A stretch of DNA of 64,000 bases from Candidatus Adlerbacteria bacterium (GCA_026397405.1 JAPLUW010000001.1:171138-235137), one strand, 5' to 3'. Numbered from the stretch's first letter, positions 1 to 64,000 are shown. Notes: generated by a model not told the origin, from the sequence alone. Numbers and translations: made by a program.

Positions 1-384
1 TTCCAGGAATTGCAGCGATAGCTTTAATCTCGTCTGCGCTGACATATGTTCCACCAAACACGCCGCCTGCAAAGGCCAAGTGCTCGGGGAACTTTTTGAC
101 AAAGACTGCAAGTTCGCGCGCTGGCGCTAGTTCGTCTTTTCCGTACGCCATAGCAATTTCGCCATCAAGTTCAGGGAACGAGCCTGCAAAATTTGCTGCA
201 TCAAGTGCACGACGGACAAGGGTCTTTTTTGCTACCGTGTAGCCTACGTCCTCCTTGCGCAGCGCACGGCGGAGTTCGGTCTGTTCAGCAACTGTCAGGC
301 TTTTGAACTTTGCAAACACGAGAGTCGACGCATCTCCTATGATGCCGTTCATGCGTTCTACAATTTCTGCCTTTTTTTGTTTTG
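1..384 (-). CDS. rplJ: 50S ribosomal protein L10, N-terminal part (gene continues beyond window start)
   Basis: Minus-strand ATG at 384..382; translation MAITKQKKAEIVERMNGIIGDASTLVFAKFKSLTVAEQTELRRALRKEDVGYTVAKKTLVRRAL... is a typical L10 N-terminus; absent from ORF track because truncated by the window edge. Confidence 0.8.
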
Positions 385-681
385 TAATTGCCATAGGAAA
401 AACCTATTTCTTGTAGTGCCACAGCACCCTCGCGGGACTGTGTATAAGGGCTTTTGAGTTCGACCTCTCGGCAGGAGTTCTTGTGTATTACTTCCCTTTT
501 CGGGAATCCTGCTGTCTTCGCGGCCCTTGTTTTGTAGACTACTGGGGTAACGCGACATTGTCAACCGGCCGTGGCTGCCCCTCTGCCACAAACGTGATGA
601 TAGAAAATGCCACTATAATAATCACCAAAAAACCGAAGAGAAACTTGAAAAAAGTCTTCGTAAAATATCGTTCCATGTATG
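385..681 (-). promoter_or_regulatory. Long 5' leader/promoter region of rplJ (candidate L10-leader autoregulatory RNA)
   Basis: ~300 nt non-coding with GC-rich helices directly upstream of rplJ; bacterial rplJ genes are known to carry a structured autoregulatory leader; not verified with a covariance model. Confidence 0.3.
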
Positions 682-1356
682 TTACTGGAGCGCAGCAAGA
701 GCCTTCTTCAGGTCGGCATTATTTGGGTTTGCAGTAAGACCCGCTTGCAGTGTTGTTTTTGCACCCGCAGCGTCATGCATGTTGATGTTGTACATCGTTG
801 CCAAATTTAAGTACGCACCAATGTTGTCGGGCTGGAGCAAAATAAGTTTGTTCCAGTAAATTCCCGCCTGTGCATATTGGTGCAGATAATTTTCGTACAA
901 GTCAGCTAAGTTGTTGTACGCAATAGGGTCCTTCGGCCAGCGCTTAGTTGTAAAAATCCAGATTTCTTCTGCACCCGTAAAGTCATTTGCGCCCTTGCGA
1001 AGTGCGGCCAACTGCAGCCAGTACCCAATATGGGTTGGGTCAAACTTCAACTGTGCCACTGCGGTTGCTACCAATTTTTTATTATCATCTTGCACACTTT
1101 GCGGCAAGGTAGAAAGTGGTGTGTATGGCCGGGTTAGGTCAGGCGCTTTAATGCCCGACGTGTCGACAACTCCCCCAACGTGCACTCCCCCGTTCGCGTC
1201 AGTTCCCGTCGGTACTGTTGTAGATGCTGTTCCGCCTGTGTCAGTAGTTGTAGGTGCTATTACTTTGCGTGTGTGGGCTATATATATAGTTGCTGCTATA
1301 GCAATAATAACTACTGTGCCGACTATGCCGTACCATTTCCGTGTTTGTGGTTCCAT
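682..1356 (-). CDS. Membrane-anchored TPR-repeat protein (N-terminal TM helix, T/G-rich linker, C-terminal TPR-like repeats)
   Basis: ORF 224 aa; hydrophobic segment VGTVVIIAIAATIYIAH, low-complexity TTTDTGGTASTTVPTGTD linker, repeated A/Y/L-rich TPR-like helices (NLADLYENYLHQYAQAGIYWNK, AYLNLATMYNINMHD). Confidence 0.55.
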   Translation of the reverse strand: MEPQTRKWYGIVGTVVIIAIAATIYIAHTRKVIAPTTTDTGGTASTTVPTGTDANGGVHVGGVVDTSGIKAPDLTRPYTPLSTLPQSVQDDNKKLVATAVAQLKFDPTHIGYWLQLAALRKGANDFTGAEEIWIFTTKRWPKDPIAYNNLADLYENYLHQYAQAGIYWNKLILLQPDNIGAYLNLATMYNINMHDAAGAKTTLQAGLTANPNNADLKKALAALQ

Positions 1357-1390
1357 ACATCTATTTTACCCCCTGGAGAACAGAGAGCAA

Positions 1391-3277
1391 CTAGTGCGCT
1401 TGTAGCTCATCAAACCAGAGGTTTGCACCAAGGTCATTGCGATAGCCCGTGGTCGACCAAAGCGCCACTCCGTCAAATTGTGTGCCCGCCGTAAAACCTG
1501 TGTCTACCCATGCACAGTCGGCAACATTGCTGTCATCTTCTAACACACAACTTTGCACAAACGAGGCCCCTTGTCGCCAAGCAACATAATATTGATGCCA
1601 GACATTGTCTACAGGCGCATGATTTAAAAAATTTATTCGCTCTGCGTCCGTACACCCTAGAGCCACGCCTACACACACTGAGATTTGGGGGTCAGGACTA
1701 TTAAAACCACTCCGAGCTTTTACATATACCGTAAATGCACCTGTATCGAGCGCTGGGGGTAGCTCGACATACATACGCGGGATGAGTAGGTCGGTGCTGG
1801 TCGTGCTTAAGAAACCAACAACACACCCGCCGTGGAAACACTCGCCGTCACTACCATCGTCAAATTCAAAATTTCGAACATTACTTCCAAACGTCTGCCA
1901 CCCAAGCAGGTTGAACGAGTCAAATGTGTCCGCAATAGAACTTATCGGCGTAGGTGGTGTCGGTGGTGCTGGCGGGGAGGTTGTTGCGTCTTGAGTGCTC
2001 GATGCCACAGAAGCTAGGTTAGTAGGACTCGGTAGCGCACTCCCTCCAAACACAGGTGTCGATGTTGCTATAAAAGGTGTCGTAGTTGCACTTGTTGTGG
2101 TTGCGCTAGTCGGGACAGGCATTGCTGGACTAGAGGTCGAGCTAGAAATTGCCTCTGATGTAGAAGACGTTGGTGTTTGAACGCTCTCTGGTTCGAGTGC
2201 CATGAGCGCTGCACCTCCCTGAGTTTTGTTTAAGTCGCGGTAACTATTTGTATCAATGCTTGAGCCATACAACTCTTTTACAACAGCAAAATTCTTTTCT
2301 GCATTTTCAGGAGCCGTCGGGTTTACTGCAGGGCCAGACAGCAAACTTGCGACCGAGGTAAACACCGAATCGGCAGCTGCATATCCCGCTTGTGCCATAC
2401 CGGCAGCAGTGTTTACTACAAACACAGCGCTTCGATACGTCGCCACAACACCCGTACGTATAACAGCGGCTGTCGGGTCAGCAACAGCAAAAAGCACGTT
2501 CTGCACTTTGTCTCCAGTACTGATGTCAGGTGGAGCAAAGCAGTCCCCCGTGTCCAAACTAAATGCCGGGATAAGGGTACGTAGCTCCCCAGAAATATCG
2601 GCAATGATTCTATCTTTCGCACCTGCCACATACGCCCCATTAAAAGAATGTCCGGGGAAAAACTCTGTAGTATTTCCTGGCAAAATAGATATATCAATAT
2701 TGGGCGATAGTGGCACTGGCACATGAAGTTTTTGTGCAAGTTGTGCTACCAGCGTTACAAGTACATCATTTTTTGACGTAAGATACATCCCTCCTCCTGC
2801 GGTGTACGATGCAGGAGTTGCCACGTTATACACTCCGAGCGCTTCTCGAGGCTCTCCATGCAAAGTGAGATAGGAGTATAAGGAATTCGCATACAACGTA
2901 CCTTGCGAATGACCTACCAACAAAAGTTTTCGAGTTTTTACCTCTGTATACATTTGTCGTAAAATACTGCGTAGATCGTAGTCAGTAACGGAAGAGTTTA
3001 GGAGTTGAAATGCTGACTGTACCAAATCCCCCACTCCTTCAAGATGAGTAGCGTTATACCCAAGCTCAACAGTTAAAGGTTCTCCGTTTATTTGTTTAGG
3101 CAAAATGTATGCGAGAGTATTTTTATCCGATTGAGCCTCCTGTTCCGTATGGAATATACCGTTCACAAAAATAATACTGTATCCAGTAGCTGAACATGCA
3201 GCCTGAACAATAAAAGGCAGCCCAAAAATCAGGAGGGTGGATAGTACTGTTACAACATACGCGTATCTATATCGCAT
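1391..3277 (-). CDS. Secreted alpha/beta-hydrolase (lipase/esterase-like, GHSQG nucleophile motif) with S/T/P-rich linker and C-terminal beta-rich domain
   Basis: 628 aa; N-terminal signal peptide MRYRYAYVVTVLSTLLIFGLPFIVQAA; LLVGHSQGTLYANS matches the GxSxG serine-hydrolase nucleophile elbow; long STSEAISSSTSSPAMPVPTSATTTSATTTP linker. Confidence 0.65.
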   Translation of the reverse strand: MRYRYAYVVTVLSTLLIFGLPFIVQAACSATGYSIIFVNGIFHTEQEAQSDKNTLAYILPKQINGEPLTVELGYNATHLEGVGDLVQSAFQLLNSSVTDYDLRSILRQMYTEVKTRKLLLVGHSQGTLYANSLYSYLTLHGEPREALGVYNVATPASYTAGGGMYLTSKNDVLVTLVAQLAQKLHVPVPLSPNIDISILPGNTTEFFPGHSFNGAYVAGAKDRIIADISGELRTLIPAFSLDTGDCFAPPDISTGDKVQNVLFAVADPTAAVIRTGVVATYRSAVFVVNTAAGMAQAGYAAADSVFTSVASLLSGPAVNPTAPENAEKNFAVVKELYGSSIDTNSYRDLNKTQGGAALMALEPESVQTPTSSTSEAISSSTSSPAMPVPTSATTTSATTTPFIATSTPVFGGSALPSPTNLASVASSTQDATTSPPAPPTPPTPISSIADTFDSFNLLGWQTFGSNVRNFEFDDGSDGECFHGGCVVGFLSTTSTDLLIPRMYVELPPALDTGAFTVYVKARSGFNSPDPQISVCVGVALGCTDAERINFLNHAPVDNVWHQYYVAWRQGASFVQSCVLEDDSNVADCAWVDTGFTAGTQFDGVALWSTTGYRNDLGANLWFDELQAH

Positions 3278-3843
3278 GGGCTATCTTGAAGACTTCCGTA
3301 GCTAGTAGTAAACGAGTAGCTATAGTTTTCCTGTTTTTTGCGAATTTCAGTGTTGAAAACTAAACCCTTGACCTCATTCGTTCGAGACATATATGTTTTA
3401 AAATCTTTTGTTGTCAGACCAATACACGCATCACTTCGCGAATCTTCTTGAGCGGCAGCTTTCCATGTTTCAGTATTAAAAACTTGAGTCAAAAACATTT
3501 GCTGCGCCATGGCCGACTGCAACTCCGCTGCGCGGATTTGAGGAGAGTTGGGGTAGGCTTTAAAAATTGCTAATTCTACGTCATCACGAATGTCGTTGTG
3601 ATTTGTATCAATACCCGCAACTGTTCTGTTATTTGCCTCTACATCTGGTATAGGAGGTAGGTGCTCCCCTACGACATCATCCACGGTAATTTTTTGTGCA
3701 TGAATATGAGCCACGGCAGTGGCGGTTTTTTGCTTCTCCCCTACTGCAGGAATTCGGTATAAAACAAGTCCACTATATAAAAATAGAAGTATGCCGAGAG
3801 GCCAACGAGCGACGAGCCAAAGCTGTAAAAGCCTAGACTTCAC
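3250..3843 (-). CDS. Hypothetical membrane-anchored protein
   Basis: 197 aa ORF with N-terminal TM helix (LLQLWLVARWPLGILLFLYSGLVLY); 28-nt overlap with downstream hydrolase gene suggests an operon. Confidence 0.45.
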   Translation of the reverse strand: MKSRLLQLWLVARWPLGILLFLYSGLVLYRIPAVGEKQKTATAVAHIHAQKITVDDVVGEHLPPIPDVEANNRTVAGIDTNHNDIRDDVELAIFKAYPNSPQIRAAELQSAMAQQMFLTQVFNTETWKAAAQEDSRSDACIGLTTKDFKTYMSRTNEVKGLVFNTEIRKKQENYSYSFTTSYGSLQDSPCDIDTRML

Positions 3844-3888
3844 ATAAAAATTGTATCACGCAAAAAAAATGGCTGCGCCCACATACGA

Positions 3889-3918
3889 AAAAGCCCCCTC
3901 GTGAGAGGGGGCTTTTTC
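3889..3918. terminator. Rho-independent terminator (bidirectional hairpin) downstream of the giant surface-protein gene
   Basis: aaaaagccccctcgtgagagggggcttttt: 9-bp GC stem flanked by A- and T-tracts. Confidence 0.6.
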
Positions 3919-3947
3919 TGAGCTGAATCAGCTTACGCTAGGTCGAA

Positions 3948-6900
3948 TTACTTCGAGATAGTGTTGCTGAAGCAGTCCTGACCAAGGCCTGAAGATGCAA
4001 AGCATCCGCCGAGACCGTAGCCGTTTGTCCAGTCATTATTGGTTGTTGGAGTCAACACTGTTGATGTTGATTCTGGTGACCAGATAATGTTGCTTGCCTG
4101 GAGAGTACCTGCTGTTGTCGTAGCCAAGCCATTGCCGTTTGAGACAATGAGTGGGAGAGACGTGTCAGCCTTGAGGAAGGTCGAGACTGAACCTGTCGTG
4201 TTTGTACCTGTAAGGGTAACGTTTGCACGGAGGTTGTAAGTCTTGGTTGTTCCTGCTGCCACAACCGCATCAGACGTGTTCGATGAGCTGTCGAAGTAAA
4301 CTACGAGGTTGTTACCTGCAGTTGTAGTCGCAAGCGTGGTCGAAGCGACGTTACCGTTAGGACCTGTGAAGGTCGGGCTGGTGATCGAAGCTGTCGATGT
4401 GTTGATTGTGAAGGTGAGCTTGTTGAGCGTTACGTCACCCTTTGAGTCCGCACCGACGGTGAGGATCAAGAGAGTTTGTGTACCGCTACCAGCCACAGCG
4501 CCTGTTGTGCTGTATGTGAAGGTTGGGAACGATTTGTAGATCGTTGCACCGTTCACTGCAGTCGTTGCGCTTGAAGGCTGACGATTCTGGCCAGATGCGA
4601 CACCAACACCGTAGGTACCGTTTGTACCAGAGACGTTAGAACCATCGTAGTTGACCTTTATAGTGTCACCTGAAGCTGTCAAAGGACCATTGGTGCTGAT
4701 AGCAGCAATGTCACCCTTGATAACGAGGACACGAGAACCGTTGACCGGGATGCGGAATGCACCCGATGCAATTTGTGACGAAGTTGCATTTGTTCCAGAC
4801 GGGAATACCGCTGTACCAACTTGCGTGTTCGTTGTCTGATCCCACAGAGTGACCTGGTTGTTTACGAGGTCAGTGCGAGTACCGCTCGAAAGCTTAAGAG
4901 CAACCTGGCGGAGGTCAATTGCCTCGTTGGTGCCAGAGAAGCGGATGTGGCCGAGGTCAACACCTGTTGAACCTGCAGATACAATGCCGAAGCTTGGAGT
5001 GCTTGAGTCAAGAGCAACTGTCATAGTACCGCCTGATGATGCCGTCATAAGATTGCCGGCATTTGCAGTAAAGGTACCGTTAACTGTTGAACCGCTCGTA
5101 ACACCTGATGCACCTGCAGTTTCAGTTCCGAGGAAGCCGAACTTGTAGGTACCAGTTACACCGCTGCGTACGTCGCAGTTAAGTGCAAGGGTGACTGTTG
5201 TTCCTTTCGGTACAACGATACCACCGCTGTTGAGCGAGAAGCTTGTGTCTGTACCTGAAGCCGGCACTGTTGCCGAAGACGGGTTGAAGACATGCTGGTC
5301 AGATACGCTGGTTGAACCAGAGTAGAGCTGGCAGTTTGTCAGGTCGTTTGCGCTACCACTCCATGTGTATTCAACAGGGAGAGTTGTGAGGCGCAAATCT
5401 TCGCCAGACGCAGTTGCATCAAGAATGATGTTTGCGAATGTGAATTGGTTTGAACCTGCAATAACTGTCTGTGCAATCGGAACTGATGAGACTGTTACGT
5501 TCAACGCTGCGGCCTTTACTGTCTGCGACGCGCTCGTCAAAGAGCTTGCCGGAGAGATAGTGAGGCTGCGGCCAGTTGTCTGGCCTGTAACGGTTGTCCA
5601 CTGAGTCGACGGAGTTGTCGAAGCCTGGATAGTGTCGTTAGTTACGAAGTTGGTGCCAAGTTTACCCTTCAAGAAGAGCTGAGTTGTTCCAACTGGGATA
5701 GTAACTGTGTCGGTGAAGGTTACGAGAGCGTCAGCTGTTGTGCCACCTGTTGTAGCGTCAACTGGGCCCGCAAGCACTGCGCCATTCTGATTCACGAGCG
5801 AAACGCTTGTGATGTCAGCGTAGGTAGCTGCTGAGCTGCCGGCAGTGATCTGGAAGATCATGCGTCCGACAGTTACCGGTTCACCCTGGTCCTGGACAGA
5901 GAAGCCGCCGAAGATCTGGTTCTGCTGGTTGATAGCAACGTTTCCAGAGGTAACTGCGTTCGAAGTCGAAACAGTTATGATACCTGCTGAAATTGTTGCT
6001 GTGAAGCCAGCGTAGTAAGGATCGTCAGATGATTTAACTGCACCGCAGTATGTACCTGCAGCAACACAAGCGTTTGTTGCGTTTGTGCCAGAGCCGAACG
6101 ACGGCAAGATGCCGTAGCCGTACTGTGCACCAACAACGTTGATGTCAGCTGCCTTCTGGATGTCGAAGACAACAGTTGTAGCAGAACCGTTTGCGATGTC
6201 ACCCTGGATTGCAACATCCTTAGAAAAGCCCTTCTGCATAAGAAGACCTGTTCCTGGGAATTGTGCAGTGTAGTAGTTGTCAGTTGAAACTGTTGTCGGA
6301 TACGACACGCCATCAACTGTAACTACAACATTTGAGAGGTATGACTGAGAAACTGAACCAGTCTGGTGGAAGCGGATTGACTTCACGTATGTGTCTTCCT
6401 GTGATCCTGCTGTAAGGCGGATCGAAGAGAATACATATGCAGTCTGACCTACGTTTTCAGTGTTTGCTGAACCCGGGTCATTTGTACCGCGTGAACCTGT
6501 GACAGTACCAATGAGAGTTGTTGTCTCGTTGATTGTGTCAGCTGCACCGCTGATAGGTAGGGAGCCGCTGTTGACTGCCGCGCTGGTGTTAACCGCAACG
6601 ACAGAGAAGCTTGCGACCTGACCTGCGTAGCCACTTGTAGTACCGCGGTTAGCCGCAACCGTGAAGGTCATCGACGTACCGTTAGGGATAACAACCGGAG
6701 CACCAACCACCGCCTGGTGATTGCTGTTCAAAGTCTTGCTGATGCCAATTTGGTTACCGTTTTGGTCGAGCAACATAACGCCGCTGAAAGCTGCGTCCTG
6801 TGCAATACCATCGCGCTGAACCGTAACGTTGTTAAGCGTTACATCGCCACCTGAAGCAGTGACTGTGAAGCGAGTAAACGGAATACGTGCCGCGTTGTTC

Positions 6901-7361
6901 GGAGCAATGCCATTAGCTGGCTGTGCTGCTGCCGATACCGTTGCAGTACCGTTTGTTCCTGGAGTTGGTGTCGGAGTTGGTGTTGGGGTTGTACCTGCAC
7001 AGAGCGAGTTAAGCTTTGCGCGAGTGACAGGACCAACGTTACCAAGCTGGTCGATACCATTTGCTGCCTGGAACTTCATTACTGCTGCCTTTGTCTTTGC
7101 ACCGAAGTACATAGACTCGAGACCTGGAGAACCTGCACCCGTGCTTGAAACCATAGTGCTTGAAGTCATGTTCAAGAACTGCTGGAGCTTCATAACTTCT
7201 GAATTCGTCACTCCAACTGAGAGTGCCTTTGTCCAGACGTTCGGGCATACAGACGCAGCATGTGCTGGTGTGGCAAGAGCCGTACCAAACATTGCTGCGA
7301 CAATTGCTGCGACACCGAGTGTCAATGCAGCAAGCCGTGTAGAACTCTGAGTAATAGTCAT
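3948..7361 (-). CDS. Giant secreted/cell-surface protein with N-terminal peptidoglycan-binding (PGBD-1-like) domain followed by long T/S/G-rich beta-repeat region
   Basis: 1137 aa; signal peptide MTITQSSTRLAALTLGVAAIVAAMFGTALATPAHA; VMKLQQFLN...AAVMKFQAANGIDQLGNVGPVTRAKLN resembles PG_binding_1; (TP)5 linker; remainder low-complexity Ig-like repeats. Confidence 0.75.
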   Translation of the reverse strand: MTITQSSTRLAALTLGVAAIVAAMFGTALATPAHAASVCPNVWTKALSVGVTNSEVMKLQQFLNMTSSTMVSSTGAGSPGLESMYFGAKTKAAVMKFQAANGIDQLGNVGPVTRAKLNSLCAGTTPTPTPTPTPGTNGTATVSAAAQPANGIAPNNAARIPFTRFTVTASGGDVTLNNVTVQRDGIAQDAAFSGVMLLDQNGNQIGISKTLNSNHQAVVGAPVVIPNGTSMTFTVAANRGTTSGYAGQVASFSVVAVNTSAAVNSGSLPISGAADTINETTTLIGTVTGSRGTNDPGSANTENVGQTAYVFSSIRLTAGSQEDTYVKSIRFHQTGSVSQSYLSNVVVTVDGVSYPTTVSTDNYYTAQFPGTGLLMQKGFSKDVAIQGDIANGSATTVVFDIQKAADINVVGAQYGYGILPSFGSGTNATNACVAAGTYCGAVKSSDDPYYAGFTATISAGIITVSTSNAVTSGNVAINQQNQIFGGFSVQDQGEPVTVGRMIFQITAGSSAATYADITSVSLVNQNGAVLAGPVDATTGGTTADALVTFTDTVTIPVGTTQLFLKGKLGTNFVTNDTIQASTTPSTQWTTVTGQTTGRSLTISPASSLTSASQTVKAAALNVTVSSVPIAQTVIAGSNQFTFANIILDATASGEDLRLTTLPVEYTWSGSANDLTNCQLYSGSTSVSDQHVFNPSSATVPASGTDTSFSLNSGGIVVPKGTTVTLALNCDVRSGVTGTYKFGFLGTETAGASGVTSGSTVNGTFTANAGNLMTASSGGTMTVALDSSTPSFGIVSAGSTGVDLGHIRFSGTNEAIDLRQVALKLSSGTRTDLVNNQVTLWDQTTNTQVGTAVFPSGTNATSSQIASGAFRIPVNGSRVLVIKGDIAAISTNGPLTASGDTIKVNYDGSNVSGTNGTYGVGVASGQNRQPSSATTAVNGATIYKSFPTFTYSTTGAVAGSGTQTLLILTVGADSKGDVTLNKLTFTINTSTASITSPTFTGPNGNVASTTLATTTAGNNLVVYFDSSSNTSDAVVAAGTTKTYNLRANVTLTGTNTTGSVSTFLKADTSLPLIVSNGNGLATTTAGTLQASNIIWSPESTSTVLTPTTNNDWTNGYGLGGCFASSGLGQDCFSNTISK

Positions 7362-7914
7362 ATTTCTAATTCGAACAATTAATAATTACTTGTAATCTTG
7401 CGAATAAAAACGAACCGAAACATTTCTACCCGCCACTCTTGTAGCGAGAGTCGGCGCCTCTTGTACCCTCCTTTAGTAAAGGAAGGAGAGGTGCCGCCAC
7501 CCCGCAGAGAGAGTAGCGCTTGGTAGCAAAAAAGAAGTGGGAAACTCAACCATAGCAATCATGAAGGAATAAGGAATTTCTGGAACTGATGATCTCTATA
7601 ACCTGTATATAGAGACGCCACGAGAACGCGATACTTACCGCGCCTTAGCTTGTTTGTCTATTCTGTTGTCAATGAACATTCCCTCAGTCTGGCGTTATCT
7701 GTAACTGCCCTGTATGCCGACGTTCAGTCGCTACTTACTAGTATAGGGCGGAGAACGCCTAGACTGCAAAAATACCCTGTGGACAACAGCGCAAATGAAC
7801 CCCGAGAGGGGCTTGCGGACGTGTATCCAGAGGTAGCACAAAAGTAGCATTTGGGGCTGGTTTGGTCAATTGAAAACCCTTGCAAAAATAAAAAGGCAAA
7901 AACGGACCCATTCC
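7362..7914. other. Unusually long (~550 nt) non-coding region upstream of the giant surface-protein gene
   Basis: No ORF with coding character; contains several local hairpins (e.g. ccttt-agt-aaagg); function (5' UTR, promoter, ncRNA) undetermined. Confidence 0.3.
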
Positions 7915-8652
7915 TTATATAGGCATGTACACACTCCACCGACGCTCGCCTACTTTTTTTACCAACCCACGCTCTATAAGGACAGCGAGCTCCCGCTGTA
8001 TTGTCTTTTCGCTGCAGCCCCGGACAGCGGCAGAAATGTCCTTTATTGATGAACTTTTCTTACTAATAACAACGTCTAAAACCTTCTGGGTTCGTGCACT
8101 GATGGCCGATATGTCTGTGTCCTTTTGACCTTTAGACTGTCTTTTAAGATTGTCTTTTAGCTCTACATCGGGCAACGTTTTGGAATCAAAACCACGAGCC
8201 TCTGTACCCAGAGAAAGTGGCCCCTGCCCCGCGTCGATGTTTGGGACTGCAAAGTCGCCCGACGACGTAAAAGGCGACGGATGTATGCTTGCCGAAAATC
8301 GCTCCACAACCGTCTCGTACTCGTTCAATAAAATATAAATATTCTCCTTTGCAATAAGACCACTGGTGCCCGCAAGCCGCACCTTCGAAAGCAGCGAAAA
8401 AATATCCGCAACAACAACTGCAGGGTCTACTTCCCCTGCGGCAAAATGCACAATGGTCTGTGGCAGCTCTGCTGCAGAGAGTGCCAGCTTGTATGCCTCT
8501 CCCCTGTCCTTCAGCACACTTTGCTCGGCAAGAACAACAAGCACGTGGGCAATTTTTTCTGACTTCAGATAACAAAAATACCAATCATTTCGTCCTTTAA
8601 AAAGGATTGATTTTAAAGCAAATTCGTGGAATTTTTTTTCAATATCAGACAC
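7915..8652 (-). CDS. Putative transcriptional regulator with C-terminal winged-helix DNA-binding domain
   Basis: 245 aa; C-terminal KDISAAVRGCSEKTIQRELAVLIERGLVKKVGERRWSVY is a classic wHTH. Confidence 0.5.
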   Translation of the reverse strand: MSDIEKKFHEFALKSILFKGRNDWYFCYLKSEKIAHVLVVLAEQSVLKDRGEAYKLALSAAELPQTIVHFAAGEVDPAVVVADIFSLLSKVRLAGTSGLIAKENIYILLNEYETVVERFSASIHPSPFTSSGDFAVPNIDAGQGPLSLGTEARGFDSKTLPDVELKDNLKRQSKGQKDTDISAISARTQKVLDVVISKKSSSIKDISAAVRGCSEKTIQRELAVLIERGLVKKVGERRWSVYMPI

Positions 8653-8809
8653 AGAGTTTGTCTCTTATGCGTCCTTGAAAGTCCTTTAATTTATATAAGA
8701 CTTTTCAAAGACACCGTATGTCTTTGAGTATACTCCCGGCCAAAAAGAAAGCAAAAACGTTTCCCCACAACAGGAAACTGGAGGCGCGTGGTAGTATATT
8801 TCTATATCT

Positions 8810-11065
8810 ATGGCGCGTAAAAATAGCAAACAATCAGCAAAAGAAAGTGCGAACCCATTGCGCACACTCCCGGACGAAACAAAGCGCGCTATCATAGCTG
8901 TCTTCCTTGTGGTGGTTGGGATCATCTTTACGCTTGCCTACTTTGGTGCAGCGGGAAACGGAGGCTCAGACGTCTACAGACTTTTTAACTATCTCCTTGG
9001 TGTTGGCTACTTCCTCGTACCGGTACTTTTTTTTATCCTCGCATGGAGCGCATTGCGAGAGGAGTCTACTGGCTTCAACCCGTTCAAGTTGCTCGCGAGT
9101 GCTATTTTTATTTTTGCAGGACTTGGGTTTGTCGACATTGTGTCGGGAAGAGGCGGCCTTGTGGGAGACGCTATTGCGCACCCGGCGGTCAACTTTTTTG
9201 ACATCTACGCAGCACTTATTTTGCTCGGTGGGTTGTCACTTATTTCGCTTCTTATACTACTCGAAGGAAAAATCTCAACGGCGCCGTTTATTTTCCTCGG
9301 GCAGTCATTCGCAGCGCTGGGCAGAAAAATAATGGCGCTCATTTTTAAACCAAAAGAAGTAGGAGACCTTTCCATTGAAGAACTACCCGAAGGTGATGAA
9401 GAAGATGGACTCGCGCCCACCTACGCACGTGTCGATGAAGAAGAGGACGAACCTGCGCGCACGCCAACACCTGCCCGCGCTGCGATTGCCACAGGACCCT
9501 CAGCAAAAGACCTTCAAGCAAAAAGTGCCGCTGCCAATTTAAAGAGCTTGCTTGGGGAATATACTCCCCCACCGCTCTCACTATTGGAACGTGACAAAGG
9601 CCGCCCCGGTGTTGGCGACATCAAAGCAAATGCAAATATCATTAAACGTACACTTGCGAACTTTGGCATTGTTGTCGAACTCGACGAAATCTCTATAGGT
9701 CCGTCCGTTACCCGTTACGCTATTAAACCCGCCGAAGGCGTTCGCCTCCAAAAGATTCTCTCGCTTCAAACCAACTTGGAGCTTGCACTGGCCGCCCACC
9801 CGGTACGTATCGAGGCACCAATTCCGGGCAAGTCACTTGTGGGTATCGAAGTCCCGAACTCGGCAAAAGTTACCGTGGGGTTGGGTACCCTGCTTGAAGC
9901 AAAAGAGTTTGCCGATTCACCTAAGCCCCTCTTGGTAGCTCTTGGCCGCGACATTGTTGGCAACTCACATTTTGGCAACATCGCTAAAATGCCGCATATG
10001 CTTATTGCTGGCGCAACCGGGTCGGGTAAGTCGGTAACAATACACGCGATTATCACCTCGCTGCTCTACCGTGCCGGCCCCCAACAACTACGGTTTTTGA
10101 TGATAGACCCTAAGCGTGTCGAGTTGACGCTATACAACAAAATCCCCCATCTCCTGTCGCCTGTTATCACCGACCCTAAAAAAGCTATCATGGCACTCCG
10201 CTGGGCAGGACGGGAAATGGAAAGGCGTTACAACATTTTGGAAGAACACCGCGTCCGCGATATCGACTCCTACCATCAAAATGTGCTTACCCCTGCACTT
10301 GAACGCATTAGGAAAGAGGGCGAACCTGAAGAGGGCGAACCTGTGCCCGAAGCCATGCCCTACATTGTGGTTGTCATAGACGAACTTGCCGACATTATGC
10401 AAACCTTCCCCCGCGAGTTGGAGGCCGCTATTGTCCGCCTAGCACAGATGAGCCGTGCCGTTGGTATCCACTTGTTACTTTCAACCCAACGCCCCTCTGT
10501 AAACGTTATTACCGGCCTTATCAAAGCAAACGTCCCGTCACGTTTGGCTCTACAAGTTGCATCACAAATAGACTCCCGCACCATTTTGGACCAAGGCGGA
10601 GCCGAAAAACTGCTCGGCGCGGGCGACATGTTGTACTTGGGCGGCGACATGGGTAAACCGGTGCGCTTGCAGAGCGCATTTATAGGCGAGGGGGAGGTTA
10701 AAAAGGTGACCGACTTTATCGCAAAAAATAACGATGTAGAAATTCCTATCGACATCGCAGCCCCTGCCCCTGGCGTAACGAGCATTTCATTAAACGACAG
10801 CGGGGGCACTGGTGGTGGGTTAGACGAAGAAGTTGACGACGACATGTACGAGGCGGCACATGCAGCCGTGCTTGAAGCCGGTAAAGCGTCTACATCGTAT
10901 ATCCAGCGCAAACTCCGTGTCGGATACGCACGCGCAGCCCGCTTGGTCGACATGCTTGAAGAGCGCGGAGTTATAGGACCCGGCGACGGTGCAAAACCCC
11001 GCGAAGTGCTTGGCCGTGCCCCTGTAGCTGGCGGCGAGCCGCATGATATGAGCGAGGAGGTATGA
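8810..11065 (+). CDS. ftsK: DNA translocase FtsK/SpoIIIE
   Basis: 751 aa; N-terminal TM segments, Walker A LIAGATGSGKSV, C-terminal gamma wHTH (STSYIQRKLRVGYARAARLVDMLEERGVIGP). Confidence 0.9.
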   Translation: MARKNSKQSAKESANPLRTLPDETKRAIIAVFLVVVGIIFTLAYFGAAGNGGSDVYRLFNYLLGVGYFLVPVLFFILAWSALREESTGFNPFKLLASAIFIFAGLGFVDIVSGRGGLVGDAIAHPAVNFFDIYAALILLGGLSLISLLILLEGKISTAPFIFLGQSFAALGRKIMALIFKPKEVGDLSIEELPEGDEEDGLAPTYARVDEEEDEPARTPTPARAAIATGPSAKDLQAKSAAANLKSLLGEYTPPPLSLLERDKGRPGVGDIKANANIIKRTLANFGIVVELDEISIGPSVTRYAIKPAEGVRLQKILSLQTNLELALAAHPVRIEAPIPGKSLVGIEVPNSAKVTVGLGTLLEAKEFADSPKPLLVALGRDIVGNSHFGNIAKMPHMLIAGATGSGKSVTIHAIITSLLYRAGPQQLRFLMIDPKRVELTLYNKIPHLLSPVITDPKKAIMALRWAGREMERRYNILEEHRVRDIDSYHQNVLTPALERIRKEGEPEEGEPVPEAMPYIVVVIDELADIMQTFPRELEAAIVRLAQMSRAVGIHLLLSTQRPSVNVITGLIKANVPSRLALQVASQIDSRTILDQGGAEKLLGAGDMLYLGGDMGKPVRLQSAFIGEGEVKKVTDFIAKNNDVEIPIDIAAPAPGVTSISLNDSGGTGGGLDEEVDDDMYEAAHAAVLEAGKASTSYIQRKLRVGYARAARLVDMLEERGVIGPGDGAKPREVLGRAPVAGGEPHDMSEEV

Positions 11066-11433
11066 GCCCCGCCCCTTCTGCCAGGCGGACATTTGTTTTT
11101 TCCATAACGGTCGCGTGCGTCGTCCTGCTCGTAGGCTACGGTCTGTTTGAAGCTCGCAGGCTTATCGAAGGCCCGCGCATCGTACTAGTGTCGCCCAAGG
11201 ACGGCAGCGCGACCTCTTCCAGTGCTGTTATTATTTCAGGAACAGCGGAAAATATCTCGTTTTTGACCATAAACGACAAACCTGCGTTTACCGACGAGGA
11301 CGGCCATTTTACGCTCACATTGTCTCCGCCTGCAGGGTATACTGTATTTACCGCCCGCGGCGTGGACCGCTTTGGCCGACGCACGTCGCGGATAGTTTCA
11401 ATAAATGTGCTGAACTATTGCCCTCTTGCGTAA
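11062..11433 (+). CDS. Hypothetical membrane-anchored protein (4-nt overlap with ftsK)
   Basis: 123 aa; N-terminal TM helix FVFSITVACVVLLVGYGLF; translationally coupled to ftsK. Confidence 0.4.
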   Translation: MSPAPSARRTFVFSITVACVVLLVGYGLFEARRLIEGPRIVLVSPKDGSATSSSAVIISGTAENISFLTINDKPAFTDEDGHFTLTLSPPAGYTVFTARGVDRFGRRTSRIVSINVLNYCPLA

Positions 11434-11457
11434 CTTTATTCATTCACTTCCCCATCT

Positions 11458-12528
11458 ATGGCACCAAAAGCAAAAGAGAAAGAAAAAAAGACACCCGCAG
11501 AAGGAGGTCGCGACACCAGCGCCATTGATGCGGCAATACGTGAAATAAAAACTAAATTCGGCGAAGAGTCGATAATGAAGTTGGGCGAGACGGCAAAAGT
11601 AAACATCGACGCAATCCCCTCGGGCTCTATTGGCCTCGACTGGGCACTTGGCATTGGCGGGTACCCGCGTGGACGCATACTCGAAATTTTTGGCCCAGAA
11701 AGTTCCGGAAAGACTACTCTTACCCTGCACGCCATTGCTGAAGCGCAGAAAAAAGGCGGCATCTGCGCGTTTATAGACGCCGAACATGCGCTCGACCCGG
11801 AGTATGCAAAAAAAATCGGTGTAAAACTTGATGAGTTGCTTGTCTCGCAGCCAGACACAGGTGAGCAAGCGCTCGAGATTGTCGAAAGCCTTGTACGTTC
11901 AGGCAAAATCGACATTGTTGTTATCGACTCTGTTGCCGCACTTACACCAAAAGACGAAATCGAAGGAGACATGGGCGCGTTCCATGTGGGTAAACAGGCA
12001 CGCCTCATGAGCCAAGCGCTACGTAAGCTGACCGCCATTACCGCAAAGTCAAAAACGATTGTTATCTTTATTAACCAAATCCGTATGCAGATAGGCATGA
12101 TGTTTGGCAACCCAGAGACTACCCCGGGAGGTAAAGCATTAAAGTTTTATACATCGGTGCGTTTGGACATCCGCCGCATTGCGCAGATTAAAAAAGGCGA
12201 AGAAGTTGTCGGTGGCCGCCACCGCGTAAAAGTGGTTAAAAATAAAATTGCAGCACCGTTCCGCAAAGTGGAGTTCGATCTACTCTATAACGAAGGTATT
12301 TCCCGCGAGGGCGAGTTGTTGGCACTTGGCGAAAGTTTAGGAGTTGTCAGCAAAAGTGGCAGCTCGTACAGCTTTGGCGAAGAAAAGCTGGGCCGTGGCT
12401 ACGACGCGTCGCGAACCTTCCTGCGTGAAAACAAACCGATAGCGAATACCCTACTGAAACAGATCCGTACCGCGCTTGAAACAAACGCGCCTGCCAAAAG
12501 CGCAGGCGGTGGAGACTCGGACGAATAA
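11458..12528 (+). CDS. recA: Recombinase RecA
   Basis: 356 aa; [36 protein letters not shown] Walker A / L1-L2 region typical of RecA. Confidence 0.95.
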
Positions 12529-12531
12529 TAT

Positions 12532-12568
12532 AAAAAGAAAAACCTCCAGCGCCCGAAGGCACTGGAGG
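12532..12568 (-). terminator. Intrinsic terminator of high-GC cassette A (also serves recA on the other strand)
   Basis: Perfect hairpin cctccag-cgcccgaaggca-ctggagg (12543..12568) followed on the minus strand by T-tract (plus-strand aaaaagaaaaa 12532..12542). Confidence 0.6.
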
Positions 12569-12593
12569 TGATTGTGGCCATGAAGCCGAGAGA

Positions 12594-13025
12594 CTACTTG
12601 TCGGCCATCGCGCCCTTGTTGGCATAGGCCCGCTCGAGCATCGCTGCCAGGCCACGAGGAACCTTGGGCTCGGCGCCGTCGGTGACGTCGTAGGCCGCCG
12701 CGAAGTCGACGTAGGACTGGCGCTTCGCCTTGCTGAGCTGATCACGGCTGCTGTAGAGCGACAGATAGGCCGCGTCGACCTTGTGGAAGACACGCAACTT
12801 GTCATCGCCGATGGTCACGAGGCGCGTCTGCGCAGTGGCCAGGTCGGCATGGCCGTCGAGCAGGTGCGCGAACCGTTCCTTGCCGATCAGGCCCTTCTTG
12901 GCCATCAGCATGTCGATGGCAGCACAGATCGAGTCGGCGACGGAAACCGGTGGAAGGCTTTTCACGAGCCGATCTTCGTACGTCGCGCTCTTCTGCGGCT
13001 GACCAGTCATGGGCTTGTCGGTCAT
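12594..13025 (-). CDS. Hypothetical cytoplasmic protein encoded by compositionally foreign (high-GC, GC3-rich) cassette A
   Basis: 143 aa ORF MTDKPMTGQPQKSATYEDRLVKSLPPVSVADSICAAIDMLMAKKGLIGKERFAHLLDGHADL...; codon usage (GCC/CTC/GAG/CGC/ATC) unlike neighbours; RBS GGAAGGA upstream. Confidence 0.6.
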   Translation of the reverse strand: MTDKPMTGQPQKSATYEDRLVKSLPPVSVADSICAAIDMLMAKKGLIGKERFAHLLDGHADLATAQTRLVTIGDDKLRVFHKVDAAYLSLYSSRDQLSKAKRQSYVDFAAAYDVTDGAEPKVPRGLAAMLERAYANKGAMADK

Positions 13026-13044
13026 TTGTCTTCCTTCGTTGTGT

Positions 13045-13120
13045 GCGGGGACATCCCCGCGACTCGTTACGTCCGGATATGGACAAGAAGCAATATAAAT
13101 TACTAGTTAAAAGAAGTCAA
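13045..13120 (-). promoter_or_regulatory. Near-consensus sigma70-type promoter plus 5'-UTR palindrome driving cassette A
   Basis: Minus strand: -35 TTGACT (13120..13115), 17-nt spacer, -10 TATATT (13097..13092); 7-bp-armed palindrome GCGGGGA-ca-TCCCCGC at 13045..13060 between -10 and RBS. Confidence 0.45.
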
Positions 13121-13132
13121 GCCCCTACCCTT

Positions 13133-13462
13133 TTAGGCAGCAAAGGTGTTTTTTGGAGAATTTGCGCGCGACATATCAACACCCATAGCAACAAGTGCGC
13201 AGGCACCCACCAACAGTGCCAACTGGACTATAAGTTTGGTTCCAAGCACTGCAGAGATAATGAAAGCCTCAATACTCCCTACCCCACCGCTTGCAACGTT
13301 AGACAAGTTTGCAGCAACATGTGGCAGCGAGACAAAAAATACTGTCCCTACAAACGAAAGCACGAGCGCGTAACACTCCAGCGCAAAACGGCTTGTGAGC
13401 CTACGTGCGGTGTAGACAACCGCAACACTCGCCATTACCTGTTGTTCAATTTTACTCTTCAT
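13133..13462 (-). CDS. Small membrane protein, putative anti-sigma factor cognate to the upstream ECF sigma
   Basis: Start chosen at MKSKIEQQVMASVAVVYTARRL (ORF-track ORF 13133..13558 extends further); two predicted TM helices; position immediately downstream of ECF sigma gene. Confidence 0.4.
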   Translation of the reverse strand: MKSKIEQQVMASVAVVYTARRLTSRFALECYALVLSFVGTVFFVSLPHVAANLSNVASGGVGSIEAFIISAVLGTKLIVQLALLVGACALVAMGVDMSRANSPKNTFAA

Positions 13463-13475
13463 ATATATATACAAA

Positions 13476-14087
13476 CTATATCTTAGTGCTAATAGTTTCG
13501 TAGATCTTTTTAAACTCCTTTTTTGCACGATGGACGCGGGTTTTAATTGCCCCAACACTCACACCCTCTTCCCCCGCCATTTCTTCCTGCGACTTCCCTT
13601 CTATAAAAAAGGCATTCAATGCGCGGGCAAAAACTTCGGGCATGCGCGAGAGTACCGACGCCACCTCGTCCATAAATTCTTTTTTCTCAAATTGGCGGAG
13701 GTTTTTGTCGGGGATAAGTGCCCAGATTTCTTCATCTAACTCTACCTGTCTGCCACCCTGCTTTTTTTGTTTTTGGTAATGGGTCAGCGCAGTGTTTATA
13801 ACAATACGGTAGGCCCAGGACGAAAATGACGCGCCGTCTTGTTTTTTAAATTTCTGCGCGTTTATATAAATCTTGGTGAAGGCTTCTTGCACGACATCTT
13901 CTGCCTCTTCCTGTACGCGGACAATGTTCACCGCTTTGCGCATAAACGCTTCTTCGTACTTGCGCACAAGCAGTGCAAAAAGCGCGGGATGTGTGACAGA
14001 CGCAGCAAGTAACTCCTCGTCAGAGTAGTCTTTTCCCTCTTCTTCCAGCGAGAGATATCCTTCGTTCATGACTACACTGTATATCAT
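13476..14087 (-). CDS. ECF-type RNA polymerase sigma factor (sigma-70 family, group 4)
   Basis: 203 aa; region 2 (ALFALLVRKYEEAFMRKAVNIVRVQEEAEDVVQEAFTKIY) and region 4 HTH (GKSQEEMAGEEGVSVGAIKTRVHRAKKEF). Confidence 0.8.
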   Translation of the reverse strand: MIYSVVMNEGYLSLEEEGKDYSDEELLAASVTHPALFALLVRKYEEAFMRKAVNIVRVQEEAEDVVQEAFTKIYINAQKFKKQDGASFSSWAYRIVINTALTHYQKQKKQGGRQVELDEEIWALIPDKNLRQFEKKEFMDEVASVLSRMPEVFARALNAFFIEGKSQEEMAGEEGVSVGAIKTRVHRAKKEFKKIYETISTKI

Positions 14088-14170
14088 GGTGCCCTGTTTA
14101 CAACCACACAGAGCCCAAAAAGTTTCGCTCTAGAGCTCGACAAAGTGGCCTTTTTAAGTAGAATGCGTGG

Positions 14171-14746
14171 ATGGCAATGCTTGAATATAACGAGATTTTA
14201 AATAAAAAAGTAATTCTGCTCGACGGCGCTCCGTACGAAGTGTTGGACGCGCACGTCTTCCGCAAACAGCAGCGCAAGCCAGTTAACCAGACAAAACTCC
14301 GCCACCTTATTACCGGCAAAGTGACCGAACACGCCTTCCATGTATCGGAAAAAGCTGAAGAGGCCGACCTGTCTTTAAAGAGCGTAAAGTATCTCTACGC
14401 TGCAAAAGGCGAATACTGGTTCTGTGCCGAAAACAATCCCGCAGACCGCTTTACACTTTCGGCAGACACGGTTGGCACCGGTGCGCAATTTATGAAGACA
14501 AATTCTGTCATAGACGCGGTTGTCTTTGACGAGAAAATAATTTCTGTCCGTATCCCAATTAAAGTCGAACTTGTTGTGAAAGAAGCGCCACCCGCTGTGC
14601 GTGGCAACACATCACAAGGCGGCAACAAAATAATTACCCTCGAAACCGGCGCCACAGTAAACGCCCCTCTGTTTATAAACGAAGGAGATGTAGTGCTTAT
14701 AAACACCGAAGTTGGTAACTACGTCGAACGAGTCGATAAGAAATAA
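14171..14746 (+). CDS. efp: Translation elongation factor P
   Basis: 191 aa; three-domain EF-P pattern (LEYNEI..KPVNQTKLRHLITGKV..., KIITLETGATVNAPLFINEGDVVLINT). Confidence 0.9.
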   Translation: MAMLEYNEILNKKVILLDGAPYEVLDAHVFRKQQRKPVNQTKLRHLITGKVTEHAFHVSEKAEEADLSLKSVKYLYAAKGEYWFCAENNPADRFTLSADTVGTGAQFMKTNSVIDAVVFDEKIISVRIPIKVELVVKEAPPAVRGNTSQGGNKIITLETGATVNAPLFINEGDVVLINTEVGNYVERVDKK

Positions 14747-14750
14747 AAAA

Positions 14751-14773
14751 GCCCCCGACTCGGGGGCTTTTTT
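14751..14773 (+). terminator. Rho-independent terminator after efp
   Basis: gcccccg-act-cgggggc followed by TTTTTT. Confidence 0.7.
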
Positions 14774-14790
14774 ATTTTAATGCTGTGAAT

Positions 14791-14994
14791 TTAGCGAACA
14801 ATAAACGGCAGGAGTGCCATAAAGCGAGCGCGCTTAACAGCTTCGGCCAGGGCGCGCTGGTTTGCAGCCGAAAGGCCGGTGCGGCGGCGCGGCATAATTT
14901 TACCGTGCGGGTTTAAAAACTTCTTGAGCATCTCGACGTCTTTGTAGTCGATACGCTGGAAGTGCGCTACATAATTATCTGTTTTATTTGGCAT
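14791..14994 (-). CDS. rpsR: 30S ribosomal protein S18
   Basis: 67 aa; [54 protein letters not shown] is the S18 signature region. Confidence 0.9.
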
Positions 14995-15020
14995 AAAGGT
15001 TAGTTAATTGCTTGTGATGG

Positions 15021-15473
15021 CTAGAATGGGATGTCGTCTGGGTTAATGTCTTCCTGGGGGTAGTCTATCGCGTCGTCTTTAGGGGCTGGCTGCTCTTCTC
15101 CCCCACGGCTTGCACCTGCGCTTGTCGAAGGAGATCCTCCCCCTCCAGGCCCTGAGGTGCGCGAGCCGAACTGGACACGCTCGGCAACTACTTCTGTCCG
15201 GTACTGCTTACCTTTTTCTGGAGTCTCCCAGCTGCGGGTCTGCATACGGCCGTCGATAAGTGCTGAAGAACCTTTTTTCAAATACTGCGCCGACGTTTCT
15301 GCTTGGCGACCAAACACCACAACGTTGTGATACTCTGGCACGTCTTCCCACGTTTCGCCTTTTTTAACGCGGCGGTTTGTTGCAACACTAAACGTTGCAA
15401 CCTGCCCACCACTTGGGAGTGTTTTCAACTCCGGGTCGCGGGTCAAGTTTCCGTACAGAATGACTTTATTCAT
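15021..15473 (-). CDS. ssb: Single-stranded DNA-binding protein
   Basis: 150 aa; OB-fold N-terminus MNKVILYGNLTRDPELK, G/S-rich linker, acidic C-terminal tail ending DDIPF. Confidence 0.9.
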   Translation of the reverse strand: MNKVILYGNLTRDPELKTLPSGGQVATFSVATNRRVKKGETWEDVPEYHNVVVFGRQAETSAQYLKKGSSALIDGRMQTRSWETPEKGKQYRTEVVAERVQFGSRTSGPGGGGSPSTSAGASRGGEEQPAPKDDAIDYPQEDINPDDIPF

Positions 15474-15492
15474 ACACCTAGTATATCGCGTT

Positions 15493-16008
15493 TTACGACA
15501 CCAGCGCGTCCAGAGACTTGTCGATTTCCTCCTGCGAGATTTCTGCAGGTTTTTCTACTGGAGCGTCTTCAACAGGCTTTTTGATTGTCTCCCCTTCCAA
15601 ACGGTCAGAAGCAAAGACTGCGCGGCGTGGAGCTGCCTGAATGTCCTCGCGGACAGTTTCGATAACCAAGTAACGGAGAACATTTTTGTTTGCACGGAGT
15701 GCCTCCTGCAGTGCAGGAAGTGCCTCACGGCCAAGAGCAAATTTGATAAAACCAAAATATGCTTCTGTGCTCTTTTCGCGTTTACCTGTTTCCGAGCGGA
15801 CAATTGTGTACGCAAGGGTCATCTTCTGCGGGAACTCTTCACTAATAATTTCAGCGTCGCCAAGAGCTGACTTAATTTCGGCCACAACCGAAGCAACGCC
15901 ATCATCACCCACTGTTGGGGCAACATGAAAGCCGACCTCATATACGGGGCGGCTTTCGGAGACATTCGCTTGGGTTAAGACCTCGGCGGTCTGCGATTTT
16001 TCTACCAT
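15493..16008 (-). CDS. rpsF: 30S ribosomal protein S6 (with acidic C-terminal extension)
   Basis: Start placed at MVEKSQTAEV (ORF-track ORF 15493..16026 starts at an upstream Met); RPVYEVGFHVAPT matches S6 N-terminal core; rpsF-ssb-rpsR is the canonical order. Confidence 0.75.
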   Translation of the reverse strand: MVEKSQTAEVLTQANVSESRPVYEVGFHVAPTVGDDGVASVVAEIKSALGDAEIISEEFPQKMTLAYTIVRSETGKREKSTEAYFGFIKFALGREALPALQEALRANKNVLRYLVIETVREDIQAAPRRAVFASDRLEGETIKKPVEDAPVEKPAEISQEEIDKSLDALVS

Positions 16009-16040
16009 GCAAGGAGCGTACCACAAAGATGCAATTTTGC

Positions 16041-16080
16041 AACCAGAAAGCAGAAAGGCGAATCATTTGAGTGATTCGCC
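16041..16080 (-). terminator. Intrinsic terminator of high-GC cassette B
   Basis: Perfect 9-bp hairpin ggcgaatca-tttgag-tgattcgcc (16057..16080) followed on minus strand by T-rich run (plus aaccagaaagcagaaa). Confidence 0.55.
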
Positions 16081-16116
16081 TGGGCGTTTTAAGGAAACGC
16101 TCCTAAACCTTAACTT

Positions 16117-16347
16117 TTACCAGCCGAACTTGCGTTCGAACCAGTCGCTGGTGATCTCCCAGATCCAGGCCCCGAGAGCGAGGGGTCCCATAATGGCGAC
16201 CAGGACGGACACCGTCCGCAGCCACACATTACAGAAGATTGTGCTGCGCTGCATGCAATAGTCCTGCCAGTGGATCATACCGCCGAGGCCGAAGCCAAAG
16301 GCAATCATACCGACAAGGCCGATGACGAGAAACAAAATCGCGCGCAT
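16117..16347 (-). CDS. Small two-TM membrane protein encoded by high-GC cassette B
   Basis: 76 aa MRAILFLVIGLVGMIAFGFGLGGMIHWQDYCMQRSTIFCNVWLRTVSVLVAIMGPLALGAWIWEITSDWFERKFGW; GC visibly higher than neighbours; RBS GGAGAA. Confidence 0.5.
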   Translation of the reverse strand: MRAILFLVIGLVGMIAFGFGLGGMIHWQDYCMQRSTIFCNVWLRTVSVLVAIMGPLALGAWIWEITSDWFERKFGW

Positions 16348-16369
16348 AACATTTCTCCGTGTTGGCGAT

Positions 16370-16454
16370 ACTAGGCGGAATTGCCTAGTGTCGCAGGGAA
16401 ATCAACGTACGTGAACTCTGTATATATCATACTACTATCTTTATATTTTGTCAA
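16370..16454 (-). promoter_or_regulatory. Near-consensus sigma70-type promoter plus 5'-UTR palindrome driving cassette B
   Basis: Minus strand: -35 TTGACA (16454..16449), 17-nt spacer, -10 TATGAT (16431..16426); palindrome ACTAGGC-ggaatt-GCCTAGT at 16370..16389 in the 5' UTR. Confidence 0.45.
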
Positions 16455-16517
16455 GGGGTACAAAACCCCGCAAAATAATGCTATTTTGGGCACCTATGCG
16501 GCCTTTTGTTTAAAACC

Positions 16518-17969
16518 TTAGTGGATTGGAGTCGAATAACCCATCTCTTCTTCCAGCTCTATCCCCGCCTCTTCGAGTGGTTTATGCATCGTTTTGCGTA
16601 ATGGGAGTTCGGGTAGGAACAATACGAGGAAAAACGCTGGCACGACAACTGCCGCGGCAATTAAAAACGTTGTTGGGAGTGCCGCGCTTAGTGCCATACC
16701 GCTTGCGAGCCGCGCGTTTACGAGGCCGCCAAAAAACGCTCCTCCAACCGACGCACCAATACTGCGGAACAGCTGCACCGACGCAGTCACCACGCCAAGT
16801 TTTTCCTGCCCAAAGGCGTTTTGCACCACGATGTTAAACACCGGCAGTGTGATACCAAGCCCCGCGCCCATAAATATCATCTTCAAAATTATTTCCATTT
16901 TTGTGCTGTCGGCACCCATGCGTGAAAACAAAAACAGACCCACAGCAACCATCACCACCCCGCACACGACCAGCACTTTGTATTTGCCCGTGCGCGAAAC
17001 AATCTGCCCCGACAGGGCGCTCATGACAACAATACCAAGCATCAGCGGCGTCAAAATAAGCCCCGCGTGCGTTGCGCTAAAGCCGGCCACTTGCTGGGCA
17101 AAGAGCGGCAAGTAAATAATCGAGCCAAACATTCCAATAGCGGTTAAAAACACCGAAGATACAGAGATTGAAAATGCACGGTTACGGAACAACGACAGCG
17201 GCAACACTGGGTCTTGTGCGCGTTCTTCCACAAAGATAAATGCAACAAACGCCGCGAGTGCTGCGGCAAACAGGCACTGTATCGTGAAGGAACCCCACGC
17301 GTACGTGCTGCCGCCCCACACAAGTGCCAACAAAAAAGGCACAAGTGTCGCACCAATTAAAAACGCACCGAGGAAGTCTATCGGATACTTTTTTTGCACA
17401 TGCTTAATGCGCGGCAGCGTTAGTGCAATGACCGCAAGCGCCAAAAGCCCGAGCGGGATGTTGATATAAAATATCCAACGCCACGAGTACGAGTCGGTTA
17501 TCCATCCGCCAAGGAGAGGCCCTGCAACGGAGGCAATACCAAACATGCCGCCGAGCAGGCCCATCCACTTGCCGCGCTCGGCCGGCGGGAAAAGGTCACC
17601 TACAATGGCAAACGAGTTGACCATAATCGCCCCGCCGCCAATACCCTGTATTGCGCGGAACGCGATCAACGCAAACATCGACGTTGCCATACCCGAAAGT
17701 ACGGAACCGACGAGGAAGATAACGATGCCAAAGATATAAAAAATGCGACGGCCGTAAATGTCGGAGAGTTTGCCGTACAGCGGCACGGTTACGGTCGAGG
17801 CCAGCATGTATGCGGTAAAGACCCACGACAAATGTTCCATGCCGTGCAGGTCGGCAACAATACGCGGCAGTGCAGTTGAGACAATAGTTTGGTCGAGGGC
17901 TGAAAGCAGCATGGCAAGCATCGCCCCGCACATAGCGGCGACTTTTGGGTTGCGTAAAAATGTTGGCAT
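16518..17969 (-). CDS. MFS transporter, DHA2 (EmrB/QacA-like 14-TMS drug:H+ antiporter) family
   Basis: Start placed at [21 protein letters not shown]; [10 protein letters not shown]...[28 protein letters not shown] motifs; ORF-track ORF extends to 18056. Confidence 0.8.
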
Positions 17970-18011
17970 CGCAGTAGTATACCAAATTGGCCTTTTTACT
18001 GCCTGTTTGGG

Positions 18012-18050
18012 CAAAAAGATACCCCGAGTGTTGGAGATACTCGGGGTATC
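18012..18050 (-). terminator. Strong intrinsic terminator of high-GC cassette C
   Basis: Perfect 12-bp hairpin gataccccgagt-gttggagat-actcggggtatc (18018..18050) followed on minus strand by TTTTT. Confidence 0.65.
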
Positions 18051-18068
18051 TTCCAACGCTCGGGGCGT

Positions 18069-18605
18069 TTACTTCTGCTTGTCGATCGGCCGGCAGGTCT
18101 CGTCGCCGGTGCCGGCGTGCATCTTGGTCTGGCCCGCCGGGCACACAGCCGGCGGCTTGGCGTCGGCTGTCTTGCCGACGCGCTTGGTGTCGAGTTCGAA
18201 CTGCTCGGCCATCTTGCTGAGCTTCTCGACACCGAAGCGCTTCCGGGCCTCGATAGCTCCCATCAGGAGCTTGAGGTCCGACTCGAGCAGCTCCCTGGTC
18301 GAATAGAACTTGTCCGCCCCGAGCAGGCCGAAGTGGAACTGGTCCAGCTTGGTGCCGTTGGTCTCGTTGGTAGGACAGACCTCCGACTTCACACGCAGCG
18401 ACTTGACCGTGTCCGGCCGGCCGAATACGTCCTTCGTCCAGTCGAGCACGGTCAGCTTGTGCTCGGTATAGGGGTCGCAGTCGGCAGCGAATGCCGGCGA
18501 CACGTCGACCATCGCCAGAAAGGCGATGGTCGCGAAGACGAGCCGGAGCGGCCTGCCCTCGAGATACTCCCGGACGCGCCCGATGGCGCCAATGAAGGTG
18601 TTCAT
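18069..18605 (-). CDS. Secreted Cys-containing hypothetical protein encoded by high-GC cassette C
   Basis: 178 aa; signal peptide ...LRLVFATIAFLAMVDVSPAFAADCDP; five Cys; approx 64% GC with GC3-rich codons, unlike flanking tatD and MFS genes. Confidence 0.6.
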   Translation of the reverse strand: MNTFIGAIGRVREYLEGRPLRLVFATIAFLAMVDVSPAFAADCDPYTEHKLTVLDWTKDVFGRPDTVKSLRVKSEVCPTNETNGTKLDQFHFGLLGADKFYSTRELLESDLKLLMGAIEARKRFGVEKLSKMAEQFELDTKRVGKTADAKPPAVCPAGQTKMHAGTGDETCRPIDKQK

Positions 18606-18633
18606 CTTTTTCTCTCCACATGTTGCAACGCGT

Positions 18634-18705
18634 AGGGCCGAAATAGCCCTTTAAACCGTTGATACTACCTCTACTATTATAGCACCCTTTGGTGCTACTT
18701 GTCAA
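18634..18705 (-). promoter_or_regulatory. Consensus sigma70 promoter (overlapping 3' end of tatD) with spacer palindrome and 5'-UTR hairpin driving cassette C
   Basis: Minus strand: -35 TTGACA (18705..18700, inside last codons of tatD), 18-nt spacer containing palindrome GCACC-aaag-GGTGC (18695..18682), -10 TATAAT (18681..18676); hairpin AGGGC-n7-GCCCT in UTR (18650..18634); RBS GGAGAG. Confidence 0.5.
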
Positions 18706-19543
18706 GTCTAAAAATACGCTTAGAATTAAGGATTATTTGGGCGGCCATCGCCTCTTCAGTAATACCTTTTATACCTGCCATGGCCTTTACCACTTCCTGC
18801 ACATGCATGGGTTCGTTGCGTTGGCCGCGAAATGGCACCGGCGTAATGTAGGGCGCATCGGTTTCTGTCAGCAACATGTCGAGCGGCGTATTTTTTACCA
18901 CCTCGTCGTAGTCATGGGTAAACGTAAGCACCCCGGTAAACGAAAGTGTAAAACCTAAATTTAAAAACTGTTGCGCAATGTCCCAGTTCCCTGCAAAAAA
19001 GTGCACGTCGCCCTGTACTTTGGCGTGTGTTTTTAAAATCTCGAGCGCGTCTTTGTATGCGTTTGCATCACTCCCGCTTTGGTGGGCTCCGTCGCGGATA
19101 TGCAGCATCAGTGGTTTACCCAACTTGTTTGCAAGTTCGATATGCTGCACAAAAACTTCCCTCTGGAGTTGTTTGGTGTCTTCTTCTAGCCGGTAATAAT
19201 CCAACCCGCATTCCCCTATCGCAATCACTCTGTCTGACTTTCCTAATTCTTCGTACGCAGCAAAATCAAATTTCTCACCTCTTGATGTAAATGCTTTCCC
19301 CTCCCCTCCCAATTCTTTTTCATCGTGGTACGACTTTGCTGTATGTACCGGGTGCAGCGCTACACTTGCATAGACGTCGCCCATTTCTTTTTCTGCACAT
19401 TCTACTGCTGCACGCGAAGTGTCCAACTGGGTTCCAACCAAGTTCATCCCAACTTCTGCTTCGCGAGCACGCACAAACACCTCGTCCCGGTCTGCGTCGT
19501 ATGCAGCAAACTGCACGTGCGTATGTGCATCAAAATATTTCAC
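18695..19543 (-). CDS. tatD: TatD-family metal-dependent DNase/hydrolase
   Basis: Probable GTG start (VKYFDAHTHVQF...); HxH, GECGLDY, LHIRDA and ETDAPY motifs of TatD family. Confidence 0.8.
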   Translation of the reverse strand: MKYFDAHTHVQFAAYDADRDEVFVRAREAEVGMNLVGTQLDTSRAAVECAEKEMGDVYASVALHPVHTAKSYHDEKELGGEGKAFTSRGEKFDFAAYEELGKSDRVIAIGECGLDYYRLEEDTKQLQREVFVQHIELANKLGKPLMLHIRDGAHQSGSDANAYKDALEILKTHAKVQGDVHFFAGNWDIAQQFLNLGFTLSFTGVLTFTHDYDEVVKNTPLDMLLTETDAPYITPVPFRGQRNEPMHVQEVVKAMAGIKGITEEAMAAQIILNSKRIFRLDK

Positions 19544-19544
19544 A

Positions 19545-20987
19545 CTAGTCTTTACGCGCAAACAGGTTCTCCGGTTTTTTGTTTGCCACAACTGCGGCTT
19601 TTATTTTTTCTGACGTCTCAGGCATAAACGGGTTTAACATGCGGGCAATAGAATAAAGTTCTTGTGTTAGGTCGAAGATAATTTTCTTTGCTTGTTCGGG
19701 CTCTGTTTTTATAAGTTTAAACGGCTCGGTTTCTGTAATAGTGCGGTCGAGTGCTTGTACTTTTGTAAACACAAAGTCGAGCGCTTTGTGTACTTCAAAA
19801 CTCTCAAGCGCGTGCGTGTATTCTTCCTCAAACCCGGCAGGCTCCGGCCGTGTTCCTACATCTAAATGTTTTTCCGCCAATGTCATAATACGGGCCGAAA
19901 GGTTCCCTAGCCCGTTTGCCAAATTGGCATTATAAATTTCTTTAAAACTCTCTCGTGTTATGTCGCCGTCTTCAAACGGTGTTATGTGGCGCGCCAAAAA
20001 ATACCGCACCGCTTCACCGCCATACTCTTCTATAAGTTCTTCCGGGTCGATAATATTACCGAGCGTTTTGGACATCTTTTTACCACCTGACGTGATAAAC
20101 CCGTGTACAAGCAACGACTTTGGCAGCGGCACCCCGGCCGAAAGTAACATCCCCGGCCAGATTGCCGCATGGAAGCGCAAAATATCTTTGCCTATAACAT
20201 GCACGTTTGCAGGCCAAAATTCTTTGTACAACACTTCATCCTGTCCGTAGCCTAGGGCTGTTACGTAGTTGGCAAGCGCGTCGCACCACACGTACATTAC
20301 CTGGCTGTCATCGCCCGGCACGGGTATACCCAAACCTTGCGGCCACGCGGCTTTGCGCGGGCGCGAAAAACTTACATCTTCAAGGCCTTCGTTTTGTATA
20401 AACGAAAGGATCTCATGTTTGCGGCTTTCCGGCACAATACGAAACTCGTCCGTTTCTATTTTCTCTTGTATCTGTGGAGCATATTTTGAAAGACGGAAGA
20501 AGTAATTTTCCTCTTTAATGAATTCGGGCACCGTGCCGTGGTCGGGGCATTTTCCGTCAACCAAATCTTTTTCAGTAATAAATGCTTCGTGGCCCACACA
20601 GTACAGACCTTCATATGCTTTTTTATAGATGTCCCCCGCAGCAACAAGTTTCTGCCACAATGCTTGGGCGCCTGGCCAATGTTTTTTCTGGTCAGTGGTG
20701 CGGATAAATTGGTCATATGAAATGTCGAGGCCTTTGTAGAGCGAGGCAAAATTTTCGACAATACCGTCCAAAAATACCAATGGTTCTTTCCCCTCTTTTA
20801 CTGCCGAGTCCACCATTTTTTGTGTATTCTCGTCCGAGCCGGTTAAAAAATATACGTGGTCACCTACTAGGCGATGGTAGCGGGCAATAATGTCGGAGAG
20901 CGTTGTTGTATATGCATGGCCCAAATGCAATTTTGCGTTCGGGTAAAAAATTGGTGTGGTTATATAAAACGGTTTCTTTTCGGACAT
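19545..20987 (-). CDS. metG: Methionyl-tRNA synthetase (short form)
   Basis: 480 aa; class I HIGH (PIFYPNAKLHLGHAYT) and KMSKS (KMSKTLGN) motifs. Confidence 0.9.
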   Translation of the reverse strand: MSEKKPFYITTPIFYPNAKLHLGHAYTTTLSDIIARYHRLVGDHVYFLTGSDENTQKMVDSAVKEGKEPLVFLDGIVENFASLYKGLDISYDQFIRTTDQKKHWPGAQALWQKLVAAGDIYKKAYEGLYCVGHEAFITEKDLVDGKCPDHGTVPEFIKEENYFFRLSKYAPQIQEKIETDEFRIVPESRKHEILSFIQNEGLEDVSFSRPRKAAWPQGLGIPVPGDDSQVMYVWCDALANYVTALGYGQDEVLYKEFWPANVHVIGKDILRFHAAIWPGMLLSAGVPLPKSLLVHGFITSGGKKMSKTLGNIIDPEELIEEYGGEAVRYFLARHITPFEDGDITRESFKEIYNANLANGLGNLSARIMTLAEKHLDVGTRPEPAGFEEEYTHALESFEVHKALDFVFTKVQALDRTITETEPFKLIKTEPEQAKKIIFDLTQELYSIARMLNPFMPETSEKIKAAVVANKKPENLFARKD

Positions 20988-20996
20988 GTATTAAAA

Positions 20997-22073
20997 CTAC
21001 TTTGCTGCGCCGTTGTCTGCAAGGCCTTGTTTTGCAAGCGCCCGCTTTTTTTCGCGGTCGATGTCGGCGACATATTCCTGTATTGCGCCAGCAATTGGGA
21101 CCGAAAGTAACACACCCAAAAATCCCACTAGTTTAAAGCCAATGAGTAATGAGAGGATAACCAGCAGCGGCGGTACGCCCACCACTTTTTTAACAACCAC
21201 GGGATAAATTAAATGTGCCTCAAACTGCTGCACAATGGTGTAGAGGCCTGCAATAAGAAGCGCTTCTGTGACACCGCCCGTAGTAAAGCCAATTGCAATT
21301 GCAGGTATCATCGCCAAAATTTGGCCGAACACAGGAATAAGCTCAAACACAGCCGCAAGCAGGGCGAGCAGCAGCGCATGTTGTACACCCAAAATTAGGA
21401 GCCCTAAGTAGAGCAGCACGCCGACAATAACCGCGAGTATAAGCTGCCCTTGCATCCACTTCCCTATTTTTTCTTGCGAGCGGCGCCACAAGTTTAAGAC
21501 ATAGGCCTGCTCTTTTATCGGGGTGATAACGCGCAAAAAGTCGTCGACACCAGTTTCCTGCACTGAAAAATAAAACGAAAACACAACTATCAAAATAAAT
21601 GACGTAACCCCGCCAAAGAAAGCGGACAGTGCATTGAACGCGCCACCTGTTGAGTCTTGGAGCGAGATAGAAAGGTTTTGCAACACATTTGCCGAGGAAA
21701 GTGTGTCGCTGACGTTACCCCACGGAAGCAGGCCGTGCGTCGCATCGGAAATATTTAAATTAGAAAGTGTCGTCGGGAGCTGTGTCAGGAAATTTGCCGC
21801 GTCGCTCAAAATCGGCGGGATAAAGAAAAAGAGTACACCAAAAAATGTACCTATCACCACAAGGTAAATGGTGAGTACCGACAGCAGACGCGGGAACTTA
21901 CGCTTCATCAGGCCGTGTACACCTGGCTCTATAGCCGAGGCAATAACAACAGCTGCAAGCACAATAAGCACTATGTCGCGCAAAAACCACAACAAGGCTA
22001 CAAGCGTCAGAAAAAGAATCGTTTTTATGATGCTTCCCGACGTGATGTGGACGTTTATATCACGGTCTGCCAT
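20997..22073 (-). CDS. AI-2E family (PerM/UPF0118) transporter
   Basis: Start placed at MADRDINV; eight predicted TMS with characteristic large first loop. Confidence 0.7.
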   Translation of the reverse strand: MADRDINVHITSGSIIKTILFLTLVALLWFLRDIVLIVLAAVVIASAIEPGVHGLMKRKFPRLLSVLTIYLVVIGTFFGVLFFFIPPILSDAANFLTQLPTTLSNLNISDATHGLLPWGNVSDTLSSANVLQNLSISLQDSTGGAFNALSAFFGGVTSFILIVVFSFYFSVQETGVDDFLRVITPIKEQAYVLNLWRRSQEKIGKWMQGQLILAVIVGVLLYLGLLILGVQHALLLALLAAVFELIPVFGQILAMIPAIAIGFTTGGVTEALLIAGLYTIVQQFEAHLIYPVVVKKVVGVPPLLVILSLLIGFKLVGFLGVLLSVPIAGAIQEYVADIDREKKRALAKQGLADNGAAK

Positions 22074-22091
22074 AGGCCAAATATAGCACAA

Positions 22092-23498
22092 TTAGGAGTT
22101 TATTTGGTTTTTGATGAACGCAGCCAAGTCAGAAACTGCCATGCGCTCTTGCTCGCCGGTGTCGCGGTGGCGCACAGTTACCGTGTCTTTTAATTCAGGT
22201 TTTTCTCCCAAGGTGTCAAAGTCGACAGTAATGCACCACGGCGTGCCAATTTCGTCCTGCCTGCGGTACCGCTTGCCGATGTTGCCGTTATCGTCCCACA
22301 TAATTTGTGGAATTTCTTTTTTAAGCGCCACGTACACTTCACGCGCTTTTTCTACCAATTCTGGTTTGTTTTTGAGCAATGGAAATACTGCCGCCTTTAC
22401 AGGAGCCACGTGTGGAGCAAGTTTCAATACCACACGCGTCTCCCCTTCCATTTCGTCTTCGTGGTACGCATCACACAATACTGCAAGGAAGACACGCCCC
22501 ATACCCATTGATGTTTCAAGAATCCACGGTATGTACTTCTCGGCCGTAGCAGGGTCGGTATATCGCAAATCAACACCGGAGAATTTCATATGTTGAGAAA
22601 GGTCATAGTCAGTACGGTCATGGATACCCTCAACCTCGTCGAACCCTGAAGGAAATTCATACTCAATATCCCATGCATCTTTTGCATAAAAAACAAGATT
22701 TTCGTGCTGCTTAAATCGCAGTTTTTTCTCACTGATACCGAGCGAAAGATACCAGTTCAGGCGTTCTTGTTTTAGCGCTTCGTACGCATTTTTATTTTCG
22801 TTTGGACGTATAAAAAGCTGCGTATCCGCTTGCTCAAACTCACGAGTTCGAAAGAGAAAGTTACGCGGCGAAATTTCATTACGAAACGCCTTACCTATTT
22901 GTGCAATGCCAAACGGAATCTTTGGCTGCATAGTGTCGACGATATTTTTATAGTCGAGATAAATACCCTGACATGCCTCCCCAGGCAAATATACAGGCTC
23001 ACTTCCCTCCGACGTAAAATCACCGAGGTTACTTTTTACCAGCAAATTAAAAGCGCGTGCGCGGGTAAAATCTTTTTTACCACATACAGGGCATTTGATT
23101 TTGTCGCGATACTGGTCAAACAAAGCATTAATTGAATCTTCGGACATTTTTTCATCCGCTTCAACATTAAGAGCTCCTAGTTCTTTGTCGACGCGAATAC
23201 GCGCGTGGCAGTTACGACATTCTGCAAGAGGGTCTGCAAAACCACCCACATGACCGCTTGCCTCCCATACTTTCGGATGTTTGAACATCCCAGCATCAAG
23301 ACCAAAATAATTTTCTTTACTATAAACGTTGGCATTCCACCACGACTTTTTTATATTGTTTAAAAGCTCTACACCTCGGGGACCAAAATCATAAATTCCC
23401 GCCAAGCCGCCGTAAATTTCTGAACCTTGGTATACAAAACCGCGTCGCTTGCACAGCGAGACTATTTTTTCCATCACGTTTTGTTCTTTTTCAGACAT
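22092..23498 (-). CDS. glyQS: Glycyl-tRNA synthetase (class II, homodimeric alpha2 type)
   Basis: 468 aa; RGFVYQGSEIYGGLAGIYDFGPRG and class II motifs; C-terminal anticodon-binding domain. Confidence 0.9.
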   Translation of the reverse strand: MSEKEQNVMEKIVSLCKRRGFVYQGSEIYGGLAGIYDFGPRGVELLNNIKKSWWNANVYSKENYFGLDAGMFKHPKVWEASGHVGGFADPLAECRNCHARIRVDKELGALNVEADEKMSEDSINALFDQYRDKIKCPVCGKKDFTRARAFNLLVKSNLGDFTSEGSEPVYLPGEACQGIYLDYKNIVDTMQPKIPFGIAQIGKAFRNEISPRNFLFRTREFEQADTQLFIRPNENKNAYEALKQERLNWYLSLGISEKKLRFKQHENLVFYAKDAWDIEYEFPSGFDEVEGIHDRTDYDLSQHMKFSGVDLRYTDPATAEKYIPWILETSMGMGRVFLAVLCDAYHEDEMEGETRVVLKLAPHVAPVKAAVFPLLKNKPELVEKAREVYVALKKEIPQIMWDDNGNIGKRYRRQDEIGTPWCITVDFDTLGEKPELKDTVTVRHRDTGEQERMAVSDLAAFIKNQINS

Positions 23499-23504
23499 AG
23501 AAAA

Positions 23505-25451
23505 TTACTGTTTTGGGGCGACCTGGCCCATGCCATCGGTAAATCCAGTTTCTTGTAGTGCTGTGGTTGGCCCTGCAGCAGTCGCCTGTACACCAACTTG
23601 TGCGAATCTATCTTGGCCCGAGAGGGTCGCTGGGCTCGTCAATGCCGGGGTCTGCCCTACTTGAGACAAGCTGGCAGAAAGCCCTACTTGGAACTGTACG
23701 GTGCGAGTAGGTGCAGAATACCCCGCCCCCGCTTTAATGTCACCAAGAGCCCACGTCACCGTACGGCTTGGCCCGTCGTAGGTAACACCACTCCCTGCAG
23801 GTGCCGCGATAAACGTAACGTACGGCGGCAGCGTTGCCGAGACGACTCCGTTTGCAATAGTATTTGAAGAATTCGTGACCGTCCAGGCGACAGTGTACGA
23901 CGTGCGCTGGTCGGCAACTGGCGGCATAGGCCCCACATTTTGCAGCGAGCCGCTAAAATGCAGCGCCTTGGCAGTGAGGGCAACTATAGACGACACAAGC
24001 AGCTGAGTTGTTGCCGCAGAAGACACCGTTTGCGGCACGTTGTCTTGGCCCTGTCTCACTCCTTTTATTTTAAGCGCGAGGTCGATGGTCGGGTTCGAAT
24101 AGAGCGTGCCTCCGGTTGCCGTTGGGAGGGTGGTAAAAGTAAACGTCAATGTACCAGTGCCTCCGGGCGGCACCGACGCCAATGCAGCCTCTTGGTCTTT
24201 TGACCACGTAATAGTGGAATTAGCCGACTGATAAAAACCGTTTTGGGAAAGGACCGAACCTGTGTCGAGCATTGGCCCCGACAACGACAGTGTTGCCTCA
24301 ACATTGGAAACAGAGTCGGGTAAATTGTTTGTCCAGGTGATAATTCCTTGCATTAAACCTCCTGGTGTAACCGCAATAGTTTTATTTGTTTTGCCGTTAA
24401 CCGCAATGTCTGCGCTGATAAATGCGCGCCGCACCGTAAGGGTTTGCGGCACCGAGAGGAACGGGACTTTTATCTGCGTGTCGGTTTGGTCAGAATCGGA
24501 GCCACCTAAAAAGTAAAAAACTCGGGCGTCGCCGTCTTGACCGTCTATAGTTCCCACAATGTGTATCGTTTTAGATACTCCCGGCGACATAGTCCCCAAC
24601 CGCCACACCGTTCCCCCGGCAACCGGAGCAGGAGCCGCTTTTGCAATCGTAAACCCAAACGGGTACTGTGCCTGGATTACCACATCACTAACCGGAGTAA
24701 GTGCATTGCTCTGCACCGTTAGGTCCATAGCAAATTGCTGGCCGGCAATTGCCTCGCTTGGTGCCGACACGTTAATAGAAATCGGCGACGAGCCCACTGT
24801 AAAATGAGTGGAGGCCTCTTTTTCAAACACAGCATTAGACCCTTCGATACTGTACTGGAGGCTTATAGTTACGTCCTGCGGCGTCCCTTCCTGGCCATAA
24901 AAAATTGCTTGCGCAGTGCGGGTTAATTGCTGACCCGCAGCTATGGAACCAATAGACACCCTGTCGTGTGTCAGTCCTTGCGAAGGAGCGAGAGGGTCAC
25001 GTGTACCTACGGGGTAGTTAATAATGAGGTCGACTAGTTTTAGGTTTGCTTGGTTGCGATTGTTAATGAGTACTTGCAGTGTCGTTGCCTTACCACCGTC
25101 AACAACCGACGGCATCACTACTTGCAGGTCAATATTTTGCGGCGAAATACTCCCTCCGCCGACAAACAACATGTATGCAGCAGCAGCAGCGGCAATACAA
25201 AAAAATACAACCGAGCCGATGAAGAATTTTGTCGTAAACGACATGCCTGGTTTTTTTATACGTGGGGTCAATGTGTATGTTTGGGCAGGTGCGTGGGTGG
25301 GAGTTTCAACAGGCTCAGTCCAATGAGAGGCTGTATGGACGTCACTAAACGTCAAAGGTGTACGTTCTGCCGTGTCCACAGTAGGCGCGTCTTTCCTTGA
25401 ATAGAGCGCGGTCTTAAGGCCGTCGATGGAGTCTTTTTTTTCGGCCGCCAT
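23505..25451 (-). CDS. Hypothetical single-pass membrane protein with large extracellular beta-rich domain
   Basis: Start placed at MAAEKKDSIDG to avoid overlap with recO; TM helix FFIGSVVFFCIAAAAAAYMLFV; ~550 aa extracellular region of unknown fold. Confidence 0.5.
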   Translation of the reverse strand: MAAEKKDSIDGLKTALYSRKDAPTVDTAERTPLTFSDVHTASHWTEPVETPTHAPAQTYTLTPRIKKPGMSFTTKFFIGSVVFFCIAAAAAAYMLFVGGGSISPQNIDLQVVMPSVVDGGKATTLQVLINNRNQANLKLVDLIINYPVGTRDPLAPSQGLTHDRVSIGSIAAGQQLTRTAQAIFYGQEGTPQDVTISLQYSIEGSNAVFEKEASTHFTVGSSPISINVSAPSEAIAGQQFAMDLTVQSNALTPVSDVVIQAQYPFGFTIAKAAPAPVAGGTVWRLGTMSPGVSKTIHIVGTIDGQDGDARVFYFLGGSDSDQTDTQIKVPFLSVPQTLTVRRAFISADIAVNGKTNKTIAVTPGGLMQGIITWTNNLPDSVSNVEATLSLSGPMLDTGSVLSQNGFYQSANSTITWSKDQEAALASVPPGGTGTLTFTFTTLPTATGGTLYSNPTIDLALKIKGVRQGQDNVPQTVSSAATTQLLVSSIVALTAKALHFSGSLQNVGPMPPVADQRTSYTVAWTVTNSSNTIANGVVSATLPPYVTFIAAPAGSGVTYDGPSRTVTWALGDIKAGAGYSAPTRTVQFQVGLSASLSQVGQTPALTSPATLSGQDRFAQVGVQATAAGPTTALQETGFTDGMGQVAPKQ

Positions 25452-25470
25452 TCCAGAAGTATACAATACC

Positions 25471-26052
25471 CTACAGTCCGCTTGCCCCGAGAGACTCATT
25501 AATAACGCGTATAAGCGCCGGACGGAGCGCCCGCGCTTCTGTAGTTACCGTAGGAGAAAATTCATTGTTTGCAACAAACGGCATACTTATTTCAGTCTGT
25601 TCCAAATATCCCAAATGCGAAAGCACGCGCAGTACAAGTACGCATTCTGCATTCTCAATCTCTGCCTCATCCAAACCCCCTGCCATATACGCAAACCCTC
25701 CACGCACAGTTGTATACAATTCTGGCACTGGCTCTTCCCCGTTAATAAGCCGCAGAAGCAAACGTGCAACACGACCCGATGCCCGACGCTGTAAAAGTGT
25801 CTGTCCAAAATACGCACGCGACAACTGCTCGACACCGGTTAACTTCCATTCATAGCGACCACGCAGCATGGCAAACCTACCCTGCGTCAGGGGCTCCAGC
25901 CCGTAGCGCAACTTCGAATGTTCAACACGGGCCGAACGAGCCGACGCACGCACCAGCCCCACATCTTTCGTTAGGAGAAAGATACTCGTATTGGCCTCAC
26001 CAATACCACGCTTCCCAAGCACTATGCCGTCTGTTGCGACAATGGTATGCAT
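25471..26052 (-). CDS. recO: DNA repair protein RecO (short form)
   Basis: 193 aa; N-terminal OB-fold region DGIVLGKRGIGEANTSIFLLTKDVGLV...GRFAMLRGRYEWKLTGVEQL typical of RecO. Confidence 0.7.
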   Translation of the reverse strand: MHTIVATDGIVLGKRGIGEANTSIFLLTKDVGLVRASARSARVEHSKLRYGLEPLTQGRFAMLRGRYEWKLTGVEQLSRAYFGQTLLQRRASGRVARLLLRLINGEEPVPELYTTVRGGFAYMAGGLDEAEIENAECVLVLRVLSHLGYLEQTEISMPFVANNEFSPTVTTEARALRPALIRVINESLGASGL

Positions 26053-26053
26053 C

Positions 26054-29000
26054 TTACTTCACCACCAACTGCAGGTCCTCTAGGCCAGTCTGGGCCATAA
26101 GAGCTGTTTTATTTTTTTCAGCAACTATTTTTTCTTCCGCAGAAACTAGAAGTGTGCAAACGGGCCGGTCGGCAATAGTTAGTTTTTGCTCTTTGCGCCA
26201 CTCTTGTATACGGCGCGCCAAGTCGCGTACGACACCCTCCTCCTTTAATTCTGGAGTCAGTTCTGTGTCGAGCGAAACATCGTCTACTTGTGCGACATCT
26301 TCTACTACTTTTTTTACATTTAATTCGTCTTTAATAAGTGCGCGTAGGCCGTCGTCGTTGGGAAGTTGTTTTGCCACAAGCGCAGCAAGAGGCTGGCGAA
26401 TTTTTATACCCGCAGACTCGCGCAACTCCAACCCCTTAGACGCAACTTCGCGCACGCGGACCATGTCGGCAAGCAGCGCTGTATCTACTTTTTCTGCGGC
26501 AGGCCAAACCGACAAATGGACACTCTCTGGGTCACCTTCTTCCTTCATGCGGCCGAACAGCTCGTCGGCAAAAAACGGCATCACGGGCGCCATAGTGTGT
26601 GCAAGCGTGTGTAACACAAAGCGCAGTGTAGCGAGTGCCTGCACCTTCCCTTCCCCATCTGTTTTAAAACGGTCGCGAGAACGGCGCAGGTACCAGGTAG
26701 AAAGGTCGTCGATAAACAATGCGAGCGGGCGTGTCGCTGCATCAAGCTCATAACTTTCAAACCCTGCAGTAGTTTGTGTGGTCAACTCGCCAAGCCGCGA
26801 CAAAATCCATCGGTCGAGTGGGTGTGTACTTGTATTTGAACGCACCGTGCCGTCTGCATACAACTCATAGAAGGACACGACGTTGTCCAAACGCATCAGG
26901 AGTTTTTTTGAAACCTCTTCAACCCCTTGTTCTTTAAAACTCAGGTCTTCACCGCGGACAAGTTGCGACGACAGAATGTAATAGCGGAGCGAGTCTACTC
27001 CGTATTTGTCGATAAGATCAAGCGGGTCAGGATAATTTTTCAATCGTTTACTCATCTTCTTACCGTCGCTCGCGTTAATGAGCCCTGTCGTAATGACATT
27101 TTTGTATGGCGACCTCCCAAAGAGTGCAGTCCCGAGCACAATAAGCGAGTAGAACCAGCCGCGTGTCTGGTCAACAGCTTCTGCAATAAAGTCGGCTGGG
27201 TATCCTTTTGGCATCAATCCAAACATTTTTTTCGGATTGAAATTGTTTTTTTGAAACGGATAGTGGTTAGACCCGTACGGCATCGAGCCCGACTCAAACC
27301 AACAATCAAACACATCGGGGACACGCTTCCACTCACCCGCCAAAGAGTCCCCGAGCAGGATGTCGTCAATAAACGGCCGGTGCAGGTCAAGTTCGTACTG
27401 TTCGTTATGTGGGAACGGTACAAACGGTAATTCTGCGCACTCTGCATTACCAAGCATAGCTGTGCGGTAAAAACCTGTCGTCGGTTGGCGCCCAACTACT
27501 TGCTGCAATGCCCAAATAGCACCACCGTGCGAAACTACAAGTATGTTTTTGCCGCTGTAACGCCTCTCAATTTCAAAAATAAATTCGCCTACATTGCGGC
27601 AAAGTTCAGGTGTTACATGGGCTACTTCTCCCAAACGAGTGTCCACCATAACTGCAGACTCAGGCAGGCCAAACTCGTTCGCCAAGAGGTGCGCTGTTTC
27701 TTTAGTCCGGACAAAAGGCGACGTAACTATCATGTCTATTTTTTTTGAAGCAAGTGCTCGTGCGGCAGACAACACCTGTGCCCTACCTTTCTTGGTGAGG
27801 TGGTTATTTGGGTCACCTTCAATATCTTCTACATTGTCGACATTTGACTGTGCTTCGCCGTGGCGCATTACAAAATATTTGTTGCCTGAGCGGCGTACAA
27901 CCTGTAACAGCTCTTCAACAGAGCCCATCACTTTCAATTCTTTGGTTTTGCTGTGGCGCCAAACTGGTAGAGGTGCGCCCCAGTAACGGCTGCGGGAAAT
28001 TGCCCAGTCAGGCGCACTTTCAAGACCTTTTTGGAAACGCCCTTCTCCCGTGCTTTTCGGCACCCAAGAAACTTTTTTATTTTGTGCCAACAATTTTGGT
28101 TTTATTTTTGAAACACTTACAAACCAGGAATTTGCAGCCCAGTTGAGGAGCGGTGTGTCGCAGCGCCAGCAGTGCGGGTATGAGTGAGTTATTTTTTCCT
28201 GATGGAAAAGCAACCCACGGGCGTGCAGGTTCTCTACAATCTTTGCATCCGTTTCCATATGGCGACCTTTTGGTTTGACCGGGAGCCCTACAAAGTCGGT
28301 GACCGTTGCAATAAATTTACCTTCGTCAGTGACGTGTTGGATAAGCGGAATTTTTTCTTTCTGGGCAAAGATCAAGTCTTCTGCGCCGTAGGCAGGTGCA
28401 AGGTGGACAATGCCCGTGCCGTCTTCAAGCGTCACATATGGTGCGGCATATATTTTATACGCGTGGCTTTTATGTTTATGGAGCGTATGTTCGAAATAGC
28501 TAAATGGTGGCTTGTATCGTTTGCCTACCAGGTCTTTGCCCAGTATCTCGGCAAATATTTTTGCATCTTCGCCAAGCACTTTTGCCATAAGCTCTTTCGC
28601 AACAACAACAAAGCCTTCGTCTGTGCGGACTTTTACATACACAGCGTCGGCGTTCACTGCAGCCGCAGTGTTGCCCGGCAATGTCCACGGAGTGGTAGTC
28701 CAAATAAGTATGGATGTTTCCGGTTCGTCTACAAGTGGAAACTTTACTGTCACCGCAATATCTTCAATGTCCATGTAGCCTTGGGCTACTTCGTTGTTGG
28801 AAAGCGTCGTTCCGCAACGAGGACAAAAATGCATACCCTTGAAGCCCTCGTAAATAAGTCCGCGACTGTGCAAATTTTTAAACGCCCACCAGACCGACTC
28901 GGTATAGGTCGAGTCCATCGTCTTGTAGTCGTTCTCCATGTCAGCCCAGCGCCCGATGCGCGGGATGATACGCTTCCAGTCCGCAACATCTTTCATGATG

Positions 29001-29404
29001 CTTGTTCGAGCAGCTTTGTTGAAATTTGCAATGCCAAACTCTTCAATGTCGCGCTTTGACTTAAACCCCAATTCTTTTTCTACCAAGTTTTCAACCGGTA
29101 GACCGTGGCAGTCCCATCCCCAGCGGCGCGGCACACGGTACCCCCGCATTGTGCGGTAGCGAGGTATGGCGTCTTTTATTGTGCTTTGCAGCAAGTGCCC
29201 ATAGTGAGGCAACCCGTTGGCAAACGGTGGGCCGTCGTAGAAAACAAATTCGCCCTTGGGTGCAGGTTTTTCCAGCGTTTTTTTAAATATGTCCTGTGCT
29301 TCCCAAAAGCGAAGAGTCTTTTCCTCTCGTACAGCAAAAGCACTTTTTGGTTTATGCACCGCTTCTGGGTGCAGCTCTTCCCCGCCCTGCTTCAAATCAT
29401 CCAT
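26054..29404 (-). CDS. ileS: Isoleucyl-tRNA synthetase carrying an internal histidine-phosphatase (PGAM-like) domain insertion
   Basis: 1116 aa; HIGH (PHYGHLL), editing CP1 domain, KMSKS (KMSKRLKN); ~190-aa insert between ...GAPLPVWR and ELDLHRPFIDD containing FVMRHGEAQSN and LVVSHGGAI. Confidence 0.9.
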   Translation of the reverse strand: MDDLKQGGEELHPEAVHKPKSAFAVREEKTLRFWEAQDIFKKTLEKPAPKGEFVFYDGPPFANGLPHYGHLLQSTIKDAIPRYRTMRGYRVPRRWGWDCHGLPVENLVEKELGFKSKRDIEEFGIANFNKAARTSIMKDVADWKRIIPRIGRWADMENDYKTMDSTYTESVWWAFKNLHSRGLIYEGFKGMHFCPRCGTTLSNNEVAQGYMDIEDIAVTVKFPLVDEPETSILIWTTTPWTLPGNTAAAVNADAVYVKVRTDEGFVVVAKELMAKVLGEDAKIFAEILGKDLVGKRYKPPFSYFEHTLHKHKSHAYKIYAAPYVTLEDGTGIVHLAPAYGAEDLIFAQKEKIPLIQHVTDEGKFIATVTDFVGLPVKPKGRHMETDAKIVENLHARGLLFHQEKITHSYPHCWRCDTPLLNWAANSWFVSVSKIKPKLLAQNKKVSWVPKSTGEGRFQKGLESAPDWAISRSRYWGAPLPVWRHSKTKELKVMGSVEELLQVVRRSGNKYFVMRHGEAQSNVDNVEDIEGDPNNHLTKKGRAQVLSAARALASKKIDMIVTSPFVRTKETAHLLANEFGLPESAVMVDTRLGEVAHVTPELCRNVGEFIFEIERRYSGKNILVVSHGGAIWALQQVVGRQPTTGFYRTAMLGNAECAELPFVPFPHNEQYELDLHRPFIDDILLGDSLAGEWKRVPDVFDCWFESGSMPYGSNHYPFQKNNFNPKKMFGLMPKGYPADFIAEAVDQTRGWFYSLIVLGTALFGRSPYKNVITTGLINASDGKKMSKRLKNYPDPLDLIDKYGVDSLRYYILSSQLVRGEDLSFKEQGVEEVSKKLLMRLDNVVSFYELYADGTVRSNTSTHPLDRWILSRLGELTTQTTAGFESYELDAATRPLALFIDDLSTWYLRRSRDRFKTDGEGKVQALATLRFVLHTLAHTMAPVMPFFADELFGRMKEEGDPESVHLSVWPAAEKVDTALLADMVRVREVASKGLELRESAGIKIRQPLAALVAKQLPNDDGLRALIKDELNVKKVVEDVAQVDDVSLDTELTPELKEEGVVRDLARRIQEWRKEQKLTIADRPVCTLLVSAEEKIVAEKNKTALMAQTGLEDLQLVVK

Positions 29405-29443
29405 ATCAAAAATATAGCACTGTGGGGCTATTTTTGCCCGTCC

Positions 29444-31030
29444 CTACATTTCCTCCGGTGCCGGTATGCCCAAAACGACTAGACCTTTGTGCAACGTATG
29501 TTCAACAGCAGTAACAAGCGCCAATGCGTGGGCAGAGACTTTTCCGTCGACTATCAAACGCGTCTGTGCATACCAGCTGTTAAATGCCGCAGCCAGTTCG
29601 GTACTGTATGTAATAACGTAATGTGGTTCAAGTTCAAGCGACGCACGAGCAATAACATCCGGGAAATGCACAAGCAGGCGCTCGAGTTCACTGGGTGCAG
29701 TTTCTTTTTGCACTACTTCCGCTTCAGTGGCTTTCCGCAAAAGTGCACGAGCACGCACAAGTGCATACTGCACATAGGGCCCTGAGTCGCCTTCGAGGGA
29801 AAGAGATTTTTCCGGATCAAACACAATATCTTTCCCCGTCCCCTGTCGTAACACCATGTACTTGATAGCACCAACAGCCACATCTTCCCGACCACGTGCT
29901 TCTTCTGTCAGATCTTTAATCAATGATTCTCCTGTGATGACATTCCCCAGTCGCGACGACATTTTCCCAGTCGTGAGCTTCATAAAGCCGTGGAAACGAG
30001 TCAACATTTTGTCTTCCAAGTCTGGGAAGATTTTTTCTGCAGCTGCACGTACAACTTTAAAGTAGTCTCGCGTTTCGTTGGCAGTAACAGTAAGAGAAAG
30101 GTCAAACTGTCCCTTCTTCTTTTTTGCAACAACAAGACCAAGCTCCTTTGCTTCGTAGGTTGGGATTCCTTTACTGTTTACGAAGACACGCGTGTGCAGC
30201 CCCACATCCTCACCTCGAAAAATAATAGCTCCTTCACTTTGTGTAAAAACTTCCGGATGCTGTTCTACAAGTTGTAAGCCGAGCGGTCCGGTTTCGTGTT
30301 CGAAGAAATAGTAATCAAACTTCGTACCGAGGATTTTATAAATCTCCTCAAAATGCGCGAGCGACTCTTCTCGACCTTCGTCATAGAGCTTGTTTACTGT
30401 CGCGTCACTCTTTTCATAAATAGTCTTGTTGAGCTCGTCTATTTCCTGCTTGTGAGTTTCATATTCTGCCGAGCCATGCACATACGCTTGGCCCCACGAA
30501 TCTCCAGGCTTTTGCTGTTTGCCCCAAATGGCTTTAGCAACATGCACACCAACATCACCTTGGTAGTTCGACCGCTTAACATCTGCACCACCAGCTGCAA
30601 ATAACCGCGCGATACTTTCGCCAATTGCATTGCTCATCAAGTGGCCAATATGAAATTCTTTGAACGGGTTCGGGTCCGTATATTCCACCAATACTTTTTT
30701 ACCTATATACAAATCATTGCTACCCCAGCCTTCCTTGTTCGCTTCCTGTACAACCTCAGCAAGTGTCTCGGCTGAAAGATAAAAATTTATAAAACCTGCG
30801 CCGGCGACTTCTACTTTTTCTACACCTTGTATATTTCCTACTGCTTCTTGCAGCTCTGCTGCGACATCACGTGGATTCTTTTTTAAAATTTTGGCAGCCG
30901 CGAGTGCTGCATTGGTGGCATAGTCGCCATGCGCCATGTCAGTAGGCCTCTCCACCACAAAAGCTACTTCCTCGGCCCCCATAGCCTTCAGTGCATTTTG
31001 TACTGCCTGTTCAATATCATTCCGGACCAT
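29444..31030 (-). CDS. argS: Arginyl-tRNA synthetase
   Basis: Start placed at MVRNDIEQ; Arg_tRNA_synt_N fold, HVGH-like HIGHLMSNAIGE motif, C-terminal DALR anticodon-binding domain. Confidence 0.85.
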   Translation of the reverse strand: MVRNDIEQAVQNALKAMGAEEVAFVVERPTDMAHGDYATNAALAAAKILKKNPRDVAAELQEAVGNIQGVEKVEVAGAGFINFYLSAETLAEVVQEANKEGWGSNDLYIGKKVLVEYTDPNPFKEFHIGHLMSNAIGESIARLFAAGGADVKRSNYQGDVGVHVAKAIWGKQQKPGDSWGQAYVHGSAEYETHKQEIDELNKTIYEKSDATVNKLYDEGREESLAHFEEIYKILGTKFDYYFFEHETGPLGLQLVEQHPEVFTQSEGAIIFRGEDVGLHTRVFVNSKGIPTYEAKELGLVVAKKKKGQFDLSLTVTANETRDYFKVVRAAAEKIFPDLEDKMLTRFHGFMKLTTGKMSSRLGNVITGESLIKDLTEEARGREDVAVGAIKYMVLRQGTGKDIVFDPEKSLSLEGDSGPYVQYALVRARALLRKATEAEVVQKETAPSELERLLVHFPDVIARASLELEPHYVITYSTELAAAFNSWYAQTRLIVDGKVSAHALALVTAVEHTLHKGLVVLGIPAPEEM

Positions 31031-31047
31031 ACTGCATACAGTAGCAG

Positions 31048-32145
31048 CTAGAGGGTGGTTGTGGAAAGTGCTGGTGTACTGCTGGAAATGACTGCCGTAA
31101 ATGTGATGCTTCCAATAATTTGACCTTTTGTTGTCTCTACCATGCAGCGCCATTGGCCCGGCACAAGTGCCTCGGTAATGCTAAAACCTCGATACCCTTC
31201 TGCCCTTCCACCGTTTATAGGAAACTGCACACGCGAAATTTGCTGCCAGTTGTTGCTTGGTACATCAAAATATTCCCACACATGTACCACCGGGGTCGAC
31301 AAGTCGCCCGGTGCAAACACCGCACTAAAACAGTAAGCAGGGCTCCCTACTGCTGCGGTGTAGGTGTCGGCTGTGTCGCGCCAAAATTCGTACCACTTCT
31401 TTTTTTCGTACACTCCTGCGTAGTCGCCTGTGCTGGTGCGCGTTACGGAATGGTAAATTCCTGCACTTTTAAGCGACAGGGGCACCGGCGGTATAACGTT
31501 TAAAAAATAAAATATATTAAACACCACAAATATTGCGACAATGACTGCGCGCATTTCCCACAGTTGGCGTTTTTTGTCGGGCCCCCGCAGTGCAAATATT
31601 CTAAGCAGCGACAGTACGCCAGCCATAACAGCAAGACTTACCGCAGTGCTTATCAAAAATGTACTTGTACCTATTGTGTGCAAAACAAAGGTTGGCAATG
31701 CGATAACTATGTACGTCAGCAGCAAAAAGTAATACACCGCGATGTTAAAACGCAGCTGTGCGTAGCGGCTTTTGAGCAGTTCGTTGCCGACAAGCAAACA
31801 CACCAACAGTGCCAAGAAAAATACACTGCCGCCAAACGACCCACTTTTACCGTAGAGGATAAGCAAGTTACTTGCCAACCCTCCAAAACAAAACTGGAGC
31901 ACGAGCAGCAAAAAGAGCGGTTCTACTTTTTTGTCGCCTGTCGCCTCTTCCATACTGCGGCGGTTCAAGAAAATAATTATTGTCGCAGCAGTAGACAGGT
32001 AAAAAAGCAGCAGAATATTATCCGGGATACTGTCTGGCCGTTTGGCAAGAATAAGGTCAAACGTAAAACCACACAGGACCGTAACGGCCGCCAAGCGCTT
32101 TTCGTATCGGCTCCAGAGTTCTACCAGTCTATTGAGGCGTGCCAT
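31048..32145 (-). CDS. Multi-pass membrane protein with C-terminal extracytoplasmic domain (hypothetical)
   Basis: 365 aa; six or more predicted TMS followed by ~140-aa soluble C-terminal domain. Confidence 0.5.
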   Translation of the reverse strand: MARLNRLVELWSRYEKRLAAVTVLCGFTFDLILAKRPDSIPDNILLLFYLSTAATIIIFLNRRSMEEATGDKKVEPLFLLLVLQFCFGGLASNLLILYGKSGSFGGSVFFLALLVCLLVGNELLKSRYAQLRFNIAVYYFLLLTYIVIALPTFVLHTIGTSTFLISTAVSLAVMAGVLSLLRIFALRGPDKKRQLWEMRAVIVAIFVVFNIFYFLNVIPPVPLSLKSAGIYHSVTRTSTGDYAGVYEKKKWYEFWRDTADTYTAAVGSPAYCFSAVFAPGDLSTPVVHVWEYFDVPSNNWQQISRVQFPINGGRAEGYRGFSITEALVPGQWRCMVETTKGQIIGSITFTAVISSSTPALSTTTL

Positions 32146-32154
32146 GCCTATACT

Positions 32155-33459
32155 TTACACGAAGGAGTCCGGTATAGGGAATTTGCCGCACAGCTCTTTT
32201 ATCTCTACATGTATGCTGTCGAGCTTGCTTTGGTCGGCGCGGTCACGCAATGCGTCGAGCATCAACTCTGCAACGCGCGCGCTTTCTGCCTCCATCAATT
32301 TACGGGTTGTAATGGCCGGCGTACCAAGACGAATGCCCGAAGGGTTAAATGGTGAGCGTGTGTCGTCGGCAATACTATTTTTGTTAAGCGTAATACCAAC
32401 CCTGTCCAAAACTTCCTCAGCTTCTTTACCGGGGATACCAAGCGAGCCAAACACGTCGGCAAGTATAAGGTGGTTTGATGTGCCGCCGGCAAGCATGCGG
32501 ACTTCCCTATTCCGAAACACTTCCTCCATCGCTTTTGCATTTTTAAGTATCTGCGCCGCATATGTTTTAAACGACGGATGCAGGGCTTCCCCAAACGCAA
32601 TTGCTTTTGCTGCAGTGGTGTTCATATGCGGGCCACCCTGCAACCCCGGGAAGACTGCGCGGTCAATGAGTGTCGGCAAATTTTCTATCGTTTTCTCCGG
32701 TGCCTTCATCGGGTTGCTGACAATCCCTTTCGACATAATCATGCCACCGCGCGGCCCACGTAGTGTTTTATGTGTGGTTGTTGTCACAATCTGGAAGCCG
32801 TAGTCAAACGGGTTTTTGTGTACCCCACCAGCTATAAGCCCCGCAACATGCGCCATGTCAGCCATAGCAACGGCGCCCACTTCTTTTGCTATCTCACCTA
32901 TTATTTTGTAGTCGAGCTCGCGCGAATAGCCCGAGTAACCCGCAAGAATCATTTTTGGTTTTTCACGCTTTGCGACTTCGCGCATTTCGTCGTAGTCAAT
33001 TTCGCCAGTCTCGGGGTCTTTCATTTTGTAGCGAACAAAGTTAAACAACTTCGACATGTAGGTAACCGGGTGGCCGTGGGTTAAGTGCCCGCCGTGCGAG
33101 AGGTCCATACCAAGCACGGTGTCGCCCGGTTCAAGCCACGCAAAATATGCACCAATGTTTGCATTTGCACCGCCTAAAGGCTGCACGTTTGCATGGTCGC
33201 AGCCAAAGAGTTTTTTAGCGCGTTCAATAGCAATAAGTTCAACCTGGTCGGTGTATGTCTGCCCTCCGTAGTAGCGCTTGCCGGGGTAGCCTTCGGAATA
33301 TTTGTTGGTAAAGACCGAGCCGTTTGCTTCGCGCACTGCTTTGGAAACATAGTTTTCCGAAGGGATAAGTTCGAGCCCTTCCCGCTCGCGGGTTTCTTCC
33401 CCTTCCAATGTTGCAAATACTTCAGCGTCTTGTTTTTTGATGTGGTCGTAAGAATCCAT
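32155..33459 (-). CDS. glyA: Serine hydroxymethyltransferase
   Basis: 434 aa; LIPSENYVSKAVREANGSVFTNKYSEGYPGKRYYGG and PLP-lysine region of SHMT. Confidence 0.9.
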   Translation of the reverse strand: MDSYDHIKKQDAEVFATLEGEETREREGLELIPSENYVSKAVREANGSVFTNKYSEGYPGKRYYGGQTYTDQVELIAIERAKKLFGCDHANVQPLGGANANIGAYFAWLEPGDTVLGMDLSHGGHLTHGHPVTYMSKLFNFVRYKMKDPETGEIDYDEMREVAKREKPKMILAGYSGYSRELDYKIIGEIAKEVGAVAMADMAHVAGLIAGGVHKNPFDYGFQIVTTTTHKTLRGPRGGMIMSKGIVSNPMKAPEKTIENLPTLIDRAVFPGLQGGPHMNTTAAKAIAFGEALHPSFKTYAAQILKNAKAMEEVFRNREVRMLAGGTSNHLILADVFGSLGIPGKEAEEVLDRVGITLNKNSIADDTRSPFNPSGIRLGTPAITTRKLMEAESARVAELMLDALRDRADQSKLDSIHVEIKELCGKFPIPDSFV

Positions 33460-33515
33460 AGTGATGACTAGTTAATCAGTAAAAAAGAATTGTCAGAAAC
33501 TTAGATCATAAAATA

Positions 33516-33851
33516 TTATCGATTGTCGCCTGCCCCCTTGGTTACTACTCCTCGCTCTGCCCTGTCGGCAAGCTTTGCAATATTTTTTTGAGCAACTTCT
33601 TCGAGAGAGCTCCCGAACCTCGCTGCTAATTGTGAAATGTACCACAATACATCACCCAGTTCGGTGACAAGTGCTGAACGCAACTCTTCGGTCGATCCTT
33701 TTTCGTAATCAACAAGCTTTTTTATTTTGTCTGCCGCCTCTCCAGCTTCGCCCGCAAGACCAAGCCCTAATATCATCAGTTGGTAGTCAGCATCCTCTTT
33801 ACTGAATTTTGCCGTCTTTGCCGCCGCCATTTGATACTCCTGAAAATCCAT
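33516..33851 (-). CDS. MazG-like all-alpha nucleotide pyrophosphohydrolase (candidate dUTP/dNTP pyrophosphatase)
   Basis: 111 aa; EEAGEAADKIKK...ELGDVLWYISQLA is the MazG/NTP-PPase EEXXE/D signature. Confidence 0.65.
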   Translation of the reverse strand: MDFQEYQMAAAKTAKFSKEDADYQLMILGLGLAGEAGEAADKIKKLVDYEKGSTEELRSALVTELGDVLWYISQLAARFGSSLEEVAQKNIAKLADRAERGVVTKGAGDNR

Positions 33852-33861
33852 ACAAATAATC

Positions 33862-34560
33862 TTACCGCGCTACTAGCGGCTCCACAATTGACCAGATTTT
33901 TACGTGTATGTCCTCGCGCGACAGTATCCCTTTCTTGGTAGAGCAAATAATCTTTTTCCAATTATTAGACCCTTGAATAAGTTTGAGCGCGCTCTGTTGA
34001 GAATCCAGAAGATGCTTTACATTATTTTCTGCCTGATCTTTCGCACCCTTGGTTAAATATTTCTTTTTTGATGCAAGGTGTTTTTCTTTCAAAAGCTCGA
34101 GCGCCATTTCAACCGGTAATGCCAAATATAAAATAACGTCAGGGCGTGGGAGACCAAACACCTCGTGTTCCATGCGGTCGAGCCATTGCAAGAACTGTTT
34201 GCGTTCTTTGGCCTCATGGATTTTACCCCCTTGGTGCATCTGGTTGGCGCTGACATACCTGTCGAGCACCACCGTCTTCCCTGCTGCAAGCCACTTCTCT
34301 ATTTTCTGTTTCGACTCAAACCGATCTGCTGCATAGAGCACTGATGCAATTTTTGGGTCGAGCCCAATAAAGTCACCATGTAGACCTGCAAGGCATTCAC
34401 CTATGAGTTTCCCAAAAAGATTTGATTCGTATTGAGGGAAATCAAGTGTTTCAACAGGGATCTTTTCTTTTTTCAGCCGTTCAACAAGTAGTTTAGTTTG
34501 GGTGGCCTTACCCACCCCGTCGGAACCATCAATAACAATCAATTTCCCTTTTCTTTTCAT
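33862..34560 (-). CDS. tmk: Thymidylate kinase
   Basis: 232 aa; P-loop IVIDGSDGVGKATQ, DRY-like motif. Confidence 0.85.
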   Translation of the reverse strand: MKRKGKLIVIDGSDGVGKATQTKLLVERLKKEKIPVETLDFPQYESNLFGKLIGECLAGLHGDFIGLDPKIASVLYAADRFESKQKIEKWLAAGKTVVLDRYVSANQMHQGGKIHEAKERKQFLQWLDRMEHEVFGLPRPDVILYLALPVEMALELLKEKHLASKKKYLTKGAKDQAENNVKHLLDSQQSALKLIQGSNNWKKIICSTKKGILSREDIHVKIWSIVEPLVAR

Positions 34561-35090
34561 GCGAAATCTTTTCCTACTCTACTATCAGGATGTTCGCGAT
34601 TATAGATGCGTTCACTTCCTTCCATCAAGTACACATTTTTAATACCTCCAGCAATAACTGCATTCCAACACGGCTCACACGCCCACCAATGGCCATACAA
34701 ATAAAGATCTGCACCGTTCGTGTCATGACCATGCGCTTGTGCGTCAGCAACAGCTTTTGGTTCACTGTGATTCTTCGGATGGCATCCTTCACAGAGTTCG
34801 TATCCTTGACCTGTTGGAATTTTTTGCTTCACGCGTTCGCATTCATGTGTCTTGTGATAGTCGCTTCCATTAGCCCCCCGACCGATAACTGCGCCGTCTT
34901 TTACGATGACAGAACCAGTAGGAACTTTACGGTCAAGCGAATGCTCTCGTGAATATTCTTTCGCTTCTTGGATAAATGGATTACTCTCGGGAACATACTG
35001 AATAATGCGACCTTCCGGGAGATAAGGATAGTGTATTAGTTCCACATCAAATTTATACCACCCGGGCTCCAACCTGGCTATTTGCCCCAC
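34557..35090 (-). CDS. Deoxycytidylate (dCMP) deaminase, zinc-dependent
   Basis: 177 aa; H-S-E (HSEPKAV) and C-E-P-C (CEPCWNA) zinc-binding motifs of the CDA/dCMP deaminase fold. Confidence 0.75.
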   Translation of the reverse strand: MGQIARLEPGWYKFDVELIHYPYLPEGRIIQYVPESNPFIQEAKEYSREHSLDRKVPTGSVIVKDGAVIGRGANGSDYHKTHECERVKQKIPTGQGYELCEGCHPKNHSEPKAVADAQAHGHDTNGADLYLYGHWWACEPCWNAVIAGGIKNVYLMEGSERIYNREHPDSRVGKDFA

Positions 35091-35116
35091 CGCTCCCCCG
35101 CCCCTATAATTGCGCC

Positions 35117-35953
35117 ATGGCCCGATTTGACTCTATCTACCAAGAACTATTGGGCACTATTGTAAAGAAAGGCATTCGAGAAATGTCGGAGCGAACGAAG
35201 CACGAAACTGCCGCCATTCCCGGCATGCATTTTTCTATCGATATTGAAAAAGAAGGGTTTCCTATTCTCACACTCAGAAAAATTCCTATCAAAATGTTCG
35301 TCGCCGAGCAAATCTGGTTTATCGCAGGCGTTCGCAAACCAGCAGATTTTTTACGGGACTACACAAAAATTTGGGACAACTTCACGAACCCGGCAGACGT
35401 CGTGACTGTTGCCTACGGATATCGTTGGCGAAAACATTTCGGCCGCGACCAACTCGGCCTTCTTGTTGATCTTTTGAAAAAAGAGCCAAGTTCAAGACAC
35501 GGCGTCGTGGTGACGTGGGACCCAGCAACCGACGGGCTCAGTTTGTTCAAGAAAAAAAACGTTCCCTGTCCGTATACATTCACGGTCAATATTATTGGCG
35601 GCAGACTTCACTTTCATAACATTGTCCGTTCAAACGATGTCATCTTAGGTCTCCCCGCAGACGTGGCAGGATTTGCATTGCTTCAGATAATCTTGGCGCA
35701 GAAGCTTGGCGTCAAACCAGGAGTCTATTCTCACTCTATTTCAAACGCTCATATATATGACAATCAATACGAAGCAGCAAAAGAAATTCTGAAACGGGAA
35801 AGCACCCACAAACCTATTCACATCACGTTGCCAAAAAATGCCTACGATCGTGCAGAGAAAAAAGATAAAAAACTTCTCGACGAGATCGTAGAAAATATTA
35901 CCGCTCAATACAAACCCCTGGAAGCGATCAAAGGTTTACAAGTAGTCTTATAA
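35117..35953 (+). CDS. thyA: Thymidylate synthase
   Basis: 278 aa; RRWKHFGRDQL-like region, catalytic PCPYTFTVN (Cys nucleophile) motif. Confidence 0.9.
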   Translation: MARFDSIYQELLGTIVKKGIREMSERTKHETAAIPGMHFSIDIEKEGFPILTLRKIPIKMFVAEQIWFIAGVRKPADFLRDYTKIWDNFTNPADVVTVAYGYRWRKHFGRDQLGLLVDLLKKEPSSRHGVVVTWDPATDGLSLFKKKNVPCPYTFTVNIIGGRLHFHNIVRSNDVILGLPADVAGFALLQIILAQKLGVKPGVYSHSISNAHIYDNQYEAAKEILKRESTHKPIHITLPKNAYDRAEKKDKKLLDEIVENITAQYKPLEAIKGLQVVL

Positions 35954-35955
35954 CT

Positions 35956-36588
35956 ATGTCTATACTTACAAAAGAAGAAATTCTAAAGCGTGTTCGAGAA
36001 AAAAATATTGTATTTTCACCTAGTCTGGATAGCTTCCAATTGCAGGCTCATGCAGTCGACCTGCGGCTCGGATTTACGTTCCTTGTACCAAAAGCATGGC
36101 GTTTGACCGACAAAGGCCGCGAAGCAATTACCATAGACCCCCTCAAAGACCATGGCCCCGAGTATTTTGATATAGTCGAGCTCGAACAAGGTCAACATTT
36201 TGACTTACTACCGGAAGAATATGTACTTGTTTCAACGTTCGAAACAATAAAAATCCCTGACGATTTAATGGCAATCCTCTATCCTCGTTCTTCCGTAAAT
36301 AGGAAAGGGCTTTCGGTAGATTTAACTGGGATTATCGATTCGGGATACGAAGGACCCCTTACATTACCTATCCGCAATAACACGCGCTCGCAAGTAATCC
36401 AGCTCCATCCTGGAGAACGCTTCTGTCAGATTGTATTTGAAGAACTTTCTCACAAAGTGGTTGCGCGAAAGAGCCGTTGGCACCAGAAAGACGTTGTTGA
36501 AAAAGGAAAAAAAGAAAAATCCTCTGAAATGAAATTTGTTTTCAATGGTGACATAAAAAAACTTAAGAAAGATTTCCCTGCAGAATAA
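35956..36588 (+). CDS. dcd: dCTP deaminase (dUTPase-fold)
   Basis: 210 aa; GIIDSGYEGPLTL motif of the dCTP deaminase/dUTPase superfamily. Confidence 0.75.
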   Translation: MSILTKEEILKRVREKNIVFSPSLDSFQLQAHAVDLRLGFTFLVPKAWRLTDKGREAITIDPLKDHGPEYFDIVELEQGQHFDLLPEEYVLVSTFETIKIPDDLMAILYPRSSVNRKGLSVDLTGIIDSGYEGPLTLPIRNNTRSQVIQLHPGERFCQIVFEELSHKVVARKSRWHQKDVVEKGKKEKSSEMKFVFNGDIKKLKKDFPAE

Positions 36589-36589
36589 T

Positions 36590-37090
36590 ATGACTGCTCG
36601 TATTTCTATAGTTGTCGCTATTGGTAAAAACCGAGAGATTGGAAAAAACGGCAAGCTCCTCTGGTATATCCCAGAAGACTTGAAACGTTTTAAAGCTCTT
36701 ACCTTAGGCCACCCTGTTATCATGGGGCGCAAGACGTTTGAATCTATTTTGCAGATACTGGGCAAGCCCTTGCCCGGGCGAACCAATATTGTTGTGACAC
36801 GAGACACAAGTTGGGCCCATGAGGGCGTGTTGGTTTTTCATTCTCTTGAAGATGCTCTGGCAAAAGCCCGCGAGCTTGATGGAGAAGAAATTCATATCGG
36901 CGGTGGCGCAGACTTATACAAACAAGCGCTCCCCCATGTCGACCGGCTTTACTTAACACTCATCGACGACGCACAAGATGCAGATACGTTTTTCCCTGAA
37001 TACGAGACAGAATTCACAAAAAAAGTTTCGGAGGAAAGCCGCAAATACGGAGATTTAAAATATTCTTGGATGACTCTCGAAAGAGCTTAA
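36590..37090 (+). CDS. folA: Dihydrofolate reductase
   Basis: 166 aa; ISIVVAIGKNREIGKNGKLLWYIPEDLKRFKALTLGHPVIMGRKTFESI. Confidence 0.85.
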   Translation: MTARISIVVAIGKNREIGKNGKLLWYIPEDLKRFKALTLGHPVIMGRKTFESILQILGKPLPGRTNIVVTRDTSWAHEGVLVFHSLEDALAKARELDGEEIHIGGGADLYKQALPHVDRLYLTLIDDAQDADTFFPEYETEFTKKVSEESRKYGDLKYSWMTLERA

Positions 37091-37814
37091 CGCTTCCCTT
37101 TTCTCCACGGGGCGTTTTTAAAGAAAGGTGCGTACAGGTCGCGTTCGAGCGGGACAACAAATTCGTCATCTTTTTTCGCAGGCTTCGCATCCCACACCAC
37201 TTTAGGCACGTCGCGCAAAAGTGCGAGAGGTGTTTGCTCGCCCGCTTCGCCCATGCAAAGCACCGCGGCGGCGGCAAGCCCGTCGACTATGTTTGCCTGT
37301 TCAACTTTTATAGGCCGACCAAAAATGTCAGGCGTACCGCGGTAGTCATATACCGGGTTAAACCCTGCCCACGCAAGTGCAAATCCAGAAGCTCCGCGAC
37401 GCAGCGGCCGAGAAGTTGAGTCGGTAATAACAATGCCAAGCTTCTTCAATTTATATGTTTTCATTAAAGCCGTACGCAAACGCGCAGCCGACGCAAACGG
37501 GTCCTTAGGCCAGACAATGTAGTAACCATTGCCGTTGCTTTGGTCTATGCCAGCACTCCCTTGGTTAGCGTAAATATGTATCCCCATTGTTTAGTAAATT
37601 TTGGCGCGTAGTACAAGTCAGCTTCTTTTTTAATTAATTGTTCTTTCGTAATCGCATCTCCCGGAATGCACTGCCCTTCGTCTATGCTCACAACTTTTGC
37701 AGAAATAGCGAGCACATCTCCATCTGTAAGTTTGAGTTTTGACGCAGCAATTTTCTTCAACAGGTCGTCCTTGGGCGGCACAAGCTTGCCGAGCTTTATA
37801 GACGTAACCTGCAT
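37087..37814 (-). pseudogene. F420-0:gamma-glutamyl ligase (CofE)-like gene interrupted by a frameshift at a C4/G4 homopolymer
   Basis: Two overlapping ORFs 37545..37814 (N-terminal part, ...PKFTKQWGYIFTLTKGVLA*) and 37087..37587 (MGIHIYANQGSAGIDQSNGNGYYIV...); together ~242 aa matching CofE family; adding one C to the cccc run at 37582..37585 restores ...FTKQWGIHIYANQGSAGIDQSNG... Confidence 0.6.
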
Positions 37815-37815
37815 C

Positions 37816-38163
37816 TTAGTTAGAACGGAAAACCGTAATCCCTGGCGTGCCGTTATACCATGCTGCCGGTTTTTTAATCGTCAGTTCAATATTTTTAATG
37901 CGTTTGTCTTCCAAAATTTCAGTGCAAATATCTTCAGCAAGTTTTTCTACCAAGTAGCAGGTGTTCCCTTCTATGCGGTCGCCTATTATTTTGCGCACTT
38001 TTTGATAGTCGAGCGTATCTTTTAACTTATCGCTCACGCCCGCGGGCGCGGTGTCAAACGCCATTTTGACCGATACGGCAAACTCCTGTTCGGTCCGGCG
38101 CTCTGCAATGTAGTAGCCGTGCTTGCCGCGGAAGACGAGGCCGTCGATATGCACATAATCCAT
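37816..38163 (-). CDS. folB: Dihydroneopterin aldolase
   Basis: 115 aa; MDYVHIDGLVFRGKHGYYIAERRTEQEFAVSVKM matches FolB. Confidence 0.8.
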   Translation of the reverse strand: MDYVHIDGLVFRGKHGYYIAERRTEQEFAVSVKMAFDTAPAGVSDKLKDTLDYQKVRKIIGDRIEGNTCYLVEKLAEDICTEILEDKRIKNIELTIKKPAAWYNGTPGITVFRSN

Positions 38164-38190
38164 GCACCCACACTACCCTAAAAATAAAAC

Positions 38191-38235
38191 CCCCGCACTC
38201 TTTTCTATTTTCTTACAAAACTGTATAGTGCGGGG
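38191..38235 (+). promoter_or_regulatory. 9-bp-armed palindrome bracketing the promoter/5' region of the downstream oxygenase-like gene
   Basis: ccccgcact-N27-agtgcgggg; A/T-rich 27-nt centre contains a TATAGT -10-like hexamer; strong RBS AGGGAGG follows. Confidence 0.35.
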
Positions 38236-38262
38236 CAGAACGTTCCCCACAGGGAGGCAGCG

Positions 38263-38871
38263 ATGTCGAGCTTTAACGATAGGGCGAGTGCTTTGAAGGG
38301 CTGCGTGGAAGAGATCAAGAAGTACGGGGCCGGTACTGTGTCCGATTTTCTCAAACTAGATGTCCGTCAGGCTTTGTTGGGTGAACTTTCGCAGCATGCG
38401 ATGGTAAGGCAGCCTGCAGAGTGGGGTCCACACAAAGTAAAGCAAGCTCTCAAGATGGTCGGGCTTTTGCCCGAAGGAAGTCTGTTTCTCCAAGTCCGAG
38501 ACGAACTGGCGCTGTGGTTAAACAATGAATTCTCAACCAAGTTCCCTAACCATCTTTCCCTCCCGCTCTGTTTTACCGAGATGTCGGTCCAGGCATACGA
38601 CCCTGGCCCCATTGGCGTCGAGCCTCATTACGACGGAGTAAGCGTAATAAATCTTATTGCCCTGTTGGTACTTGAGGGCAACGGGCAATTCTGCACGTGC
38701 GAGGATAGGGCGGGAACCATCACTCATCCTATCCGCAATGAGCCGGGCGACTTGCTCTTAATGCGCGGACCAGGTTTTTTAGGTTCTCCGCAGCAAGTAC
38801 TGCACCGTATCAATAACATCACAGTAAAACGCACCGTCGTTGTGTGCCGCCACGATGTTCCCGTGTCCTAG
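38263..38871 (+). CDS. Hypothetical protein, possible Fe(II)/2-oxoglutarate-dependent oxygenase fold
   Basis: 202 aa; H-x-D...H arrangement (EPHYDGVSV ... ITHPIRNEPGDLLLMRG); assignment tentative. Confidence 0.4.
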   Translation: MSSFNDRASALKGCVEEIKKYGAGTVSDFLKLDVRQALLGELSQHAMVRQPAEWGPHKVKQALKMVGLLPEGSLFLQVRDELALWLNNEFSTKFPNHLSLPLCFTEMSVQAYDPGPIGVEPHYDGVSVINLIALLVLEGNGQFCTCEDRAGTITHPIRNEPGDLLLMRGPGFLGSPQQVLHRINNITVKRTVVVCRHDVPVS

Positions 38872-38879
38872 ATTGCAAA

Positions 38880-38906
38880 AGCCGCCCCATACGGAGCGGC
38901 TTTTTT
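38880..38906. terminator. Bidirectional intrinsic terminator between oxygenase-like gene and rplK
   Basis: aaaagccgc-cccatacgga-gcggctttttt. Confidence 0.65.
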
Positions 38907-39016
38907 CTTTTGTAAATTTTTTAAACTATTTCACATCAACCCACACATATTTTCCTGCTGGAAAATTGCGCCGGGCCCGCCTCGACACCGTCGTGTCTCC
39001 GGCTCGTAGACGTGAA

Positions 39017-39439
39017 TTATTTCACGTCTACGCCCATTGAACGTGCAGAGCCGGCGATGATCTTCATTGCGCCTTCGATGTCGTTTGCGTTTAGGTCAGA
39101 CATCTTTTCCTCTGCAATTTCACGCAACTGCGCTTTGGTAAGGGTACCGATTTTTGCAGTGTTTGGTTTACCCGAACCCTTTTCCTGGCCGAGCTTCTTC
39201 ATAATAAGGTTCGAGGCTGGTGATGTCTTAAGTACAAAGTCGTACGAGCGGTCTTCGTAAATAGTTATTTCAACCGGCACCAAGCTGCCCAAGCGGTCCT
39301 GGGTTGCCTCGTTAAACTTCTTTACGAACTCGCCGATGTTAATACCAGCGGGACCAAGGGTTGTACCAAGCGGAGGCGCAGGGGTTGCCTTGCCGGCCGG
39401 GGCTACGATTTTGAGTTTTTTAGTTATTTTCTTTGCCAT
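39017..39439 (-). CDS. rplK: 50S ribosomal protein L11
   Basis: 140 aa; [41 protein letters not shown]. Confidence 0.9.
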
Positions 39440-39460
39440 AAAGGTAATGGGGATAGTACG

Positions 39461-40012
39461 TTAAATTCTTTTGACTTGCAAGAAGTCGAGCTCAACAGGG
39501 GTTTCGCGACCGAACATCGAAACAAGCACTTTAATTTTGCCGCGGCTTTCGTCCACCTCACCTACTTTGCCGTCGAGCTCTTTAAATGGTCCGTCGACAA
39601 TGACAACTGAGTCGCCGACAGTGACATCAATTGCATGTTTAATGGAACCTTCCTTCTCCTGCATGCGACCAAGGAGTGTGTCGACTTCCGACTGCTTCAA
39701 GGGCACCGGGTTAACACCTGAGCCAACGAACCCTGTCACGCGTGGTGTGTTGCGGACAACAAACCATGACTGGTCGTCTACCAACATGTCCACAAGTACG
39801 TACCCTGGGTACACCTTTTCTTCCTCTTCTACGCGGCGGCCACCTTTAATTTTAACGGTGCGCTCTGTTGGCACAACGACATTAAAAATTTTGTCCGTAA
39901 GGCCAAGCGAGTCGATGCGCTGCTTTAGGTTACGAGCAACGGCATTTTCGTACCCTGCGTAGGTGTGTATCGCGTACCATGCTCGCCCAACTGTTGAGTC
40001 TTGTTTTGACAT
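39461..40012 (-). CDS. nusG: Transcription termination/antitermination factor NusG
   Basis: Start placed at MSKQDSTVGRAWYAIHTYAGYENAV (NGN domain); C-terminal KOW (GDSVVIVDGPFKELDGKVGEV). Confidence 0.85.
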   Translation of the reverse strand: MSKQDSTVGRAWYAIHTYAGYENAVARNLKQRIDSLGLTDKIFNVVVPTERTVKIKGGRRVEEEEKVYPGYVLVDMLVDDQSWFVVRNTPRVTGFVGSGVNPVPLKQSEVDTLLGRMQEKEGSIKHAIDVTVGDSVVIVDGPFKELDGKVGEVDESRGKIKVLVSMFGRETPVELDFLQVKRI

Positions 40013-40040
40013 AGGTGTGTGAAGTGAACGAGTAATTAGA

Positions 40041-40206
40041 TTACTTTTTTGATGATGAGCGAAAACACATAGTCCCATGCACCGAGGTAGAGTGCCGTGA
40101 GAATAGAAATAGCAATAACCACAACGGTATACGTAATAGCCTGGCGGCGTGTTGGCCACGACACGTGCTTCATCTCTGCGCGAACGTCTTTAAAGTAGTT
40201 AAACAT
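40041..40206 (-). CDS. secE: Preprotein translocase subunit SecE (55 aa, below ORF-track cutoff)
   Basis: Minus-strand ORF MFNYFKDVRAEMKHVSWPTRRQAITYTVVVIAISILTALYLGAWDYVFSLIIKKVI; canonical position upstream of nusG. Confidence 0.7.
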
Positions 40207-40296
40207 ATAGATTTTTTGGCATTTTTAAAAGCCCTCTCGGGCCCTTATATGCGTTCTATAATACTGCCATTTGGGCTTTGCGTCAAGCAACAAAAA

Positions 40297-40320
40297 AGCC
40301 CCACAATAGGGGGCTTTTTT
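40297..40320. terminator. Intrinsic terminator downstream of SIMPL gene
   Basis: aaaaagcccc-acaatag-ggggctttttt. Confidence 0.6.
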
Positions 40321-40338
40321 GAACAAGATGCAGTTTGA

Positions 40339-41142
40339 TTACCGGATTTCGTAGGTGACAGAGACATCGTCGGTGACATTGTTTTGTCCGACAGAAATTT
40401 CTGGGGCTACTGCCTTAGCATCCATGGCTTGGTTGCCTGCCATGCTGTACATCATTGGGCGTGGGTAGCTGCCTCCGCTGCTTTCGCTAAATGCAGTCAC
40501 ACGTACAAGCGAGACACCGAGCTGTTTTGCCAACACTTCGGCTTTTTGCTTTGCATCAACAATTGCTTTGTCGCGTGCGCCAGTCTGCACCGCAGTCGGG
40601 TCGTCAAACGTAAAATTCAAACCACTTACCTCTGTTGCGCCCTTCCCGCCCACACCTGCAAGCAATGCGCCTGCTTTTGCAGTGTCGCGGACTTTTACTG
40701 TTGTTGTCTGGCGTACTTCGTAACCACGCAACACCTGCTTGCCGCCCGGGCAGTAGCCGTTTGCAGTACATGCCTGGTTTACGTAGTCGTATTGTGGCTG
40801 TACCGAGTAGTCTGATGTTTGGATGTCTTTGTCTGCTACTCCTTGGCCTTTCAAGTACGCAGTTGTTGCATTAGCTTTTGCAGTTGCATCTGCTTGTGCA
40901 GCATCAACAGTTGGCTTGTCGGACACTACCGAAAACGTAAATGTTGCAATGTCTGGCACACCAACATGTTCGCCGTGGCCAGAGACAGTAATGGTGTTTG
41001 TTGCAACAACGCCGGCACCAATGTAGCGCAGGCCCATAATACCCGCGAGCACCTGCACCGCCAGGAACACGCCGAGCAATATAACAGCGACCCACAGCGC
41101 TTGCTGCAACCTATGACCTGTTTGACCTTCAAATAATTCCAT
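40339..41142 (-). CDS. SIMPL (DUF541, YggE-like) periplasmic/secreted protein
   Basis: 267 aa; N-terminal TM anchor, SIMPL-type repeats (TITVSGHGEHVGVPDIATFTFSV..., DKAIVDAKQKAEVLAKQLG). Confidence 0.7.
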   Translation of the reverse strand: MELFEGQTGHRLQQALWVAVILLGVFLAVQVLAGIMGLRYIGAGVVATNTITVSGHGEHVGVPDIATFTFSVVSDKPTVDAAQADATAKANATTAYLKGQGVADKDIQTSDYSVQPQYDYVNQACTANGYCPGGKQVLRGYEVRQTTTVKVRDTAKAGALLAGVGGKGATEVSGLNFTFDDPTAVQTGARDKAIVDAKQKAEVLAKQLGVSLVRVTAFSESSGGSYPRPMMYSMAGNQAMDAKAVAPEISVGQNNVTDDVSVTYEIR

Positions 41143-41192
41143 ACTAAAAACTAATTAGATAATTAATGCAAACTTCATCGGCTGTGATGACG

Positions 41193-41882
41193 CTACTGCA
41201 CGTTCTTTATTACCGACATAATCTGCGCGTACGGTAGCGCACCCGACGCAGGGAGTGCTTTGTGTGTTTTAGTATTTAATACAACGGTAAACGGCGTACC
41301 GTTCCCTCCCAAACTTTCGGCCTCGGCCGTGTCTGCGTCAATTACTTTTTGGTATGTTGACGCCGCAACACACGCGGCATATTTTGCTGGGTCGGCACCA
41401 AATTGCTTAGCAAGCCCTGCCGAATATTCAGCCGAGAGTGCTTTTTGGTTACCAAACACTGCGTCGGTGTATTTCCAAAAGCCGGCGTTCCCAAGCTGCG
41501 CTGCGATACACTCTGCTGCATTTGCGGCGGGTGCTGCTTGTGGGTGGATACTCGTTAGTGGGAATTCGCGATACACCCAAGCAATTTGGCCGTTCGACTC
41601 TGTTACAATTTTTTTCAATGTTGGGTAGATAACCGAACAAAACGGGCATTGGAAGTCCGAATATTCTATCAAGACAATGGGTGCTGTAGGCGAGCCAAGG
41701 ATGTGGTCCCCTGCAGTCGGTGGACGCACTTCCACAGTTGTAGGCGCCGGGGCCCCTGCACCTGCCTCGACACCAGCTGCAGGGGCCCGGTTGTTTGTAA
41801 AAAGTATCGCGCCCGCAATAATAACGCCGGCCACAAGTATCGCGACCGACGGAGATATCTCCATTTTTGTATGTTCAGACAT
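41193..41882 (-). CDS. DsbA-like thiol:disulfide oxidoreductase (thioredoxin fold, CPFC)
   Basis: 229 aa; TM anchor; IVLIEYSDFQCPFCSVIYPTL active site. Confidence 0.75.
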   Translation of the reverse strand: MSEHTKMEISPSVAILVAGVIIAGAILFTNNRAPAAGVEAGAGAPAPTTVEVRPPTAGDHILGSPTAPIVLIEYSDFQCPFCSVIYPTLKKIVTESNGQIAWVYREFPLTSIHPQAAPAANAAECIAAQLGNAGFWKYTDAVFGNQKALSAEYSAGLAKQFGADPAKYAACVAASTYQKVIDADTAEAESLGGNGTPFTVVLNTKTHKALPASGALPYAQIMSVIKNVQ

Positions 41883-41908
41883 AGAGCCCAGTATATCACT
41901 GCCCTGCC

Positions 41909-42277
41909 CTACTTTTTCAGTAAGTCGCGGATCTCTTCGAGTAACACAACTTCAGCATTTTTCTTCTGCACTTCAGGCGTACCTTGGAAGCGTGCAACCA
42001 GTTTGTTGACCGGCAACACCACAAAAAAATAAATCGTCGTTGCAATAATCAAAAACGAGATAAGTGCGTTGATAAAGTCACCGTAGAGAAATTCGCTGCC
42101 GCGGATAGTAAATATCATTTTAGAAAAATCCGGCTCGTGCACAACCGCTGCGATAAACGGGGTCATTAGGTCTTTAACAAGCGAGTTGACCACGGCACTA
42201 AACGCCGAACCAACCATAACGCCGACCGCCAGGTCGACCACGTTGCCGCGCAATATAAAATTTCTAAATCCTTTCAT
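41909..42277 (-). CDS. mscL: Large-conductance mechanosensitive channel
   Basis: 122 aa; MKGFRNFILRGNVVDLAVGVMVGSAFSAVVNSLVKDLMTPFIA. Confidence 0.9.
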   Translation of the reverse strand: MKGFRNFILRGNVVDLAVGVMVGSAFSAVVNSLVKDLMTPFIAAVVHEPDFSKMIFTIRGSEFLYGDFINALISFLIIATTIYFFVVLPVNKLVARFQGTPEVQKKNAEVVLLEEIRDLLKK

Positions 42278-42294
42278 ACAAGCAGTGTAGGAAA

Positions 42295-42768
42295 TTAGTT
42301 CTTGTTTTGCAATTGCTCGATGTCGGTAATAAGTTTTTTGAGGCCTAGCTGAATTTCTTCCAACGTTTTTTTCTGGCCCGCATGCAGAGCCTCCTCTTCC
42401 TTTTCGTCTTCGGTCATCTCTTCGACATCTTCCTGAATCTCATCAACGTCCTCCTGGATCTCGTCCACGTCTTCTTGAATTTCGTCGATGTCTTCCTGGA
42501 TCTCGTCGATGTCGTGCTCAACTTCTTCAAGAGAAGCTGCTTGGTAGTTAATAGACATCTGGATAAAAATAGAAAGGTAGATAGCTTCGAGTGACACAAT
42601 TGTTGTCAGCACCAAAAGCATCCGATCAAACGGAATAAAGCCGCTCCACACCGCAGCAAAGCTTGCTGCAAATAAAATAGAGTGCACAACAATAGACGCG
42701 AGCGAACCCACGAAGCGGGTTACCACTAATGCAAACTCCTGCAATTTTTGTTTCGGCTTTTTGGACAT
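42295..42768 (-). CDS. DUF1003-like small membrane protein with acidic heptad-repeat tail
   Basis: 157 aa; two TM helices then DIDEIQE-DIDEIQE-DVDEIQE-DVDEIQE-DVEEMTE. Confidence 0.55.
   Translation of the reverse strand: MSKKPKQKLQEFALVVTRFVGSLASIVVHSILFAASFAAVWSGFIPFDRMLLVLTTIVSLEAIYLSIFIQMSINYQAASLEEVEHDIDEIQEDIDEIQEDVDEIQEDVDEIQEDVEEMTEDEKEEEALHAGQKKTLEEIQLGLKKLITDIEQLQNKN
42424..42531. repeat. Five tandem 21-nt repeats encoding the acidic heptads of the DUF1003-like protein
   Basis: Units atcttcctgaatctcatcaacgtc / ctcctggatctcgtccacgtc / ttcttgaatttcgtcgatgtc / ttcctggatctcgtcgatgtc seen directly. Confidence 0.6.
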
Positions 42769-42816
42769 AAAATTGAGACAGTTTTAATCTAGCACTGAAT
42801 AGAGGAAAGTAGAAAG

Positions 42817-42830
42817 GCCTACTGGGAATC
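42817..42830. repeat. Left direct repeat (att core) GCCTACTGGGAATC, copy of the 3' part of tRNA-His
   Basis: Exact 14-mer also present at 52784..52797 inside tRNA-His; sits where local composition switches toward AT-rich island. Confidence 0.55.
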
Positions 42831-43236
42831 CTTTTTGCCCGTTGGCTCCAGTCGCAAAGCGACATAGTCGCCTGCCTCCTCAAAAAGCCTCTGGCCCTCG
42901 CCTATTCGCTCCGCGGGCTCGGGTCCAGTTCGATTCCCAGGCAAACGCTCGCGTTGCAAAATACCCCGACCAAATGGCCGAGGTATTTTGTCACCGTGGG
43001 TGCCTGACGGTTCAAAACTCAAAACCAATAGTAGATTTCCTTATGGGCTTGAGTTCTGCGGCGTCTAAATTGCACCACTTCCAGAATAGGCTTATTTCTG
43101 CACACAAGCAAACATAGACTAATGTTTCTACTTGTTTTTATCTTCCCAGTCCCATTTGGCAAGCAAATCAAAGATTTTCGCTAGTTGAGCTATATCCTCT
43201 TCCTTAAATTTTAAATTACTATCTTTCTGCATATCA

Positions 43237-44106
43237 CTACAAAGTGGACTCGTAGGAAGCTTTTACAAGACTGAAAATATAGTCAATATCGCTCTCAGGG
43301 GTAAATTTGACCACACCTCTAAATCCCCACCTGTGAGTAGTCACGTCTCTTACAATGCCTTTACTATCTCCTTCATAAGAAGGATCCCTGAGAAGAAGCT
43401 GTATCCAAGCTCCCTTAAACTCAAGACGGGTAAAACTTTTAGTTGTGCGATAAGTGATTCCGGTTTTTTGTCCAGCCACTTCTTCTACTGACGGAAGTTG
43501 GAGAAGTTTTTCTTGCAATGTAAGGAATGCTTTCTGCATTTCTGGAGTAGCTATATCAAGATGATAGTCTAGGTTATATTCGGTCTCCTCCTTTTCTTTT
43601 TTCGTTATACGTTTTTTCTCAGGTCGAGGGCTATATTCATTCTCAATATTAAGAACGTTTCCTTCATAGAGGGAATATGTTTTCAGCTCGACTCTTTGAT
43701 GGGTAGGAGCTGCTTCTCTAGTTCGCTTATCGAAACCTTGTGCTATTAAGATGACACGTGGATTATCCCAGATTACATCCATCTCCTTCCCTAATTTGTT
43801 TTGAACCAATAGTTCAAATTCTCGTTTATTTTTGAGTAGCCACCCTAAATACGAAAGGCTTTGCGTAAAAATTTCCTTATTTTCATGCCATTTGTATTCA
43901 ATAATTACAGGAGAATTATTTTCATCGATTCCCAAAGTATCAATTCTTCCGTCTGTAGTAGGATACTCTTTTTCAAGGAACCTCACACCAAGTATTTCCT
44001 CTAAATTTTCTGCAAAAAAATCACGCAGATTAAACTCATTACCAAAACCTTCTGTTTTAAGACTAAGCTGCTGAACTTTTTTTGTATCTATTTTAAAAAT
44101 AGCCAT
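43237..44106 (-). CDS. PD-(D/E)xK nuclease-fold protein (NucS/Mrr-like N-terminal core, unknown C-terminal domain); candidate restriction/defence endonuclease
   Basis: 289 aa; GRIDTLGIDENNSPVIIEYKW fits D...(E)xK catalytic arrangement. Confidence 0.5.
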   Translation of the reverse strand: MAIFKIDTKKVQQLSLKTEGFGNEFNLRDFFAENLEEILGVRFLEKEYPTTDGRIDTLGIDENNSPVIIEYKWHENKEIFTQSLSYLGWLLKNKREFELLVQNKLGKEMDVIWDNPRVILIAQGFDKRTREAAPTHQRVELKTYSLYEGNVLNIENEYSPRPEKKRITKKEKEETEYNLDYHLDIATPEMQKAFLTLQEKLLQLPSVEEVAGQKTGITYRTTKSFTRLEFKGAWIQLLLRDPSYEGDSKGIVRDVTTHRWGFRGVVKFTPESDIDYIFSLVKASYESTL

Positions 44107-44112
44107 ATAAAT

Positions 44113-45528
44113 TTGAATTATGAGCTGGGCAGAAGTTGTTACCTCTATACAATATTTTTTACATTATACATCCATCAAAGTATTGCAAAAAAGCTAGAAC
44201 ATGGCATAGTTTTGGCACATATGCACGAGATAAAGTTGCCGAAGGTACTATTCCTAGTTTTAGTGATAGCACGCCATTTTCACAAAAAGCATATCATAAA
44301 TACAAACGATCTAGCTGATTTGGCCAATAAGTTTGCCAGTGAGCTAGTTAGGCTCAAAAAGACAAAGAAGGACTACAAATCCTTGGAGGATACTAAGTTT
44401 GGAGGCCTGCGAGGTAATTTTTCAACCGTGCTCACTTTTCGTGGCATGGTAAAGAGAGGTAGCCGCATTATTTCTTACTATGGGATAGGTCGGGACGACC
44501 GCATTCTTAATGCACTTCTGAAAGGAGAGATCGTTTTACGCGAATCAGACTTTACAGCTCATACAAACAATGAAAAATTGAAGGATCTACTTGAAACAGA
44601 AGCCCATCTGTTAAATGTCCGTGAGGATCAGGCACATATAAAGTTGCGTCTTGAAAAAGGAGATATCCCTCTCAAGAGGGATGATGTGAGTTTCCCAAAA
44701 GAATCTGTCGTATATAGTCCATCGGGACAATATTTCATACGTGGTTTATTCAACAATTACATAAACCGAGGGAAAAACTTGGTGGAGTACAATATTACAA
44801 ATTTGTGGTTTGGAACAAAGTTTAAAAAGAAAAATATACATCTCCTCTTAGCTGTACCTTCTGCATCTGATTCGTGGGATAAAATTTATGCAGTAAAAAA
44901 CGAGGAACTTATTAAACACAAACCACTTCTTTTGATAGTGGATGTCGATAAATTGTCCTGTACGGACAAAGATGGAAATAATTATAGGCTTTATCCCCTC
45001 GAAGAAGCCCTATTAAGTTTCTCAAAAGCAGAAGAAAATATTTCCGAGCGACTAGCCTATAATTCCAAAAAGGTGGTTGAGGACAATTGTGAAGATGAAG
45101 TTGAGGATAGAGAGATGCAGGAAGATGAATTTTCTATATTTCTCGAAAAGTTCTTACACTGGGGAAAGCTTTTTTCTATAGATAAGAAAGATGTGATCGA
45201 TATAAAAGTCTCAAGTTCCGGAGGTCCCGATGTTCGCTTAATATTTTCTGGAGGTACAACGCAGGCTTTAGAGTTGGAGCATAATTGGAAAAACTATATT
45301 GATCACGGTCATCCCACTAACGGGGCATTCTCTAACTGTTGGATATTTGCAGAAGAAAATTGGGATCCACAGAGAATCCTAAAACTCTTCAGAGAACTCA
45401 AAAAAATACATGGTGTACGTATTCCGGATGTTTTTCTTTGTTTGGATAATGGGGTACGAAAGGCTTATAGAGCCAATTGGGATGAAGAGACCTTCGAAGA
45501 AATAGATTTAGATTTTCCTATCTCTTAA
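44113..45528 (+). CDS. Large hypothetical protein, candidate restriction endonuclease/specificity partner of the adjacent methyltransferases (true start possibly at 44221, MHEIK...)
   Basis: 471-aa ORF only 6 nt from the divergent nuclease gene start, so an internal start is likely; C-terminal PDVRLIFSGGTTQALELEHNWK weakly resembles a PD-ExK core; 4-nt overlap with downstream Dam-like MTase. Confidence 0.4.
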   Translation: MNYELGRSCYLYTIFFTLYIHQSIAKKLEHGIVLAHMHEIKLPKVLFLVLVIARHFHKKHIINTNDLADLANKFASELVRLKKTKKDYKSLEDTKFGGLRGNFSTVLTFRGMVKRGSRIISYYGIGRDDRILNALLKGEIVLRESDFTAHTNNEKLKDLLETEAHLLNVREDQAHIKLRLEKGDIPLKRDDVSFPKESVVYSPSGQYFIRGLFNNYINRGKNLVEYNITNLWFGTKFKKKNIHLLLAVPSASDSWDKIYAVKNEELIKHKPLLLIVDVDKLSCTDKDGNNYRLYPLEEALLSFSKAEENISERLAYNSKKVVEDNCEDEVEDREMQEDEFSIFLEKFLHWGKLFSIDKKDVIDIKVSSSGGPDVRLIFSGGTTQALELEHNWKNYIDHGHPTNGAFSNCWIFAEENWDPQRILKLFRELKKIHGVRIPDVFLCLDNGVRKAYRANWDEETFEEIDLDFPIS

Positions 45529-46565
45529 TTTTCCCCCGTTACAAGCACTTCTCTGATATTTTTTATAGTGCCCCTACCCTGCATAGAATGAGAGTGTTTA
45601 AAATAATATACACGAACTTTTTTAAAATATTTTTTACATATGGCTTTTAATTCCGTTGAAGTTATCAACCCACTCTCTGAATAACTAATTGCTACTTTCG
45701 CGCCTATATTTGAGGCGTGGCTTACTATAAAATCAAATTCTCCACTTACTTTGCTTGGGTAACAAAAATCTGACTGAAAACGATCTTGTCTATAAAGCCC
45801 CTTGTGACTAAGCTTGGGGTAATCATATTTGACTGCTGTTTCTAGCAAATGGTAGAAACGGGAATATTGTGCAGGAGAATATGGCGGGTCAATATATACA
45901 AGCTTCACTCCCCTCAAGTATTTTTTGATATTTTTATCTGTAAATAAATTTCTGTAATCCATCGAAACTACCTTGTTTTGGAAATTAGAGAAAAGTATGT
46001 GGTTTTCCAATAATTTTTTTGTAAATGCATCAAGGATACTCAGCTTTCGAAGAGTTTTTAATCGGGGGTGATCCTTGGGCATATATTGCGCAAAATGTCC
46101 GGGACTAGATTGACAATGACCCATAGCATATATCAGCGCGGTAAGATAAATCGCTTTTTTCTTTGTATCTTTGACTTTATCTATGGCAAACCGGACATTG
46201 TCTATTTCCACACATTGCTCTTTAGTGAAATAAGTATCTGTGTAGTATTTTTGAAATAGTTTGTAAGTTTTATTTTTAGAAAGATGTGGATATATATCTC
46301 TTTCAAGATCTTCAGCAGATAGACGTACTTTGTTGTTTTCTATTCTTGCGATACCTATAACTTTTGAATACTCTTGTACATCATTGCCAATGATGGGATG
46401 GTTTGGCTTCAATGCATATCCTATCGAATGAGTGCCCGCCATCAAATCAAGAATTTTATCTCCTTTTGAAACCATTCTTTCGAGAATTGGGGCTATGCGA
46501 TCAAGTAATTTTATTTTAGACCCCATATATCTCATGATATATGTCTTGGGATATTCCTTTTTCAT
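45525..46565 (-). CDS. Dam-family (D12 class) DNA N6-adenine methyltransferase
   Basis: 346 aa; motif I-like YMGSKIKLLDRIAPIL and catalytic DPPY. Confidence 0.8.
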   Translation of the reverse strand: MKKEYPKTYIMRYMGSKIKLLDRIAPILERMVSKGDKILDLMAGTHSIGYALKPNHPIIGNDVQEYSKVIGIARIENNKVRLSAEDLERDIYPHLSKNKTYKLFQKYYTDTYFTKEQCVEIDNVRFAIDKVKDTKKKAIYLTALIYAMGHCQSSPGHFAQYMPKDHPRLKTLRKLSILDAFTKKLLENHILFSNFQNKVVSMDYRNLFTDKNIKKYLRGVKLVYIDPPYSPAQYSRFYHLLETAVKYDYPKLSHKGLYRQDRFQSDFCYPSKVSGEFDFIVSHASNIGAKVAISYSESGLITSTELKAICKKYFKKVRVYYFKHSHSMQGRGTIKNIREVLVTGEN

Positions 46566-47893
46566 TCTTCTTTCCGGAATATAAGAATCCAGTCATGATT
46601 CATAATCCCACTGTACGAATTCCTCGAGGTGAGTAAGGATCTTGAGTTTTCATCAAAGCTATCCTTGAAACAAGCTATGGATTTTAGATTGAGATCCTCT
46701 GCAATTTGCAGAAAATGCTCGTGGGTTTTTATTTTTTCATTTCTAACTGTACTATCACTAATCTTCATTACTAAGTGGCCATTCTTTTTTAGAACTCTGT
46801 TCATTTCACTCATACTTTTTCGCATATCGTTAAAATATTGAGAAACGACTTTAGCCATTTTGTGCTGACCATCTCTCTTAAGCTGAAAGATTTGTTTATC
46901 TAATTTAGGAAAGCCAGTCAGCATTGTATCCTCCAAATCTTTCTTATAGAATCGTTCTGTGCCTACAAGTTTTGTATCGAGAGAAAGGTATTCCTTCTGG
47001 TTACCTATAAAACCTAACCATCCCATTTCTATTTTTAAGGTTTCTAAGTAACGTATAGAGCTTATATACGGAGGATTCACCACTATTAAATCAATTCCTC
47101 TTATCTCCTTCGGAAGATCTCTCGAATCGCCTTCTATTGCTTTTATTTTTGCCCTATTAACGGGTAGAGCGTCTAAATAGTCCAACCGGCGCTTTATTGT
47201 TCTCGTAAAAGACGCCTTGACGTCTATTTTTCTTTTACCTTCGGCGTCTAATTTTCTCAGACGCTTACTATAGCCAGGAAATACATGTCTGGGATCTGCA
47301 TTTGAAACACCACGTAGAAATGCTGAAAAAGATGCCAGGAAGAAATCCCTAACGTCCCCCTCTGGTAGCTCCAGTATATTTTTCCTTAGTCTAAGAAGAT
47401 CTTTTTTCGCAAAATCCTTAAACCAATGGTCTATATTTATGCAATAGAATTCAGACTTAGTGGAAAGCTTTGACTTATCTGTATCTATTTTTTTCTGTAA
47501 TTTCTCCCAAGTCTGCTCTACTATTTTTCTATCAATCTTTGTGGTTTTTACTTTAGAAATGAACGTTGCTAACGGATTAATATCCACTCCAAAAGCATTC
47601 CTATTTAAATTCTTCGCCTCTAGAAGAGAGGTGCCAGATCCTGAAAAACTATCGAGTACATAATCTCCTTCCTTCGTGAAATTCTTGATAGCGAAGCCTG
47701 GTATTGCGGGTATAAGTTTGCCGAAATATCGGTGAAACGAATGCATTCCATTTCGATGAATTTCTTTCTCTTTATTTAAGAGCGCCTTGTAGTATTTATT
47801 TGCTGTGATTTCAACGTTCATTTTTGTAGAAATCGCTGGAAAAACATCGGAGGTAATTAATGTCTCGACGTCTGGCTCTCGAAGTTTACTCAT
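46562..47893 (-). CDS. DNA methyltransferase (N6-adenine or N4-cytosine; alpha-type motif order)
   Basis: 443 aa; AdoMet motif DSFSGSGTS, catalytic NPPY (LIVVNPPYIS); 4-nt overlap with Dam-like MTase. Confidence 0.75.
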   Translation of the reverse strand: MSKLREPDVETLITSDVFPAISTKMNVEITANKYYKALLNKEKEIHRNGMHSFHRYFGKLIPAIPGFAIKNFTKEGDYVLDSFSGSGTSLLEAKNLNRNAFGVDINPLATFISKVKTTKIDRKIVEQTWEKLQKKIDTDKSKLSTKSEFYCINIDHWFKDFAKKDLLRLRKNILELPEGDVRDFFLASFSAFLRGVSNADPRHVFPGYSKRLRKLDAEGKRKIDVKASFTRTIKRRLDYLDALPVNRAKIKAIEGDSRDLPKEIRGIDLIVVNPPYISSIRYLETLKIEMGWLGFIGNQKEYLSLDTKLVGTERFYKKDLEDTMLTGFPKLDKQIFQLKRDGQHKMAKVVSQYFNDMRKSMSEMNRVLKKNGHLVMKISDSTVRNEKIKTHEHFLQIAEDLNLKSIACFKDSFDENSRSLLTSRNSYSGIMNHDWILIFRKEE

Positions 47894-48078
47894 ACCTCGT
47901 AATTATACCTCTTTTAAGATAATTGGCTCCGACATTTTTGCCTGAAATTTGGTAAATTTGCTGAAGACATAGAGTTTTACAACAATTCCATGAAATGGAA
48001 AGCATTGTTTGATTAAATTCCCTATCAGTAGCGATATCTCCAATGTAGAGCTTTAATTAACTTGAAACTTGAATATCT

Positions 48079-48393
48079 ATGGAATCTACTGCACTGAAAC
48101 AGAATGCGTGGGGAGGAGCTAGAGTTGGGGCTGGCGCTCCCATTTCCTCAAGAACTCTGGAGACTCAAAAGATACGTGAGCTAATGCTGAAACGCTTGAA
48201 GCCTCGTGCAAAGAAAGTCTTCGATGCTCTCATAGACGCTGCTGAAAATGGAGACGTTGCCGCTACTCGACTACTCTTTGAATATTCTCTTGGCAAACCA
48301 AAAGAGCAGATTGAGCACACGGGAAATATGGGGATCCTTCACTTAATTTCTTCGTTAGAAAAACAAACTAATGCTCGAACGACAGAGAGCTAA
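48079..48393 (+). CDS. Hypothetical small basic protein (island cargo)
   Basis: 104 aa ORF; no recognisable motif. Confidence 0.3.
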   Translation: MESTALKQNAWGGARVGAGAPISSRTLETQKIRELMLKRLKPRAKKVFDALIDAAENGDVAATRLLFEYSLGKPKEQIEHTGNMGILHLISSLEKQTNARTTES

Positions 48394-48913
48394 CTATAGT
48401 CGCCATTTCATTATGTAGGACTGTGAGATCTGTGGAGGTAGCTGAGGGAGGAAGTATGGCAATACTCAGGCGTTCTTTGTTATCCGGCGTATTAACTATG
48501 AGCCAGTCAACATATTTCCCATATTTAACAGATATTGCCTGCTGACCACCAACTTGTATCGTTTCGTATCCTTGGGACACATCGTAGCCAGAATTAGAGC
48601 TTTTAAGCCAGTCTAGAGGCGTTTCAGATGGACTAATCTTTCTAGGGCTAATAACTATTGCTCCTGCCTCCTCAATAGCCTGATTCTTCGTGGAGGCAAT
48701 TGGCAATACATATATCCAACCTCCGTCAGTGTTGTTTGTATCATTACCAACAAGAAAATTATCTGCTGAATATTTGAAGGAGAAGCCAAATTCTGTTGCG
48801 TTATAGGTTTGGATATTTTCTGCCTTGATTGGGTGGTGGAGAATTAAAAAGATTGAAATGAATGCCACCATTATCAGAATCAAAAAGATTAAAAAACTAT
48901 GTCGTTTTTTCAT
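48368..48913 (-). CDS. Hypothetical membrane-anchored secreted protein (island cargo)
   Basis: Start placed at MKKRHSFLIFLILIMVAFISIFLIL (signal anchor); ORF-track ORF extends to 48979. Confidence 0.4.
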   Translation of the reverse strand: MKKRHSFLIFLILIMVAFISIFLILHHPIKAENIQTYNATEFGFSFKYSADNFLVGNDTNNTDGGWIYVLPIASTKNQAIEEAGAIVISPRKISPSETPLDWLKSSNSGYDVSQGYETIQVGGQQAISVKYGKYVDWLIVNTPDNKERLSIAILPPSATSTDLTVLHNEMATIVSSLSFEH

Positions 48914-49302
48914 ACTCCAAAAACAGTTATATACGCTGTTTTGATTACCCAAAAGATTACTACTAGGAAAAGAAACCAACAGAACAAACTCATTAGAAAA
49001 CTTCCAAGTGACTCTGGTTCTTGCTTCATAAACATTAGTTAACTAATAGTTCCAGAGGTGGAAACACAAATCCCACCGCTAGGAGGCTTGCGCCCTATGT
49101 AAGTTTCCCTACATAACATGCAACATGCCCTAACGATGGGGTTTCTATGTTGCATGGTTTTCAACCTTACCTCTGGACTCTTTCCAAAGGGTTAGGTTCT
49201 TTTCTCCCTATTCAATTGTCGAACCCCTTTAGTTTAACGTTCTTTTCAAAATGGCAAAGGAGGCTGTTTAGGAGCAGTTTTTGTGTGTACTATCAAAGCT
49301 AT

Positions 49303-50028
49303 ATGACATGGGTGTCAGATAAGAAAATTCTTGAGCATTTTAGTGATCTCAGAGAAAGGAAGGATTTTTTGAAGTTAGTGGCAAAAGTGCGCCACAATGC
49401 ACACCTTCCTTCTGCTGGCCTAGATATCACAAAAATCATAAAAGAGAATGGGCATTCTATCTTTTTTTGGGAAGCTCATGTATCTACGAACGATCGAAGG
49501 ATTATCGAAAAGGGCGCTAAAGAAATTTTGAAGAGACTTAATCTGGGACCGCATTTAGAAGAAATAATAATCTCTTATATTGCCAAGGGAGATGGTTATG
49601 ACAAAGGTTTGACTTCCAGTGTCTCCGTGACTGTTGGTTGTTTACTATCAGAACAGGACGATCACTTTCTCATGTATATCTATCCTGAGGCAACTCAAAA
49701 CCATACAATCCAGTTTCTGAAGGATAATTGGGACTACATAAAATATTGGCTCCAAGAAAAACATCCAGAGCGGCAAGCGTTGAAGGTTAAGAAGAGAACA
49801 CAGCGTGATCGAGATAGAAAAATTATCGAGCTTTATGATTGGGGAGTTCTAAAAGCTTCGGGAGTATATAACCTAAAAAACGCAAAAGTTTTTTTGGCCA
49901 CAAGAGGGATAGAAGTGGATGATGTTTTGGACATATATAAAAGTTTTAAAAGATTGAACTACGCACTACCCAAACCTGACGCTATCAAAAAGGTAGTTCA
50001 AAGATACAACAAACTTCGCAAGAGTTAA
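49303..50028 (+). CDS. Hypothetical protein (island cargo)
   Basis: Start placed at MTWVSDKKILEH; ORF-track ORF begins at 49147; AT-rich codon usage. Confidence 0.35.
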   Translation: MTWVSDKKILEHFSDLRERKDFLKLVAKVRHNAHLPSAGLDITKIIKENGHSIFFWEAHVSTNDRRIIEKGAKEILKRLNLGPHLEEIIISYIAKGDGYDKGLTSSVSVTVGCLLSEQDDHFLMYIYPEATQNHTIQFLKDNWDYIKYWLQEKHPERQALKVKKRTQRDRDRKIIELYDWGVLKASGVYNLKNAKVFLATRGIEVDDVLDIYKSFKRLNYALPKPDAIKKVVQRYNKLRKS

Positions 50029-50155
50029 ATTAGGGAAGTATTTTCAAAGGAAATATGTCGGCTGGCTGCCGACTCTTTTTATTTTACCGTCAGCGCATGG
50101 TCGAAATTAATAACAACCAAGCGCACACGACAGAACTTCAAGAAATTGAAGACTT

Positions 50156-50584
50156 TTGTGTGCGGTTGGCACCAGAACTCATCAAAATATGGAAGAGAAC
50201 GAAGAGCAGTCCATGAAAAGAATGGGCGAACTCATGCATACTCCTTCCTTTGTTGCAGACGACCCAGACGACGCAAAGTATTCACTAATTATGCACGGCC
50301 TCTGTAAAAAGTACGGAGTAAAAGAGCCTCTGGAGCGTCATATTTTTTCAATCATTGAAAATATGTCCAGAAATATGCTCTGTGTCTACAAATTAGAACA
50401 GTTTGCTAAATATTCAGGCGGCACACCCGAAGAGATAGAAAGGGTGCTTGAAAAGCTTGAACACCGAAACTGCATCGTCAGAGGTAAGGCAAAACAAACG
50501 AATGGTTGGAGATTGACTGAGGAAGTCCGGCGATCTGCAAAATGGTTTAAGGAGGCTATCAAACTGAAAACAAAACATGGGTAA
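50156..50584 (+). CDS. Hypothetical protein (island cargo)
   Basis: 142-aa ORF; internal Met at 50189 is an alternative start. Confidence 0.35.
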   Translation: MCAVGTRTHQNMEENEEQSMKRMGELMHTPSFVADDPDDAKYSLIMHGLCKKYGVKEPLERHIFSIIENMSRNMLCVYKLEQFAKYSGGTPEEIERVLEKLEHRNCIVRGKAKQTNGWRLTEEVRRSAKWFKEAIKLKTKHG

Positions 50585-50905
50585 AATCCTAATTAATTTT
50601 ATAACGAAGTTATAAAAAATTCTTAATTAAGCTTTTTTTAAAAGCTTCTTTATAAAAAAGCCCTAGGAAGGGAGGAAGGTTGATAAGTCTGGCGCTCCCC
50701 CGCTTCGCCTCAGAGGTTGTGGCTTCTTTACCTCCCCTAAGCCTCAAAACTGGTGTTTACGCAGAGAAAGCACGAAGGCTGGGAGGAATCACCACTCTGC
50801 ACAGGTTCCAACGTTCTAAGTGGTTTTACGCAGATTAAAAAAATTAAAAAACTCTGCGGTTTCCAGAAGGATAAAAATAACGAGGTTAACTTAAACAATA
50901 ACAAT

Positions 50906-51244
50906 ATGAAAAAAGCAATTATCTACGCTCGAACAAATTATTGGGGTGAATGGGCAGATATAAATCTATCAGTGCAAGAAAAAAGTTGCCGGCGACATGC
51001 AGAAGCCTACGGCTACACAGTAATCAAAATCTTTAGGGACAAATCCTATAGACGCAGAGAGGGACGGCGTCAGCTACCTCAACTGTTTCAGTATCTACAA
51101 AACAATCCCAACAAAGTTGACGCTCTGTTTATAGCAGAACAAAAAGTACTAGCGGCACATTGGCCGGACTACTTAGCACTCCGTGAAAGATTGAAGACAT
51201 ACGGAGTAAAAATTGAATCAATCAAGTATAGATTAAAAAGATAA
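50906..51244 (+). CDS. Small resolvase-domain protein lacking the catalytic serine (degenerate serine-recombinase paralogue)
   Basis: MKKAIIYARTNYWGEW... aligns with the YxRVSSxxQ catalytic region of the adjacent large recombinase (VIYVRVSSEEQ) but has RTN instead of RVS. Confidence 0.45.
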   Translation: MKKAIIYARTNYWGEWADINLSVQEKSCRRHAEAYGYTVIKIFRDKSYRRREGRRQLPQLFQYLQNNPNKVDALFIAEQKVLAAHWPDYLALRERLKTYGVKIESIKYRLKR

Positions 51245-51273
51245 AGGCACGTTAAAAACCAGATAAAATAATT

Positions 51274-52848
51274 ATGAAAAAGATATCAAAAGAAGTTGAA
51301 CGCCCAAATACCTGCGTCATTTATGTGCGGGTGAGTTCAGAGGAGCAAGTTAGAAATTATAGTTTAGGCAGTCAGGAAAAAGCCTGCAGAGACTACGCGG
51401 GGAGGCAGGGATGGAACGTACTTGAGGTTTTTGTTGAGAAAGGTGAATCTGCAAAAAACTCTGAAAGAACAGAGCTGCAAAAGATGCAACAGTACTGCAT
51501 AAAAAATGCGGATAGAATCGGATATTTACTCATCTATAAAGTGGATAGATTCGCTCGAAACCCTATAGACCACTTTGCAATAAAATTGCTACTCCGTAAC
51601 TGTCGTGTAGAGCTTAGATCGGTCACAGAAGAAATTGACGAAAGTCCTCAAGGGAAATTGTCCGAAGGAATGCTCGCTGTGTTTGCTGAATTTGATAACA
51701 ATATCCGCACTGAACGGAGCGTGGGAGGAATGATATCAAAAGCCCAAGATGGTTGTTGGCCAAGCGTCGCACCTTGGGGATACATGAATATAGAGAATGA
51801 AGCACAAAGAAGAATCATCGTCCCCCATCCAGAGAGAGCTCCTATCGTTAAGTTTATCTTCGAAGAGTTTGTCAGAGGGGCGGTGAGATACAAAGAACTT
51901 GCACTCAAGGTGAATAAGATGAGTGATGTACGCACTCGGCATGGCTGCAAAGTAAGCAAACAGTTGGTCTATAAAACTCTACGCAATCCAATTCATTGCG
52001 GGAGGGTGGTAATTCCAAAATGGAATGTAGATGTGCAAGGCAAACATGAGCCAATAATTTCGAAAGAATTGTTTGAGGAGGCACAGACCATCATGAACAG
52101 CGGGAAGCGGAGCAAGTTACCGAGACATCAGGATAATCCTGACTTCCCTCTTAGAGGACTAATGTGTAGGTGTGGCGCACACTTGTCTGGAGGCTTCAGT
52201 ACTGGCAGAAATCAGAAATACGCCTACTACGGATGTAGTAGAGACTGCTCTTATAGAACAGCTATACGCAAATCAGACTTTGAAGATGATTTCACTGAAT
52301 TCTTGGAATCTATCACTCCTAATCCTGTCGTGCTTGAAGCTCTCAAAGAAGCAATGGTAGTCTCGTACGAAAAAGATAAGGCGGATAATATTCAGCGGGT
52401 ACGAAAAATAGAAGTACGGTTGCAGAAGGTTGAAAAGGAAATGGAGTCGCTCTTGTCTATTAAAATACGTGGATTGATTGACGATGATTATTTCCTACGC
52501 ACGAATGAAAAATTCAAAGCGGAGAAAAGAGAACTGGAGACAGAGTGGAGGGGTATGGAAAACCCAGACGTAGAAGTTAAAAAGGCTGTTGAGTTCGGAA
52601 TTCGGGTAGTCCAAGAGTTCCCTACTATGTGGAGGGAGTTAGAACCTGGAGAGCTTCGGGTTTTAAGAGGTCTATTCTTCCCCCAGAATCTGGTCTTCCA
52701 GTATCGAGGTTTTAAAACCGCTCATTTAGCCCCAATCTACAACCTAAAATCGACAAACGCTGACCAATTGAACCATCAGGGGTGCCTACTGGGAATCGAA
52801 CCCAGATTGCGAGTTCCACAAACTCGAGTGTTAACCGTTACACCATAA
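51274..52848 (+). CDS. Large serine recombinase (phage-integrase type: resolvase catalytic domain + recombinase domain + zinc ribbon + coiled coil)
   Basis: 524 aa; VIYVRVSSEEQ nucleophile region, zinc ribbon CRCGAHLSGGFSTGRNQKYAYYGCSRDC; 3' end of ORF reads through most of tRNA-His. Confidence 0.8.
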   Translation: MKKISKEVERPNTCVIYVRVSSEEQVRNYSLGSQEKACRDYAGRQGWNVLEVFVEKGESAKNSERTELQKMQQYCIKNADRIGYLLIYKVDRFARNPIDHFAIKLLLRNCRVELRSVTEEIDESPQGKLSEGMLAVFAEFDNNIRTERSVGGMISKAQDGCWPSVAPWGYMNIENEAQRRIIVPHPERAPIVKFIFEEFVRGAVRYKELALKVNKMSDVRTRHGCKVSKQLVYKTLRNPIHCGRVVIPKWNVDVQGKHEPIISKELFEEAQTIMNSGKRSKLPRHQDNPDFPLRGLMCRCGAHLSGGFSTGRNQKYAYYGCSRDCSYRTAIRKSDFEDDFTEFLESITPNPVVLEALKEAMVVSYEKDKADNIQRVRKIEVRLQKVEKEMESLLSIKIRGLIDDDYFLRTNEKFKAEKRELETEWRGMENPDVEVKKAVEFGIRVVQEFPTMWRELEPGELRVLRGLFFPQNLVFQYRGFKTAHLAPIYNLKSTNADQLNHQGCLLGIEPRLRVPQTRVLTVTP

Positions 52849-52853
52849 GCACC
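52781..52853 (-). tRNA. tRNA-His (anticodon GTG) with genomically encoded G-1
   Basis: Minus strand GGTGCTTATGGTGTAACGGTTAACACTCGAGTTTGTGGAACTCGCAATCTGGGTTCGATTCCCAGTAGGCACC: 8-bp acceptor including G-1:C73, D-stem GTGT/ACAC, anticodon loop TTGTGGA, T-arm CTGGG-TTCGATT-CCCAG. Confidence 0.8.
52784..52797. repeat. Right direct repeat (att core) GCCTACTGGGAATC within tRNA-His
   Basis: Identical to 42817..42830. Confidence 0.55.
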
Positions 52854-52910
52854 ATATTTCGCACCTGCTGTCCCCTATATATAGCAAACTGCGGCACTAA
52901 GAGCCAGCAA

Positions 52911-53897
52911 TTACACTTGTTTGCGGCGCTCGCGCAAAGACGAGAAATATGAAGCACCTATAAACAACAAACTAATAGACCCCGCAACCGCGTCAGGTAC
53001 CGGCTTAAACAAACCTATAAACATGCACAGCGACAGCGCCCCTATCGCCCAGTAGGCACCGTGTTCCAAGTACACCAATGTTGCAAGCGTCTTTTTTTCT
53101 ACTAACAACACCGTAAACGTTCGAACAAAGTATGCGCCGATGCCAAGCCCCACGACAATAATAAGCAACTCCGATGTTAGCGTAAAAGCACCAACTACGC
53201 CGTCGAACGAAAACGCTGCGTCTAACACGTTTAGGTACATAAACAATCCAAACCCCTGTTTTGCAACCTGTGCACCCGACGTACCAAGCATGTCGACCAC
53301 GCCTTCCATCAATACAAACAACACAATTCCAACAGCGCCTGCGCCAAGTATCACAGCCGCATGCACAGGCGAAAGCCACGCACACAACAACAGCAAAGAC
53401 AGCGCGACGGCGACTTCAATGGCCTGGACTTTCCCCCACGACACAAGCCTTTGTTCGACAAACCCTATCCAGTGCACCCGCTTTGCTTCGTCAAAAAAAT
53501 ATTTGAGCGCTACCATCGCCAAAAATGCCCCGCCAAGAGCGTGTATAACCGGTGCAGCACCTTCCACCAAACGTGCGTACTCTGCAGGGTTGTTAAACAA
53601 CAGCATCAGCAGCACGTCAGGCGAAATAGCGGCTGCGAGCGACACAAGCAACACCGGGAAGACAAGCCGAGTCCCCACAACCGCGATAAACATACCCCAC
53701 GTTAAAAAACGCTTGCGCCATTTTTCGTCCATGCGCATAAGCACACGAGCATTAACGACCGCGTTGTCGAACGACAGCGACACTTCCAGCACCGTCAAAA
53801 AAAGCACCAGCGCCAAGGCCTCCATTCCGCCCCACACATAGGTTGCAACGAATGCAACGACCGACACCAGCACCGGTCCGATAAAAAGTTTTAACAT
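52911..53897 (-). CDS. DUF475/TerC-family integral membrane protein
   Basis: Start placed at MLKLFIGPVL (upstream extension overlaps tRNA-Leu); LSFDNA motif repeated (EVSLSFDNAVV, LDAAFSFDGVV). Confidence 0.65.
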   Translation of the reverse strand: MLKLFIGPVLVSVVAFVATYVWGGMEALALVLFLTVLEVSLSFDNAVVNARVLMRMDEKWRKRFLTWGMFIAVVGTRLVFPVLLVSLAAAISPDVLLMLLFNNPAEYARLVEGAAPVIHALGGAFLAMVALKYFFDEAKRVHWIGFVEQRLVSWGKVQAIEVAVALSLLLLCAWLSPVHAAVILGAGAVGIVLFVLMEGVVDMLGTSGAQVAKQGFGLFMYLNVLDAAFSFDGVVGAFTLTSELLIIVVGLGIGAYFVRTFTVLLVEKKTLATLVYLEHGAYWAIGALSLCMFIGLFKPVPDAVAGSISLLFIGASYFSSLRERRKQV

Positions 53898-53925
53898 ACC
53901 AACAACTATACTAGAGAAAACAGTG

Positions 53926-54009
53926 TGCCCAGGAGAGGACTCGAACCTCCAACCCCTTGCGGGGGCTACCACCTCAAGGTAGTGCGTCTACCAATTTCGC
54001 CACCTGGGC
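53926..54009 (-). tRNA. tRNA-Leu (anticodon GAG)
   Basis: Minus strand GCCCAGGTGGCGAAATTGGTAGACGCACTACCTTGAGGTGGTAG...GGTTCGAGTCCTCTCCTGGGCA; long variable arm; anticodon loop TTGAGGT. Confidence 0.8.
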
Positions 54010-54057
54010 ATAGGTTGCGTGTGTACTATATCGGACAGTTACTATTTTATCAATTAA

Positions 54058-54090
54058 AAAACCGCCTCGGAATTCCAGGGCGGTTTTTTG
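54058..54090 (-). terminator. Intrinsic terminator downstream of rplS
   Basis: ccgcc-tcggaattccag-ggcgg followed by T-tract on minus strand. Confidence 0.5.
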
Positions 54091-54102
54091 TTTTGATGAA
54101 AA

Positions 54103-54585
54103 TTACTCTGCTGAAACTTCTTCTGCCTGAGTTTCTAGGGTAGGTTCCTCAGGAGCGACTTCGTTGGCTGATGCCTTTGCCGACGGCTCGATGCGGATAG
54201 ACTTGCGCATCGCACGCTTAACTTCAGACGCTGCCTTGCGGCGGATAAAGTAAAGTTTTGCGCGGCGGGTACGTGCACGGCGGAGCACTTCGACTTCGTC
54301 GATCATCGGCGAGTAAAGTGGGAAGATTTTCTCAACCCCTACACCGCTGGAGACTTTGCGGACAGTAAACATAGCACCCGACTCGGCACCGTGTTTAACC
54401 GCGAGTACCAAGCCTTCAAACGCCTGGCGGCGGAGGTTTTTAGTAGTTATTTCTTTTTTGTTAGCAGCCTTGCCTTTTTTAAGTTCGACAATGTTCTGCC
54501 ACACGCGGACGGTGTCGCCCGAGCGGATACCAAGCGCCGCGCGCGCTTCTTTATTAACAGGGCTTGTTTTAACTGCGGTTTGCAT
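54103..54585 (-). CDS. rplS: 50S ribosomal protein L19
   Basis: Start placed at MQTAVKTSPV; GDTVRVWQNIVELKKGK...RRQAFEGLVLAVKHGAESG typical of L19. Confidence 0.85.
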   Translation of the reverse strand: MQTAVKTSPVNKEARAALGIRSGDTVRVWQNIVELKKGKAANKKEITTKNLRRQAFEGLVLAVKHGAESGAMFTVRKVSSGVGVEKIFPLYSPMIDEVEVLRRARTRRAKLYFIRRKAASEVKRAMRKSIRIEPSAKASANEVAPEEPTLETQAEEVSAE

Positions 54586-54608
54586 GATGAGAGGACTGTA
54601 CCACATTG

Positions 54609-55304
54609 CTACTGGCTGCGCAATTGAGCCTCCGCTGTTACAAATTCTGGAGGCAGAGGCGCGGTAAATGTCATCTCTTCACCCGACGGATGCGTAATAG
54701 TTATAGAAAGGGCGTGCAAGGCGAGCCTTTCGAACCCCAAGAGTTTCGGGCGGCCCGGCGCATAGAGGCGGTCGGACAATACCGGGTGCTGAATTGACGA
54801 AAAGTGGACACGGATCTGGTGTGTGCGGCCAGTCTTGGGGAAGACTTCAACATAGCTGGCCCGGTCGCCTTCTGTTGCAAGGGTCGTACGTGCTATCACG
54901 CGAAATGTTGTGAGGGCTTCGCGCATCTGGCCGTGCGCCTGTTTTGTCGAGCGCGGTCCCATGCCGCCGCGGGCATTACCTATGGGTTTGTCTATCACTC
55001 CCCGTTCGTCTTGTATCACTCCGTGTACAAACGCGCGGTACACCTTGCGCACTTCTCGTTCTGCAAACTGCTCTTTTAAAAATGCATGTGCCTCCTGCGT
55101 GCGGGCAACAAGCAGCACACCGGATGTTTCGCGGTCGAGCCGGTGCACAAAATGAAAATTGCCGACGCCGTACTTTTGCTCCAACCACGCGTCGAGCGCC
55201 GGGTAGTCGTGTTTGCCGTCTGGGTAGACAATAATCCCCGACGGTTTGTCTAGGGCAATAATATCCGCATCTTCGTACAGTATGTATGGCTCTTTAATAG
55301 TCAT
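54609..55304 (-). CDS. RluA-family 23S rRNA/tRNA pseudouridine synthase
   Basis: 231 aa; catalytic HRLDRETSGVLLVART motif. Confidence 0.8.
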   Translation of the reverse strand: MTIKEPYILYEDADIIALDKPSGIIVYPDGKHDYPALDAWLEQKYGVGNFHFVHRLDRETSGVLLVARTQEAHAFLKEQFAEREVRKVYRAFVHGVIQDERGVIDKPIGNARGGMGPRSTKQAHGQMREALTTFRVIARTTLATEGDRASYVEVFPKTGRTHQIRVHFSSIQHPVLSDRLYAPGRPKLLGFERLALHALSITITHPSGEEMTFTAPLPPEFVTAEAQLRSQ

Positions 55305-55305
55305 G

Positions 55306-56640
55306 TTAGCTGGTTATAACTGCCCACACGAGCCAACAGTTAAGTACTGTAATAATACCCGCAACTACGCTCGCAAGTACTGTCACCCACAGCGGGTTTA
55401 CAAACGTACCCATAATGCGTTTTTGTGAGGTGAAGTAAATAAGGGGAAAGAGTGCAAACGGCAACTGCACACTTAACACGACCTGGCTTAAGATAAGCAG
55501 TTGTGTAAGAGAGTTGCCTCCAAACCACACAACAACAAGGAGCGCAGGTATAAGTGCTAAGCCGCGGGTCAGCATGCGCGTAAGCCACGCGGGCAGACGC
55601 AGGTCGAGGAACCCTTCCATTATTATCTGTCCTGCGAGCGTCCCGGTGATTGTCGAATTTTGTCCCGACGCAAGTAGGGCCAGTGCAAACAAGACAGCCG
55701 CAAGCGTGCCCCCAAGCACCGGGGCAAGCAGCCTGTAGGCACTTTGTAGGTCAGAAACTTCTGTGAGACCGTGGGCATTAAACGCAGCCGCGGCAACAAT
55801 TAAAATTGCAGCATTTACAAAAAATGCGAGCGACAGTGCAATAGTTGAGTCGAGTGATGTGTAAAATACCGCCTCCTTTTTACCTTCTTCTGTTTCTTGG
55901 TAGTTGCGCGTCTGCACGAGCGACGAGTGCAGGTACAAATTGTGCGGCATCACGGTTGCACCAATGATACCAATAGCTACATACAACATCTCTTTGTTAA
56001 ATATAATGTCTGATGAAGGTATAAAACCCACAAACAATTGTGCAAACGCCGGGTGGGCCCACGCAACGTCTATGGCAAAACACACGCCAATAGTTGCAAT
56101 AAGTACTATGACAACTGCCTCGAGCCAACGGAAACCAAACCGCTGTAACATGAGCAACAACAACACGTCGGCACCAGTTATAAGCACGCCCCACATAAGT
56201 GGGATGTGGAACAAAAGTAACAATGCTATAGCCGAACCAATAACTTCAGCCAAGTCGCACGCAACTATCATCACCTGCGCCATCACCCACAAAAAAATAA
56301 CTGCGGGTTTTGGAAAATGGTCGCGACACAGCTGTGCCAAGTCGCGCCCGGTTGCGATACCAAGTTTTGCACATAGGTGCTGAAAGAGCACCGCTGCTAA
56401 GTTGGAAAGCAAAATAACCGACAGCAGTTTGTATGCAAATGCCGAACCGCCGACCAAGTCGGTTGCCCAGTTCCCTGGGTCCATATAGCCCACTGCTACA
56501 AGGTAGCCGGGCCCCGAAAACGCGAGCAACTTCCACAGCCAGTGGCCGCCCGTAGGTACAGAGACAGAACGATGGGATTCTTTCCCGTCGCCTTCTGCCC
56601 CGCCCCAGCCTTTTGCTGCAAGTAAATTACGATGTGTCAT
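55306..56640 (-). CDS. mntH: NRAMP-family divalent metal (Mn2+/Fe2+) transporter
   Basis: Start placed at MTHRNLLAAKG (ORF-track N-terminal extension overlaps tRNA-Val); GPGYLVAVGYMDPGNWATDL signature. Confidence 0.8.
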   Translation of the reverse strand: MTHRNLLAAKGWGGAEGDGKESHRSVSVPTGGHWLWKLLAFSGPGYLVAVGYMDPGNWATDLVGGSAFAYKLLSVILLSNLAAVLFQHLCAKLGIATGRDLAQLCRDHFPKPAVIFLWVMAQVMIVACDLAEVIGSAIALLLLFHIPLMWGVLITGADVLLLLMLQRFGFRWLEAVVIVLIATIGVCFAIDVAWAHPAFAQLFVGFIPSSDIIFNKEMLYVAIGIIGATVMPHNLYLHSSLVQTRNYQETEEGKKEAVFYTSLDSTIALSLAFFVNAAILIVAAAAFNAHGLTEVSDLQSAYRLLAPVLGGTLAAVLFALALLASGQNSTITGTLAGQIIMEGFLDLRLPAWLTRMLTRGLALIPALLVVVWFGGNSLTQLLILSQVVLSVQLPFALFPLIYFTSQKRIMGTFVNPLWVTVLASVVAGIITVLNCWLVWAVITS

Positions 56641-56668
56641 GACACAAACACCTTTCAAACAGTGGATG

Positions 56669-56741
56669 TGGGCGATACAGGACTCGAACCTGTGACCTTC
56701 TTGGTGTAAACAAGTTGCTCTACCAACTGAGCTAATCGCCC
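56669..56741 (-). tRNA. tRNA-Val (anticodon TAC)
   Basis: Minus strand GGGCGATTAGCTCAGTTGGTAGAGCAACTTGTTTACACCAAGAAGGTCACAGGTTCGAGTCCTGTATCGCCCA. Confidence 0.8.
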
Positions 56742-56792
56742 GAACGCTACGCTCCCAAGATACCGCATTATGCCGTCTAAAACAACGCGCTT

Positions 56793-57866
56793 CTACTTTG
56801 TCATCGTAAACGGCCGCGCTGCTGCCCAATCAGTAGTAAACGTAGCTTGTAGTGATGCAATAACCGCAGGGGCAGAAAGTACTAGCCCTAGTTCCCTATT
56901 TTTGCTCATCGAGTTGTTGGAAAAATTTTCCGAACCGAGAAATGCGGTCGTGTTGTCGACCATAATCATCTTTGCATGTATGTACAACTTGCCTTTGGTC
57001 GATGGAAACGTACGCACACCAACTCCCGCAGCCTGGAGTTCCATAAATGCTTTTTTCCAGTTAGTGGCGTAGGTCATCACAACCTGTACGTGCACGCCGC
57101 GTCTTGCAGCTGCCACAAGTGCTGCAGTGATGTCAGCGTCTGCCATTTCTTCGTTATAAATTTTTAACGACGACGTTGCGGAATTAATTAAATAGAGAAG
57201 TTCGTCTTCCGAACCAGGGCTCCACACTAAGTCGTCACCCTCTTTCGCGATCGCACCACTTCCCTCCCAGTCCGAATTAAACGCCTCTTCTATTGCGCGC
57301 ACGTCGGCTGGGTCGGTGTCGTGTACGCCAAAGTCGCGACCAGTCGCGTAATATTTTTGTACCAAGTTAAAGGTCATAATAAATGCCTCGGAGCCGTCGA
57401 CAATAATAGTTTTTTGGTGCGTCAAGGCAAAGTATGTCGGCGTCCACTTCACGGACACGTTTACTTTTTGCAGCGCAGCGTACGCTCCGTCATTTCCTTT
57501 TTCCTTTTTTGCGTAGTACCCGCCGTTTAACATAACGCGCACCGCGACACCACGTGCCTGTGCTGCTGCCAGCGCTTGAACAACGGCCTGGTCGTCGAGT
57601 TGATACATCACCAGGTCAATAGACTTCTGCGCGTTTTGTATAAGCGCGAGCACGGGCGCGACTCCTGCCGCAGGTTCGGTAACAAGCGAAAAATATTCAG
57701 GCGGCGCAGCCTTAATTTCAACGGGCGAAACAAGTACACCCGCCCCTGTCGCGGCGGTTTGCTTAATAACCCGGTCGTAATGCGCAAAAAAGTCGCCCGA
57801 CACTGCCGCACCGCCAGCCGAAAGCAGCAACAAAAGCCCGGCAATAAAAAGATATTTTCTATACAC
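56793..57866 (-). CDS. Secreted phospholipase D-family protein (two HKD motifs)
   Basis: 357 aa; signal peptide; HQKTIIVDG...FNL and HAKMIMVDN...GSENFS. Confidence 0.7.
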   Translation of the reverse strand: MYRKYLFIAGLLLLLSAGGAAVSGDFFAHYDRVIKQTAATGAGVLVSPVEIKAAPPEYFSLVTEPAAGVAPVLALIQNAQKSIDLVMYQLDDQAVVQALAAAQARGVAVRVMLNGGYYAKKEKGNDGAYAALQKVNVSVKWTPTYFALTHQKTIIVDGSEAFIMTFNLVQKYYATGRDFGVHDTDPADVRAIEEAFNSDWEGSGAIAKEGDDLVWSPGSEDELLYLINSATSSLKIYNEEMADADITAALVAAARRGVHVQVVMTYATNWKKAFMELQAAGVGVRTFPSTKGKLYIHAKMIMVDNTTAFLGSENFSNNSMSKNRELGLVLSAPAVIASLQATFTTDWAAARPFTMTK

Positions 57867-57892
57867 TGCTAATAGTATAGACTGACTGCACA

Positions 57893-57964
57893 GCCCCTGT
57901 AGTTAAACGGATATAACCGCGGACTTCTAAGCCGCTGTTCGAGGTTCGATTCCTCGCGGGGGCA
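57893..57964 (+). tRNA. tRNA-Arg (anticodon TCT)
   Basis: GCCCCTGTAGTTAAACGGATATAACCGCGGACTTCTAAGCCGCTGTTCGAGGTTCGATTCCTCGCGGGGGCA; anticodon loop CTTCTAA. Confidence 0.75.
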
Positions 57965-58039
57965 CAAAATATGTGGGTCACAGAAAAATACTTGTGACCA
58001 AAACAACATCTCATTAAAGATATATACTACCTAGTATCC

Positions 58040-58543
58040 ATGGTACGCCATATATTTACTCAAAAGTTTTGGCACCAGCTGTTTGAAGCAGGCGTTTTTT
58101 TGAAAGCGCTCAACAGCGTGTGGGAGACAGGTGCAGGAATTTTTTTGCTGTTTTCGACACACCCCATGCTTCGGGATCGATTCGTTTTCTTGACCCAGGA
58201 AGAGTTTGTGGGTGGGCGGCACGAATATATCTTCCGTCTTGCAAGCGAACAGCTTAACCATTTGTCTGTCAGTACAAAAAACTTTGTTGGCGTATATCTA
58301 CTGCTGCACGGCCTGCTCAACATGTTCCTTGCATACAACTTATACAAAAACCGGCTGTGGGCGTACCCTGTTGCTATTGGTATAACCTGCCTCTTTTTGG
58401 TGTACCAGCTCTACCGGCTCCTCCACACACATTCCCCTATTCTCTTGTGCGTCACCGCGTTCGATATTTTATTTATTGTACTGACATGGCACGAGTACCG
58501 TCATCAACAAAAGAAACAACACCATGCCAACCTTCCATCTTGA
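58040..58543 (+). CDS. Hypothetical integral membrane protein
   Basis: 167 aa; four predicted TMS. Confidence 0.45.
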   Translation: MVRHIFTQKFWHQLFEAGVFLKALNSVWETGAGIFLLFSTHPMLRDRFVFLTQEEFVGGRHEYIFRLASEQLNHLSVSTKNFVGVYLLLHGLLNMFLAYNLYKNRLWAYPVAIGITCLFLVYQLYRLLHTHSPILLCVTAFDILFIVLTWHEYRHQQKKQHHANLPS

Positions 58544-59135
58544 CCCTCTGCAGATAATTACCACGCTGGGGTACCTTGGTATTTTTTGTATCGTACTTGC
58601 CGAGTCAGGTGTACTTATTGGGTTTTTCCTCCCCGGCGACTCGCTACTGCTAACCGCAGGGCTGCTTGCGTCACAGGGCGTGCTTTCGCTGCCCGCGCTA
58701 CTTCTTATTATTCCTATAGCCGCAATTATGGGCGACAGTGTTGGCTATTCGTTTGGACGTTTTATCGGCCCACGGCTGTTCACTAAAAAAGATTCGTTAT
58801 TGTTTAACCAAAAACACATCACGCGCTCGCAAGAATTTTATGAACGATACGGAACGCGGGCACTCGTGCTTGCCCGCTTTATGCCGGCAGTACGCACCTT
58901 TGTCCCTATTGTTGCCGGGGTGGGCCGTATGCACTACCGAAAGTTCCTTGTCTACAACGCTATTGGAGGTTTCCTCTGGGGCACGGTGTTTACGTTGCTT
59001 GGCTACTTTTTAGGCAAAGCAGTTCCAAACATCGAGAACTATATACTCCCTATCGTGGTGGCGGTTGTCTTTATTTCTCTCTTGCCGGTGGTGCACGAGT
59101 GGTGGAAGAGTAGAAAGAAAAAATTACTTCACTAA
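58524..59135 (+). CDS. DedA/SNARE-associated family membrane protein
   Basis: 203 aa; GFFLPGDSLLLTAGLLA ... ARFMPAVRTFVPIVAGVGRM typical DedA motifs. Confidence 0.8.
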   Translation: MPTFHLDPLQIITTLGYLGIFCIVLAESGVLIGFFLPGDSLLLTAGLLASQGVLSLPALLLIIPIAAIMGDSVGYSFGRFIGPRLFTKKDSLLFNQKHITRSQEFYERYGTRALVLARFMPAVRTFVPIVAGVGRMHYRKFLVYNAIGGFLWGTVFTLLGYFLGKAVPNIENYILPIVVAVVFISLLPVVHEWWKSRKKKLLH

Positions 59136-59453
59136 GCTGCCCGGTGCTGCGTCAGTTTCAAAAAGCGAAAGTGGTGCGTCTCCCCCGCCTGTTGCAAGTA
59201 TCATGCCCTGGCTTTCAAGGCCCATCATCATACGCGGTGCCAAATTTGTAACAAACGGAACCTTCTTCCCTACCAATACAGAAATATCAGAAAAATATGG
59301 AGCAATACCCGAAAGCACTTGGCGTTCGCCCATTTCACCAAAGTTAACCTTCAACTTTAAAAGTTTTTCGCTCCCTTCAATAGCTTCCACGCTCAAAATC
59401 TCCCCGACGCGGATTTCTATTTTTTTAAAATCATCAATTGAAATTGGTTCCAT
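59124..59453 (-). CDS. tRNA-binding protein (CsaA/Trbp111-like EMAP/OB domain)
   Basis: 109 aa; DFKKIEIRVGEILSVEAIEGSEKLLKLKVNFGE. Confidence 0.7.
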   Translation of the reverse strand: MEPISIDDFKKIEIRVGEILSVEAIEGSEKLLKLKVNFGEMGERQVLSGIAPYFSDISVLVGKKVPFVTNLAPRMMMGLESQGMILATGGGDAPLSLFETDAAPGSLVK

Positions 59454-59474
59454 AGTTTTTTGCGATTATTTTTA

Positions 59475-59897
59475 TTACTCTACATCAGGTCGTTGCTTCA
59501 TTCGGTCTAAATAATTTTGCAAAATAAGTGCCGCGGCAGAAGAATCTAAGTTTTCCTGGCTTGGGTTTTGCTTCCGTGAGCCGTCGGGCGCAAACTGTCG
59601 CGCAGCCGCCATACTGCTCATAAACTCCGGTTCAAACTCTACCAACAATTCTGCATCTTCAAGTTTTTGTTTAAACAGCTCCACATACTTCATCACCGGA
59701 TTAGGTGTCCCACTGTAGTCGCGCGACTCGCCGAGGATAATTTTCTGCACGCCATTTTCGTGTGCAATATCCAGTACCTCTTTTATTGCATTCTCCCCTG
59801 CTTTTACGGTACCCAGCGGAAAGGCCAGAGTTGCCGTTTCGTCTGAAACCGCAACGCCAATGCGTTTGGTTCCGTAATCAATCCCGAGATATTTCAT
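59475..59897 (-). CDS. ruvX: Putative pre-16S rRNA nuclease / Holliday-junction resolvase-like YqgF
   Basis: Start placed at MKYLGIDYGTKRIGVAVSD (RNase H-like fold signature). Confidence 0.8.
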   Translation of the reverse strand: MKYLGIDYGTKRIGVAVSDETATLAFPLGTVKAGENAIKEVLDIAHENGVQKIILGESRDYSGTPNPVMKYVELFKQKLEDAELLVEFEPEFMSSMAAARQFAPDGSRKQNPSQENLDSSAAALILQNYLDRMKQRPDVE

Positions 59898-59926
59898 TAG
59901 AGGACAGCATAACATATTTGATATAA

Positions 59927-60712
59927 TTGAGTGGTTTAAAGAACACCATGTCTACCCTCTCCACTCTATGTACACAATGCAAAAAATCTTTTCAAAAAAG
60001 ATACACAAAACAATTATTTTGCAGTGTTGGATGTTCAAATCGCAAACATCTTAACAACAAAAATAATGAGGTCGTTTTGCCCGCTGCGTACTCCCCCGAG
60101 TTAGCCGAACTATTCGGTATTTTGCTTGGAGACGGTAGCGTTGAAACATACTTTACAAAAGTGTATCTAAATCGAGTGGTGGACAAACCATACGTCTCAT
60201 TTGTTTTTAAACTCTGCAAAAGACTTTTTCCAAAAGCATCAGTAACCCGATACGACCGACCAGCAAAAGGGGTGGTCGAGGTCCAGATTTCTTCCAAGGC
60301 AGTGTCTGATTATCTCTTTTCAATTGGTTTTAAACCGAAAGAACGCACCGTCCCTGCTTGGATATCTTCCAACGTGCCCTTCACTAAACGCACTCTTCGA
60401 GGACTTTTTGATACGGAAGGCTCTGTTTCTTTCAAATTTTATAGAGGTGCGCTTGGAGATACTTTCTATAGGCAACTAACCTGCACTAATTCTAATAAAA
60501 ATATTTTATCATTTTTGGAAAAGAAACTGACTCTGCTAGGTTTCAAACCGACCAAAAATTCGAGGAAAAATATCTACATAAGTAACCGACTTGATATTAA
60601 GAAGTTTTTAGATGATATTGGTAGCAGCAATCCAAAAATTCTACGAAAACTCAGGGCTAAAAACCTAACAGAATTTCGCCAGAAAGTGATTGTGCAGAAA
60701 GGCAATATATAA
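59927..60712 (+). CDS. Free-standing double-motif LAGLIDADG homing-endonuclease-like protein with N-terminal C4 zinc finger
   Basis: 261 aa; LAGLIDADG-type helices ELFGILLGDGSVE and LRGLFDTEGSVSF; N-terminal CTQCKK...CSVGCSNRKH; AT-rich relative to neighbours. Confidence 0.6.
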   Translation: MSGLKNTMSTLSTLCTQCKKSFQKRYTKQLFCSVGCSNRKHLNNKNNEVVLPAAYSPELAELFGILLGDGSVETYFTKVYLNRVVDKPYVSFVFKLCKRLFPKASVTRYDRPAKGVVEVQISSKAVSDYLFSIGFKPKERTVPAWISSNVPFTKRTLRGLFDTEGSVSFKFYRGALGDTFYRQLTCTNSNKNILSFLEKKLTLLGFKPTKNSRKNIYISNRLDIKKFLDDIGSSNPKILRKLRAKNLTEFRQKVIVQKGNI

Positions 60713-60713
60713 C

Positions 60714-60798
60714 GGAGAGGTGGCAGAGTGGTCTATCGCACCGCACTTGAAATGCGGCGTACCGCAAGGTACCGTGAGTTCGAATCTCACCCTCTCCG
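60714..60798 (+). tRNA. tRNA-Ser (anticodon TGA)
   Basis: GGAGAGGTGGCAGAGTGGTCTATCGCACCGCACTTGAAATGCGGCGTACCGCAAGGTACCGTGAGTTCGAATCTCACCCTCTCCG; long variable arm. Confidence 0.8.
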
Positions 60799-60805
60799 CA
60801 AAATG

Positions 60806-60840
60806 AAAAACAGGTGCTTCTGCACCTGTTTTTTTATTTC
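60806..60840 (+). terminator. Intrinsic terminator after tRNA-Ser
   Basis: aaaaacaggtgc-ttct-gcacctgtttttttatt. Confidence 0.65.
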
Positions 60841-61259
60841 TGTGGAATGAAGATGGAGAGATTCGAAAGACGGAAAAAATTTGTTCGGGGAACGAATTTT
60901 TGAGTCGGGGTCGAGGATGCCAGGCTTTTTCAAACATGCGAAGAAAAAGCCGGCAGACCGTGACCGAATCTCACCTCCTCCGCCAGGCACAGATTCTGGT
61001 TCTTTACGCGAAACTTCAAACAGAGGAGGTCTCATGAGTCTCTCTAATATGTTTCGAAAATATCGGGGTTTGATTGATGGGATTGTAGGAGTAGGTTTTA
61101 TATGCGCCATGGTCCTCTTCTTTTTCATAGTGGGGACCGTAAAGTAGCGCGGACCGGCTACACATCAGCCGGTTTTTCTTTTGTAATTACCTCCCACCTA
61201 AACCGTCATCATGTATGTTGCCCTTATTCGGCAACGGTTTACTGGCCTAAACAATACAT

Positions 61260-61745
61260 ATGAAAAAAATAAATTACTACCTCGCAACAAGCACCGTGGC
61301 ACTTGCACTTATTGCAGTAGCGGCTCCTGCACTTGCCAGCGCAAATGAAGGTTCTAAACATGCATCAGTACAAACTGGAGCACGTGCCTCTCTCCACATT
61401 GGGGGCGATAAAGACAAAAATCATGACACTGATAAAAAAACACGCCGCGCAGAAGGTACAAAAAACTTCCTCGCAGCAATAGGTGCTGCCGGCGCAGGTG
61501 TTGTGACATCGGTCAACGGTTCAACCGTCACACTCAAGTCGTTCGGCACAAAAGCAACAACTACTGTCACAACTAACGCCTCGACTGTGTACAAAGTAAA
61601 CGGCCAAGCAACAACCTCAGCCGCAGTGGCTGCCGGTTCGCACGTAATTGTTACTGGTACGACAAATGCTGACACCAGCATTACCGCGTCCATCATAAGC
61701 ATCTTCACTGGTTGGTTTGGATTCTTCAAACACCTCTTCCGCTAA
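61260..61745 (+). CDS. Hypothetical secreted protein (signal peptide, T/A/G-rich)
   Basis: 161 aa; MKKINYYLATSTVALALIAVAAPALASA signal. Confidence 0.45.
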   Translation: MKKINYYLATSTVALALIAVAAPALASANEGSKHASVQTGARASLHIGGDKDKNHDTDKKTRRAEGTKNFLAAIGAAGAGVVTSVNGSTVTLKSFGTKATTTVTTNASTVYKVNGQATTSAAVAAGSHVIVTGTTNADTSITASIISIFTGWFGFFKHLFR

Positions 61746-61821
61746 CCAACAGTGGAGTAAAGCAACCGGCCCCCGCATCCATACATGCGGGGGCTTTTGC
61801 TATGTGCCCTATACTGGGCAG

Positions 61822-62787
61822 ATGCAACTCGGGCAAAACAAAAAAATTATATCTGTGGCAACCCTAGTACTGCTGTGTATGGGAGTAGCCGTGGTTCTGT
61901 GGCTGCGGACACATCCCGCAACACCCACAGGCGATACTACTCAAATCGCATACTGGAAGGGGCGTATTGAAATAGAAGGCGCAGGGAAAGCGTACGCTGG
62001 CTTAGCATGCAGTTTAAAAAACAAAACGGGAGTACAAGGGCATACAGAGGCGCACTACTTTGGCGCAGCACTGTATCAAGAAGTTGGGTTGGCCGGTGCG
62101 TTTACATGCGACGACCGGTTTCAATATGGCTGCCTGCACGAACTGCTCGGGCGTGCACTGCATGCACAAGGTGTGTCTGTACTGCCAGCATTGCACGCCT
62201 TGTGTGTACAGTCGGAAGCGGCGGACCCATATTCGCTATGCGAACATGGTATTGGCCACGGCCTACTTTCATATGTTGGATACGATGCACAGGCACTCAC
62301 CCGCGCTCTTTCATTATGCAAAAATTCTTCAACACCGGCTGCTGCGGGCAAATGCGAAGCAGGTGTATTTATGGAATATTTTGATCAGACAATGCTGGGC
62401 GCAGACACTCCCCCATTCAAAATATCTAAAGACAGTCCATTTGCCCCTTGCAGTGGGTTTTCGGCATCCGAACACGCGCAGTGTGTCAGTTTTATGCCAC
62501 GAGTCTGGAGGAAAAATTTCTGGCCCACCTCTGCCACAAGCACTGCGGCAGTAACCGCAACAGGCCGCTACTGCGAGTCGTTGCCTGAACATTTTTTACA
62601 AATTTCCTGCTTTGCAGGTATTGGAAATGAAATATACATACATGCACAAGGAAATACTGCCATTGCAGATGCACTGTGTTCACAGTACAGCAACGAACAG
62701 TCTTTGGTTGCCTCATGCATACAAGAAGTGGCACACCTTGCGGCCATAGACACAAGTTCTACTCACCCAGATGCATGCACACCCTAG
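61822..62787 (+). CDS. Hypothetical membrane-anchored Cys-rich extracytoplasmic protein
   Basis: Start placed at MQLGQNKKIISVATLVLLCMGVAVVLWL; about 16 Cys in extracellular part. Confidence 0.45.
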   Translation: MQLGQNKKIISVATLVLLCMGVAVVLWLRTHPATPTGDTTQIAYWKGRIEIEGAGKAYAGLACSLKNKTGVQGHTEAHYFGAALYQEVGLAGAFTCDDRFQYGCLHELLGRALHAQGVSVLPALHALCVQSEAADPYSLCEHGIGHGLLSYVGYDAQALTRALSLCKNSSTPAAAGKCEAGVFMEYFDQTMLGADTPPFKISKDSPFAPCSGFSASEHAQCVSFMPRVWRKNFWPTSATSTAAVTATGRYCESLPEHFLQISCFAGIGNEIYIHAQGNTAIADALCSQYSNEQSLVASCIQEVAHLAAIDTSSTHPDACTP

Positions 62788-62790
62788 ATA

Positions 62791-63906
62791 TTACCCAAAC
62801 GTAAACGTATATGCGTCCAGCCCCGGTGAGGAAACTTTAATTTCTATAACGTGCTCTGCCTGTGTTGCGCCTTCAACTAATTTATAGAGCCTCGACTCTT
62901 GTACATGCACCTGTCCTTGCACATCGACGTCAGCACCTTTGTTTGCAGTAATTATTTTGCCGTCTACATATATAGTTAGCGTCACGTCCTTTGCAGCACT
63001 TGCAACCAAATACACATCTTTTGCACTGTAGTGGTACGTGATAGTTGCATGTGCAGATATGTTTTCTGCATACTCGCTTCCAAAATTCCACATACCGCCC
63101 AGGTACAGCGTGTTTGGTGCAGCATTAGCTAGAGCGGGTGCCACAAGAGTCTGTGTACCTTGTGTTTGCTGCGCGCCGTTTCCTAAATATTGGTTCCGCG
63201 CAAATCCAAAATATGTTTCTGGGCTCGCAGTTTGTATCGTGCTCGTGACGTCGACAAATCCAGTCGGAATTGGTGCCACTAACCCGAGTGTTTGGTTGCG
63301 TTCTGCAAGTAGTTTTTGAATAGCACTTTCAGTTTCTTCATAGTTTCCCTCCCCAATAGAGTGTTCGCGCACCAAACCGTCGGTGTCGATAAGATATTCT
63401 GCTGGCCAATATTGGTTGTGGTACGCACCCCACGTGTATAAGTTACTATCCAAAATAACTGGGTAGGTAATACCAAATTTCTGTACTGCCGCTTGCACAT
63501 TGGCGAGCACTTTTTCAAATGCAAATTCTGGAGCGTGCACACCAACAATGGTAAACCCGTAGTTTTTATACTTCTGGTACCACGCTTCCAGATATGGAAT
63601 AGTGCGCATGCAGTTGATGCAGCTGTATGTCCAAAAATCCACAAGTACAACCCTGTGTTGCTGGTTAATAAGTGTGTCGAGTGTGGTTGTTGCCGGCGTA
63701 TTTATATATCCGTCGGGCGATACAAACTCATTCGCCTTGGAGTACAACACACTGTTGGCCGCAAAGTTTGCCGAATGTGCACCTACTGCAACAGGCACGC
63801 CAGAAGGGCCCGGACCCGCCTTCCCGCTTTCCAAATACCAGATGATCGCTGCAATAAGTACAAGAACCACGACAAGTGTAGTAGTGCGTTTTGTTGTGGC
63901 GTTCAT
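62791..63906 (-). CDS. Membrane-anchored TlpA/ResA-like thioredoxin-fold oxidoreductase with C-terminal beta domain
   Basis: 371 aa; TM anchor; VLVDFWTYSCINCMRTIPYL (CxxC) redoxin motif. Confidence 0.7.
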   Translation of the reverse strand: MNATTKRTTTLVVVLVLIAAIIWYLESGKAGPGPSGVPVAVGAHSANFAANSVLYSKANEFVSPDGYINTPATTTLDTLINQQHRVVLVDFWTYSCINCMRTIPYLEAWYQKYKNYGFTIVGVHAPEFAFEKVLANVQAAVQKFGITYPVILDSNLYTWGAYHNQYWPAEYLIDTDGLVREHSIGEGNYEETESAIQKLLAERNQTLGLVAPIPTGFVDVTSTIQTASPETYFGFARNQYLGNGAQQTQGTQTLVAPALANAAPNTLYLGGMWNFGSEYAENISAHATITYHYSAKDVYLVASAAKDVTLTIYVDGKIITANKGADVDVQGQVHVQESRLYKLVEGATQAEHVIEIKVSSPGLDAYTFTFG

Positions 63907-64000
63907 ACTGTTATTTCAAAAAGAAGTTATTAATAACATCTAAGTTACCTAATAGTGAAAGGTCGTTTGTAAACACGAGTATGCCAAGGAGCACGAGTAG

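Follow-up and report, generated by a model that had tools for sequence, protein, structure and literature searches.

In textbooks, integration into tRNA genes is the work of tyrosine integrases, and a tRNA-His gene of a Candidatus Adlerbacteria bacterium that is adjoined by a large serine recombinase (LSR) gene and by AT-rich DNA raises the question of which enzyme placed that DNA there, and between which bases. The window analyzed is a 64,000-nt stretch of this genome (GCA_026397405.1 JAPLUW010000001.1:171138-235137), and all coordinates are counted from its first letter. The analysis indicates that the locus is a 9.8-kb mobile island at the extreme 3' end of the tRNA-His gene of a tiny-genome CPR/Patescibacteria host, and that it was inserted by a serine-type integrase. 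The whole reading, to which we give high confidence, is that 43006-52787 is a 9,782-bp integrative element inserted in tRNA-His of the chromosome by its own LSR.

Junctions of the island and empty site

The junctions are formed by the following features, together with the right-hand att sequence described below.

42810..42997, strand not assigned: host spacer between tRNA-His and DUF1003, outside the island; collinear in L009 and displaced 9.8 kb from the tRNA by the insertion
42998..43005, plus: attL core, left copy of GGGTGCCT; host DNA leftward, island DNA rightward; predicted crossover GT at 43000-43001
52779..52852, minus: target tRNA-His(gtg); positions 1-72 from the host, discriminator C73 and C74-C75 from the element (compared with the L009 tRNA)

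The initial annotation proposed a search of related genomes for an uninterrupted junction, and one was found in the close relative Ca. Adlerbacteria ELA416 (locus L009), where tRNA-His is directly continuous with the sequence of window 42810-43005, so that tRNA-His, spacer and DUF1003 form an uninterrupted site. BLAST aligned L009rc 5883-9874 with window 39004-43005 and L009rc 9867-11007 with window 52780-53920, and the two alignments overlap by 8 bp, corresponding to the junction repeat GGGTGCCT. This direct repeat is located at 42998-43005 and 52780-52787 and equals tRNA-His positions 67-74. On both strands the 8-mer occurs 3 times against about 2 expected; since it is not significant by itself, the boundary rests on one relative, L009, at 92-94% DNA identity. 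The tRNA-His(gtg) gene at 52779-52852 on the minus strand is intact (ARAGORN; Rfam tRNA, 59.8 bits).

The composition agrees with the earlier description of the intervening genes as AT-rich and marks the island as compositionally foreign: GC content is 0.387 in 43006-52787 versus 0.489 in the remaining window, an offset of 0.10. The GC discontinuity anticipated in windowed composition is present; its left drop falls at about 43.0 kb and not at 42.83 kb, by the left 14-mer. Besides this 14-mer (42817-42830), the host spacer 42810..42997 holds a T-arm-like 13-mer in inverted orientation near 42929 and a hairpin near 42957-42989. No excised circle or empty site was seen in the same population, all five contigs with the locus being integrated or uninformative. 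In the other Adlerbacteria loci L010, L011 and L015 different DNA is found downstream of tRNA-His.

The large serine recombinase and attP

51274..52848, plus: large serine recombinase, integrated form, 524 aa; Pfam Resolvase and Recombinase; PHROG integrase, E 1.7e-80
43006..43117, plus: detached 3' end of the LSR ORF, with the coding for the native tail TVQNSKPIVDFLMGLSSAASKLHHFQNRLISAHKQT and its stop; P' arm of attP
52768..52787, plus: P arm of attP and attR core, TTGAACCATCAGG-GGTG-CCT; right copy of the 8-bp repeat at 52780-52787; predicted crossover GT at 52782-52783

Pfam assigned Resolvase (104.7 bits) and Recombinase (51.8 bits) domains to the LSR, with Zn_ribbon_recom at 19.7 bits, under the cut-off of 25.3, and the last 70 nt of its ORF run antisense through tRNA-His, as expected from the earlier report of a large serine recombinase abutting the tRNA and reading into it. 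Residues Y17, R19, S21, Q25, R92 and R95 are invariant in 22 homologues, as are the four cysteines of the zinc ribbon (C298, C300, C321 and C325), and in the AlphaFold model of homologue P0026 the ribbon strands are followed by long helices at 362-466. No phage-database recombinase exceeds about 30% identity to the LSR, which has weak similarity to solved structures and scores far under the NCBIfam cut-offs for CcrB and XisF. Phage_integrase, the tyrosine integrase family, gave no match among the island ORFs, all recombinases recognized there (Pfam, PHROGs) being of the serine family.

Residues 1-505 of the LSR are encoded by the element and residues 506-524 (LGIEPRLRVPQTRVLTVTP) antisense to tRNA-His. 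Joining 51274-52787 to 43006-43117 gave an open in-frame ORF of 541 codons, the predicted excised form, in which the att core corresponds to codons 503-505; the coding sequence of the tail is now 9.8 kb away. Because attP lies inside the 3' end of the LSR gene, integration swaps a 36-residue C-terminal tail for 19 residues encoded antisense to the tRNA. The 36-residue tail is homologous to the tails of at least four unintegrated or tandem relatives, including P0026/L187, P0073/L188 and L190 LSR_A, and in the 28 codons compared with L187 10 were identical, 6 synonymous and 12 non-synonymous.

The rebuilt attP, TTGAACCATCAGG GGTG CCTGACGGTTCAA, is a 13+4+13 near-palindrome centred on GT within the 3' end of the LSR gene. 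It is the best palindrome centre in the 300-nt context (12/13 matches in the 13-bp arms; arm positions 12/15), and palindrome centres occur at the equivalent tRNA position in L188, L075, L088 and L103. From its symmetry, the central GT would be the crossover dinucleotide. The attP junction had no match in IMG/VR.

Backbone genes and the LOOT RNA

48079..48393, plus: backbone ORF, 104 aa; counterparts in related elements L189 and L190 at 54-58% identity
48368..48979, minus: ORF of 203 aa (167 aa from ATG 48871); hydrophobic N-terminal segment; 54% identical to L190 5482-6042
49082..49198, minus: LOOT RNA (Rfam RF03000); 70.3 bits versus gathering score 46.4; model positions 1-121; sole copy in the window
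49303..50028, plus: ORF of 241 aa, first in the rightward operon; no family match (Pfam, PHROGs, NCBIfam)
50156..50584, plus: backbone ORF, 142 aa; 46-57% identical to ORFs in L189 and L190
50906..51244, plus: small paralogue of the LSR catalytic domain, 112 aa; Pfam Resolvase, 32 bits

The five ORFs that had been listed as cargo of unknown function turned out to be mostly conserved backbone common to related elements. In the nearest (CPR) subclade this backbone comprises the LOOT RNA, a small regulator-like protein, a dead resolvase-domain paralogue and the recombinase, and the methyltransferase/defence cargo is variable. The ORF at 49303..50028 is not conserved among the relatives: the ORFs that occupy its place in L188, L189 and L190 do not resemble it significantly. 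The ORF at 50156..50584 had weak matches only, to a PHROG transcriptional regulator (E 0.0012) and to Pfam Rio2_N, and is possibly a winged-helix regulator.

The paralogue at 50906..51244 has neither the catalytic serine (YARTNYWGE versus YVRVSSEEQ) nor the E-helix. Its gene is located directly upstream of the recombinase in L028, L030, L031, L188, L189, L190 (twice) and L191, and the serine is present in none of them. The paralogue is a candidate recombinase partner or directionality factor.

LOOT was described by Weinberg et al. 2017, where it is absent from the main-text discussion (PMC5737381), and Rfam has it as a candidate sRNA only. In the island it sits where the leftward genes and the rightward recombinase operon diverge, in the intergenic region that separates them, and the ORF at 48368..48979 is the first gene downstream of it on the same strand. 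LOOT was found in 12 further related elements (13 in all), on the strand opposite to the recombinase. In the reverse search, which started from LOOT in IMG/VR, a serine recombinase was nearby in all three cases (3/3), two of them divergent and one, L237, on the same strand. Most likely, LOOT would exert its action where the leftward cargo operon begins.

Cargo

43237..44106, minus: PDC-S18 candidate defence protein; PADLOC PDLC04946, E 5.9e-63; NucS-like nuclease N-terminus and DUF5655
44113..45528, plus: ORF of 471 aa (435 aa from ATG 44221), convergent with the two methyltransferases
45525..46565, minus: D12-class N6-adenine DNA methyltransferase; Pfam MethyltransfD12, 71.6 bits; PADLOC MTase_II
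46562..47893, minus: N6/N4 DNA methyltransferase; Pfam N6_N4_Mtase, 72.1 bits; PADLOC MTase_II, E 9.8e-45

The cargo had been described as a restriction-modification/defence module. The two DNA methyltransferases and the PADLOC PDC-S18 candidate, in which Pfam NucS_C and DUF5655 both reach their cut-offs, are in keeping with part of this description, whereas profiles of Pfam, PADLOC, PHROGs and NCBIfam recognized no restriction endonuclease in the island. The ORF at 44113..45528 had no match in the same four collections; its position makes it a candidate for the endonuclease. No transfer, replication or virion genes were recognized in the island with Pfam, PHROGs and NCBIfam.

Related recombinases and their tRNA targets

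Homologues of the LSR numbered 1,249 at E <= 1e-10, and among the 120 homologues listed most have a T-loop-antisense peptide at their end (GIEP, GFEP or RIEL, for example). The end of the LSR ORF overlaps an antisense tRNA gene in 46 of the 96 related loci, which cover 17 isoacceptors, and in a further 11 of the 96 the T-loop motif only was found, at a contig end or without a tRNA called. Close relatives target Arg(cct), Glu(ctc) and Glu(ttc). Islands were also mapped in L191, L032 and L036, and some relatives duplicate 13-17 bp at their junctions, versus 8 bp here. The LSR belongs to a large serine-integrase clade whose members share one target spot across many different tRNA genes.

The use of a serine instead of a tyrosine integrase at a tRNA gene had been noted as uncommon, in agreement with the survey of Mageeney et al. 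2020, in which tRNA use was 4.9% in serine-integrase elements versus 44.5% for tyrosine integrases (PMC7192596). The same survey found serine integrases at tRNA genes in 14 of 297 elements, described such use as hitherto unreported and still requiring proof, and argued that the factor attracting integrases to tRNA genes "does not pertain" to serine integrases (PMC7192596).

Alternative explanations

In the initial annotation the island extended from 42817/42831 to 52797, with an exact 14-bp repeat as attL/attR and its left copy as a displaced partial tRNA. The 14-mer GCCTACTGGGAATC does occur exactly twice, at 42817-42830 and 52784-52797, which is not random (at least two copies in 0/100 shuffles), and the right copy falls in the 3' half of tRNA-His, at positions 57-70. 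This placement of the ends is nevertheless extremely improbable, for both copies are present in L009 (minus strand, 11137 and 11321), whose collinearity with the window extends to 43005, window 42831-42997 has a host-like GC content of 0.52, and the bases adjoining the left copy on its left side (CTT, tRNA sense) would fail to complete a tRNA-His acceptor stem. Since the empty site includes it, the left 14-mer is host DNA that lies 168 bp beyond the island edge. The arrangement also differs from the classical one with a long partial tRNA copy: just 8 bp are duplicated, which fits a serine integrase and its short att sites. It is about equally improbable that the 9.8 kb represents the ancestral state, lost by deletion in the lineage of L009. 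A single empty-site genome and the differing DNA downstream of tRNA-His in L010, L011 and L015 would allow such a deletion, but an intact tRNA and spacer are not expected to follow one, and the GC offset of 0.10 and the serine integrase abutting one junction would be left unexplained. Moreover, when joined, the two ends yield a near-palindromic attP and an in-frame ORF whose tail has homologues in relatives, and the same architecture is found at other tRNAs in unrelated genomes. Insertion at the 8-bp repeat is the reading retained.

Two further alternatives concern what the inserted element is and does. The presence of recombinase relatives on IMG/VR contigs, some ending at a tRNA, and of LOOT-bearing contigs in IMG/VR would fit a decayed prophage or phage satellite rather than a plasmid-like/defence island. 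We consider this unlikely: the PHROGs matches on the island were the integrase, a weak regulator match and one family without assigned function, with no capsid, tail, terminase, packaging, lysis or replication genes in 9.8 kb, and the identifiable cargo consists of methyltransferases and a defence candidate. A stronger rival, with a probability only somewhat below even, is that the C-terminal swap is functionless, attP overlapping the gene end by compactness, both protein forms being alike and direction being set otherwise. The rebuilt free forms of L191 and L032 stop 2-5 codons past the repeat, so that the tail is not universal and an obligatory role of the swap is weakened; AlphaFold predicts the tail as flexible with low confidence (pLDDT 40-50), and in the integrated forms the tails vary in length and are arbitrary peptides read antisense from tRNAs. 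On the other hand, two tail types (SKP-type and W-N-x-I...L-K-x-W) are conserved as protein across distant relatives, with synonymous substitutions, and the detached tail coding is still intact in the integrated island of the window. Most likely, the tail swap and/or the dead paralogue would bias the direction of recombination, integration versus excision.

Proposed mechanism and implications

In the proposed mechanism, recombinase dimers would bind attP, sited in the 3' end of their own gene, and other dimers would bind attB, made up of the tRNA acceptor, the T arm and about 20 bp downstream. Both sites would be cut at the central GT (tRNA positions 72-71), followed by rotation and rejoining. 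Since the element provides the discriminator C73 and the CC, tRNA-His stays intact. The recombinase gene would thereby shed its native tail, whose coding is parked at 43006-43117, and end within the antisense tRNA.

A broader proposal is tentative, and we hold it to be possible but rather doubtful. The LSR would represent an undescribed tRNA-specialised serine-integrase lineage that retargets among at least 17 isoacceptors via changes in the few element-borne discriminator/CCA bases and in its DNA-binding domains, and that senses its own state through attP in its own gene. The conserved C-terminal helix of the free form would favour integration, and in the integrated state the tRNA-coded stub, with the serine-less paralogue as directionality factor, would favour or permit excision. 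LOOT would serve these elements as their dedicated regulatory RNA and might, for example, drive read-through in the variable cargo operon.

A clade of serine integrases acting at one spot (acceptor 72-71) in many tRNAs bears directly on what attracts integrases to tRNA genes, and the question of serine integrases and tRNA genes thereby becomes testable in simple two-site assays. Little is known of the mobile elements of CPR bacteria, and such a clade would add to them a recognizable family of defence-carrying islands, would supply a genetic context for the orphan LOOT RNA, and would offer integrases that are compact and whose natural target sites are highly conserved, features of practical interest in genome engineering.

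Comparison with known systems

Compared with the LOOT motif as catalogued (RF03000), the copy described here is a full-length match that now has a defined context, at the head of a variable operon in serine-recombinase elements. The island resembles the tRNA islands and prophages of tyrosine integrases (P4/lambda-type; Islander/TIGER) in its site at a tRNA 3' end, the adjoining integrase gene, the restoration of the tRNA by the element, the AT-rich accessory/defence cargo and the empty site in a relative. It differs from them in having a large serine recombinase, an 8-bp duplication in place of a long 3' tRNA copy, an inferred crossover at acceptor positions 72-71, and an integrase ORF that runs antisense into the tRNA.

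The LSR shares with phiC31, Bxb1, A118, TP901-1, CcrA/CcrB and XisF the Resolvase and Recombinase domains and a zinc ribbon with a long coiled-coil insertion, in that order. As in the phage and SCCmec LSRs, the att sites would be short and partly palindromic with a non-palindromic central dinucleotide, and int adjoins attP; as with Ccr, the 3' end of a conserved gene is targeted. Unlike in these systems, the target is a tRNA, attP lies within the recombinase ORF, and the partner gene encodes a shortened catalytic domain without the serine, which is not a known type of directionality factor.

In the change of Mx8 IntP to IntX and in the integration-dependent immunity of cluster G mycobacteriophages, attP lies in the 3' part of a gene and integration alters the C-terminus of the protein, which reflects the free versus the integrated state, likewise here. 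Both use tyrosine integrases, and in cluster G the altered protein is the repressor, whereas here it is the LSR, for which a functional consequence is putative.

A parallel in gene layout is given by the SSV-type 'suicidal' archaeal tyrosine integrases (Badel et al. 2020, PMC7253208), in which attP also lies within the integrase ORF, the gene is split on integration, tRNAs are targeted and the target site switches among relatives. In contrast to these (PMC7253208), the present enzyme has serine-recombinase domains only, belonging to an unrelated family with a different chemistry, its hosts are bacterial (CPR), and just the last 36 codons are detached. The integrated LSR gene keeps all recognized domains and therefore, unlike the SSV-type genes, need not be inactive.

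Island boundaries and empty site

That this region holds an integrated island with a serine integrase and a tRNA gene as target was borne out, with boundaries that differ from those first proposed. The features concerned are as follows.

42817-42830 and 52784-52797: the two copies of the 14-mer GCCTACTGGGAATC
42998-43005 and 52780-52787: duplicated 8-mer GGGTGCCT, tRNA-His positions 67-74
43006-52787: island, 9,782 bp
49082-49198, minus strand: LOOT RNA motif (Rfam RF03000)
50906-51244, plus strand: 112-aa protein, paralogue of the recombinase
51274-52848, antisense to the tRNA at its end: large serine recombinase
52779-52852, minus strand: tRNA-His(gtg), called by ARAGORN and Rfam

The initial annotation had taken the 14-mer as attL and attR. 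It does occur exactly twice in the window (two copies in 0 of 100 shuffles), the right copy being tRNA-His positions 57-70. The AT-rich interval described with it was also found (GC 0.387 inside versus about 0.49 outside), but the drop starts at about 43.0 kb, not 42.83 kb, and the GC of 42769-42997 is 0.52.

The TerC protein encoded nearby served as query in a search of one genome per species, and an empty site was found in the Candidatus Adlerbacteria MAG ELA416 (JBAXLB010000002.1, locus L009; TerC 96% identical). In that genome window 42810-43005, read as its reverse complement, adjoins tRNA-His directly, with the DUF1003 gene beyond it. BLAST matched the reverse complement of L009 to the window at 5883-9874 (window 39004-43005, 94%) and 9867-11007 (window 52780-53920, 92.6%), two matches that overlap by 8 bp, which gives the island its limits. 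Since three occurrences of the 8-mer, both strands counted, against an expectation of about two are not significant by themselves, the boundary is drawn from the L009 alignment. L009 is collinear through 43005, indicating that the left 14-mer is host DNA, and L009 itself has both copies; the empty site thus rules out the 14-mer as the att repeat, and the left site had been placed 168 bp off.

Identical copies of the locus were present in three Logan assemblies, and more Logan contigs covered the left flank; all were occupied or too short to tell. The Logan contigs break at 42896, 43242, 43617 and 49286, none at the att sites, giving no evidence of excision, and the exact attP junction had no match in IMG/VR.

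The host spacer downstream of tRNA-His (42810-42997; L009 11155-11345) contains two tRNA-His-like fragments inverted to each other, the 14-mer, oriented as the gene, and GTTCGATTCCCAG (about 42929), in the opposite orientation. Both are kept in L009, and more distant Adlerbacteria lack them; a tRNA-His pseudogene continuing in the 5' direction was rejected as their explanation. Further along, the window (57889-57964) and L009 (2429-4834) carry tRNA-Arg(tct) in opposite orientations; in L009 about 2.3 kb of extra DNA beside it holds a glyoxalase-like ORF, a TrmB-like ORF and a third one, none recognised as a recombinase.

Attachment sites and the tRNA 3' end

Joining the right end of the island to its left end gave the attP TTGAACCATCAGG-GGTG-CCTGACGGTTCAA, whose 13-bp arms match as an inverted repeat at 12 of 13 positions; in the 300-nt stretch scanned, the highest-scoring palindrome centre is its GT (12 of the 15 positions scored). 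We infer, from what is known of other serine integrases, that the crossover dinucleotide is this GT, at 52782-52783 (tRNA positions 72-71). In free-form attPs of relatives the palindrome centre likewise lies just past TTGGT (the ACCA end read in antisense), at the same tRNA position.

Predicted attachment sites (44-mers)
attP: CAATTGAACCATCAGGGGTGCCTGACGGTTCAAAACTCAAAACC
attB: GTATTTTGTCACCGTGGGTGCCTACTGGGAATCGAACCCAGATT

Comparison with L009 showed that positions 1-72 of the integrated tRNA-His are supplied by the host and C73, C74 and C75 by the element, so that the tRNA is unchanged by integration. A hairpin once downstream of the tRNA (about 42957-42989) is now 9.8 kb off. The tRNA-His 3' end reads ...GGCACCCCA, with CCA encoded, in two more distant Adlerbacteria (L010 and L015), ...GGCACCCA in L009 (11145-11158), with one C fewer, and ...GGCACCCCT in the occupied window, the extra C coming from the island. 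Promoter-like sites were no commoner than in shuffles, and promoter and terminator scans were not decisive around either the tRNA or LOOT.

The recombinase gene and its tail

The recombinase was recognised by Pfam Resolvase (104.7 bits) and Recombinase (51.8 bits), its zinc ribbon scoring just under the cut-off, and as originally described it reads into tRNA-His, its final 70 nt being antisense to the tRNA. The att core falls within codons 503-505. The integrated protein ends in ...NHQGCL followed by LGIEPRLRVPQTRVLTVTP and the stop; with the island ends joined, a 541-codon ORF stays open and ends in ...NHQGCL, TVQNSKPIVDFLMGLSSAASKLHHFQNRLISAHKQT and the stop. Alignment showed this rebuilt tail to be homologous to tails of relatives without an adjoining tRNA.

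Homologous tails in relatives
P0026 (locus L187): TMQNSKPIIQFLQSLSAVAGKFASLQNR...
P0073 (locus L188): TIPDSKPFVEFFCRLGNTISHFENK...
Upstream recombinase of the L190 tandem pair: TIQNSKPIVAFLKELSSTASKFASLQNR...

Of the 28 tail codons compared between the window and L187, 16 encode the same residue, and 6 of these do so with synonymous codons, which points to selection on the tail at the protein level. A second tail type, W-N-x-I...L-K-x-W, occurs in other unintegrated relatives, and is encoded in detached form upstream of the integrated recombinase in both L084 and L036. The tail is not universal: the rebuilt free forms of L191 and L032 end 2-5 codons past the repeat. In the AlphaFold model of the free-form homologue P0026 the body has a mean pLDDT of 88 and the tail, at 40-50, a weak, low-confidence helix. 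A terminal overlap that would mark the free-form contigs L187 and L188 as circular was not found. Locus L190 holds two related islands in tandem at one tRNA-Glu(ctc) (recombinases at 629-2281 and 10001-11557). Because the islands meet in an attP-like junction, a tail of the native type is retained by the upstream enzyme (550 aa). We hypothesize roles for this tail swap, for the dead paralogue and for LOOT.

tRNA genes as targets across the family

At E <= 1e-10, 1,249 homologues were found; those with a named source are Patescibacteria (Parcubacteria RAAC4_OD1_1, Doudnabacteria, "Patescibacteria group"). Most of the 120 homologues listed end in VTLPGIEPGL, GFEPRF, RIEL or similar, the antisense reading of a tRNA T-loop. 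The survey covered 96 strongly matching loci from metagenomic, viral and genomic sequence, in which 17 isoacceptors are targeted.

3' ends of recombinase genes in 96 loci
tRNA gene antisense, overlapping the ORF end: 46
T-loop motif only (contig end or no tRNA called): 11
No tRNA (free forms, the tandem case, one adjoining a group I intron): 24
Not evaluable: 15

Target tRNAs
Glu 19, Ala 7, Arg 6, Pro 5, His 2, Met 2, Lys 2; Trp, Asn, Leu and Ile 1 each

Direct repeats
Window island: 8 bp
L191 (about 8.2-kb island, RAAC4_OD1_1 genome): 16-17 bp
L032 (also a tRNA-His user): 17 bp
L036: 13 bp

Relatives 55-59% identical to the window recombinase target Arg(cct) and Glu(ctc), and one 42% identical targets Glu(ttc). 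In L189 two different serine-recombinase genes (10001-11585 and 12026-13553) face each other and run antisense into separate tRNAs, Arg(cct) and Phe(gaa), about 440 bp apart. In L052 a related recombinase gene ends against a group I intron on the opposite strand (RF00028, 50.7 bits; 6841-7143), and what it targets may be a tRNA gene that contains an intron and is not called by ARAGORN. No tRNA adjoins the end of the related recombinase in L084; a DUF3800-IX RNA motif (RF02968, 72 bits; 11711-11779) lies about 150 nt downstream and a detached tail-coding fragment 7 kb upstream (about 3065).

LOOT RNA, paralogue and cargo

LOOT, an orphan Rfam motif, is present once in the window (70.3 bits versus a gathering score of 46.4 in Rfam). 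A custom covariance model was dropped, the MAFFT/RNAalifold alignment having given one hairpin, and nhmmer and Rfam were used instead. In 12 further elements LOOT lies 0.7-6.6 kb upstream of the recombinase on the opposite strand, an orientation seen in 13/13 clade elements. In a reverse search of IMG/VR with a LOOT sequence pattern, all three true matches had a serine recombinase within 0.2-6 kb; in one of these, L237, LOOT is on the recombinase strand, about 6 kb off. LOOT is a near-constant companion of this serine-recombinase clade.

LOOT-bearing loci besides the window
L028, L029, L030, L031, L052, L067, L084, L085, L187, L189, L190, L191, L216, L217, L237

In most elements an ORF starts 11-63 nt past LOOT, but these ORFs are mutually unrelated, and a leader of one specific gene was therefore rejected. 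A guide RNA that pairs with attP or attB, in the manner of IS110 bridge RNAs, was rejected as well, pairing being at chance level: in eight elements the longest words shared with or complementary to the att region were 5-10 nt (shuffled controls: mean about 7, maximum 9-12), at LOOT positions inconsistent between elements. Taken together, the unrelated ORFs and the lack of att complementarity beyond chance place LOOT at the head of a variable leftward operon.

The 112-aa protein directly upstream of the recombinase aligns with its residues 1-115 and has neither the catalytic serine nor the E-helix. Such paralogues (112-130 aa) were found in eight further elements of the clade of at least 40% identity, including L188 (3978-4361), L191 (9527-9898), L189 (9661-10017) and L190 (289-627 and 9661-9999), and in none of the more distant elements. 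The paralogue might be a directionality factor or regulator.

The cargo had been described as a restriction-modification/defence module, which holds for two DNA methyltransferases and a PADLOC PDC-S18 candidate; the 435/471-aa ORF, at 44221-45528 in its shorter form, went unrecognised. Relatives carry restriction-modification/defence genes of their own (RE_NgoPII with a methylase, Mrr_cat, HEPN_AbiU2). The 104-aa, 203-aa and regulator-like 142-aa ORFs are common to the nearest relatives. An ORF of about 240 aa was rejected as a conserved replication gene, not being conserved among relatives.

Comparison with known systems

The window recombinase shares no more than about 30% identity with those in the phage collection, resembles TP901-1, A118 and a resolvase-family protein weakly among solved structures, and falls far under the NCBIfam cut-offs for CcrB and XisF. 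Mx8 IntP/IntX is a further case of an attP inside an integrase ORF. In literature of incomplete coverage, we came across no account of serine integrases that target tRNA genes in CPR bacteria, or of the genetic context of LOOT. tRNA genes are used by 4.9% of serine-integrase elements versus 44.5% for tyrosine integrases, a use by serine integrases that was previously unreported and considered to need proof (Mageeney et al. 2020, PMC7192596). Archaeal SSV-type tyrosine integrases also combine an attP within the integrase ORF with tRNA targets (PMC7253208). The element described here is a serine-integrase island with tyrosine-integrase-like site usage and its attP within its own gene.
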